In this document: positions 1 through 37,874 of the stretch, one piece after another
Layout: the number at the start of each line of letters is the position of its first letter
Position numbering within the stretch: the stretch's first letter is position 1
Source of the DNA: a virus
Lineage: Duplodnaviria; Caudoviricetes
Strand: one strand, 5' to 3'
IMG/VR virus record: IMGVR_UViG_3300030095_003206
Location: 1 to 37,874 of that record
Length of the DNA: 37,874 bases
Program-made: the position numbers and the translations under genes
The notes under the pieces: model-generated
What the model saw: the letters and a program-made list of their open reading frames with translations, nothing else
The model's database searches: none
What the model was told of the DNA's origin: nothing

Positions 1-99
1 ATGAACTCGAAACCCATGAAGGTATCGACCTCACCATTCACAAGGGCTTTCACCGATGCGAAGTCTGAACTGGTAACTTCAGTTTGACCTAGAAGGTTC
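1..99. repeat. 99-bp terminal direct repeat (copy 1); contig circularisation overlap
   Basis: Bases 1-99 (ATGAACTCGAAACCC...CTAGAAGGTTC) are identical to 37776-37874; the junction lies inside an uninterrupted capsid reading frame. Confidence 0.97.
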
Positions 100-665
100 T
101 GAAGCTGCTTGGCGTTGATGATCATATATCTATCATCATCTTCCGCCTCATTGGCGTCGAGGATTTGCTTAGCAGCCCGCAACTTGCCGACGTTAAGGCC
201 CGTATCAGCCGCAGGGCTAATACCAACTTGAACATCAACAGTGTTGGAACTGTCATAGCTTGTTGAGGTGCCCCCGGCGACGCCCGTAAAGGCGGTGCCA
301 TCAGCAGCCGAAACAATCTGCTCATCCATCGCGCGTCCCATGGCCCAGGCTGCTGCCTCGGCATAGGGGCTTTGCGGATCGATCAACATTCTGACCCGGT
401 CCTCATCATCGATAAGGTCTGCCCAATCGAAATCGATCAGGGAAACCCGGCGCCTCGCATGGGGTGTGTCCATTCGAGGGGTGTCACTGTGACGTGACGT
501 GCGCTGCTGAGCGGCAGTGCTTCCCACTTGCTCAAAGAAGGCGTTCTTACCCACAACGGTTTCAACCGAAACCGAATCACGAAGGCGTGAACCCTTCTGC
601 TGAACGAGGTGTTCAACATTACCACGGTACTGCTCAACAAACGCAGTAGTGATTTGAACTGACAC
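1..665 (-). CDS. Major capsid protein (BPP-1 Bbp17-like), N-terminal part; continues across the junction into 37775..37559 (293 aa in total)
   Basis: Manual translation from GTG at 665 (AAGGAG RBS): MSVQITTAFVEQYRGNVEHLVQQKGSRLR...RHSDTPRMDTPHARR...WADLIDDEDRVRMLIDPQSPYA...; in frame with ...KALVNGEVDTFMGFEFI at the other end; follows the scaffold gene. Confidence 0.93.
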   Translation of the reverse strand, partial: MSVQITTAFVEQYRGNVEHLVQQKGSRLRDSVSVETVVGKNAFFEQVGSTAAQQRTSRHSDTPRMDTPHARRRVSLIDFDWADLIDDEDRVRMLIDPQSPYAEAAAWAMGRAMDEQIVSAADGTAFTGVAGGTSTSYDSSNTVDVQVGISPAADTGLNVGKLRAAKQILDANEAEDDDRYMIINAKQLQNLLGQTEVTSSDFASVKALVNGEVDTFMGFEF

Positions 666-681
666 TGGTCAATTCTCCTTC

Positions 682-776
682 TTCACTGGTTGCGTTTAGG
701 GTGAAAGTGGTTGTCCCGTGTGGGGCCACGCGCCGTCTTTCCGGCTGTCTGTCGTCGGGCCTTACGGTTATCCGAC
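682..776 (-). promoter_or_regulatory. Candidate structured RNA leader upstream of the major capsid gene
   Basis: Consecutive hairpins at 754-776, 732-745, 707-729 and 682-705; two share a GG-AYAA-CC / GG-C-CC internal loop. Confidence 0.5.
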
Positions 777-1604
777 AGATACGTTTTGCGCGACAACATC
801 TGTGCCGTGCGCCAATTCCGCTAACTTTGCCATCTTTGCAACAAGCGGTTTGTGTTCTGGATGGCTGTTATCCCAATAGCCGGGATGTGCCCGTATTTGT
901 GCCATTTGCTCCTTGGCCATGTCTGGCGTGGTGCCAAACTGCCCGGCGCTTTCGCCTTCCTTAAATTGTGGCCCGCTGCCCAGCCCCATGCCGATCTTGG
1001 CAAAGGCGCGGACAATATGCGGGTTTGATCCCAGGCCGCTATCACTCAACACCTGGCGCAGTTCGTCAGAGCCATATTCTCTCAAGGCACGTTGGGCTGC
1101 TTCTACCCGTTGCGAAAACGCCGAACCATATTCACGTTGCAGTTCGCCTTCCCACTCAGCTTGCTGGTCTGCCGCTTGGGACTGCGCCGCTTGCATGTTT
1201 GACATCTGTTGCTCGACAAAACGGTCATGCAGACCTTGGGCCATTGCCGCCGGCACTTTCATTTCATGGGCCGCGCCGCGAAACCAATCGGATAAATCCT
1301 GGTTGTATGCTTCAAAGCCATCTGGCGCAGCAAGCTGATAGTCTTCCGCGTTTTCCGGTGTTCCTAATTTTTGCCAACCTTCCCATTCGGAGAGGTTGCT
1401 GCCGTCCGCTGGCAACACAACTTTGTCGGCGCCCACCTGCTTTTCCAGGTTGACGTATGATTTCAGGACGTCATCGGCGCCTCTCCATCCTTTGGCTTCG
1501 ATGACTTCATGGTAATCGTCCAGACCTTGCGTCCAATCGGCTGCAACTTCTGGGTTGCCCGCATCCTCTGTTAGGATGGCGGACCCTTCAGTTTCATTCG
1601 GCAT
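768..1604 (-). CDS. Capsid scaffolding/assembly protein
   Basis: 278 aa, acidic and helical (KSYVNLEKQVG, KLGTPE, LGSNPHIVRAFAKIG, HPEHK); lies between portal-associated genes and the capsid gene. Confidence 0.82.
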   Translation of the reverse strand: MPNETEGSAILTEDAGNPEVAADWTQGLDDYHEVIEAKGWRGADDVLKSYVNLEKQVGADKVVLPADGSNLSEWEGWQKLGTPENAEDYQLAAPDGFEAYNQDLSDWFRGAAHEMKVPAAMAQGLHDRFVEQQMSNMQAAQSQAADQQAEWEGELQREYGSAFSQRVEAAQRALREYGSDELRQVLSDSGLGSNPHIVRAFAKIGMGLGSGPQFKEGESAGQFGTTPDMAKEQMAQIRAHPGYWDNSHPEHKPLVAKMAKLAELAHGTDVVAQNVSVG

Positions 1605-1854
1605 TGATGTCTTCTCCTATTGCTAGTGATAAAAGTTTATCCTCATCGATAGCGAGGATGGACAGGATGCGGCGCACCATGTCCTGTGAGCCGTGCATAT
1701 GCTGTAACTCACGGCTTTCCCGTTGACCGCTGATGGTCAGGATGCCGCTGGCCTTGATAAGGTCCAACAGAATATCCCTACCTTGCGGCGTGTAGAGAAA
1801 AATTTCCTTGTACGCCTGGGCCAGCTTGGCCTGGGCTTTATGCTGTTCCGGCAA
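1594..1854 (-). CDS. Small head-module protein (Bbp19-like)
   Basis: 86 aa with YKEIF...PQGRDILLDL...GSQDMVRRI pattern, typical of the gene between portal and scaffold. Confidence 0.7.
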   Translation of the reverse strand: MPEQHKAQAKLAQAYKEIFLYTPQGRDILLDLIKASGILTISGQRESRELQHMHGSQDMVRRILSILAIDEDKLLSLAIGEDINAE

Positions 1855-3474
1855 TTACTGCTGCCCCATTTCCGCTATTTGAGCCACTTTCAGACCGGCA
1901 TCGGCCAGTTGTGGCGCAGAGTTCATGCCCGCTTGCATGGCTTCCGCTTGCTGGCGTTGACCGCGCATTTCCGCAACTTCTTCCTCATCGCGCAAGATAC
2001 GTTGCGGAGCGCCGTTAATTTCAGCCAGGGACCGCGTAATTTCGTCCGTATTGAAATTATCCATGACCGATGGGTCAACGGCCGCAATGGCCTGGACACT
2101 TTCAAGAGTACGCAAGATGCCGACGCCTTCTGGTGCCCGCATGGCTTGGGTCAACGGCGAAACATACTCAACTTCGTATTCTCCCGTTGCTTCTTCCAAT
2201 GCCGGCGGCATGGCCGGGATCATCCCTTGCTCTGCCAACACGGCAAACTCGCGCTCAATGAGCGGGCCTAACGCCTCAGACTGTTGACGGCCGACCGTGG
2301 GCGCTAACAGCGCGCCTTTCTCTTGGGCGCGTTGCAAGACTTCGGTAGCCGTCATCTGTGGGCTTTCCACAAGGATTTGAAATAGGGTCACAAGGAAACT
2401 GTCTTGAATAACCTTGCGCCGTTGCTCCATCATTTCAAAGCCGATGTCTACACGCGCACCTGTATAAAGGGGTTGAATGGGCGCTTGGGACCGCCCATCC
2501 ATCCTTGCAAACGTCGCCGCGCCAGGCTTGGCATTGACGGGGAGGATTACGCCATCGTCTGCAATAATCAAAGGTGGGTCCACAGCCTTTTGACCAGCGC
2601 GGATAACCGTCTTTGACATTTCGTTAATCATCTTGATGTCGGGCAGGATGGTCATGGCGGGCGAACGGCCATAGACCTCACGCGGCCCGGTAACATAGCG
2701 ACTGACGATATACGGCATATCATCGAAGCCGCCTTCTTCAATCAGTTCGCGCTCGCCAGCTTCGTAGTAGCCAGAGAACCACGGGCTGTTGCGCCGGTCC
2801 CGTGCGGTGGGATCACGATCTGTGCGCGGGCAGACAAGGTGCAACAACTCTGTCTTTTCGTCGGGCTTGTCTTCCGCCGTCTTGCGAAGATTGTCGGACA
2901 GGTTGCCGTCTTCAAACATGCGGAGAGCTTGCCGGGCTGTTACCTGGAACTTACGGAACACAGTATCAATGCGGCCCATTTCGTTCTCAGCGATGTAGAG
3001 GTCCGACAAATGGATTTGCCGGTACATCAAACCGCCGTCAGGATGCTCATCAACAAAAAGAGCGCCCGTGCCGAACGCGCCTAGCGCCATATAACCTTCG
3101 TGCATTTCCTTAGAGAAACACGCTTTGGGCGAGTAGCGGTAGTTGAACATAATGCTTGTGACTTGGTCGAACCACAGGCGCACATCATGGTCGCGGTTAA
3201 GGACAGGATCGGTGGCGCGCAACTGGTGCCAGCGGGAACCTCGCGGGGTCAACAGGCTTTCAATGGCCGATGCAAAGCGTTCACAGGCAAGTGCAGCGGT
3301 GGCGTCATATAATTTTGATGTGCGTTTGTCGCCCGGTGTCAACTCGCCTGTGAAGATACGTGAACGCGGCAAGACCCGTTCAGCAATTTCTTCCCAATGG
3401 CCTTCCCACACGGACCTATCGTTCTTTAAACGAGAGTAGCGGGAGAAAACTTCGTCTGTGTCTGGAGCAGCCAT
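1855..3474 (-). CDS. Portal (head-tail connector) protein, T7 gp8/Bbp21-like
   Basis: 539 aa; YDATAALA, FGTG, YGRSPAM..LPDIKMIN, MTATEV..RAQEK..LLAPTVGR and EYVSPL motifs. Confidence 0.95.
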   Translation of the reverse strand: MAAPDTDEVFSRYSRLKNDRSVWEGHWEEIAERVLPRSRIFTGELTPGDKRTSKLYDATAALACERFASAIESLLTPRGSRWHQLRATDPVLNRDHDVRLWFDQVTSIMFNYRYSPKACFSKEMHEGYMALGAFGTGALFVDEHPDGGLMYRQIHLSDLYIAENEMGRIDTVFRKFQVTARQALRMFEDGNLSDNLRKTAEDKPDEKTELLHLVCPRTDRDPTARDRRNSPWFSGYYEAGERELIEEGGFDDMPYIVSRYVTGPREVYGRSPAMTILPDIKMINEMSKTVIRAGQKAVDPPLIIADDGVILPVNAKPGAATFARMDGRSQAPIQPLYTGARVDIGFEMMEQRRKVIQDSFLVTLFQILVESPQMTATEVLQRAQEKGALLAPTVGRQQSEALGPLIEREFAVLAEQGMIPAMPPALEEATGEYEVEYVSPLTQAMRAPEGVGILRTLESVQAIAAVDPSVMDNFNTDEITRSLAEINGAPQRILRDEEEVAEMRGQRQQAEAMQAGMNSAPQLADAGLKVAQIAEMGQQ

Positions 3475-3683
3475 TAGACCCCCATAAGTGTGGTTTTGCG
3501 GATTGCCGACACATCAGTGTTGCGCGGCGTTCCCATTAGTGTCGTTTGCATGCCGTTGCGCGGTGCAGAACCGCCGCCGTATGCTGCCGACGCATTACGC
3601 TGTGCCGTATCAAGACGGGCGCCCATCGATGTTGGCGGTAGCTTCTTACCCGCCGATTGACGCTGCATGGTCGGCACACACAC
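3474..3683 (-). CDS. Small Met-Cys / C-terminal TLMG protein (member 4 of array), putative virion/ejection peptide
   Basis: GTG start, MCVPT...RKTTLMGV; stop overlaps the portal ATG. Confidence 0.7.
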   Translation of the reverse strand: MCVPTMQRQSAGKKLPPTSMGARLDTAQRNASAAYGGGSAPRNGMQTTLMGTPRNTDVSAIRKTTLMGV

Positions 3684-3684
3684 G

Positions 3685-3762
3685 TTACTTGCCTTTGGGC
3701 TTCATTGGTTTCTTCGGTGGTCTTCCGCGTTTGGACCCATATGTTCCCTTCCCTTTAGGCAT
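3685..3762 (-). CDS. 25-aa lysine-rich microprotein
   Basis: Manual translation MPKGKGTYGSKRGRPPKKPMKPKGK; AGGAG RBS; fits exactly between neighbours. Confidence 0.7.
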   Translation of the reverse strand: MPKGKGTYGSKRGRPPKKPMKPKGK

Positions 3763-3771
3763 AGCGCACTC

Positions 3772-3918
3772 CTATTTCTTTTTTGCTTTGGATTTGGGAA
3801 AGCCAGCTTTCATGTTGCTGTAGGCTTTCGATGAAATTGTTGACTTGCTCTTGGGCCGTGACGTGCCCGCCTTGCGGCGCTTATTGATGTTGGCATATAG
3901 GCCTGGTTTCTTTGCCAT
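3772..3918 (-). CDS. 48-aa basic microprotein
   Basis: MAKKPGLYANINKRRKAGTSRPKSKSTISSKAYSNMKAGFPKSKAKKK; AGGAGG RBS before ATG 3918, which shortens the 126-aa track ORF. Confidence 0.75.
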   Translation of the reverse strand: MAKKPGLYANINKRRKAGTSRPKSKSTISSKAYSNMKAGFPKSKAKKK

Positions 3919-3920
3919 GC

Positions 3921-4154
3921 TTAACCTCCTAGCAGTGTCTTCCGGCCAATGTTGGCCTGTTCCAAAACACCGGATGGGCCGGTCATTAACGTAGAGCGCC
4001 GTCCGCTGGCCTGAACGCGGGCGCGGCGTCGGGAAGGCGCTCCTTGAACAGATGGCAGTCTGCCGCCAGACCCCCCGCCTACAGGTGCGGATGGTTCTGT
4101 GCCCATTGGCGCGGGTGGCGGTGAAGGCGGTTTGGGATCGGGAGTAATACACAT
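3921..4154 (-). CDS. Small Met-Cys / KTLLGG protein (member 3), Pro-rich
   Basis: MCITPDPKPPSPPPAP...RRSTLMTGPSG...GRKTLLGG. Confidence 0.8.
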   Translation of the reverse strand: MCITPDPKPPSPPPAPMGTEPSAPVGGGSGGRLPSVQGAPSRRRARVQASGRRSTLMTGPSGVLEQANIGRKTLLGG

Positions 4155-4155
4155 A

Positions 4156-4482
4156 CTAGCCCCCTAACAAACCTTTGCCGCTGCCGCCGCCAAGCAGACC
4201 GCGAACTGAGGGAAACCCACCGTGTGAACGCAAATTGAGAGTACGCAATCCACCAAGGACAAGACCCCCCGGCACGGCCATCTGGGCTGCTGCCAAGCCT
4301 TTTTCAAATGGCGTAGACATACTTGACGTTGGGTCTAGCGCGATACTTGCTGCTTCGTTAGTTGACAACCCACTGTGGCCAGCGCCGCTAACAGTGCCGA
4401 CATTCCGCGTGTTGGCAAACGTGTCAACCTGTGTTTGGCGCTCAATAGTATTGCTGCCGTTGTCATTCGAACCACCACACAT
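4156..4482 (-). CDS. Small Met-Cys / GLLGG protein (member 2)
   Basis: MCGGSNDN...RGLLGGGSGKGLLGG; 1-nt gaps to both neighbours. Confidence 0.75.
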   Translation of the reverse strand: MCGGSNDNGSNTIERQTQVDTFANTRNVGTVSGAGHSGLSTNEAASIALDPTSSMSTPFEKGLAAAQMAVPGGLVLGGLRTLNLRSHGGFPSVRGLLGGGSGKGLLGG

Positions 4483-4483
4483 A

Positions 4484-4705
4484 TCAAGCCCCTAACAATG
4501 TTTTTTTACCTACATTGGCTTCCGTTTCGTCGCCCATAGACCCCGTCAGGATTGTTGAACTTCTGCCCTTCATAGAAAGCCGCCTTTTCCGCATGGCTCG
4601 TGCTTCCTCATTGACGCGAGGATCATCCCGCGTGGGCGGGGGTGGCGGGGGTGCCGGCGGATCGGGCATCTTCGGCATCTTTGGTGCCAATGGTCCAACA
4701 CACAT
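4484..4705 (-). CDS. Small Met-Cys / KTLLGA protein (member 1), Pro-rich, T7 gp6.7-like start
   Basis: ATG 4705 with GGAG RBS: MCVGPLAPKMPKMPDPPAPPPPPP...GRSSTILTGSMG...GKKTLLGA. Confidence 0.82.
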   Translation of the reverse strand: MCVGPLAPKMPKMPDPPAPPPPPPTRDDPRVNEEARAMRKRRLSMKGRSSTILTGSMGDETEANVGKKTLLGA

Positions 4706-5189
4706 CTTCGCTCTCCAATCTGGTCTGCGTCCACGAATAGCAATGATAAGGCACTCTGTTTTGCCCGTAGTCTTCAACGGTGGCTTCGCGGACGGCGCCT
4801 AGTAATTCCAACCATCTGTGCGCCACATGGTGATTGTCATGGCTCCAACATTCAGCCCGTATGAACCCGGCATCAATCAGTGTCGGCATCACCGTCCGAT
4901 TGATGTGGCGCGTCACGCTGATTGCAACTTTCGGCCACCTGTCCGTTGCGAACATCCAGACGCTGGCCACTTTGGGCCTGACTTCCAATGCCCCCCAGGT
5001 AGCGACAGGGACCACCCCATAGCGCGCAACATACTTCAAGCCGTTTCCAGCCACAGTCCCCAGAGCCAAACTCTCTGGCGTCTGGGCAGATGTCACTGGC
5101 CATATTTCTTCTGCGTCCAACTCACGCATATTGCGGGCAATATCGGCAACGTCAGGATAGCGGGCATCAATAATATTAACCAAACTCAT
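4623..5189 (-). CDS. GNAT-fold acyltransferase-like protein (T7 gp13/DUF2833-like)
   Basis: IARNMRELDAEEI, VWMFATD and N..AHRWLELLGA motifs; directly follows terL. Confidence 0.75.
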   Translation of the reverse strand: MSLVNIIDARYPDVADIARNMRELDAEEIWPVTSAQTPESLALGTVAGNGLKYVARYGVVPVATWGALEVRPKVASVWMFATDRWPKVAISVTRHINRTVMPTLIDAGFIRAECWSHDNHHVAHRWLELLGAVREATVEDYGQNRVPYHCYSWTQTRLESEDVCWTIGTKDAEDARSAGTPATPAHAG

Positions 5190-6507
5190 TGTAATCACTG
5201 ACTACAACGGGTTGGCCCCCCGGCTGGCGCCCTGTCTTTGCCATCATGGCGTAATCACTGCTGTCACCGTCACGCAATCCAATGGCGGCATAGCGCATGG
5301 CGTCGGCAGAATGCGAACTGGCATCGTGGTTGGGCTTCTCCCGCCACGTCTGGTTCCGGTCATTCCACTGCCTGTGGTAATGCCTTAGATACTTCAGCCC
5401 CAGGCTACAGTTGTGGCGGTCAAAATGTAGGGTGGGGAGTAACCCCCTCACTGCTTCGATGCCGTCCTGTAGCGATAATTTGGCGACAATGGTCGGGCGT
5501 ACCCCCAACCCCTGCAACATTTCATAACGTGATGAACCACTGCCCAACTCGCGGACAAGAACATCGTGAGGAAAATAATGGTCGCCATAAACATATGGCT
5601 GAGAACGGAGGTGAGCAACGTAGTGATGCAATCCTTCACCGCTGCTTTCATAATAATCTATAATCCTATGCCCGGTTTCGCCGCGGATAGATTGGCCAAA
5701 CCATATGGCCGTACTATCGCGCATCCCTAAGTCAAAAGCGGTCCAGACGGGCACGTTCGGCTCCCAAGGGACTGACCCAATTTGGCTCTGTAACTCCATG
5801 CGGTCCAACATCTTGGCGTAGTAGGCGCCGACAAGGGCCGCTGACCAGGAACATTCAAACTCCTGATCATATTGGCTCTCATCCATGGTATCCCGTGCGG
5901 CCTTCAGTTCCTTCTCAGGAATAATCCCGGTCTGGCTGGCAGGGAAGCGCATGGCGAACCACTCATCGTCGCCATCTTCCATGTTCCGAATGGCCGTATC
6001 GTAAATCGTTCGGAATTGATTGTCGCCTCTGGGCGTTCCGATCCACAGGCACTTGCCCGTACCAAAGTCAGACAACGCGGGTCTTACAATTTCGGGGAAC
6101 AACCTCGCATTCATGTCCGCATATTCGTCAAGAACGGCGGCATCAAGCCTCAAACCCCTGAGAGCATCGGGATTTTCCGATCCCAGCAGCCATATCCGCT
6201 TACCATCAGGCAAGTCACAGCGGAGTTCGGCCTCGTTAAAGCGTACCTGGGGGATGACCCCGGCATATTCCCGCAACATAATCCACGCAATCCGCTTGGC
6301 ACTCGAATACGTGGGCGCAATATAAGCCCCCTGCGCGTTTTTACGGTCACAAGTAAGGATTTCACGCAATAACCAGTTGATGGCCATGACGGTCTTACCA
6401 AAGCGCCGGTGACACACAGCAACATTAAAGCGCCGGCATTGCTCATGGAACGTCTGCTGCAACGGCCTGGGCGTATAAGGTATCGTAACCCTGTTAGGTT
6501 CAGTCAC
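5176..6507 (-). CDS. terL: Terminase large subunit
   Basis: YTPRPLQ, Walker A HRRFGKT, LRG, Walker B AVLDE, GTPRG, nuclease DLGMRD...HSADAMRY; probable GTG start at 6507 overlapping the upstream stop (GTGA). Confidence 0.96.
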   Translation of the reverse strand: MTEPNRVTIPYTPRPLQQTFHEQCRRFNVAVCHRRFGKTVMAINWLLREILTCDRKNAQGAYIAPTYSSAKRIAWIMLREYAGVIPQVRFNEAELRCDLPDGKRIWLLGSENPDALRGLRLDAAVLDEYADMNARLFPEIVRPALSDFGTGKCLWIGTPRGDNQFRTIYDTAIRNMEDGDDEWFAMRFPASQTGIIPEKELKAARDTMDESQYDQEFECSWSAALVGAYYAKMLDRMELQSQIGSVPWEPNVPVWTAFDLGMRDSTAIWFGQSIRGETGHRIIDYYESSGEGLHHYVAHLRSQPYVYGDHYFPHDVLVRELGSGSSRYEMLQGLGVRPTIVAKLSLQDGIEAVRGLLPTLHFDRHNCSLGLKYLRHYHRQWNDRNQTWREKPNHDASSHSADAMRYAAIGLRDGDSSDYAMMAKTGRQPGGQPVVVSDYNEFG

Positions 6508-7229
6508 GCTTGCATGTCCTGTTCGGCTATCACGCACAGAAAATCACAATCAGGGGCAATGGGCGCCGTCACCGCGTAATCAGCAGGGATTTCGTCAATA
6601 AACACCCGCTCATCATCAATCCTCGCCAGCCGCACCCCCAGGTCGCGACTTAACTTCACCATGCGTTCAAACTTGTCTGGAAACTCTTTGCGCACCAAAG
6701 CCCAATAGGCGGGGCTTGTCGCCTTCACACAGGGCAAGCAATTGGCGTTTGGAAACCCCAGAGCGTAAGTTAAAGGCGGGCTTATCCCCGCCGTCTTAAC
6801 CATTGATAAACAAGCACTTTTTGTAATTCCCCGCTCAATCAAGGGGAACTCACAAACCAAATCCGGCCAATGCTCCCGCAAGGCTTCCGCCCGCTTCACA
6901 TCAGGGCCGTCAGCCGTATACCCAAACACATGAACATCCCCCGGCCGCTCAAACTCCAGGCGGGGCTTAATCTTCAATTCGCCCGTGCAGGGCGCGCCAG
7001 CAATGCCAGCAAGAAACTTACGCTTTTCCCAGACTTCCCAGGTATCCGCATACTTGTCGCTCTGCAAAAACGTAATTTCCTGGCCAAACCAGGCCACGCA
7101 ATCACGCATAAACCGCGCATTATCCTCATGCTCAGAACCCGTGCGGCAGTACGCAATGACATCAGGGCACGACAATTTCGTGGCAACGGCAGATGCCGCC
7201 CCACAGGAGAACCAACTGATACGGCGCAA
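6504..7229 (-). CDS. PAPS-reductase-like / PP-loop (adenine nucleotide alpha-hydrolase) family protein
   Basis: N-terminal SWFSCGAASAV PP-loop-like motif; APCT..LK, FGYTAD, FPLIE, NANCLPCVK and terminal CDFLC cysteines. Confidence 0.75.
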   Translation of the reverse strand: MRRISWFSCGAASAVATKLSCPDVIAYCRTGSEHEDNARFMRDCVAWFGQEITFLQSDKYADTWEVWEKRKFLAGIAGAPCTGELKIKPRLEFERPGDVHVFGYTADGPDVKRAEALREHWPDLVCEFPLIERGITKSACLSMVKTAGISPPLTYALGFPNANCLPCVKATSPAYWALVRKEFPDKFERMVKLSRDLGVRLARIDDERVFIDEIPADYAVTAPIAPDCDFLCVIAEQDMQA

Positions 7230-7239
7230 AACTTACCGA

Positions 7240-7671
7240 CTACGCCGTTTCATAGTCGCCCTGCAAAAACATTAGCAAGCAGATACGCCAGCCATTGTGC
7301 GGCGTTACCCTATGCCGGTTCTGTTTATCCTGATCCCAAACCCATAAAGCCCCCGGCTCCTGGGCAGGTACATCATCCGCAAACTCTAAAACACCCCCCA
7401 CCCCATCATCGGGGCGCTCTGTCAGCAAAATAGATGCCGACACACCACACCAGGGCATATGACTACCATTGTCCAAATGCCAATCATGGCCTTCCTTACG
7501 GCACTCAACCCTCACATACGAAGGGTCTTCAAGAGCAACATCAAACTTGCCCCGTACAGCCTCAACAGCCGGACTAACAAGCGGGTCATCAAACCCCCTA
7601 TACCCAACCTCATCGGCCAGCAAGCCGCACTGTGTGGCGTCCAGAGCGTCAGGGACAACAACTCTAACCAA
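7240..7671 (-). CDS. 2OG-Fe(II) oxygenase superfamily protein
   Basis: WHLD (HxD), SASILL, GGVLEF and HRVTP...R..LLMF give the facial-triad plus 2OG-binding Arg layout. Confidence 0.78.
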   Translation of the reverse strand: MVRVVVPDALDATQCGLLADEVGYRGFDDPLVSPAVEAVRGKFDVALEDPSYVRVECRKEGHDWHLDNGSHMPWCGVSASILLTERPDDGVGGVLEFADDVPAQEPGALWVWDQDKQNRHRVTPHNGWRICLLMFLQGDYETA

Positions 7672-7876
7672 TTAGCTTGCCACCCAGATACCGTCCACCA
7701 ACAGCCCTCTGTGACTCTCTCTGGACCTCTGGGGCCGGTTCCTGCACAAAAGCCTCATTGACATCAGGCGTAGCAGGATCATCAGCCTGAAACGTCCCAT
7801 CATCCTTCTTGGCCCTGGCGCGACGCTTGGCCGGGTCCTTCTTGGTCGATGTGATCTTCGTAGATGCTCTAGCCAT
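7664..7876 (-). CDS. Small phage protein (RAR..DGTF.ADDPATPDVNEA type)
   Basis: ATG 7876 with GGAG RBS; 70 aa, basic N-terminus then acidic motif; overlaps the next gene start. Confidence 0.7.
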   Translation of the reverse strand: MARASTKITSTKKDPAKRRARAKKDDGTFQADDPATPDVNEAFVQEPAPEVQRESQRAVGGRYLGGKLIG

Positions 7877-7945
7877 TAACTTTCTCCAACTGTAGGCAGA
7901 TACAGGTTGTGGTCCCATCCAACTGTGTGCGCGCGGCCGCCAGCG

Positions 7946-7955
7946 GGGGTACCCC
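7946..7955. other. Palindrome GGGGTACCCC at the strand-switch and composition boundary (candidate packaging/terminus site)
   Basis: Perfect 10-bp palindrome in the intergenic region between the late operon start and the + strand cassette. Confidence 0.3.
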
Positions 7956-8194
7956 TGCCTAGACACCCCCACGTCAATTATTAAGTGTACACCAACAATT
8001 CATGACAACGGCGCCGGAAGCCTAGCAATGCCGGCCCTTTTCGATTCCAGGGATTGGCGATGCTATCGATCGGGCAATCATTGCCGGCCATTGGATGGTG
8101 CCGACGTTCGCGCCTGCGACGAGAGTGATATGTGTCGGCGAACCTTCAACAACCCACCACCACAAAACGCCCTAACTTTTTTTACTCTTAATAG

Positions 8195-8223
8195 TTGACA
8201 CCCGATTCGTATCTATGTATATA
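8195..8223 (+). promoter_or_regulatory. Sigma70-type promoter of the + strand early cassette
   Basis: TTGACA (8195-8200) - 17 bp - TATATA (8218-8223), with an AT-rich UP-like tract upstream. Confidence 0.8.
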
Positions 8224-8233
8224 CACATTCATA

Positions 8234-8247
8234 GGGCGATTGTGCCT
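8234..8247 (+). repeat. GGGCRATTKTGCCY hairpin repeat, copy 1
   Basis: GGGCGATTGTGCCT just before the AAAGGAA RBS. Confidence 0.75.
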
Positions 8248-8265
8248 ACTGAAAAGGAACTCAAA

Positions 8266-8385
8266 ATGCTAGACGCAATTATCGGAATCTTACTCGTTAC
8301 CGGCCCGGTTCTCTTACCTTGGCTGTTTATCAAATCCGTCGATTTGGTTTTTTTCGCTTTAGACGCATTAGAGCGGAAGGCTTAA
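8266..8385 (+). CDS. 39-aa hydrophobic (membrane) microprotein
   Basis: MLDAIIGILLVTGPVLLPWLFIKSVDLVFFALDALERKA; AAGGAA RBS; first gene after the promoter. Confidence 0.65.
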   Translation: MLDAIIGILLVTGPVLLPWLFIKSVDLVFFALDALERKA

Positions 8386-8389
8386 TTCA

Positions 8390-8518
8390 ATGTCTTTTTA
8401 CCGCTCAAAGTTTCGAACCGAAATTCACATTGCCGGATGGGTTTACAAATCCCGCCGGCGCTTACGTGCTGCGGGGAAACCCGTTTGCATCTTTTGGCAA
8501 TTGAAGCGTGGGGCTTAA
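8390..8518 (+). CDS. 42-aa basic hypothetical microprotein
   Basis: MSFYRSKFRTEIHIAGWVYKSRRRLRAAGKPVCIFWQLKRGA; tiles with 4-nt gaps on both sides. Confidence 0.5.
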   Translation: MSFYRSKFRTEIHIAGWVYKSRRRLRAAGKPVCIFWQLKRGA

Positions 8519-8522
8519 TCCA

Positions 8523-8624
8523 ATGGATATCTATACCACTATTTACATGGTTTTCCTGTTTTTCGCCCTTTGGGGCGTTTTCGGCGCCATCTGCTATTTC
8601 GGAATTAAGGCGTCGCTAACATGA
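8523..8624 (+). CDS. 33-aa single-TM microprotein
   Basis: MDIYTTIYMVFLFFALWGVFGAICYFGIKASLT; ATGA overlap with the next gene. Confidence 0.6.
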   Translation: MDIYTTIYMVFLFFALWGVFGAICYFGIKASLT

Positions 8625-9016
8625 AAATCAATCAGCACAAAATCACGCCGGGCGATACGGTTCGCGTTCATCGCAATCTGAACACCGGCGCTTGGGCAAT
8701 TAGCGTCAAAATCCCTGGAAAGGGATGGCGCGTTGCCAACAATCAAATCAGCGAATGCTCTATTGCGGACGCGACGCCTATTACAAGCGAAAAGGGCGCT
8801 GTTCGCATTCAGTCTAAAGGGCACCGTGAGGTAATAGCCAAAATTGAGGGCGTATTCCTAGGCTTGCATTGTGAGCCTATCAGCGACGCCGCGACGGTTC
8901 ACTATAACCCGTTCAAATCGTCTGATTTCCATTGGAACAACGGCGACGTTTTCACGGGCGCCGGCATTGTTAGCTTCCACAAAGGCGCATTCCACGCCGT
9001 AGCAGAGAGGGTCTAA
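8621..9016 (+). CDS. Conserved phage hypothetical protein (VRVHRNLN...YNPFK type)
   Basis: 131 aa; motif pattern I recognise from phage early regions; function unknown. Confidence 0.75.
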   Translation: MKINQHKITPGDTVRVHRNLNTGAWAISVKIPGKGWRVANNQISECSIADATPITSEKGAVRIQSKGHREVIAKIEGVFLGLHCEPISDAATVHYNPFKSSDFHWNNGDVFTGAGIVSFHKGAFHAVAERV

Positions 9017-9018
9017 TC

Positions 9019-9177
9019 ATGTTTAAGACCAACGCCGAATTACGCCGATTCCTAATGTTGCAGCAGAAAAGCTATCCCGATTGCCCGGAGCGCGTTTGGG
9101 ATAGGTATTCAATTTATGTGCATTGCGTCGGGTTCGATGAATACCCGAAAACCCTGCACGATTGGTTAGGGGATTGA
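9019..9177 (+). CDS. 52-aa hypothetical protein
   Basis: MFKTNAELRRFLMLQQKSYPDCPERVWDRYSIYVHCVGFDEYPKTLHDWLGD; GAGGG RBS; fills the gap exactly. Confidence 0.65.
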   Translation: MFKTNAELRRFLMLQQKSYPDCPERVWDRYSIYVHCVGFDEYPKTLHDWLGD

Positions 9178-9179
9178 TC

Positions 9180-9611
9180 ATGTTTAAAACGAACGCGGAT
9201 TCAGAAAAACGAATATTGCCCGCGGGCGCCTATCTAATCGGCGACCCTTGTTACTTTCTGCAGAACGGCGATTTCTGGAAATCCCTTTTCAAAACGTGCC
9301 CGTTTTTTATGAGCGACCATATCGAGGGCGTTCACACCATCGTTGATTACGCCGGCACGGCTCACGAATGCGCTTTGTTCGGAACCGGCGGCGACGGCGG
9401 ATTCGAAGATTTAGAGGGCGATTTTACATATGGCGTTGATAGCGGTTCGCTTGGCGCGTTCCCCGTGCAATTCATTATGCCGCCGTCCGATCTTACCATC
9501 GGCATGGGCTTACGTTGGTGTAATCAGGTCTATTTTGACAAGCCGTTCCACGTTGGCCACGGGCCGGGCGTGATCACTTTCGGAGGTATCCATATCCCCG
9601 TCTATACCTAG
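9180..9611 (+). CDS. Conserved phage hypothetical protein (PAG.Y.IGDPCY...GDG...VDSG.LG type)
   Basis: ATG 9180 (MFKTNADSEK...) with AGGGG RBS. Confidence 0.75.
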   Translation: MFKTNADSEKRILPAGAYLIGDPCYFLQNGDFWKSLFKTCPFFMSDHIEGVHTIVDYAGTAHECALFGTGGDGGFEDLEGDFTYGVDSGSLGAFPVQFIMPPSDLTIGMGLRWCNQVYFDKPFHVGHGPGVITFGGIHIPVYT

Positions 9612-9700
9612 GACGCTGGCGCAAACGCCCTAGACGGCTAATCGCGAAACTAAATCGCCCTTCAAGGTCCGGCGCATTGCGTGGCGGACCTTTTCGGGTG

Positions 9701-9716
9701 GGGCAATTGTGCCCGC
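9701..9716 (+). repeat. GGGCRATTKTGCCY hairpin repeat, copy 2
   Basis: GGGCAATTGTGCCCGC before the AGGAA RBS; preceded by a long AAGGTCCG/CGGACCTT stem. Confidence 0.85.
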
Positions 9717-9734
9717 TGAAATAGGAATAAAAAA

Positions 9735-9977
9735 ATGGATAAGTTCCCTATCACGCCAGAACTTGAAATAGAACTTATAGAAGCCGGCGCGTTGGATTCT
9801 ACCGGGTATATTTTGCGCCCGAAACTACGCGCCGTATTTGACCGAATCGTTGACAACGGAAGTTGTTGGTCCCTTTTCCCTATAAGAAGGGCACAACACT
9901 TCATTCTAATGCTGCATAGGATGGCCAAGAAATCCGGCGTATCTTTTGACGAATACTGCGAAAAACTAAACTACTAA
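9735..9977 (+). CDS. Hypothetical protein
   Basis: 80-aa ORF with AGGAA RBS. Confidence 0.7.
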   Translation: MDKFPITPELEIELIEAGALDSTGYILRPKLRAVFDRIVDNGSCWSLFPIRRAQHFILMLHRMAKKSGVSFDEYCEKLNY

Positions 9978-9988
9978 CATTAACACCA

Positions 9989-10004
9989 GGGCAATTGTGC
10001 CCGC
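9989..10004 (+). repeat. GGGCRATTKTGCCY hairpin repeat, copy 3
   Basis: GGGCAATTGTGCCCGC, 16/16 identical to copy 2, before the GGAGA RBS. Confidence 0.85.
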
Positions 10005-10027
10005 AAACTCTAGACGGAGAAAATATC

Positions 10028-10762
10028 GTGAATTTTTATTTGAACCCCAAATCCAAAAACAAGAAAACCGGCCAAATGCCCGTATCAACAAGTGATCGCG
10101 GCACATGTCCCGACGCTTGCCCATTCAAGAATAACGGATGCTACGCCGAAGGCTATCCGTTAAAAGGCCGCTGGGATGAAGTAACATCCGGCAAACGTGG
10201 CGGTTTGTTTTCCGATTTCGTTAACCAGGTCGCCGCATTGCCCGCTAATATTTTATGGCGCCATAACCAGGCCGGCGATTTGCCCGGCGATGGCAAAAAC
10301 ATAGATCGCGGCGGGCTTTTGGCGCTTGCTGGCGCGAACGCCGGAAAGCGTGGTTTTACCTTTTCCCATTACGACGTGGAATCGAACAAACATAATCGCG
10401 CTGCGATAGCGACGGCGAACGCCAAGGGGTTCACAATCAATCTATCGGCGAACAATCTAGATCACGCCGATAAGTTAACGGACCTTGGAATTGGGCCGGT
10501 CGCCACGGTGTTACCTATTCAATATGAGCGCCAAAGCAAAAAGGGCGTTTGGTTGGAAACGATAAACGAATATCGCGAACGCCTTAAAACATTGCCGGAA
10601 ACAACGCCCAATCAAAAAAGGTTCGCCGTATGCCCGGCGACCTATCGCGACGATGTTACTTGCAAAACGTGCGGGCTTTGCCAAAAGCAATCGCGCCGCG
10701 TTATTGTCGGTTTTCCGGCCCATGGTAACAGCAAGCGCAAAGCTAGCGCCGTGGCCGCATAA
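10028..10762 (+). CDS. Cys-rich phage protein, GP88/DUF7227-like (possible Fe-S or Zn enzyme)
   Basis: GTG start after GGAGA; NKKTG..PVS, TCPDACPF...GCYA, WRHNQAGD, INLSAN, VCPA...TCKTCGLC and VGFPAHG motifs. Confidence 0.75.
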   Translation: MNFYLNPKSKNKKTGQMPVSTSDRGTCPDACPFKNNGCYAEGYPLKGRWDEVTSGKRGGLFSDFVNQVAALPANILWRHNQAGDLPGDGKNIDRGGLLALAGANAGKRGFTFSHYDVESNKHNRAAIATANAKGFTINLSANNLDHADKLTDLGIGPVATVLPIQYERQSKKGVWLETINEYRERLKTLPETTPNQKRFAVCPATYRDDVTCKTCGLCQKQSRRVIVGFPAHGNSKRKASAVAA

Positions 10763-10831
10763 ACGCGCTACAAGCGCGATGTATCGCCATTGCCGGGATT
10801 CCCTAGGGATTGCCCGGCTTTGGCCGTTAGA

Positions 10832-10845
10832 GGGCGATTTTGCCC
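10832..10845 (+). repeat. GGGCRATTKTGCCY hairpin repeat, copy 4
   Basis: GGGCGATTTTGCCC before the AAAGGT RBS; preceded by a long GCCGGG/CCCGGC stem. Confidence 0.75.
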
Positions 10846-10862
10846 ATATGAAAGGTAACGAA

Positions 10863-11111
10863 ATGAAAACGCCACAAATCACGCCACCATGGTCAACGGG
10901 TATCTATATCGGAAACGGTGTAGTTGCCGAACCGAAACCTAAGAAAATCCGTTTGGAATGCGCCGATTGCGGCGACAATTTAATTTCAATGGATGCATCG
11001 CCCTATTGGGATGTTGACACCCAGCAATGGGAAATCGGCGAAATTCGTACCGATGAAATATACTGCACTCAATGCGGTAGCGAAAGCATTGACGAAATGG
11101 AAATGGAATGA
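10863..11111 (+). CDS. Zinc-ribbon hypothetical protein
   Basis: CADCG...CTQCGS pairs; ATG 10863 with AAAGGT RBS. Confidence 0.72.
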   Translation: MKTPQITPPWSTGIYIGNGVVAEPKPKKIRLECADCGDNLISMDASPYWDVDTQQWEIGEIRTDEIYCTQCGSESIDEMEME

Positions 11112-11308
11112 CGCCCGACGAATTGAAACGCATTCGCCGCGCCCTAGGCTTATCGGTCTACGGCTTGGCGGATGCTTTATCCGAACCCGGCCATAAGCCT
11201 GTAAACCCGCGAACGGTGCGCCGGTGGGAAGATGGAACCCAGGATATACAAAGCCCGGTCGCCGTCGCCTTGCGCCTAATTTTGGCTGAGAAAAACCGTC
11301 AAAATTGA
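11108..11308 (+). CDS. XRE/Cro-family helix-turn-helix protein
   Basis: MTPDELKRIRRALGLS...LADAL...VNPRTVRRWEDG...I. Confidence 0.88.
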   Translation: MTPDELKRIRRALGLSVYGLADALSEPGHKPVNPRTVRRWEDGTQDIQSPVAVALRLILAEKNRQN

Positions 11309-11319
11309 CCGAATTGGGG

Positions 11320-11730
11320 CTAGTGGGCTAATCGCCGCTCACTAGTTTCATCGGCTGGCGTTTCGTTTTCCCAACCTATGATCATGGGGCCGGAATGTTT
11401 CACTTCGGATTTTTGGATCGGCTGGAAATCTTTAAGCAGTTTTTCGGCTTCCCAGCGACTATGTGCAAGGCACTCTTTTGCCCGCAAAATATCGTCACGG
11501 CTAATCGCCGCCTCGAGCGCCAGCTTGTCGGCTTCCAGGCGGGCAAGTATGCCGTCGCGCCTAGCCTCGTTCACCATTTCGCGCAGTTCAGGATCGTTCC
11601 GCTTCCATATGCGGACGTTGGTGGGATGCACGTCCAGTTCCGCACACAATTCGTTTTCGTACCGGCCAGCCTCAAGGCCTAGCAACAAAGCATCGATCAA
11701 TTTCTGGTTACGTTTCGTTGGTCGGCCCAT
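11320..11730 (-). CDS. terS: Terminase small subunit (probable)
   Basis: ATG 11730 (AAAGGT RBS): MGRPTKR, HTH-like LCAELDVHPTNVRIW...DPELR...AR, RWEAEKL and EVKHSGP..IGW. Confidence 0.78.
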   Translation of the reverse strand: MGRPTKRNQKLIDALLLGLEAGRYENELCAELDVHPTNVRIWKRNDPELREMVNEARRDGILARLEADKLALEAAISRDDILRAKECLAHSRWEAEKLLKDFQPIQKSEVKHSGPMIIGWENETPADETSERRLAH

Positions 11731-11754
11731 CGCCTGGCACCTTTCAAAACGGGA

Positions 11755-11780
11755 CGTGGCCGGGTTTGACGCCGGCCACG
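11755..11780 (-). terminator. GC-rich hairpin (terminator/attenuator-like) upstream of terS
   Basis: 9-bp stem CGTGGCCGG/CCGGCCACG followed on the minus strand by TCCCGTTTT (imperfect U tract). Confidence 0.4.
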
Positions 11781-11825
11781 CAAGAGTCTCAAAACAAGTC
11801 AGGCGGGACAATCCCACCTTGTCGA

Positions 11826-11854
11826 ACTTTACCCAATCAGGAATCGCCTGTAAA
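11826..11854 (-). promoter_or_regulatory. Candidate late promoter (pR'-like)
   Basis: Minus strand TTTACA - 17 bp - TAAAGT right after the DUF6456-like gene and before two hairpins and terS. Confidence 0.5.
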
Positions 11855-11874
11855 CTAGGGCATTTCATTGACAA

Positions 11875-12351
11875 CTACATTTTATAGTAGTTTTTTAGCC
11901 CATCTAGCACCAAACGTAGTGTTTCGATGGACGATTTGCCGTTTTTCCAGGTGCTAATCGGGTTAGAATTGCCCAGGCAATGCTCCGCCAGATCGGACAG
12001 TGGATAGCCTATGTGGCGCATCGCCTGGCGGATTTCCGACTTAGCGCGCTCCACACTTTCCAGCATTTCAATGTTTGGCGTCGCCGGTATGTGACCAAAT
12101 CGAACTGTGGCGTAAACTTCTGCCAGCATAGCGCGTCGGAATATTTCGGCGAATCGCTGACCGGCTGCGTATTGAGCCGCATCAATTAACTCACGCTTTC
12201 GCAGGGTTTCGATGGGATCAACGGTGGTGTTGCGCGCACGTTTGACGCCAGCAACCATGGTTTCCTCAAGCACAAACACCCCGTGTTGCTTGGCCTCTGG
12301 CGTTCCCAGGTCGCTATGTGGCGCTTTCAGTTTGCGTTTTCTCCGAACCAT
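11875..12351 (-). CDS. DUF6456-like putative late transcription regulator (antiterminator Q position)
   Basis: DPIETL...IDAAQYAAGQRF...RRA and LRLVLDGL..YY patterns; last gene of the replication arm before terS. Confidence 0.6.
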   Translation of the reverse strand: MVRRKRKLKAPHSDLGTPEAKQHGVFVLEETMVAGVKRARNTTVDPIETLRKRELIDAAQYAAGQRFAEIFRRAMLAEVYATVRFGHIPATPNIEMLESVERAKSEIRQAMRHIGYPLSDLAEHCLGNSNPISTWKNGKSSIETLRLVLDGLKNYYKM

Positions 12352-12686
12352 TAAAACGGTATATCGTCTTCAAGTTCGTCGGCCATATTATCGGGCTTGC
12401 CCGGCGGTAGTTGGCTCATCGCTAGGTCTTTTGTGACCTTCCAGGCTTTCACGTCGGTGTACCATCGGGCGTTGTATTCACGGCTCTCCAGGTCAAATGA
12501 CACATCTGCAAAATCGCCTTCTCGCATCGACCATTCATCGATCTTGTCATTCCAAACGATAAAGCAAACCTTCTTCGGATACTGGCCTTCCGTTTCCAAA
12601 ACGTATTCTTGCTTTCGCCACGGCCCCTTGGCCGATTCGCCAGACTGCTCGTCCATCACCTGGATGATTTTGCCTTTAATATTCAT
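12351..12686 (-). CDS. DUF3127-family OB-fold single-stranded DNA-binding-like protein
   Basis: IKGKIIQV...WRKQEYVLETEGQYPKKVCF...SREYNARWYTDVKAWKV, with acidic C-terminal EDDIPF tail. Confidence 0.85.
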   Translation of the reverse strand: MNIKGKIIQVMDEQSGESAKGPWRKQEYVLETEGQYPKKVCFIVWNDKIDEWSMREGDFADVSFDLESREYNARWYTDVKAWKVTKDLAMSQLPPGKPDNMADELEDDIPF

Positions 12687-13210
12687 GGTTTAAATCCTTT
12701 TACAGCTTGGTTAATTACGGATCGTGTTCGGTTAGGCGTCAGCTTCTTTTCCAGCGCATCGCGCATTTTTGCCCGCCGATTGCGCCAATCAATTTCTTCC
12801 TTTAGTTCGTGCCAGGACGGCCACCACATGGACTGATCCGGCCATTTTGTCAGAACCTCATGCACAATGTCGGCTGGGTATTGCTCTAATCGCGAACCGT
12901 AAGCCTCAACGGCCAAGTCTAGCGTAATCTGGTCATCCTTCTTGCGCTTGGTCAGGCTGAATACTTCTGCGATTAGCATGCCCAACGCCTTTGCCGGCAT
13001 CGGCTGGCTGGCGGCGTCAATGGCTGCAATTGCGGCCGTAAGGTCATCAACGGGGCAGGGGCCATCAATCGTGTAGGCGACGATGTTGTAGTCACGGTCA
13101 ACCACCGCGTCGAGCGACGAAGCCACCGACGGCGGCAGCAATGCTTCCAGATGGGCTTCCACTGCCACCGTGGATTGCAATTGGCGTTGGATTAATTGCT
13201 GTTGTGTCAT
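12683..13210 (-). CDS. Putative replication accessory protein / helicase loader
   Basis: LEQYPADIV....KW.....WWPSWHEL motif; immediately downstream of the initiator. Confidence 0.55.
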   Translation of the reverse strand: MTQQQLIQRQLQSTVAVEAHLEALLPPSVASSLDAVVDRDYNIVAYTIDGPCPVDDLTAAIAAIDAASQPMPAKALGMLIAEVFSLTKRKKDDQITLDLAVEAYGSRLEQYPADIVHEVLTKWPDQSMWWPSWHELKEEIDWRNRRAKMRDALEKKLTPNRTRSVINQAVKGFKP

Positions 13211-13829
13211 CAGACCATCGCTCCTGGTTTAACCATGTGCTTGGATAAGGAATGTAATTTTTGTCCTGGCCGCTTGCCGCCGCGATGAATCGATCACGGC
13301 CCTGGCAGAGGGTTTCAAAATCGGTTTTTTTAAGGGCTGCTTTGAACGCTTTTCGTGCGCCACCTTTGCCAACTTTTCGGGGCCAGGTTTCATACCATTG
13401 CTCAAACAGATTATCTGCTTTGAGCGAAGGAGTTACGTTAGTAACTCCTATACTTGTAGGTGTAGGTATAGGGGCATTGCGTTCGCATACCTGTTTTTCC
13501 TTTTGCCATCGGGACTTAGCGGAAGCGCTATTCTTTCTCGCTTTTTTTCTCACGTACTCATATTCTTCTTTAAGACGCTTTTGTGTGATGTGATTTCCGG
13601 TGGAAATAAAGAACTCATCCAGCAGATTTTTGACCAGGTTTTCCATCTGATCATCGGTGGCCCGCAAGCGCCTTTTTACCCACTCCAAATCGTTCGGAAT
13701 TTTGCAGTCTGGCGACCGCCAGATCGTCATCAAAAGCATCAGATATAGACCATGTTCCTCATGCGTCAGGTGCAACGTGTCGGCCATATAGGCATCGGTC
13801 CACAAAGGTAGGTGAGGGAACTTAGCCAT
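13098..13829 (-). CDS. DUF1376 (YdaU-like) replication initiator protein
   Basis: PLWTDAYMADTLHLTHEEHGLYLMLL...W, QKRL..E and C-terminal FEQWYETWPRKVGKGGARKAF...YPSTWLNQERW. Confidence 0.85.
   Translation of the reverse strand: MAKFPHLPLWTDAYMADTLHLTHEEHGLYLMLLMTIWRSPDCKIPNDLEWVKRRLRATDDQMENLVKNLLDEFFISTGNHITQKRLKEEYEYVRKKARKNSASAKSRWQKEKQVCERNAPIPTPTSIGVTNVTPSLKADNLFEQWYETWPRKVGKGGARKAFKAALKKTDFETLCQGRDRFIAAASGQDKNYIPYPSTWLNQERWSDDTTAINPTPIAIHGGSGSPSGSIAAAVGGFVARRGG
13400..13483. other. Candidate replication origin inside the initiator gene
   Basis: Perfect 9-bp inverted repeat AGGAGTTAC-GTTA-GTAACTCCT (13428-13449), a second hairpin at 13400-13425 and TRTAGG x3 (13455-13472), all in the interdomain linker. 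Confidence 0.45.
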
Positions 13830-14268
13830 TGTTTAGTTCCCCTTGCGGCACGAAGTAGGCCGGGCGCCCACCCACCGGGTCTTTCCACCATTTCTGCTGC
13901 TTGCCTTCGGCGCCCAAAATATTCCCGCGCACCTGGTATCGGCCATTTGCTCCGGTCAACAACCAAAATACCCGGTCATCTGGGTCATCTGGGTGCAGAA
14001 TTAACCTGTTATTAGCGCCGGCAGTTGTGCGAACGTCACAGTCACCAACGTCTGGGCCTCGAATAACGCCTGTACCGCCGATGTAAACGTCCAGGTGCTT
14101 GGCCAGGGCCATTTCGCCCAACGCGCCTTCAATATCCATTTGCCAGCCGTTGTTTGCAGAAGCGCCATAGCGATGCTTGCGACCAGCTTTGAGGTTCTGA
14201 ACCTGGCGCATCACGCCAATCATCGCGCCTTGCAACATTTCTGCGTATGACAGCCTAACTTCAGTCAT
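13822..14268 (-). CDS. Hypothetical protein, possible PD-(D/E)XK-like nuclease fold
   Basis: GALGEMALAKHL...PDVGDCDVRTT...RLIL; ATG 14268. Confidence 0.6.
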   Translation of the reverse strand: MTEVRLSYAEMLQGAMIGVMRQVQNLKAGRKHRYGASANNGWQMDIEGALGEMALAKHLDVYIGGTGVIRGPDVGDCDVRTTAGANNRLILHPDDPDDRVFWLLTGANGRYQVRGNILGAEGKQQKWWKDPVGGRPAYFVPQGELNNG

Positions 14269-14389
14269 CTTCATCCTCATCAGGCACCTCGCCTAAGCCG
14301 TTATAGCAATATGGACAGGGTTCCATCGACGGCCCCCACCAACCCTTGCGCTCGACATAACCATCGCCTTCGCAATGCGGACAAATCAT
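14261..14389 (-). CDS. 42-aa DnaJ-type zinc-finger microprotein
   Basis: MICPHCEGDGYVERKGWWGPSMEPCPYCYNGLGEVPDEDEDD; ATGA-coupled to the upstream gene. Confidence 0.72.
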   Translation of the reverse strand: MICPHCEGDGYVERKGWWGPSMEPCPYCYNGLGEVPDEDEDD

Positions 14390-14583
14390 GCCCGCGCCGC
14401 CTGGTATTCCATTTCCGCCAGCCGGGCGCACCGTGGACAAGCATCGGCGCCGCCCAGGACGACAGTTTCTTGCACGTAGTAGTTCTCAACCACGCCACGG
14501 CTTTGCATAGATCGCGTAAATTCCACGGTTTTTGTATGGATAGGCCGCACGATTTCACCCCTGCCCTTGCAAATGTGACACAC
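14386..14583 (-). CDS. Small zinc-finger protein
   Basis: CHICKGRG...ACPRC. Confidence 0.68.
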   Translation of the reverse strand: MCHICKGRGEIVRPIHTKTVEFTRSMQSRGVVENYYVQETVVLGGADACPRCARLAEMEYQAARA

Positions 14584-14903
14584 TAAGAAACCTCTTGGAT
14601 CGTGACGCCAGGGTACAGGGCTTCGACCAACTTCTTTTTGAGCCGATACACGGGCGTTTTCATGCCCTTAACGTCTTCAACAACGGACCCGTTGGCGTCG
14701 AAATAACGGAAGTCAGCCTTGTAAGTGCAAATCTTGTGGCCGTTCACCATGCAGTCATACTTTGGCTGCAATTCCAGGTGCGAAATTTCGCCAGCACGTT
14801 CCAGCAAGACAAGTTCCATGTACCGTGCGGCCTCGCGCTTGCTATCAAACGTGATGCCATCGACTTGCGTCTTGACGGCCCTGTATTTGTTCCTAAAGGC
14901 CAT
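14583..14903 (-). CDS. DUF1064-family putative endonuclease
   Basis: NKYRAVKT.VDGITFDSKREA.RY.EL...LQPKY...YKADFRY...VEDVKG.KTPVYRLKKKL. Confidence 0.92.
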   Translation of the reverse strand: MAFRNKYRAVKTQVDGITFDSKREAARYMELVLLERAGEISHLELQPKYDCMVNGHKICTYKADFRYFDANGSVVEDVKGMKTPVYRLKKKLVEALYPGVTIQEVS

Positions 14904-15084
14904 CTTTATTTTCCGGCATGTGACCCTGCAAGTTCACCACGTTGCCCCTCTCCGCGCCAAATTGGGCATCCAGGGCACGTTCAATGATCATAGTCATGGT
15001 CATACCCCTGCGCTCCGATTCCTCTCGCAAGGTATCCATCAGGTCGGCCCGCAATCGGATGTAGAAAGGCGTCTTAGTTTTCAT
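14893..15084 (-). CDS. Ribbon-helix-helix (Arc/CopG-like) regulator
   Basis: PFYIRL strand followed by two helices (DLMDTLREESERRG, MTMIIERAL); first gene of the divergent arm. Confidence 0.75.
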   Translation of the reverse strand: MKTKTPFYIRLRADLMDTLREESERRGMTMTMIIERALDAQFGAERGNVVNLQGHMPENKDGL

Positions 15085-15109
15085 GCGTCAAACTTTTTTG
15101 ATTTAAAAC

Positions 15110-15138
15110 TTGACACCCTTATAGCACGTCCGTATATA
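15110..15138 (+). promoter_or_regulatory. Sigma70-type promoter of the recombination arm
   Basis: TTGACA (15110-15115) - 17 bp - TATATA (15133-15138). Confidence 0.8.
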
Positions 15139-15203
15139 CCCGTATAGGCATTGCGTTTTGATAACATTGGATTGTCAGAGCATTCACAGAAAGGAATAGA
15201 ACA

Positions 15204-15548
15204 GTGACAAAGAATAAAGAGGTGTTTGAAATGAATGATGACGCGCTTCGGCTTGTATCATTCATTAGTAATATAGCTGGCGAGTATGACAGCTATATGA
15301 CGCCACATGCTGACGGTTACGAATCACCTGCTATTTGCTGGGGTGGGCTTCGGTTTGACAAAGAGGCGGGGTTTTGGTGTTACGTCGAGTTCCACAAGGA
15401 TGGCCCAATCGTGGAAATTTATGAGGACTTTACCTTCTGGCCCGACGCGCCAGCAAACCTGGTTTATTTGTTGGTCGGCTATTGCGCGTACCACGGCATT
15501 AAAATCAGGGAAACATCATTAAAATTGGGGAGCGTTCACGATGCTTGA
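15204..15548 (+). CDS. Hypothetical protein
   Basis: 114-aa ORF with AAAGGAA RBS (alternative ATG at 15231 with GAGGT). Confidence 0.7.
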   Translation: MTKNKEVFEMNDDALRLVSFISNIAGEYDSYMTPHADGYESPAICWGGLRFDKEAGFWCYVEFHKDGPIVEIYEDFTFWPDAPANLVYLLVGYCAYHGIKIRETSLKLGSVHDA

Positions 15549-16089
15549 TAGCAAACCAAAGTTTGAAAAACTGACGGTTGCCAAGGCGGCTTATTGGTTG
15601 AGCGAGGCCTGGGGCCAGACGATCAAGCCCAGTGATGTGCGGCTACGCGGCAACTGGATGTTTGTGCGGGGCAATCCTTCTTTCAACGAGGAAGTTGACT
15701 GCATATTCGTACCGACAGGGAACGATCTGCACGGCGAGGCGTGGAGCGGCATCAGTCACGATGACAGTCCTTTTGTTGTTAAGGACAAGGCCAAAATTGA
15801 GGAACTGACTGCGAAGCTCGGCGCCGAATACAAGGCGTATCTGATTAAGCATTGCGATTACACCGAGGCAGATTGGTTACAAATGTGCGGCGGTAAATAT
15901 TTTGAAATCCGCAATGAAGATGATCAATGGATCATGTGGGTTGACCAGTACGGCGATTGGGCATTGCCATGGAGCGATACCATGGACAGAGAATTAAAGT
16001 TAAGTGATCTGCCAGCCCATGAACCCTGGTGCGACACTGCCTTGCTGAATGCTGTTAATGCCCAGCTATCGAAGTGGGTGAAAGGATAA
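15541..16089 (+). CDS. Hypothetical protein (Trp-rich)
   Basis: 182-aa ORF, GGGGAG RBS, overlaps the upstream stop. Confidence 0.72.
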   Translation: MLDSKPKFEKLTVAKAAYWLSEAWGQTIKPSDVRLRGNWMFVRGNPSFNEEVDCIFVPTGNDLHGEAWSGISHDDSPFVVKDKAKIEELTAKLGAEYKAYLIKHCDYTEADWLQMCGGKYFEIRNEDDQWIMWVDQYGDWALPWSDTMDRELKLSDLPAHEPWCDTALLNAVNAQLSKWVKG

Positions 16090-16094
16090 GAGTG

Positions 16095-16943
16095 ATGACA
16101 GAAGAACTGAAATCCTCAACGACGCTTGCCGATGGCGGCGTCTATGAGCATGGCGGCGGTACGGATGACCTGATAGTTGAGTATCATCGGGCATCTACTA
16201 CCCGTCAAGGCGCCGACGGCCTGGGTATCGATGCACAAAGAAAAATGTGCATGGATTACCTTAACGGCGGCAAGTGGAAAGTGATAGGCGAATTTATTGA
16301 GGTTGAAAGCGGCGCCAAATCGGAGAAGGAGCGGCCGCAACTGGATGCCGCGCTGGCGCTTTGTCAGAAGCACGGCGCCACGCTGTTGGTGGCGAAGCTG
16401 GACAGACTAAGCCGTTCAGTGGCATTTGTGTCCCGGCTCATGGAATCGGGCATCAAGTTTGTGTGTGCCGATCAACCCCATGTGTCTGACCTGACTATCC
16501 ACATCATCGTGGCCATGGCCCAGTACGAGCGGGTACAGATCAGCGATAGGGTCAAAAAAACCCGCGGTGAAATGAAGCGCATCATTAAGGAAGACGGGTT
16601 CTATGCGACCAAGTCGTCTAATCGCCAAAAGAAACTGACCAAGCTAGGATCTGATAATTGGGACGAGGTGCAGAAGGAAGGGCAAAAGGTCAAGCAGACT
16701 AGGGCCGACGCCTATGCGCTTAGCGTGTGGCCTGAAATCGTGCAGTGCCGGCAGCTTGGCATGACAACTATGCGGCTAATCGCGAAAGAACTGACCCGGC
16801 GTGGCGTTCAGACCCGCGCACGGCAGCGCCAGATTGACAAAGACAAGGCCGTGTTTGGCAAGCCTGGGTATGGCGAAGGGGAATGGCACTGGCACCCGCA
16901 ACAGGTCAAGGCCATCATTGATCGCGTCGAAGGTGATAAATAG
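16095..16943 (+). CDS. Serine recombinase (resolvase/invertase catalytic domain plus C-terminal DNA-binding region)
   Basis: YHRASTTRQ (catalytic Ser), GLGIDAQ, EVESG...RPQLDAAL, LLVAKLDRLSR, AQYER..IS.R.K and IAKELTRRGVQT...WHPQQV. Confidence 0.92.
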   Translation: MTEELKSSTTLADGGVYEHGGGTDDLIVEYHRASTTRQGADGLGIDAQRKMCMDYLNGGKWKVIGEFIEVESGAKSEKERPQLDAALALCQKHGATLLVAKLDRLSRSVAFVSRLMESGIKFVCADQPHVSDLTIHIIVAMAQYERVQISDRVKKTRGEMKRIIKEDGFYATKSSNRQKKLTKLGSDNWDEVQKEGQKVKQTRADAYALSVWPEIVQCRQLGMTTMRLIAKELTRRGVQTRARQRQIDKDKAVFGKPGYGEGEWHWHPQQVKAIIDRVEGDK

Positions 16944-16956
16944 TTGACAGTCAGAG

Positions 16957-16985
16957 TTAAAGCAGACACAAAACAGAGTTATAAT
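16957..16985 (+). promoter_or_regulatory. Possible internal promoter
   Basis: TTAAAG - 17 bp - TATAAT; CAGAGTTA direct repeat overlaps both boxes. Confidence 0.4.
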
Positions 16986-17001
16986 AGAAAAGGAATTTAC
17001 T

Positions 17002-17157
17002 ATGTATATGCCAAAACCGTGTAGTAATTACACCTATAAGACAGAACTTTTAATCAAAACCTTGAAAATGCTGGGCGGGGTTACGCTGTTTGCGGCCCTA
17101 ATGGCAGGGGTCTATGCCTGGACGATCATGGGCGCCGCGATGTTGGGGGTTCTGTGA
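17002..17157 (+). CDS. 51-aa membrane microprotein
   Basis: MYMPKPCSNYTYKTELLIKTLKMLGGVTLFAALMAGVYAWTIMGAAMLGVL; AAAGGAA RBS. Confidence 0.68.
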   Translation: MYMPKPCSNYTYKTELLIKTLKMLGGVTLFAALMAGVYAWTIMGAAMLGVL

Positions 17158-17366
17158 TGAACCTCTTCCAATACGCGGATTATACCGCATTGCAGGGGGA
17201 TCTGAAAGTCGCTCAATCCCGCTGCCAAACACGCCGCATCAATCACATCCACAACGAACTGAAGGCCGTCGTTACTGACATTCTACGTGACGAGTATGGC
17301 CCGACTGTTCCCGTCAAGAACCAAGTGGGTTCGGCCCACGCCAGCGACATGGGGGGTACAAGATAA
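17154..17366 (+). CDS. Hypothetical protein
   Basis: 70-aa ORF coupled to both neighbours. Confidence 0.65.
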   Translation: MMNLFQYADYTALQGDLKVAQSRCQTRRINHIHNELKAVVTDILRDEYGPTVPVKNQVGSAHASDMGGTR

Positions 17367-17367
17367 A

Positions 17368-18315
17368 ATGGTCGGTAAACTGACATCAAACTTGATGTGT
17401 AGCTGTAGTATCTTGCCTTACATTATGGGCTTATCGCCGTACAAAACGCCCAACGAACAGTTGCTGGAAATGTGGGCTGAGAAGCAGGGCGAGGGCAAAG
17501 AGTGGGTAGGCAATGAAAACACCCATTGGGGCAATGTCCTTGAGCCAACAGTCCTTACGGAAGGGTGCAGCCGCCTAGGCCTCGTTCCCGAACTTGATAT
17601 AACCGAACCTGTTGTGCATCCAACACTGCCGCTGGCGGGTAGCCTGGATGGCAGGGCCGATGGCAAGAGTATGACAATCCACCATGACCCGTCCAAGGGC
17701 ATCTATGTGGTCGGCAATAGCCGCATTGTGTTGGATGGCATCGGTGTCCTTGAGAGCAAGGTGACGCGGAGCCGGGCAGAAGACTTCCCACCGATGTGGC
17801 GTGGGCCTGTCCAGGTGCAGGGTCAGATGATGTGCGGCGGCTATAAATGGGCGGCACTTATCATCCTATATGGCGGCGTGGAAATGCGGATCTTCCTGTT
17901 TACCCTGCATGCCGGCACAGAGAAATCGATCACCGAAGCATGCCTGGATTTGGATAGACGGCTAAACGCCGACGAAATTGAATATTACGATCTGGCCGAT
18001 GCGGCCGATGCCGCGCTTGTTTATTCGCTTGGCGACAAGGAAGAACCTATCGATCTGCCAGCCGGGTTTGACATTCTCTGCGAAGAATACTTGTTGCTGA
18101 AAGAGAAGATTAAAGAAGGCGGCGAAGCACTTGGAGTGCTAACCGCGGAAATCCAAAGAAAGATGGGCAACCACACGTCTGGCCTGGCCGGAAACTACCG
18201 TGTGTCTTGGCCTGTCAAAAAATATCGTGAGCAACCTGAGAAGATCGTACCGGCTAAGCCGGCGCATCAGGCTCGTCAGAAAACCATCAGTGTGAAGGAA
18301 ATGAAAAATGGGTGA
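17368..18315 (+). CDS. YqaJ-like (lambda exonuclease family) recombination nuclease
   Basis: IMGLSPYKTP, HWGNVLEP, AGSLDG, LESKVT and QVQGQMMC motifs; ATG 17368. Confidence 0.9.
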   Translation: MVGKLTSNLMCSCSILPYIMGLSPYKTPNEQLLEMWAEKQGEGKEWVGNENTHWGNVLEPTVLTEGCSRLGLVPELDITEPVVHPTLPLAGSLDGRADGKSMTIHHDPSKGIYVVGNSRIVLDGIGVLESKVTRSRAEDFPPMWRGPVQVQGQMMCGGYKWAALIILYGGVEMRIFLFTLHAGTEKSITEACLDLDRRLNADEIEYYDLADAADAALVYSLGDKEEPIDLPAGFDILCEEYLLLKEKIKEGGEALGVLTAEIQRKMGNHTSGLAGNYRVSWPVKKYREQPEKIVPAKPAHQARQKTISVKEMKNG

Positions 18316-19315
18316 AGTAGCTATCAAACAGAGCGGAATCCTGACGCCAAGGAATATGGGCGAGGCCATGCAATTTGCGGAAACAATGGCTGTGTCTGCG
18401 TTCTGCCCTAAAGCATTCCAGGGCAAGCCGGCAGATATTGTGGTCGCCGTCCAGTGGGCAAGCGAAGTAGGGCTGGCACCATTGGCCGCGATGCAGAACA
18501 TGGCGGTCATCAATGGCAAGCCAAGCCTGTATGGTGATGGCATGATGGCGCTGATCACTGGCCATCCCGAATACGTGAGCCATAAGGAATGGCGAGAAGG
18601 TGACGAAGCCTTTTGCACGATTGTTCGTATGCGGTTCAGCGAGAAAATTGAAACCACAAGATCGTTCAGCATGGCCGATGCCAAGCGGGCAGGGCTGGAC
18701 GGCAAGGGACCGTGGCGGTCCTACCCGAAACGCATGTTGCAAATGCGGGCGCGTGGGTTCGCGGCCAGGGACAGTTTTCCTGACGCGCTCAGTGGCGTCA
18801 TTATCAAAGAAGAGGCCATGGACTATCCGACGAAGCCGGATCAACCCAAAGATATTACCGATCAGGTGGTGGTTGCACCGGCGAACCCGATGGACGCGAC
18901 GTTTGGGGGGGATGTTCCAGAAAGTGACCCGCCAGAATTGCCTGAGAGCAACGCCGTGGATGTTTCTGATGCTGGTGTCCCAGAAAATATAGATGTTGCT
19001 GAGAGCGCAACAGAGGACGACACAGACGAAGGCGACGAACGCGCCTGGGAAATGAACGAGGAAAGCGGCATTAAGGAGTATCCCACGGCAGACCAGTGGA
19101 TGGCTGGCATGGAGAAGGCTTGGAAGGACATCGAAGCCGACAAGGACATGAGTTTTGAGGACCGGCGCCACGAAATTTCCGAACACAAAAAAGACCATGA
19201 CGATACGATTGATCGGCTCAAGGCAGAACACCCTGACAAGGCGGAAGCGTTTGGCAATGATTACAAGAAAATATTGCGGCGCTTGTCGGCCAAGGCAAAG
19301 GAAGCAAACAAATGA
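18308..19315 (+). CDS. recT: RecT/Redbeta-like single-strand annealing protein with acidic C-terminal extension
   Basis: GKPADI.VA...GLAP..AMQN.AVINGKPSLYGD, FSM.DAKRAGL.GK.PW..YP.RML..RAR.FA.RD.FPD.L.G; follows YqaJ. Confidence 0.88.
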   Translation: MGEVAIKQSGILTPRNMGEAMQFAETMAVSAFCPKAFQGKPADIVVAVQWASEVGLAPLAAMQNMAVINGKPSLYGDGMMALITGHPEYVSHKEWREGDEAFCTIVRMRFSEKIETTRSFSMADAKRAGLDGKGPWRSYPKRMLQMRARGFAARDSFPDALSGVIIKEEAMDYPTKPDQPKDITDQVVVAPANPMDATFGGDVPESDPPELPESNAVDVSDAGVPENIDVAESATEDDTDEGDERAWEMNEESGIKEYPTADQWMAGMEKAWKDIEADKDMSFEDRRHEISEHKKDHDDTIDRLKAEHPDKAEAFGNDYKKILRRLSAKAKEANK

Positions 19316-19698
19316 GAGCGTCTTTAACACCGATGCAAATCAAGGTGTATGGTTTTATACGCCAATACCGTTCGGAACATGGAACTGTTCCGACCAGCCA
19401 AGAAATTGCCACGGGGGTGGGAACCACGTCGGCAAATGCTCACAGGGTTATTAAAGGGCTAACCGCCCGCGGCTACATTATTCCAGGTCCGCCCAGGACA
19501 TGGCGGTCTTACGCCCTGGTTGAAGATCACGAAAACGTAAACCCGATGATGGGGGTACATTCTGCCGCCGCTGACTTTGTCCGCAAGCATCGCGCATTTA
19601 TGGATGCCGTTGAGAGCGGACAAGACACAGAAGACATGGGCCATGAAGTGCAACAGGCACTTAAAAAATTAACCGTCGAAGTAGGGGAGAATGTGTGA
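19312..19698 (+). CDS. LexA-type winged-HTH DNA-binding protein (no peptidase domain seen)
   Basis: LTPMQIKVYGFIRQY...GTVPTSQEIA...S.NAHRVIKGL..RGYI. Confidence 0.82.
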   Translation: MRASLTPMQIKVYGFIRQYRSEHGTVPTSQEIATGVGTTSANAHRVIKGLTARGYIIPGPPRTWRSYALVEDHENVNPMMGVHSAAADFVRKHRAFMDAVESGQDTEDMGHEVQQALKKLTVEVGENV

Positions 19699-19928
19699 TG
19701 AGTGACCGTCAATGTATTCAGCGTGAGTTGCGAAACGCAAGGCGCGTGATCACAAACCCTGACAAGTTTTCATCAAGCCTGATCGATACCGCATGGGCTG
19801 TCATCAGGTCTGCAAACCGGCAGAATATTTATTTACACCCAATGCCTTTTGTTTCAGCGTCGGACGCATATTCCTGTTCGCCGTCACAGCAATCAAGCAC
19901 AGGCTGCTTGCATGAAGTGCAGACATAG
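19695..19928 (+). CDS. Hypothetical protein
   Basis: 77-aa ORF coupled to the LexA-like gene; 3' end overlaps a convergent gene. Confidence 0.5.
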   Translation: MMSDRQCIQRELRNARRVITNPDKFSSSLIDTAWAVIRSANRQNIYLHPMPFVSASDAYSCSPSQQSSTGCLHEVQT

Positions 19929-19999
19929 TGGGACTGCACTTGTTCTAGGCGGGTTGACTGTCCGCACCACGGGCAGTCGATCAGTCTGTCAGGGATCAT
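19829..19999 (-). CDS. 56-aa Cys-rich zinc-binding microprotein after endolysin
   Basis: MIPDRLIDCPWCGQSTRLEQVQSHYVCTSCKQPVLDCCDGEQ...; ATG abuts the endolysin stop (TAGATG). Confidence 0.7.
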   Translation of the reverse strand: MIPDRLIDCPWCGQSTRLEQVQSHYVCTSCKQPVLDCCDGEQEYASDAETKGIGCK

Positions 20000-20482
20000 C
20001 TATGATAAGAACAGGTTGCGTTCAGCCACACGCCGACGTACTAGCCCTGGCAGTATTTGGCCGGCTGATCGCCGCCACTTAGGCAGTTCGTCCGCTGCGC
20101 CCTCGTAATCGAGGCGCGAAATCTTCTGGCGGAGGGTACTGCGATAAAAGTTCCCACTGCCCACATTGTAAGTGAAACTGCATAGGCTGGAAAATTGGTT
20201 TTCAGTCAAAGGCGCTTTGACAACTCTTTTAATTGTATCCTCAACATGGCGCACTTCTTGTCTGAGCAAAGCTTCGCCTTCGACTTCATCAATGTCAGGG
20301 TGATCAGGGGTGACACGATTGCCATTGCTATCATATGTGCTACCCCACCCAATCGTCCAGCGCGCGCCGCAATGGTATACGCTGGATCGCCAGCCCTCGA
20401 AGCTCTTAATGATGTCCAAACCGGCCGCATTGATGTGACCGTCCCAACTGTGTCTTTCGATCAGTTGGTCATGTAGGCTCAT
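20000..20482 (-). CDS. Endolysin, GH24 phage lysozyme
   Basis: GLDIIKSFEG...YHC...WTIGWG, LTENQFSSL.SFTYNVG.GN...STL and GLVRRR.AER.LF. Confidence 0.95.
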   Translation of the reverse strand: MSLHDQLIERHSWDGHINAAGLDIIKSFEGWRSSVYHCGARWTIGWGSTYDSNGNRVTPDHPDIDEVEGEALLRQEVRHVEDTIKRVVKAPLTENQFSSLCSFTYNVGSGNFYRSTLRQKISRLDYEGAADELPKWRRSAGQILPGLVRRRVAERNLFLS

Positions 20483-20925
20483 GTTTGAGTTTTCCGCGCC
20501 ATGGTGCGCGAGCCAAACCAGAAACTTACGACCGCCGCCCAAACGGCCTGAAATTCATCGTTCCATATCAAGCTGTATTGTTCAGCCGTCATCCAATCCA
20601 TGCTTACGCACAAGGTTAGGACGCCAAACTCAAGCGCGAGCAGGTAGGTCAAACATGGCCGGACAGATGCAGCCAGATTAACTACCCACGGGCTGGCCTT
20701 TGCTTGCAAGTTGGACGAGTGCTTGAGCAAAGCCTCGCCTTCGCGAATGTCGGCCTCAACATGCAGATGCTGAAGTTTAATTTCGCCCAGCGCCTTTTGC
20801 TGATCAATCTGAGCCGACATGAGCTTGAGTTCATGGGCCTTGTCGCTTTTGTCCTGAAAGAAATCCATGACCTTGGGGAGAAAGCTGGTGCCAAAACCAA
20901 GGACGGAACCTAGCAATGAAAGCAT
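20479..20925 (-). CDS. Putative holin (3TM-holin-like)
   Basis: MLSLLGSVLGFG...DKAHELKL, ASVRPCLTY and VSFWFGSR with hydrophobic segments; ATGA overlap with endolysin. Confidence 0.78.
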   Translation of the reverse strand: MLSLLGSVLGFGTSFLPKVMDFFQDKSDKAHELKLMSAQIDQQKALGEIKLQHLHVEADIREGEALLKHSSNLQAKASPWVVNLAASVRPCLTYLLALEFGVLTLCVSMDWMTAEQYSLIWNDEFQAVWAAVVSFWFGSRTMARKTQT

Positions 20926-20981
20926 CAGAGAAGAACTCCTATAATAGCAATCTGAAAAAATATTATTGTAAGTCCAACCAT
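20925..20981 (-). CDS. 18-aa hydrophobic micro-ORF coupled to holin
   Basis: MVGLTIIFFQIAIIGVLL; fills the intergenic gap, TGATG overlap with the holin start. Confidence 0.45.
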   Translation of the reverse strand: MVGLTIIFFQIAIIGVLL

Positions 20982-20983
20982 CC

Positions 20984-21364
20984 TCAAATTTCCTTCTTGC
21001 CCATTGTTGATTTTGTTGGGGGGTCAATTATTTGCAGCCCGTACCCAGCCGCAAGTATGCAGGTCACCGGCCCGACTTCGCGTGACAAACTCCACGCGCC
21101 ATTTGGGCCAACATAAAGTTGCATGACTGAACCATCCATATACCCACCTGCCAGCAACGGCTGTTCTTTATATTTATGTTCAAGTAACTCTTCGACTTCT
21201 GCATGAGCATCGCAGTGCGGCGCCATGTCCAAGGGCGGCGTTGTCTCCAATTCTTGCCGCACCAAGTCAGCATGCGACCTCATCAGGTCAGTCGGATGCA
21301 CGGCTTGATTGGTCTGGCACCCGGCCAGGAAAAACACTAGGGCTAGGACCGATATTCTTGCCAT
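20984..21364 (-). CDS. Lipoprotein in lysis region
   Basis: Signal peptide with lipobox LAGC; two further Cys. Confidence 0.75.
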   Translation of the reverse strand: MARISVLALVFFLAGCQTNQAVHPTDLMRSHADLVRQELETTPPLDMAPHCDAHAEVEELLEHKYKEQPLLAGGYMDGSVMQLYVGPNGAWSLSREVGPVTCILAAGYGLQIIDPPTKSTMGKKEI

Positions 21365-21371
21365 AACTAAC

Positions 21372-21722
21372 TCACTCCATCCTGGGATGCTTAGAGTTGT
21401 GGATGTGCATAAGATGCTCCGTCATCTGGCGAAGCACTCGCAACTCAGCTTGCATCGTAGCAAGTTCCCGATTGCGCTGCTCCAAAGCAGACACGCTGTT
21501 AATGTCTTTGAGAACATCGATCTGGCTAGAGAATACGGCGCGTTGTGATTCCGCATCGTCTAACCGTGCATCAAAATTGCTTTTAAATTTGTCAAAGTTT
21601 TTGTGGAAAATATCTAGGTCTTCCATGACGCGCGCCAAGTTGCTTTTCACAACAGCATAGCCACCTACGACGGTAGCTAATAGCAAGACCCCCTGGATCG
21701 CATGAGTAGCAGTTAATTCCAT
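21372..21722 (-). CDS. N-terminal TM plus coiled-coil protein (possible spanin/lysis accessory)
   Basis: IQGVLLLATVVGGYAVV followed by a heptad-rich helix. Confidence 0.65.
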   Translation of the reverse strand: MELTATHAIQGVLLLATVVGGYAVVKSNLARVMEDLDIFHKNFDKFKSNFDARLDDAESQRAVFSSQIDVLKDINSVSALEQRNRELATMQAELRVLRQMTEHLMHIHNSKHPRME

Positions 21723-21723
21723 A

Positions 21724-22260
21724 TTACCTCACCGCCGGTCCATATGTTGCGGCCCACCACAAAAACCAAGCAATGCCCCCGGCAATTGCTGCAACAGCCA
21801 AGCCCTTGGCAACTTCAATCAAGATTGCCTTGCGGCGTTCTGCACGTTCCTCGGCGTCAATCTTCGCCTGCTTTGCGCGTTCCTTTTTATCGGCAATGCG
21901 CTTTTCGCGCTCATCTAGAATTTGATCCCAGGTACTTTTTTCGCCCGGCTTGGACGGCCACTTGCGATTGATTTCGTCTTTCAAATCAGCAATCTGCTGG
22001 TCTAATTGTTTCTTCTCAATAACGGCAGCAGCAGCCGAACTGATACTGTCGTCGCCGCCATCATCCTTAGCGCGTTTCTGCAAGATGCTTTTGTTCTTCG
22101 CGCCAATGCTGCTGCCAGCCTTGTGGTCTTTGTTCTTTTCGTGTTCGTCCTGTGCGCTGAAAACCCCGTCCAGCCCATGCACAATTTCCTGCACACCCCT
22201 GGCGCTCTTGACCAGCGTCTTGGTGGCGGCTATGGCAGCGGCAATGGTCAGGGGATCGAT
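21724..22260 (-). CDS. Coiled-coil membrane protein with C-terminal TM; probable non-canonical ATC start
   Basis: Frame extends upstream of GTG 22194 as (I/M)DPLTIAAAIAATKTLVKSARGV to ATC at 22260; C-terminal LAVAAIAGGIAWFLWW. Confidence 0.65.
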   Translation of the reverse strand: MDPLTIAAAIAATKTLVKSARGVQEIVHGLDGVFSAQDEHEKNKDHKAGSSIGAKNKSILQKRAKDDGGDDSISSAAAAVIEKKQLDQQIADLKDEINRKWPSKPGEKSTWDQILDEREKRIADKKERAKQAKIDAEERAERRKAILIEVAKGLAVAAIAGGIAWFLWWAATYGPAVR

Positions 22261-22272
22261 TTCACACCTACC

Positions 22273-22605
22273 TTACGGCTTCGGATTGTCGCTTTTGACC
22301 TTAGCAAGCGCCTTATAAAGCTCGCCATCGGTTGTCACCTTGTTGGCTGCAATGTCACGAAACAGCATGTCGAGTTGCTCCGCAATATCAGGATATTGAA
22401 CGCGACGATCACCCCTAACTTTTGGTAGAGTTGATGCCGCCAAGGCGTTGATGGTATCCATCGTTGGTTGGTCGCCGAGCTTGTCGGTGTTCCAGCTTTC
22501 GATGCGGTGTGCCCCGTTTTCAAAGACCAGCCGGAAATCGTTCTCGACATCGCGGATGTCGATGCTTTTGCTTTCAAGATATGTCGTCAGTTTCTCATAA
22601 CTCAT
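22273..22605 (-). CDS. Tail fibre assembly chaperone-like protein (copy B)
   Basis: IESWN...QPT and RRVQYPDIAEQLDMLF...VKSDNPKP. Confidence 0.7.
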   Translation of the reverse strand: MSYEKLTTYLESKSIDIRDVENDFRLVFENGAHRIESWNTDKLGDQPTMDTINALAASTLPKVRGDRRVQYPDIAEQLDMLFRDIAANKVTTDGELYKALAKVKSDNPKP

Positions 22606-23231
22606 CAGACAACCCTCCAACCAAACATCTGGGCTTTATATAGGTTCGCATTTGATCCCTTCGCATGATAAACTTGCATAAGTACATAATCACTTGCACT
22701 CATGCTGAACGCCCCTACCCCACTCATGGATGCTTCGTGTACTGTCGTTTTGAAAACACTACGCTGAAGCTGCAAACTATCTGAACTGTTGTAATGATTA
22801 AGCGACATCCTTTGGTCAACTGTGCCACTACTTTCCAAATACATATGCGTACAAAAAAACATATATTTGCCAGTAGACGGTGCGGTGAATTTATTGCTGG
22901 CCAAATGACTACCTTGATCTAGAGTCTCAGTATCAAAAGTAACTGTTGTCCAAGCACCAGTTCCAATTACTTGGTTGCCCGAATTATCTGCTATAAAAAG
23001 TTTTTCAATTGCACCGCCGCCAGCTAGATCAAGAATGCCTTGGACTGTGTCGCGCTTGGTATTGTTTGAATCTGTCGCATCGCCGTACATAATAAGATCA
23101 GACGCCGTGATGGTTACGTCGGAATAGTCGCCGATCAAAGCGTCTTTTGTTAATGTGCCATCGACCGCGTTGGCATCGATGTCTGTGGTCCCGACCAACC
23201 CTCGGGCCGGGCTGCTACCTAAATATGGCAT
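22605..23231 (-). CDS. Tail fibre/receptor-binding subunit with C1q-like C-terminal domain
   Basis: MPYLGSSPA N-terminus; VTFDTETLDQG...NKFTAPSTGKYMF...MSASDYV.MQVY. Confidence 0.72.
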   Translation of the reverse strand: MPYLGSSPARGLVGTTDIDANAVDGTLTKDALIGDYSDVTITASDLIMYGDATDSNNTKRDTVQGILDLAGGGAIEKLFIADNSGNQVIGTGAWTTVTFDTETLDQGSHLASNKFTAPSTGKYMFFCTHMYLESSGTVDQRMSLNHYNSSDSLQLQRSVFKTTVHEASMSGVGAFSMSASDYVLMQVYHAKGSNANLYKAQMFGWRVV

Positions 23232-23236
23232 GTCAA

Positions 23237-23530
23237 TTACTCCGGTTTCGCATATTTATCTTTGACCGCTTTAAGTTGTGCAGCCATCGCGTCCGAGAAC
23301 GCACCCTTGTGATATAGATCGTCTAGCTGATCACCCACCGCTGGATATTCAGCGGCTCTCTTTTCGCGGTAGGCCGTCGCCGCAAGGTGAGCCTCATACT
23401 CTGCCGTCCAGGCATCTTGATCTGATTGCGAAGGGATACCACCAGGGAAGACCGTGATCTTATTATCCCTCGTTTCCATCCCGGCTTGATGGTTAAATTT
23501 CCAGCCGATTACTGCACCAATGTTCGACAT
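23237..23530 (-). CDS. Tail fibre assembly chaperone-like protein (copy A)
   Basis: YREKRAAEYPAVGDQLDDLY...KAVKDKYAKP. Confidence 0.72.
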   Translation of the reverse strand: MSNIGAVIGWKFNHQAGMETRDNKITVFPGGIPSQSDQDAWTAEYEAHLAATAYREKRAAEYPAVGDQLDDLYHKGAFSDAMAAQLKAVKDKYAKPE

Positions 23531-24201
23531 TACGTTACCTCCTGGATAACAATAGAACTGTAATACACGCCGCCGCCGCGAACGGCCCCGCCCTGTCCGT
23601 TGAATGTTGTGGTGCCAACCGCAACGGCATAGCCGCCGCGAACTTTAAAAGTTGTGGACGAAGTTGTTCCGGCAGTCATGGCAAACGAAAAATCAATAAA
23701 ATTTAATTCGTTTGAACCGTTGCTTTCTTTATGTCCAACGCATAGCGCGTTTGCGGTACTGTCTTGGAAAAGCGCAGCAGCGACTGCCGCACCACCCGTA
23801 TCGCTTGTCCCAACGTTTGCATGAACATGAATGATAAGCTTGTTCGATGCCGACGTTGGGGTAATCGCGAGCGTCATTATTTCCCCGCCTTCCGAAATTT
23901 GCGGGATGCTGGTGTCGATTGGCAAAGCAGCGGTAGTTGTCGTTGTACTGCCTTCGAGAACATAAGCGGTTTGCACTAGTCCACCGCTAACTTCTGCAAA
24001 CACCGGCACAGAACCAGCGCCTTGTGATTTTAAAAAATGGCCGCTAGTTCCGGCACCAACTGCTGCCGGGTTGCCGCTGGCATCCCAAGTGATAAGCTCG
24101 CCGTCAGTGCCACTTGCGATTTTCGCGAGCGTCACGATGTCATCGCCTAGGTCGCCCGTCGTTAGCGCAACTTCAGCAGGGCTTGATCCAATAAAAGGCA
24201 T
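23530..24201 (-). CDS. Tail fibre/receptor-binding subunit
   Basis: MPFIGSSPA N-terminus; VTLAKIASGTDGELITWDASGNP and ITPTSASNKLII...GTTSSTTFKVR...SSIVIQEV. Confidence 0.75.
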   Translation of the reverse strand: MPFIGSSPAEVALTTGDLGDDIVTLAKIASGTDGELITWDASGNPAAVGAGTSGHFLKSQGAGSVPVFAEVSGGLVQTAYVLEGSTTTTTAALPIDTSIPQISEGGEIMTLAITPTSASNKLIIHVHANVGTSDTGGAAVAAALFQDSTANALCVGHKESNGSNELNFIDFSFAMTAGTTSSTTFKVRGGYAVAVGTTTFNGQGGAVRGGGVYYSSIVIQEVT

Positions 24202-24566
24202 TAGGTTTGCTCCATTACACTCAACGCTGCATCGACGCTCGACGCTACCGAACAGCCAATTGTCATCACGTCCGTTGTTTCAAGGATTAGCTTTTGGCCT
24301 TCAAACAATTCCAGTGTGGTGTCGGCTGGAATTGTCACCTCGTTAAGAAGTGTAATGCTTTCGTTGGCCGTGCTTCCCGAACCTGTGCGGTTCGCCGTGT
24401 CACTGGTAATTTTTACCGTGACTGTGCGCGCTGCATTGATCTTGTTGCAAAGCGCAAGACCAAGGACAATGCCCGTGGTCGATCCAGCCACCGTATAAAT
24501 GGTAGAGTATGTGCCGCTATCGACCGCCACGTCAGCAATCGTAAAAAGTTTAAACGTGTTTGCCAT
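24201..24566 (-). CDS. Tail fibre connector-like beta protein
   Basis: MANTFK...YTV...TT.IVLGL.LCN...IPADTTLEL..GQKLILETTD...S.MEQT. Confidence 0.68.
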   Translation of the reverse strand: MANTFKLFTIADVAVDSGTYSTIYTVAGSTTGIVLGLALCNKINAARTVTVKITSDTANRTGSGSTANESITLLNEVTIPADTTLELFEGQKLILETTDVMTIGCSVASSVDAALSVMEQT

Positions 24567-24576
24567 GTGGTTTCTC

Positions 24577-25275
24577 CTAACCTAAAGCTATTGCTAAAGC
24601 AGTCGCGTCTGCCGTTGAAACGTCGCCATCACTACCAGACGGGCCGGTTGCACCCGTTGCGCCCGTTGGTATGCCAAGTGCGAAGGCAAGCGCGCCACTG
24701 CTTCCCGTATAAGTAACCGACGCCGTCGCACTTGACCCGACGCTTAATGTGCTGACCGAAATAGTTGCGCTCAAAACCCGGCCCGTTGTGTTTTCAAGCG
24801 CATCAGCGTCAGCGTTCCAGGCCAATATCTTGGCCGCAGAAGGCTCTGGCATCAGGTTCGATGCGCCGCCCGTGTAGGTGTCTGGGTATTTAAAGCCTTG
24901 GCTGATGTCGCCGTCACGTTCCTGGCCGGCCATCGAAAGGCGGTCAATGTCGCCTTCCAAGGTGTCGGCGGGGAATGGGTCATTGGTGACGTAGTTGGAG
25001 TTTTGCAAAGTGCTTGTGTTGCGGCGTATGTGCCACTGCACTGTATCGGCCGGCGCCGACGCGGCGACAACGGTTCCGGTAGACCCATCGCCGCCGGTCA
25101 CAGTGAAGTGCGTTGAATAACTGAGCGTTGTCTCCGCGCCCGTCGCAATAGTCCGCTGCACCACGGTCAATTCGGCCGCACTGCCCGTGCCCTGGAAGGC
25201 AAACGTCGTTGGGAACGAAGTCGTCGAACCGTCGCCCGTGTATGATCTGGTTGAAGTGGTCGCTGTAACCGTCAT
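24577..25275 (-). CDS. Tail fibre adaptor protein (T7 gp17 N-terminal-like)
   Basis: SYTGDGSTTSFP..F, IRRNT...Q and FPA.TLE..IDRL; short G-X-Y run; C-terminal ATALAIALG. Confidence 0.8.
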   Translation of the reverse strand: MTVTATTSTRSYTGDGSTTSFPTTFAFQGTGSAAELTVVQRTIATGAETTLSYSTHFTVTGGDGSTGTVVAASAPADTVQWHIRRNTSTLQNSNYVTNDPFPADTLEGDIDRLSMAGQERDGDISQGFKYPDTYTGGASNLMPEPSAAKILAWNADADALENTTGRVLSATISVSTLSVGSSATASVTYTGSSGALAFALGIPTGATGATGPSGSDGDVSTADATALAIALG

Positions 25276-25287
25276 GTCATGTCTCCA

Positions 25288-27771
25288 TTATCGCACGGCT
25301 TCGGTTGGTCTTACGGCGTCAAAATACTCTTGGCCGGTTTCGTCACGAATGCGCTGTTCGTAGTTCCTTGCCCATCCAGGGTTAAGGTATTCGCTTATGT
25401 TCCAGAAAAGCAGATAGTCCAATGCAAGCCGCGCATAAAAGATGTTGGCACCTGGAAGCATCGATTTGGCTACGCGGTATCCTGTCTGGCCAAAGCGGTC
25501 GAGGTCTCCTTCAATTAACTGCTTTGGCATTCCCGAAAGACGGGTAATATTTCCAATAACAGGGCCACCGGCAATTTCGGCAAAACCTTCATTAAACCGT
25601 GAGTCGCCGGCAACCATGCCCATAATCGTATCGCCGTAGAAACCCAACCCGCCACCTTGCATGAGGCTTCTAAACATTACTTTTCCCAAGTTTGCAGGGC
25701 TTTCCGTTAGGTCTATTGGCTTCTTCCCTTTAGCCAGGTCTTTTAATGTTGATGCAATGTAGCCATAGACCATTGAGGTCAGCAGTATTTTGACTAGCAT
25801 TCCCGTTCGGTGGCCTTCGTTGGCCTTGCTAAAGCCGCGAGACAATATTTCCATGCCGTAAGTTACAGAGAACGACTTGAGGTGCATGAACAGATTGAAA
25901 AATTCTGACTTAACTGTGCCGCGCTCTAAACCTCTAGAAAAGACATTTGAGCGGGCGCCTGGCGTTAGAATTGCGCTGTCAGCAAATCCAGTAAAAAACC
26001 CGTTAATACGAATTTGAGCATCAACATCATCGATGGCACTCATGTCGTGGTATTTAATTCCATCAACCTCACGCACCACGCTGTTCATTAAATCAAAATC
26101 TTCGGGCGTCAGGCCGTAGGCTTCCATTTCACTTCGCAGCGACATTTCCAGATCGTCAAATTTTTTGCCTGCTTGTTTGGCAATGAAATTGGACAGACTA
26201 ATTCCAACGGCTGTTTTCAAGCTGTCGTTCATCCAGTTCATGCCGGTCACGCGCATAAGCCAACTAACAGTGCTGGCACCTTGTCCATCCAAAGCATCGT
26301 TGCCAAGCCACCGCGATTGTATACTGGCCATCAAGGCATCCATGCCGACGCCAAGACTATCGGCAATTTCTCTTGCCTCTCCAGTGCGGCGCCCGCCACG
26401 CCCGCCAACAGCTTCTGGAATTAAACCGCCAAGGACAGAAAGGTTTGCTTCAAAGAACGGAATACCAATTTCGTTGAGGCGTATCGATGCCGTGCCTATG
26501 TCACCAATAGATGCAACAGTAGTGCCGCCAAGCACTGCCGCCGATGTCAGGTTTTTGGCCAGATTAGACCCACGCGCTAGATAATAACCTGATTGCCCAA
26601 GCCCTGGTAACGCATTGCCCTGGCCGGTCACCTCATCATAAAGCTGATCTGTTTTAGACTTAAATTTTGTTTCCCTCAGTTCAGCAACAACCGCATAATT
26701 GTCTTCATCAATAGCGCGATTTAATGCCCGCTGATAAAACTCATCCAGCATACTTCTCGGGTTCGGCCCCAAGTGGATCATGGCCGCAACGGAGTCCGAC
26801 ATTCCCAACAACTGGTTTACAAATGCCGTGCCGATATGCTTGTTACCGTAAGCCTGGTTATATGTCCACGCGCTTTCCCCGTCTTGCTTGAAGTGCAAGG
26901 ATCGTGCGTGAGACAGTTTCTTGCCCATGTTGGCAGGGCCGGTAAACCCAGGTGAGTCATCTAGGTTTCCCATCAAGTCGGTGCGCTTGCCCACCGTAAT
27001 TGAACCATAGGCGCCTTTAAGAAACGCTTTCTTATCCGCGGCACTCATTGGGCGCCCGAACGTGCGCTCTTCGTCCAGCAAGGGCAATATATCATTATAC
27101 CATTGCTCAAACCCTGCCCGCGTCACCCGCGTCTTATCATGCGACTGTTTAACGATACGGCCAGGAATACGGCCTATGTCGGCACCGCTACGGTTGGCCT
27201 GTTTTCGCAAAACCTCGTTAGTCGCTTCCATTGCTTCGGCTACGGCCCTGGCAATGTCATTGCCCGATGATCCTGGGTTGTCCACTTCTTGCACAAGGTA
27301 ACGGCCATTCTTTTTGTTTTGCAAAAACCCAATGGCCACGTTTCTTGGTATACCGCTTTTTTCTATTGTCTGGTTGAACACGGCCTTGGCCATCGATGCC
27401 AACCCGCGTGAACTGCTTTCAATGGACTGCTTGTACTGGCTCTTGCCCATTTCACCGGCAAGGATCGCGTGGAGCATACGCGGCACTTCCTCAATAGGTG
27501 TTTCTCTCAGCTTGGTAATAAACGCCATGCGAGTACGGTAGTTAATGGCCGCGTTGCGCTTAAGAATAGCCGCTTCCCGAACCGCATCTGTCACACGGTT
27601 CTGAATAGCCTCATCAACGGCGCGTTGTAAGTCCGTTACCTTTTGCTCTGCCTTGTTTGATTTAATTGTGTCAACAATATCGACAACCTCTGCCAGCAGT
27701 TCTTCCGCTTGCTTTTCGTTCAGATCGGGCATGGCATCGCGAACGGACTGAATGCACTTATCAATGGCCAT
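25288..27771 (-). CDS. Internal virion (ejection) protein, large
   Basis: ATG 27771 (MAIDKCI, TGATG-coupled); R.LHFK, GT..SEF.....HLKSF, QGGGLGFYGD and LPGANIFYAR motifs; located before the tail fibre genes. Confidence 0.8.
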   Translation of the reverse strand: MAIDKCIQSVRDAMPDLNEKQAEELLAEVVDIVDTIKSNKAEQKVTDLQRAVDEAIQNRVTDAVREAAILKRNAAINYRTRMAFITKLRETPIEEVPRMLHAILAGEMGKSQYKQSIESSSRGLASMAKAVFNQTIEKSGIPRNVAIGFLQNKKNGRYLVQEVDNPGSSGNDIARAVAEAMEATNEVLRKQANRSGADIGRIPGRIVKQSHDKTRVTRAGFEQWYNDILPLLDEERTFGRPMSAADKKAFLKGAYGSITVGKRTDLMGNLDDSPGFTGPANMGKKLSHARSLHFKQDGESAWTYNQAYGNKHIGTAFVNQLLGMSDSVAAMIHLGPNPRSMLDEFYQRALNRAIDEDNYAVVAELRETKFKSKTDQLYDEVTGQGNALPGLGQSGYYLARGSNLAKNLTSAAVLGGTTVASIGDIGTASIRLNEIGIPFFEANLSVLGGLIPEAVGGRGGRRTGEAREIADSLGVGMDALMASIQSRWLGNDALDGQGASTVSWLMRVTGMNWMNDSLKTAVGISLSNFIAKQAGKKFDDLEMSLRSEMEAYGLTPEDFDLMNSVVREVDGIKYHDMSAIDDVDAQIRINGFFTGFADSAILTPGARSNVFSRGLERGTVKSEFFNLFMHLKSFSVTYGMEILSRGFSKANEGHRTGMLVKILLTSMVYGYIASTLKDLAKGKKPIDLTESPANLGKVMFRSLMQGGGLGFYGDTIMGMVAGDSRFNEGFAEIAGGPVIGNITRLSGMPKQLIEGDLDRFGQTGYRVAKSMLPGANIFYARLALDYLLFWNISEYLNPGWARNYEQRIRDETGQEYFDAVRPTEAVR

Positions 27772-30251
27772 CAGGTAAGCCCTCCAAGCACACACACGGC
27801 CGCTTGTTCCCAAGCCTTCTGGCTTTCGCGTGTCTTTTCTAATCGCGCCGTTGCTTCATCCAGGTCTTGCCGTGCTTGCGGGTCCGCTATTGGCCTGTCT
27901 TTAGGCTCAAGGGCATCGTCTGCAACCCTGTTCCACCCTACAACTGGCGAAACATCTGTGTTTCTAACATTCCATGTATTATTCGGATCAAATAAGACGA
28001 CAACATTATGTTCTTCTTTCCCAACCAATCTGCCGCCTATATGGGTGTACCCCTCAAATCCCTCTTTAAGCAAAGGCACAGTAATAAAATCAAACAAGCT
28101 GTCACCAGCCTCATCTAAATTAGTGCCTTCTAGTTCCTCCATGACGTTTCTATAAACGTCTAATGCCGTCTTGCCTTCTATCTTAATCGGCGGTTCGCCT
28201 AAATCTTCAACTATCTTTTGGGCGCCTTCTATAAACGTCCGAACAGACGGGTCAGTTGCGGAAGTTTCAAGATCAAGCAATTTCGTTGTATTTAAGTCTA
28301 CCTCATATACATTTTTCTGGCCTGTCCTTTTGCCCCGCGCTCCCGCGTAACCAACAGAAACAGAAACCTTGTCTGTTAGGTAAATACCTTGACCGACTAA
28401 ATTTCCTATTTTGGTTAGATCAGGCGTTAATTCCGATGAACTTTCAATCGCTGTGCCTGTCCCGTGATAGAATTTTGTTGCGTTTATTTCTTCTGGTGTA
28501 GAAACACGGGCAAAGACTTCTTTAGGGGCAGGAGTGGCTTCGGTGCCTAATACTTCTGCTTCCATAACCTTAATCTGTGCTTCAAGTTCGGCAATTTCTG
28601 CTTCAATCTGGGGAACATCTGCCGCTTCGGTAATGTTCTCCATAATGCGGTCAACTTCTGCCGCTAACTCACGTTCTTGCATTTCACCGAAAAGCGTATT
28701 GTCGGAATTGGCATCGCGCACGTCTTGCTGTGCAACTTCTTGGATAGTCGGGCCTTGCGCCTCTGGGTTTATGTCCGATCTAACAACAGGCACTTCTAGC
28801 GGCATTTGGATTTCATCGCCGCTGGCACTTAATGCTTCAAACGTAATCCCTTGTTGTTCGTCTAATGCTACGCCTGTTTTTTGTTGTTGCGGACTAAGTT
28901 TACCAAAATCGTATATGAGAAATTCATCGTTTACTTTTACTATTCTTACCGCTCTGGTCTTTAATAACTCTGATGCTACATTTACAGCATCTGCTTCTTC
29001 TCTGAATGTAAGATATTCACCATCCGGCTTGCGGACAAAATTGTTTTCAACAGTAAGGTCAATGCGGTGGTCGTCTTCGCCAAGAGAACGAACTGTTGCC
29101 GTAAAACCTTCTTCCTCTAGTTGTTGCGCTTTCTTTTCGGCATCCGCAACATTACGAAACGACATTTGTACGCCGTCGCCATCACTTGCCGTCACCCTAA
29201 TAGCGCGGCCTTCACCTAGAGCCGGTTCATCATCAAACTGAACTTCTGCTGGATCACGAATAACGTCACGGTCTTCTCGCGGTCCTCGCGCTGTTCCTTG
29301 ACCCTCTTCAAGGCTCTTACGCAGCGCCGTATCCAGGCCAACTGGTCGCCGGCCTGACATAACTTGGGCGACTGCCACTTGTATAAGTTCACGCCGTGAC
29401 TGTTCATCAATAACGTCAATAGCTTTGCTGATACGTTGCGCCGCCAAAGCATCCTGTGTGATGCCGCCCATTCTGTCGCCAATGGCTCCAATAGTGCCGT
29501 GCATCGCGCCGCCAAGCACCGTACCAAAAGCCAGGTTGGCAAAGCTGTCATAAAGGTCGTAATCGTATTGGGTGGCTTCTGTTGCCGCCAACACAAGCGG
29601 TTCAATCATTGCTGTGCCAACTAAACCTTCAACCGCCCCAACGCGAGTGCGAACAGCCGCACGGCCCGCCCAAGATGCCTGTCGCGCAAGCATCTGGCTA
29701 TACCGCGCTGCACCAATAATAGGAATAAACCCAACTGCCACGTTGAGCGGGTCAAGCAAACTTGCAAACAGGCCGACGCCAAATTGAGCAAACATGGTGG
29801 ATACATCACCATCGGAATTGGCGAGGATGCCTTTCCTTAGCAATTCCTCGTTTTTCCATTTGACGCGAAGCGCAAGGCCTTCTTCGGTTTCACCTTCAAC
29901 CGGCGTTAGGTGCTTTTCAAGTTTTTGTTTCTTAATAAGATCGTTTTGCTGGTCTTCTGAAATTACATCGGGTTCGCGTATCGGCCGTTGTGCCAGCCGG
30001 TCAAATATACGTTGCGGCGTGTTCGTCGGTTCCGCGTCGTCAGCGTCACCCATGTGATACTCAAACTGAGGCTGTAATTCTCCAGCCCGTTCGCCAGCTA
30101 ATTCGTTCCACCGCCAAAGCTGGGTGAGAGGGTTGGTAGCCAGGGCGTCTTCAAAAGACGCGCCCAATACTGTGCTTGTGTCAAACGCACCCTGATGCTG
30201 CAACAAACCAAATTCATTTGTTGGCCCGATAGGATTAAAAAGCTGTGGCAT
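27771..30251 (-). CDS. Internal virion (ejection) protein carrying an ADP-ribosyltransferase-like (ART-PolyVal-type) domain
   Basis: Hydrophobic ASLLDPLN...GAVEG..G...EP...FGTVLGG core; C-terminal FYHGT...GQGIYLTD...GYA...VYEV.L...GFEG...VVLFDP. Confidence 0.8.
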   Translation of the reverse strand: MPQLFNPIGPTNEFGLLQHQGAFDTSTVLGASFEDALATNPLTQLWRWNELAGERAGELQPQFEYHMGDADDAEPTNTPQRIFDRLAQRPIREPDVISEDQQNDLIKKQKLEKHLTPVEGETEEGLALRVKWKNEELLRKGILANSDGDVSTMFAQFGVGLFASLLDPLNVAVGFIPIIGAARYSQMLARQASWAGRAAVRTRVGAVEGLVGTAMIEPLVLAATEATQYDYDLYDSFANLAFGTVLGGAMHGTIGAIGDRMGGITQDALAAQRISKAIDVIDEQSRRELIQVAVAQVMSGRRPVGLDTALRKSLEEGQGTARGPREDRDVIRDPAEVQFDDEPALGEGRAIRVTASDGDGVQMSFRNVADAEKKAQQLEEEGFTATVRSLGEDDHRIDLTVENNFVRKPDGEYLTFREEADAVNVASELLKTRAVRIVKVNDEFLIYDFGKLSPQQQKTGVALDEQQGITFEALSASGDEIQMPLEVPVVRSDINPEAQGPTIQEVAQQDVRDANSDNTLFGEMQERELAAEVDRIMENITEAADVPQIEAEIAELEAQIKVMEAEVLGTEATPAPKEVFARVSTPEEINATKFYHGTGTAIESSSELTPDLTKIGNLVGQGIYLTDKVSVSVGYAGARGKRTGQKNVYEVDLNTTKLLDLETSATDPSVRTFIEGAQKIVEDLGEPPIKIEGKTALDVYRNVMEELEGTNLDEAGDSLFDFITVPLLKEGFEGYTHIGGRLVGKEEHNVVVLFDPNNTWNVRNTDVSPVVGWNRVADDALEPKDRPIADPQARQDLDEATARLEKTRESQKAWEQAAVCVLGGLT

Positions 30252-33002
30252 TTATTTATCTTTTTTTCTTTGTTGCTTTTTTAATTCGGCCAGTAATTCT
30301 CTGTTTGATGAAGTACCTTCGTTTACAGCATTTTTTCCCGCACCTATTAGACGCCTTCGCTCCAATGCTATCTGAGAAGGCTCCGCTTTTTTATTCTCAA
30401 CAACGTCTTCGCCTTTTCCACCAAGAGCGACAAGCGGGCTTTCTTGTTGTTGTTTTAATTTATTAAGCAATCCAGAGCGTTGAGGGGGGTCGTCAGTTTT
30501 TGTTTTTGTAAGTCTCTCGCGCACTGATATTTGTTCCGGTTCGATAGGTTCTGGCTCAGACGGCGCCATAACAGGGTTGGCACCAAGCGAACGCTCCCAT
30601 GTTTGCGTTGCCGTTCGCAATTTGCTGGCACTTCCACGCGCTCCTAAGTTATCCATTGGTACGCTGCTGATGGGCACAACAATAGGAGCGCCGTTGATGT
30701 CGTTAACAGGCGTGTCTAAAGCCGATGCCAATGCCACGCTTTTGCCATCCGGCGTCAGTGTCCATTGCGCGTTTTGTCTTAACAATTTCTTTTTCTGGTC
30801 ATCATTGGCGCCTTGCGTAATCTGGGTTAAATCGACGTTTTTCATATTTTCGTCATTTTTTAACCACTCACTCAGCCCGTACATCAACTGCCGTGGACGC
30901 TCAATAGACCCCTTTGGAACAATCCCTTTTAGTGTCTTATCCCTGATAACCTGGTATTGATCTTCCACAACAATCTTGATTGATTTTTCAACAGCCTTGC
31001 TTACGCTGTCGCCGCCTGCCGCATAACTTCTAGCAAGCAATCGCGCTGAGTCTCGCAACGTATCTACCATCATAAGATTATTGGAGCCGGCAATCTGGAT
31101 CATGTTTTCCATTTTTTTAGTAATGGAACTGTCTATTTCTGTCGTAAGGCCGGAATCTTTGTCGTTTAATATACCGTCAAGAGTCTTCATGCCGCCACCG
31201 CGGATAACGCCCGCAAGGGTTTGTCTTGCCCTTGGGTCTTCCACAACGGCGAGGGCACTTGCCTCTTTTGACAATCCATTCTTCTGCATTTCGCCAAGCA
31301 TAAAGCGCCAATCGTTTTTACCCATTGTTTGGGCAAGATTGTTGAACCGTTCAGCAATTTGTTCCGGCGTCGTATCTTCGGTTTCTATAAATGCAATTTG
31401 CTGTTCAATAAAACTTTTCGGCAACTTGCTTCGCATCGTGCTATCCATGCCGGACAAGCCGTATGCCGCATCACGGGACGCTGCATAATTTGCATAAGCA
31501 CCGGCTATGTCTTCAGCGGAAGCATTTGCAATAATAAGCCTGTTCCATTCTGTAAAGTTTGCCGATACATCATCGTTATTTGTAATTACATATTGGGCTG
31601 GGTCTGCATTTCGCAGCTTAATATCCCGCGCTTTCTCCGTGCGAAACGCCGCTAGCTGCCGTTGATCTTGTAACGCCATACCTGGAATAGTGCGGACTTG
31701 CTCTGTGTCGGCAACAAGTCTTTTTTCCATCGCTATAATTCGTGAAGGATGTTTTCCGGCAATAAATCCCCGATGGTTTGCGCCATCTATAGCATCTTCT
31801 CGCACTGCTTTCATCGTCGCCCGTTCTTCGGGGTCACTTATATGAGCGTCTATTTCTGCATCGCTAATACGGCTTACTAAATCCATAGATAGATTGCCGC
31901 CAACAGATGCGTCTTCAACTATAGATGTAAAGGCGCGACGAAATTTAACAGCCCTTGCATTAGCTTGGGTCTGTACTTTTGCTGCCACCCGATCAACTAA
32001 ACCTTGCGCGCGAATAGCATAAATAGACCGTTGCTTGCTTTTTAAATTCGGAAGATATTTTGAGTTTTTTTCCAATTTCAAAAACTTGGCAGCGCCGCCA
32101 GCAGTTTCGGAATCTTCGCCAATCTGTTGGTTGGCCATCGCAGCATCAACCTCAGATAAAAATCTAATTCTTTCCTGTTGAGCCATCTTGCGGGATGTTG
32201 ACCCAAACCCCACAGATTCCTCTAGTGCCGCGTCCAATTTAGCTATTCGTCTTGCAGCCGCTTCTGGTTCTTCATCAAGATCGACGTTTCTTATCCCTTC
32301 GGCAAAAGCGAGAACAATATTTTCGTTAAGCCTGTCACCTTTAACGGCATCCATTTTTGCGCGAAACTGCTGGCGCTCCTTCTCAGCTTTTTTAGGGCCG
32401 ATTTGGCGGTTGAACTCAAGGCTGTCAATGTCGTCAATGCCTTTTTTTAAGTTAGCCGTCCATACAACTTCGCTGCCATCTTTAATGGCTGTTCTTATTA
32501 AAGTCTCTCTTAGCGCCAGACTATCTGCTTGCAACTCCGCGTTGTCGCGGGCCACCTGTTCCCGGCGGATTTCAATCTGCCCCTTGGCCGACAACATAGA
32601 GTAGTCTTTTTTAAACTTCTCAAGACCATAGGGCGACAAACCTTCAGATGCCGTTTCATAAATCTGCGCCATCCGCGCGTTAACATCATCTGGGTCAGCC
32701 GTTGGCGCCACGGCACCTGGGTTAAACTGACTGCTATTAGGATCGGACTCCCAGGACAGAACTTTGTTTGTGCCAATGCCCTCTTTTAACTCATCCATCT
32801 TGAGCGTGGCATTGACGTAGGATTGCGTGACCATCGCATCGGCCCGCGCCCGTAATTGGTTCTCCCCAATTTCAGAAACAACGCCACCAACCTGTTGCAG
32901 TCCTTGCCCCGTTTGATCATCAGTTAAGACGACAGGCGCAGCAGGGACGCCCGTGGTTGTGGGAAGCGTGGCGCGTCGCTGAAGTGTAGGAATACGGGCC
33001 AT
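30252..33002 (-). CDS. Internal virion (ejection) protein
   Basis: 916 aa, helical; MARIPT...GQGLQQVG start and DPAQYV motif; in the ejection gene block. Confidence 0.75.
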   Translation of the reverse strand: MARIPTLQRRATLPTTTGVPAAPVVLTDDQTGQGLQQVGGVVSEIGENQLRARADAMVTQSYVNATLKMDELKEGIGTNKVLSWESDPNSSQFNPGAVAPTADPDDVNARMAQIYETASEGLSPYGLEKFKKDYSMLSAKGQIEIRREQVARDNAELQADSLALRETLIRTAIKDGSEVVWTANLKKGIDDIDSLEFNRQIGPKKAEKERQQFRAKMDAVKGDRLNENIVLAFAEGIRNVDLDEEPEAAARRIAKLDAALEESVGFGSTSRKMAQQERIRFLSEVDAAMANQQIGEDSETAGGAAKFLKLEKNSKYLPNLKSKQRSIYAIRAQGLVDRVAAKVQTQANARAVKFRRAFTSIVEDASVGGNLSMDLVSRISDAEIDAHISDPEERATMKAVREDAIDGANHRGFIAGKHPSRIIAMEKRLVADTEQVRTIPGMALQDQRQLAAFRTEKARDIKLRNADPAQYVITNNDDVSANFTEWNRLIIANASAEDIAGAYANYAASRDAAYGLSGMDSTMRSKLPKSFIEQQIAFIETEDTTPEQIAERFNNLAQTMGKNDWRFMLGEMQKNGLSKEASALAVVEDPRARQTLAGVIRGGGMKTLDGILNDKDSGLTTEIDSSITKKMENMIQIAGSNNLMMVDTLRDSARLLARSYAAGGDSVSKAVEKSIKIVVEDQYQVIRDKTLKGIVPKGSIERPRQLMYGLSEWLKNDENMKNVDLTQITQGANDDQKKKLLRQNAQWTLTPDGKSVALASALDTPVNDINGAPIVVPISSVPMDNLGARGSASKLRTATQTWERSLGANPVMAPSEPEPIEPEQISVRERLTKTKTDDPPQRSGLLNKLKQQQESPLVALGGKGEDVVENKKAEPSQIALERRRLIGAGKNAVNEGTSSNRELLAELKKQQRKKDK

Positions 33003-33003
33003 A

Positions 33004-33693
33004 TTAATCCCCCAATAAACTTGTGCCGGCGCCGTAGCGGTACTGCCTATAGCCAGCAGTTGCTAATTCTTTTGCTGCGCCAATTCCGGCACTTGTCATT
33101 GCCGTGGCTGCGTTGGTGCGGTAGCGAGCAGCAGCGGCTTCTTGCCCTGTTGCTTGTTGCAGATAAGCGTCGGCCTGTGTCTCGCCCTTGTAGATAATAG
33201 CAAGGCGCTCTAGTGATCCTTGCGTTTCCGTTTCTAGGGCAACGGCATCAGGCGTTCCCTCATCTATAACCACGCCGCTTGAGCCACCGAAACCTACTCT
33301 TTGCGATGAAATCAACTTTCGCCGCTCAAGGTCAAATCTATCCGCATCAAACTCAGCGGCGCGGCGGGCCATCAGCGCATTGTTCTCAGAAATCTTTTTA
33401 TTGTAGGCCATCATGCCGGCTTGGTACTGGTAATTGCCTTCAGCAATGGCGCCTTGATAAAGAGAGCCAACCGCTGACATCCCGGCACCGGCAAGGTTAA
33501 AGGCACTTCCAGCCCCCATACCAGAAAACATGCTCCCAATGCCCGTAGCAATTGAGCCTGAGAGAGGCGCAAAAACTCCAGCAGAACCAAGCAGTCCAGT
33601 AGTGGCGCCCCCCATAGCCATTGCAGTTGCTCCGCCAGCAGCAGCCGCACCGGCAGTAGTGGCGGCAGTGCCAACCAATAACGGAATACACAT
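33004..33693 (-). CDS. Internal virion protein, T7 gp14-like
   Basis: Met-Cys start, Ala/Gly-rich hydrophobic N-terminus, Q.VGFG.SSGV...GTP; ends TSLLGD; directly after nozzle. Confidence 0.8.
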   Translation of the reverse strand: MCIPLLVGTAATTAGAAAAGGATAMAMGGATTGLLGSAGVFAPLSGSIATGIGSMFSGMGAGSAFNLAGAGMSAVGSLYQGAIAEGNYQYQAGMMAYNKKISENNALMARRAAEFDADRFDLERRKLISSQRVGFGGSSGVVIDEGTPDAVALETETQGSLERLAIIYKGETQADAYLQQATGQEAAAARYRTNAATAMTSAGIGAAKELATAGYRQYRYGAGTSLLGD

Positions 33694-33698
33694 ATTAT

Positions 33699-36464
33699 TT
33701 ACCCATCGTGTGTTATGATGCGAGTGATAAGCGCGGTGATGTGGGCGGGCAGGGGTTCGTCATTTAGATAAACCGTTTGCCCCGCGGTATCCCAACCGCC
33801 ACGAATATTAATGCGCTTGTCGCCGGTAAATAACGGCGGGCTGCTGTCCATTGGGTCAGACCCCGTGCGAAAAATAATTTCATCTGCTGTCGATATGTCA
33901 GGGCCAATCTTGCCGCCCAGCGTATCGATGAGCCGCAAGGTGACTTCAAAGTCACGCTTGGCTTTACCTTGAGAAGTTCCGTCGTCGCCGCCAGCTTCCG
34001 GCCGCAACGTCTTCATTATGCACTCGTTCGCAAGGCCGATCTGCGCTTTCGTGACTGTCGGATCAACAGTCGAAATCGCGCCCGACGATACATTCCGCTT
34101 AGTGTAGACCGAACCGTTGCCAAGTATAGACACAGCTTGACCTTCCAAATGGCCAAGGCCAGTGATACTCGCAGCGGCAGCGCCCGAATATGAAAGTCCG
34201 CTGTCCACAAAGAATGCATCAGCTTTTGTTTGGTTTTCTTCAACGTCAAATTGATCGGAAAGGTATTCCACATAACGGCGGGTTACTCCGTTTATTGTGC
34301 GCTGCACAATCATCCACACTTCTTCTTCGCCGCTTGTCGATGACGGTATGACGGCAAGGCTTTCAACAACGGCAATGGCCTGATCTGTTGTTGTCAGGCG
34401 CGTCGTATCGCTAGATGTTACGGTCAACGGCCTGGCGCCGGCTGACGTTGTTTCTTCAACAGTAACAACCGCTGCTGCCGGATTGGCTACGGTAAAATCT
34501 GCATGGGCATTGATGCGGGTGTAGATGTTGTCAGCGGTTACATTATTGCTAGTGTTTGGTCGCCACCCCAGAGAGGTATCTGACGGGGCAGAGGCGCCCG
34601 CCGCTTCAGACGTGAACGTCACGGTTGACCCGTCTGACTTTGTAAACGTCAGCGTGGTGCCAACGGCGATGTTGGCATAGTCCGACACGGTAATCGTACA
34701 CGCGCCTGACACGCCGCCGATCTTGTGACGGTGCCATGCCACCACCTGTTGATCGCGCAGATACGTCATGCCGACAAGCTGTCCATCAGCTTTGACGCCC
34801 CACACAACCGTGCTTGGCTCCTGCTGATATGCAATTTCCGTAATGCCGCCCTTGCTGACCTGGTTGGACAGTATGGTCAGGTCTGGTGATTGAAAGCTGT
34901 CGCTCTCAAATGCGTACACAAACTCACGCAGCTTCCGCTGCTGGCGCTGGATAAAGACCACCACGTTATCGATACGGATGGGCCGGTGCGATGCCGATCC
35001 CCGTGTGCCCTCACGCACAACCCTGACGTTGGTTGGCGTCAGCGCGTCAGCCGTGGTTGACCCCGAAATAACGAACTCACCACCAACCGTGCCGATGGCC
35101 ATCACTTTGCCCGGTGACAACCAACGGATGGCGTTCACCTGGTCTGTGGCCAACGTGTAGATGACAGGATCGTCATCCAATGTGCCCGGCGTATGGTTTT
35201 CGTAATCGCCCGACTTGCTGCCAAACAGCGTCTGTGGTTGTTCACTGGTGCCGGCAAAGAACAATCGTTGTTCGTAGAACGCTACTGCTGCCGGAAACCC
35301 TGTCGTTTCAGAGAACGCGCCTAGCCGCCATTTGGCTTCAGCCGTTGTGCCGCCAAAGGTAGCATTAACGGTAACGGTAACCTCTGTCGTACTTGTGCGC
35401 CCTGTGACCGTAGCAAAACCCCATTGGATGCCGCCATCGCGCAAGAATTTCCAGGTGCAACTGTTGTCAACGATTTCGTCGCCTTCGCCGCTTGGCCCAC
35501 CCGATCCGGCAGACGTTCCAGCCTTTATACATTCATATACGTTGCCGCTGTTTCGCTTAACGTCACCAACAGCATAGCTTGTACTTGCCGCCCAGGCCGC
35601 TGCTTGGTGGCCGATAGATATAATGCGGCCTACGTCAGTCGTCTGGAACCCGTCACCACCATTAATGCCGGTAACGGCGCTGGCGGTAATTGTCCGCGAA
35701 CTACCCGACGCATGACTAGGCGTAAGGGTTGTCGTCGTAATGTTTTCGTCTTGATAAGGCCCGTCAGTGAACGTGATTTCTTCCAACGTCCAAGACGTAT
35801 GGCCCGTGCGCGACAGTTTGCGCGGCGCATAAGACGAATGCGTGAGGTAAAGTACGTCAGCAGATTGGGCGAACTGGATGTCAAACAAGTCTGCCGTGGC
35901 ATAGGTCGTTGTGACCGTGTATACCCGCGCCGCGGTGCCGGCAGACGAGTAGGCGGTAAACCCAGTAGAATTTATGTTTGTGTCATCAATGTCCGTTAGT
36001 TCAACAGTATTTGTTGTTTTGTTTTTTACTTTATAATACTTGCCGTTTAGTTCAGTCATACCAACAACAGATGCAATATAGATTTCATCGCCGTTAGAAA
36101 AGCCATGTGAGGTTGCCGTCACCACACAAGGATTGGCCTGTGTCGCTCCGCTAATGGTTTTGTTGGCCTCAAGGATTGCACCGTTGTCTTTGTAGAAGCG
36201 GACATACAGATTGCCGAACTCAATGCAATAGGCCTGGGTGGTGCTAAACTCAAACGGCACCAGCCGCGTCTTGGCAGACGATGTTTTGACCTCTTTGACA
36301 AAGCGTGTGCCTGGACGGCGGGTAATGCCACCGTGCGGCTGCACGATAAAGTTCTCTAGGGTTTCAGCGCCATTCGCATACTTGGTAATGTCCACGCGGC
36401 CGAACAGGTCTTTAGCTAGTTCACCCGCCGTCCAGTTGGTTTTGATCTGCGTAACGCGAGACAT
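33699..36464 (-). CDS. Tail nozzle / tail tubular protein B with inserted accessory domains
   Basis: NWTAGEL...GRVD, GGITRRPGT.FV, FAQSADV, FYEQRLFF, SKSGDYEN, FIQR..RKLRE, AWHRH, FFVDSG and GLGHLEG. Confidence 0.92.
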   Translation of the reverse strand: MSRVTQIKTNWTAGELAKDLFGRVDITKYANGAETLENFIVQPHGGITRRPGTRFVKEVKTSSAKTRLVPFEFSTTQAYCIEFGNLYVRFYKDNGAILEANKTISGATQANPCVVTATSHGFSNGDEIYIASVVGMTELNGKYYKVKNKTTNTVELTDIDDTNINSTGFTAYSSAGTAARVYTVTTTYATADLFDIQFAQSADVLYLTHSSYAPRKLSRTGHTSWTLEEITFTDGPYQDENITTTTLTPSHASGSSRTITASAVTGINGGDGFQTTDVGRIISIGHQAAAWAASTSYAVGDVKRNSGNVYECIKAGTSAGSGGPSGEGDEIVDNSCTWKFLRDGGIQWGFATVTGRTSTTEVTVTVNATFGGTTAEAKWRLGAFSETTGFPAAVAFYEQRLFFAGTSEQPQTLFGSKSGDYENHTPGTLDDDPVIYTLATDQVNAIRWLSPGKVMAIGTVGGEFVISGSTTADALTPTNVRVVREGTRGSASHRPIRIDNVVVFIQRQQRKLREFVYAFESDSFQSPDLTILSNQVSKGGITEIAYQQEPSTVVWGVKADGQLVGMTYLRDQQVVAWHRHKIGGVSGACTITVSDYANIAVGTTLTFTKSDGSTVTFTSEAAGASAPSDTSLGWRPNTSNNVTADNIYTRINAHADFTVANPAAAVVTVEETTSAGARPLTVTSSDTTRLTTTDQAIAVVESLAVIPSSTSGEEEVWMIVQRTINGVTRRYVEYLSDQFDVEENQTKADAFFVDSGLSYSGAAAASITGLGHLEGQAVSILGNGSVYTKRNVSSGAISTVDPTVTKAQIGLANECIMKTLRPEAGGDDGTSQGKAKRDFEVTLRLIDTLGGKIGPDISTADEIIFRTGSDPMDSSPPLFTGDKRINIRGGWDTAGQTVYLNDEPLPAHITALITRIITHDG

Positions 36465-36467
36465 CTA

Positions 36468-37022
36468 TTAGGCTCTCGCTGACAACCAGGTGTCTTCAGA
36501 CGCAGACGTTGTTTCCTGCGCGTCAACCAGCCTCGCTTCCTGTATTAGCGTTGCATAAGCGGCAGATGCCGATGCCACAACAGTCTGCGAGGACGTAATT
36601 TCATACGCCACGTCAGATGCAAGGCGCATGGCGTAAGCCTCTGTGAATTTCGCGTCATAGATTGACGTGTCCGTAACGTCGGCGATGTAAAGAATGTTAA
36701 GCGGTGCCGCTGCATCCGTAACAATGTTGCGTCCCTCAACGGCCCATTCTTCTGTCGTATCAACTTCAATGATCCGCAAGCAGTTTGATGGCCAGGGAAA
36801 CAGGTTGGTGTATTCCCACACGGGCGATGTCGTATCAGCCGCAAGGGAAACGCGGGTCATAGCAAAGTTCCACGGGTGGTCGCGCAAGCAATATTGTCGG
36901 CTTTGCTCATGGATGCGGTTAATAGCGCGGCCTTCAACCGTGTCATCCGTAAGCGCAGTAATCGCGTTGGCGCCCAAATAGGTCAGACCTTTGTTCGCAA
37001 TGTCTACAATCGATCCAGCCAT
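36468..37022 (-). CDS. Head-tail adaptor / tail tubular protein A
   Basis: VDIAN.GL..LGA..I, LRDHPWNFA..R..L, P.NCLR and F.EA.A.RLA. Confidence 0.88.
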   Translation of the reverse strand: MAGSIVDIANKGLTYLGANAITALTDDTVEGRAINRIHEQSRQYCLRDHPWNFAMTRVSLAADTTSPVWEYTNLFPWPSNCLRIIEVDTTEEWAVEGRNIVTDAAAPLNILYIADVTDTSIYDAKFTEAYAMRLASDVAYEITSSQTVVASASAAYATLIQEARLVDAQETTSASEDTWLSARA

Positions 37023-37039
37023 GCAAAACCTCCAAGAGG

Positions 37040-37060
37040 AAAGGGGGGCCGAAGCCCCCC
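37040..37060 (-). terminator. Intrinsic terminator after the capsid and cement genes
   Basis: Minus strand GGGGGGC-TTCG-GCCCCCC followed by TTTCCTCTT. Confidence 0.8.
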
Positions 37061-37066
37061 AATCCG

Positions 37067-37546
37067 TTAGTCAACGACGTAATGGACGATGAACGACATC
37101 GTTCCGATGGTTCCACCAGCCGCTGCCATGGTGGCAGCAACGTAGTAGTACCCACCTGGATCGGTGCTATCACCAGCCAGTTCGTACATCTTTTTACCAC
37201 AAGTATCGATGTTCGCTACTTCATGGCGAACGTCGGCAAGTGCAGCAGCATCGGCAACTGCCGTGGCAAAGACATCTTCGTCCTTAACCACACCAGCCGA
37301 TGTGTAGATGCCTACATTAAACGTGCAGGAACCACCCAACGTATCAGACCCGATGTAGAGGTGCGGGACCGTTGCGTTCGATGGTACGGGCGCCAGCATA
37401 ACGATGTCATCGTCGTCACTGTCTCCCGCTGCCAATTCCACGGTTCCTTGTGCAATCCGCACACGGCCGTGAAGCTCAGCAACATCGTTCAAGGTAGGAG
37501 GGGTTGCCTCAAAATTGGCAACCAGATCGGTGTTTTTAGTACCCAT
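37067..37546 (-). CDS. Capsid cement/decoration protein (Bbp16-like position)
   Basis: 159-aa beta-rich protein right after the capsid gene, before the terminator; GGAGGG RBS. Confidence 0.68.
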   Translation of the reverse strand: MGTKNTDLVANFEATPPTLNDVAELHGRVRIAQGTVELAAGDSDDDDIVMLAPVPSNATVPHLYIGSDTLGGSCTFNVGIYTSAGVVKDEDVFATAVADAAALADVRHEVANIDTCGKKMYELAGDSTDPGGYYYVAATMAAAGGTIGTMSFIVHYVVD

Positions 37547-37558
37547 TGGTCATCCCTC

Positions 37559-37874
37559 CTATGTTGGGTCGCATTCGATGTAGCCCACCAACTTTTCCTG
37601 CATACGAGTTGCGCCAATTGCCATGCTGCAAAATACTTGCGTGGCGTGGTTCTTGTCGGCTCGCTCAGAAATTTTGATGGACGGCTCAGAACCAACTGCG
37701 AGTTTCATTCCAGCCTTTTGGTAGAATAAAACTTTGTGATCGCTGTTGGTGTCGGTGCCAATCAGTTCAGTGCGGATGAACTCGAAACCCATGAAGGTAT
37801 CGACCTCACCATTCACAAGGGCTTTCACCGATGCGAAGTCTGAACTGGTAACTTCAGTTTGACCTAGAAGGTTC
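37559..37874 (-). CDS. Major capsid protein, C-terminal part (continuation of 665..1)
   Basis: ...VKALVNGEVDTFMGFEFI...ISERADKNHATQV...MAIGATRMQEK.V; same frame across the junction. Confidence 0.93.
   Translation of the reverse strand, partial: NLLGQTEVTSSDFASVKALVNGEVDTFMGFEFIRTELIGTDTNSDHKVLFYQKAGMKLAVGSEPSIKISERADKNHATQVFCSMAIGATRMQEKLVGYIECDPT
37776..37874. repeat. 99-bp terminal direct repeat (copy 2)
   Basis: Identical to 1-99. Confidence 0.97.

Follow-up and report, generated by a model that had tools for sequence, protein, structure and literature searches.

A gp13-family GNAT and cysteine-first proteins of the ejection module in a podophage: a candidate N-terminal capping step

Across many phages, small pre-portal and gp14-like proteins that begin Met-Cys track one family of GNAT-fold proteins, i.e., that of T7 gp13 (phrog_308), and this enzyme is therefore likely to cap the tips of these proteins. 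The window studied here, i.e., the whole analysed stretch of 37,874 nucleotides, is a complete 37.9-kb genome of a short-tailed phage (podophage). Judging from sequence, we find it somewhat more probable than the contrary that its GNAT acylates the first cysteine of four neighbouring small proteins (p1–p4) and of a gp14-like protein during head assembly.

Gene map and protein families of the window

The four Met-Cys genes with LLG or LMG ends that the original prediction placed between the GNAT and portal genes proved real, and their coordinates were confirmed. The features concerned are:

5176..6537, minus strand: terminase large subunit (phrog_2, E 2e-35), upstream boundary of the module; start codon not fixed
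4623..5189, minus strand: GNAT-fold protein of the T7 gp13 (IVP-A) family (phrog_308, E 7e-13 across residues 5–154); core at residues 1–158
4484..4705, minus strand: p1, MCVG...GKKTLLGA, 73 aa (phrog_831, E 6e-17); Pro-rich, with a basic GRSSTILTG motif and LLG tail
4156..4482, minus strand: p2, MCGG...GKGLLGG, 108 aa; Gly-rich, with an LLG tail; variable slot
3921..4154, minus strand: p3, MCIT...GRKTLLGG, 77 aa (phrog_831, E 3e-12); paralogue of p1
3772..3918, minus strand: 48-aa basic ORF, not Met-Cys (phrog_25774)
3685..3762, minus strand: 25-aa basic ORF, not Met-Cys (recognised by translation and a GGAG site)
3474..3683, minus strand: p4, GTG start, MCVP...RKTTLMGV, 69 aa; directly before the portal gene, with TILxG and a RKTTLLGV-type tail
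1855..3474, minus strand: portal protein of the T7/epsilon15/BPP-1 type (PF12236, E 3e-131; phrog_332), likely the docking site of the small proteins
33004..33693, minus strand: gp14-like (IVP-B) ejection protein, the fifth Met-Cys gene (phrog_418, E 5e-14); ends TSLLGD
33699-36464: nozzle (phrog_376), with the gp14-like gene directly after it

The predicted array thus held for its four genes and their motifs, but two short basic ORFs that do not start Met-Cys split it between p3 and p4, and the fifth Met-Cys gene, 28 kb from the array and far from the GNAT gene, had been missed. The 48-aa ORF, although within the array, probably falls outside the tagged set, while the 25-aa ORF had no family match in PHROG and Pfam scans; in the relatives L003 and L006, p4 is preceded by a gap of just 81 nt. 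Moreover, p1 shares 83 nt with the 3′ end of the GNAT gene, and the GNAT tail encoded by this overlap is the low-confidence part of the predicted structure.

Residue 2 is the sole cysteine in each of p1, p2, p3 and p4. Both p1 and p3 match the epsilon15 gp3 family (phrog_831) over their full length, with p1 reaching a profile match of 98.9% (E 1e-17) to epsilon15 gp3 itself; being a clear homologue, p1 assigns the array to a T7/epsilon15 core-protein module rather than a RiPP cluster. Proteins p2 and p4 had no phrog_831 match and have only their ends in common with p1 and p3. The p2 protein, moreover, had no PHROG, Pfam or Atlas match (Atlas score 0.79), and its slot is gained, lost or replaced among relatives. 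For p4, which has five database homologues, Met-Cys was invariant in all 19 aligned orthologues while the start codon was ATG, GTG or TTG, indicating that its weak GTG start is real. Since orthologues of p1 (mean column identity of 65%) and p4 (54%) are conserved along their whole length, the supposed variable-cargo middle applies to the p2 slot alone. The four copies, originally thought exceptional, amount to an ordinary expansion: five of 38 related loci have four small genes, and the sister clade with Gly or Ser starts has arrays of two to four.

Like T7 gp6.7, the array consists of small pre-portal genes with a Met-Cys-hydrophobic start and early Pro/Lys. Nevertheless, p1-type proteins had no Pfam match to gp6.7 (PF17570) or gp7.3 (PF11653), and the profile probabilities (1.0% and 0.1%, respectively) leave homology undetectable, so that their virion location is assigned by analogy; this weakens family membership but leaves the analogy standing. 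A search for solved structures related by sequence to p1, epsilon15 gp3 (phrog_831) or the window's gp14 found none. For the gp14-like gene, the phrog_418 match and the position after the nozzle identify it as IVP-B and likely the outer-membrane pore gene, although it had no hit to PF24072, which epsilon15 gp14 does pass. The four small genes and the distant gp14-like gene likely encode core and ejection proteins of a T7-type injection apparatus.

The predicted gp13 likeness of the GNAT was borne out by both family and fold. T7 gp13 belongs to phrog_308 as well (E 1e-42), and the direct match between both proteins is weak (E 0.035). No Pfam hit, to PF11090 (Phage_T7_Gp13; GenBank label 'DUF2833') or otherwise, was obtained at E <= 1; the PF11090 model is narrow, since epsilon15 gp13 and the P-SSP7 protein too fall below its cut-off. 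The structure predicted for the window protein (pLDDT 88.6) has a GNAT fold (Foldseek E 1e-8, with no fewer than 464 hits at or below E 0.001; VIA Z 16.8). The archaeal N-terminal acetyltransferase Ard1 is the top match (Z 16.8, rmsd 2.2, 149 residues aligned), albeit by a small lead, as GNATs of other kinds than N-terminal acetyltransferases tie with it within 1 Z. Residues R22, D25 and E28 of an RxxDxxE helix are invariant in 54 aligned homologues, and a motif-B-like segment (H..A.RWL..LG) is conserved in the family alignment. The canonical CoA pyrophosphate loop motif of GNATs is R/QxxGxG/A. Only five of 150 family representatives carry it, and it is absent from the window's protein in the alignment.

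The GNAT gene has terL on one side and the small genes on the other, rather than the T7-like order (nozzle-GNAT-gp14) in which homologues at 37–42% identity are found. A tree of these proteins is compatible with one origin of phrog_308, with T7 gp13 on a long branch. In T7, IVP-A (gp13) is already known to be needed for morphogenesis without being retained in the virion, and its likeness to acetyltransferases was recognised in 2016 (available text of Hardies 2016, PMC4819975); phiRIO-1 manages with no recognised GNAT in this slot, which weighs against the capping proposal.

Cysteine at residue 2 and the GNAT family

Among nine reference phages (T7 almost whole, the other eight represented by their structural regions), six of 233 annotated genes start Met-Cys. 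All six encode pre-portal small proteins or gp14, none of the other 227 genes has such a start, and this restriction indicates that the Met-Cys starts are not chance. In T7, gp6.7 and gp14 are indeed the only Met-Cys genes among 56, in agreement with the original prediction. T7, epsilon15 and P-SSP7 have Met-Cys genes of both kinds together with a phrog_308 GNAT, while phiKMV, SP6, BPP-1, HTVC010P, P22 and LUZ24 have neither.

The proposed co-occurrence was upheld at two separate loci. Among 58 representatives at 70% identity (drawn from the 207 GNAT hits that were followed by another gene), and with start codons picked blind to residue 2, the gene after the GNAT began Met-Cys in 27 of 34 phrog_308 cases automatically and in 33 of 34 on inspection, versus 1/24 for other GNAT families; anchored on the GNAT, this count is blind to Met-Cys genes of GNAT-less phages. 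Six of the seven automatic misses have an adjacent Met-Cys ORF, and in the seventh (L002) a second GNAT comes next, with a Met-Cys gp14 further along. The gp14-like genes of phrog_308 loci started Met-Cys in 32 of 35 cases automatically (with Cys2 as sole cysteine in all 32) and in 35/35 after a closer check, as compared to 0/21 in phrog_4177/1249 loci. Hence, two unrelated gene families, i.e., the small genes and the gp14-like genes, switch residue 2 together. The L237 contig contained the phrog_308 gene predicted from this rule, and six further phages had the expected neighbours (4/4 with DxxE-type GNATs and 2/2 with other GNATs); for one of them, DU_RP_I, the Met-Cys start is 16 codons upstream of the start given in the annotation.

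On a tree of 44 portal proteins the Cys label changes six times (five forced). Three to four of four phylogenetically independent pairs agree with the rule and none opposes it, which in a sign test on these hand-labelled rows is not significant (p 0.125–0.25; 4 contrasts). Exceptions are L248, where a Met-Cys small gene accompanies a phrog_1249 GNAT and a gp14 starting Met-Ala (with no phrog_308 found in this 65% complete provirus), and the group L161/L164/L167/L172, which pairs phrog_1249 with a Met-Cys small gene and phrog_4177 with a Met-Gly gp14. A tail-anchored DNA scan (120 of about 620 stretches, with flanks for 80) gave few independent points because epsilon15-like prophages dominated. 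Among 120 homologues, residue 2 was Gly in 41, Ser in 39, Cys in 33 and another residue in seven.

The LLG tail does not follow this pattern, and its supposed membership of the GNAT/Cys system was not sustained: it ends 77 of 87 non-Cys and 32 of 33 Cys homologues, both counts being inflated because the search profile itself contains the tail, and it also occurs beside three other GNAT families. In the arrays of L004, L007 and L021, a protein of 110 aa begins Met-Cys but lacks the tail, and L113 and L122 encode a 175-aa protein with the tail alone, showing that each end can travel by itself.

Proposed capping and competing explanations

Host methionine aminopeptidase cleaves Met preceding Cys, Gly, Ser or Ala. 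The exposed Cys-hydrophobic-Pro tip would then be bound by the GNAT, as a non-virion assembly factor, via its invariant RxxDxxE helix, and an acyl group would be moved from a host thioester onto the alpha-amine, perhaps via the thiol. This group would by default be an acetyl, although chain length is left free. By analogy with T7, the capped tip may dock on the portal barrel, with the proteins stacked under the core and presumably leaving first, into the outer membrane. The basic STILTG...LLG end might be an older, enzyme-independent element binding DNA or the portal-tail channel, for which the C-terminus of T7 gp7.3 would be the model. In the T7 structure, gp6.7 is modelled from its second residue onwards, with no modification mentioned in the available text, and residues 2–15 are described as wrapping the portal barrel (PMC11784390), so that in T7 it is the N-terminus that grips the portal, and not the C-terminus, where the original prediction put its docking tag. 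Purified gp14 makes pores in vitro (PMC8954989), which counts against the proposal.

A bolder version seems doubtful to us: the gp13 family would be a Cys-specific fatty acyltransferase, possibly using acyl-ACP, that turns gp6.7-like proteins and gp14 into signal-peptide-free lipoprotein mimics anchoring the channel in the outer membrane, with the Met-Cys tip and LLG tail as two separable cargo-adding tags and T7-type podophages having their own N-terminal code. One simple motif, a weak test, detected no phage-encoded ACP in either the window or the loci compared with it.

Co-variation with Cys2 would be accounted for equally well if the gp13-type protein were a catalytically dead GNAT-fold chaperone that recognises the free Cys-first tip and passes proteins to the portal unmodified. 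The rarity of the canonical CoA loop, the Pfam label of the T7 family (PF11090) as probable scaffold protein and the role of gp13 as non-virion morphogenesis factor (PMC4819975) fit such a chaperone, which we nevertheless deem rather unlikely, given the conserved motif-B-like segment and the canonical PF00583 acetyltransferases with intact motif that fill the slot in SP6 (gp28), phiKMV (gp28) and BPP-1 (Bbp24), suggesting that the slot supplies acyl transfer. Alternatively, Cys2 could be a portal-binding tip inherited with the morphogenesis module, with the GNAT targeting something else (lysines or a host protein) and the correlation reflecting ancestry and linkage. The scarcity of independent contrasts, the adjacency of GNAT and gp14 in most architectures, the two phrog_1249 lineages with Met-Cys small genes and the host-directed roles proposed for phage GNATs (PMC6918029) would agree with this. 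It is an unlikely explanation all the same: both gene families switch together in the window's clade even though gp14 lies several genes from the GNAT, the rule holds in T7-, epsilon15- and P22-like head-tail architectures, and not one contrast runs in the opposite direction.

The original reading as a RiPP-like enzyme and substrate array, with LLG as a GNAT-tied portal-loading tag and interchangeable cargo middles, now appears very improbable. It could draw on the freely varying p2 slot and the independent travel of each end, but LLG tails and arrays also exist where Cys is lacking and where the GNAT is of another family, p1, p3 and p4 have conserved middles, and p1 is homologous to the single gp3 of epsilon15. 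Moreover, neither a leader/core split was found, with p1 and p4 conserved throughout, nor a dedicated protease or exporter among the window ORFs scanned (30 and 25 in two scans), several of which have no family.

If true, acyl capping would give podophage assembly a modification step that the phage itself encodes, account for the GNAT, misannotated as metabolic, beside the ejection genes of so many podophages, and point to short tags by which proteins could be loaded into virions. It would also supply an explanation, so far lacking, of how T7 gp13 acts in assembly, and the Cys2/GNAT co-variation offers a sharp and cheap test of the idea in T7 and E. coli. Searches outside subscription papers found no paper that names the gp13 substrate or connects gp13 with the N-terminal cysteines of gp6.7 and gp14.

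Comparison with known systems

As in RiPP precursor arrays, a single enzyme gene of the window is accompanied by a series of short genes with common motifs at their ends, but the window's genes are homologues of virion-module genes and lack a leader/core division. The N-terminal acetyltransferases (archaeal Ard1, RimI/RimJ, NatA/NatC) are alike in fold (Z 16.8 for Ard1, 15.0 for RimI and 14.9 for NatC), yet share only about 10% identity with the window GNAT, which is without the canonical CoA loop.

Modules of the HTVC010P, MEP301, BPP-1, SP6 and phiKMV types (phrog_4177, phrog_1249, phrog_3986) also have a GNAT adjoining gp14 or the small genes ahead of the portal; the LLG tail is present in HTVC010P and BPP-1, and MEP301 shows a window-like gene order (terL-GNAT-small-small). 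However, residue 2 in these five types is Gly, Ser or Ala, and their GNATs are without the RxxDxxE helix, with those of phrog_1249/3986 matching the canonical PF00583, unlike the window's GNAT.

T7 itself has gp13 in phrog_308, small genes before the portal gene, and Met-Cys starts in gp6.7, a core protein that becomes part of the outer-membrane channel together with gp14 (PMC11784390), and in gp14. In contrast, the window GNAT has no PF11090 hit, p1-type proteins have no gp6.7/gp7.3 homology, and no T7-type RNA or DNA polymerase was found among the window ORFs scanned.

Finally, Salmonella phage epsilon15, on whose gp3 the literature searched yielded no paper, has the same three families as the window, i.e., gp3 (phrog_831), gp13 (phrog_308) and gp14 (phrog_418). 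Its gp3 and gp14 both start Met-Cys, gp3 carries an STLLTG motif and an LLG tail, and the portal family is common to both phages. It differs in having one small gene instead of four, and a GNAT gene located between nozzle and gp14 rather than before the array.

Gene order and the pre-portal array

The window spans 37,874 bases, an entire phage record that carries direct terminal repeats. On its minus strand, terL is followed by the GNAT gene and then by four small Met-Cys genes, interspersed with two basic ORFs, ahead of portal, scaffold and capsid; the order continues over the record ends with the adaptor and nozzle genes, the gp14-like gene and genes for three large internal virion proteins. 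This structural block is a T7/epsilon15-type head-tail module, in which the following genes are considered here:

4623-5189 (minus): GNAT, acyltransferase-fold gene
4484-4705 (minus): p1, Met-Cys, family phrog_831
4156-4482 (minus): p2, Met-Cys, no family match found
3921-4154 (minus): p3, Met-Cys, family phrog_831
3474-3683 (minus): p4, Met-Cys, conserved family of its own, distinct from phrog_831
33004-33693 (minus): gp14-like gene, Met-Cys

Translation of the window revealed all four pre-portal Met-Cys genes with their terminal motifs, as originally described, although that count had overlooked the fifth, gp14-like member. Met-Cys starts occurred in 6 of 233 annotated genes checked in nine reference phages (56 genes of T7, but only the structural regions of the others, e.g., 24 of 64 genes for HTVC010P), all within pre-portal small-gene or gp14 slots. 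In a profile comparison p1 aligned end to end with epsilon15 gp3 (98.9%), its full-length homologue. None of p1-p4 had detectable homology to T7 gp6.7 or gp7.3.

The proposed gp13-like nature of the GNAT was upheld, since it matched phrog_308, as do T7 gp13, epsilon15 gp13 and the P-SSP7 protein; no match to PF11090 was obtained. Its predicted structure (pLDDT 88.6) has a GNAT fold, and its family comprises 1,301 clusters at E <= 1e-10; among the best 150 family representatives, RxxDxxE occurs in all 150 and the canonical CoA loop (R/QxxGxG/A) in 5. The GNAT frame extends 83 nt inside p1 (4623-4705), and because this C-terminal tail differs in length among homologues and is poorly predicted in the structure model, it is probably read-through, with p1 translation coupled.

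Elsewhere in the window, a PAPS-reductase-family gene (phrog_424; 6504-7229, minus) lies immediately upstream of terL, while serine recombinase-like, RecE-like and RecT-like genes (16095-19315, plus) and a primosomal initiator (13098-13829) together look like a temperate-type replication arm. Among cellular bins, the closest relatives of the GNAT come from Alphaproteobacteria. In one internal virion protein (27771-30251, minus), residues ~593-690 weakly resemble ADP-ribosyltransferases (ART-PolyVal, E 0.002; PARP, E 0.004; neither reaching cut-off); judged from its sequence, the protein is possibly an injected enzyme.

Residue 2 and the neighbouring GNAT family

Comparison loci were gathered by four anchors. 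The GNAT gave 69 viral and 10 cellular loci, the portal 79 and a second GNAT family 31; the tail motif supplied 120 of about 620 stretches. Among the 40 of 79 portal loci examined, Met-Cys arrays were present in the 12 at 66-75% identity and in none of the 28 at 45-56%. Most of the 18 lower-identity loci that were detailed bear the same array type, with Gly, Ser, Ala or Thr as residue 2, and the GNAT of such loci is phrog_4177, at the T7 position.

For the gene following the GNAT, starts were picked blind to residue 2 and GNATs assigned by nearest seed. Of 220 hits, 207 had a gene downstream and were kept (13 were dropped), and these condensed to 58 representatives. This gene began with Met-Cys in 27 of 34 phrog_308 cases and 1 of 24 with other GNATs; six of the seven phrog_308 misses were start-picking errors, and in the seventh (L002) a second GNAT comes next. 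Among 58 distinct N-termini, the gp14-like protein was Met-Cys in 32/35 phrog_308 loci (35/35 after re-inspection) and 0/21 phrog_4177 or phrog_1249 loci, the two loci without a GNAT in view having one Cys and one Ala. A phrog_308 gene predicted on the contig of a tail-found Met-Cys gene was indeed located there, and six further annotated phages all fit the pattern. On a portal tree of 44 rows labelled by hand, the Cys label changes six times, and three to four of four independent pairs agree while none oppose (p 0.125-0.25, not significant). The anticipated co-occurrence with the gp13-like GNAT was seen for Cys2 but not for the LLG tail, which also occurs without Cys.

Exceptions were L248 and the L161 group, with Met-Cys small genes beside a phrog_1249 GNAT. 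In every case inspected, then, phrog_308 was accompanied by Met-Cys, while Met-Cys is not always accompanied by phrog_308.

L002 (Rhizobium phage RHph_N65, 5004-7267) carries phrog_308 and phrog_1249 GNATs in tandem; of the two ejection-type genes after them, one starts Met-Gly and the other Met-Cys. L167 has a phrog_1249-type GNAT and then a Met-Cys small gene (1974-2686), as well as a phrog_4177-type GNAT and then a Met-Gly gp14 (10001-10928); it may represent a second, canonical GNAT lineage turned to Cys. In Ralstonia phage DU_RP_I (L311, 1344-1910), a Met-Cys start that has a ribosome site lies in frame 16 codons upstream of the annotated gp14 start; annotation can conceal the motif.

The C-terminal tail and array size

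At residue 2, the 120 best of 461 homologues have Gly (41), Ser (39), Cys (33) or another residue (7), and a strict LLG tail ended 32/33 Cys members and 77/87 others, the search profile itself including the tail. HTVC010P and BPP-1 each have a small protein with the tail and without Cys. Of 38 hand-picked loci, 5 carry four tailed Met-Cys genes, 16 carry three, 11 carry two and 6 a single one (in five loci the pattern overlooked one p4-type gene). Such a tail is therefore general rather than specific to a Cys/GNAT system, and four copies, first regarded as unusual, mark the upper end of the normal range.

Between p4 and portal, three loci (L004 4679-5011, L007 5848-6180, L021 4393-4725) encode a 110-aa Met-Cys protein without the tail, matching unnamed viral clusters only and a candidate cargo with the N-terminal tag alone. 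Conversely, a ~175-aa protein (L113 7412-7969, L122 1690-2217, L119 2780-3316, L133 4325-4855) combines a GHLTxGEIVIP stretch, a basic motif and an LLG tail with a second residue that is not small, making it a candidate cargo with the tail alone. P22 gp7 (L188 9369-10058) and LUZ24 gp53 (L190 8258-9199) each show a leader, then KGG, and a Gly-rich end; according to the P22 record, OpdA removes 20 residues from gp7, which would be another way to a newly exposed tip beside a GNAT-like gene.

Possible role of the GNAT and known systems

Methionine aminopeptidase cleaves Met before Cys, Gly, Ser or Ala, and an N-terminal Cys is reactive with thioesters. Based on the sequence comparisons, we lean towards a reading in which the GNAT would acylate the exposed Cys1 of p1-p4 and the gp14-like protein while heads assemble, and the acylated tip would license portal docking and then early ejection. 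In other podophages, other GNATs would fill the same role on Gly, Ser or Ala.

A GNAT acting as a non-catalytic chaperone seems rather unlikely. Somewhat less likely still is that Cys2 and GNAT family are associated through linkage, without direct GNAT action. The RiPP-like cargo array originally envisaged is improbable. Its variable middles apply to p2, whose slot is emptied or refilled among relatives, but not to p1, colinear with epsilon15 gp3, or to the conserved p4 family.

In T7, twelve gp6.7 segments (residues 2-15) encircle the portal barrel, the outer-membrane channel is built from gp6.7 and gp14, and gp7.3 residues 84-98 bind nozzle and DNA (PMC11784390, the available part of which does not mention modification). 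T7 IVP-A has acetyltransferase matches, is required for morphogenesis and is not kept in the virion (PMC4819975, Cys not being mentioned in the part available). Phage GNATs are recorded beside virion genes or handled as metabolic genes, and small pre-portal ORFs are recorded as well, in a six-paper set whose accessible portions contain no GNAT-substrate link (PMC6775973, PMC6918029, PMC8954989, PMC4517105, PMC8811829, bioRxiv 10.64898/2026.06.25.734500). Our literature search retrieved no report linking a gp13-type GNAT to Cys-first proteins, though supplements and subscription papers could hold N-terminal peptide data. The main value of the present analysis is a proposed enzyme-substrate link for gp13 that is open to test. 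The feature itself is real, and is the known T7/epsilon15 IVP-A module in variant form, with its small-protein array expanded.
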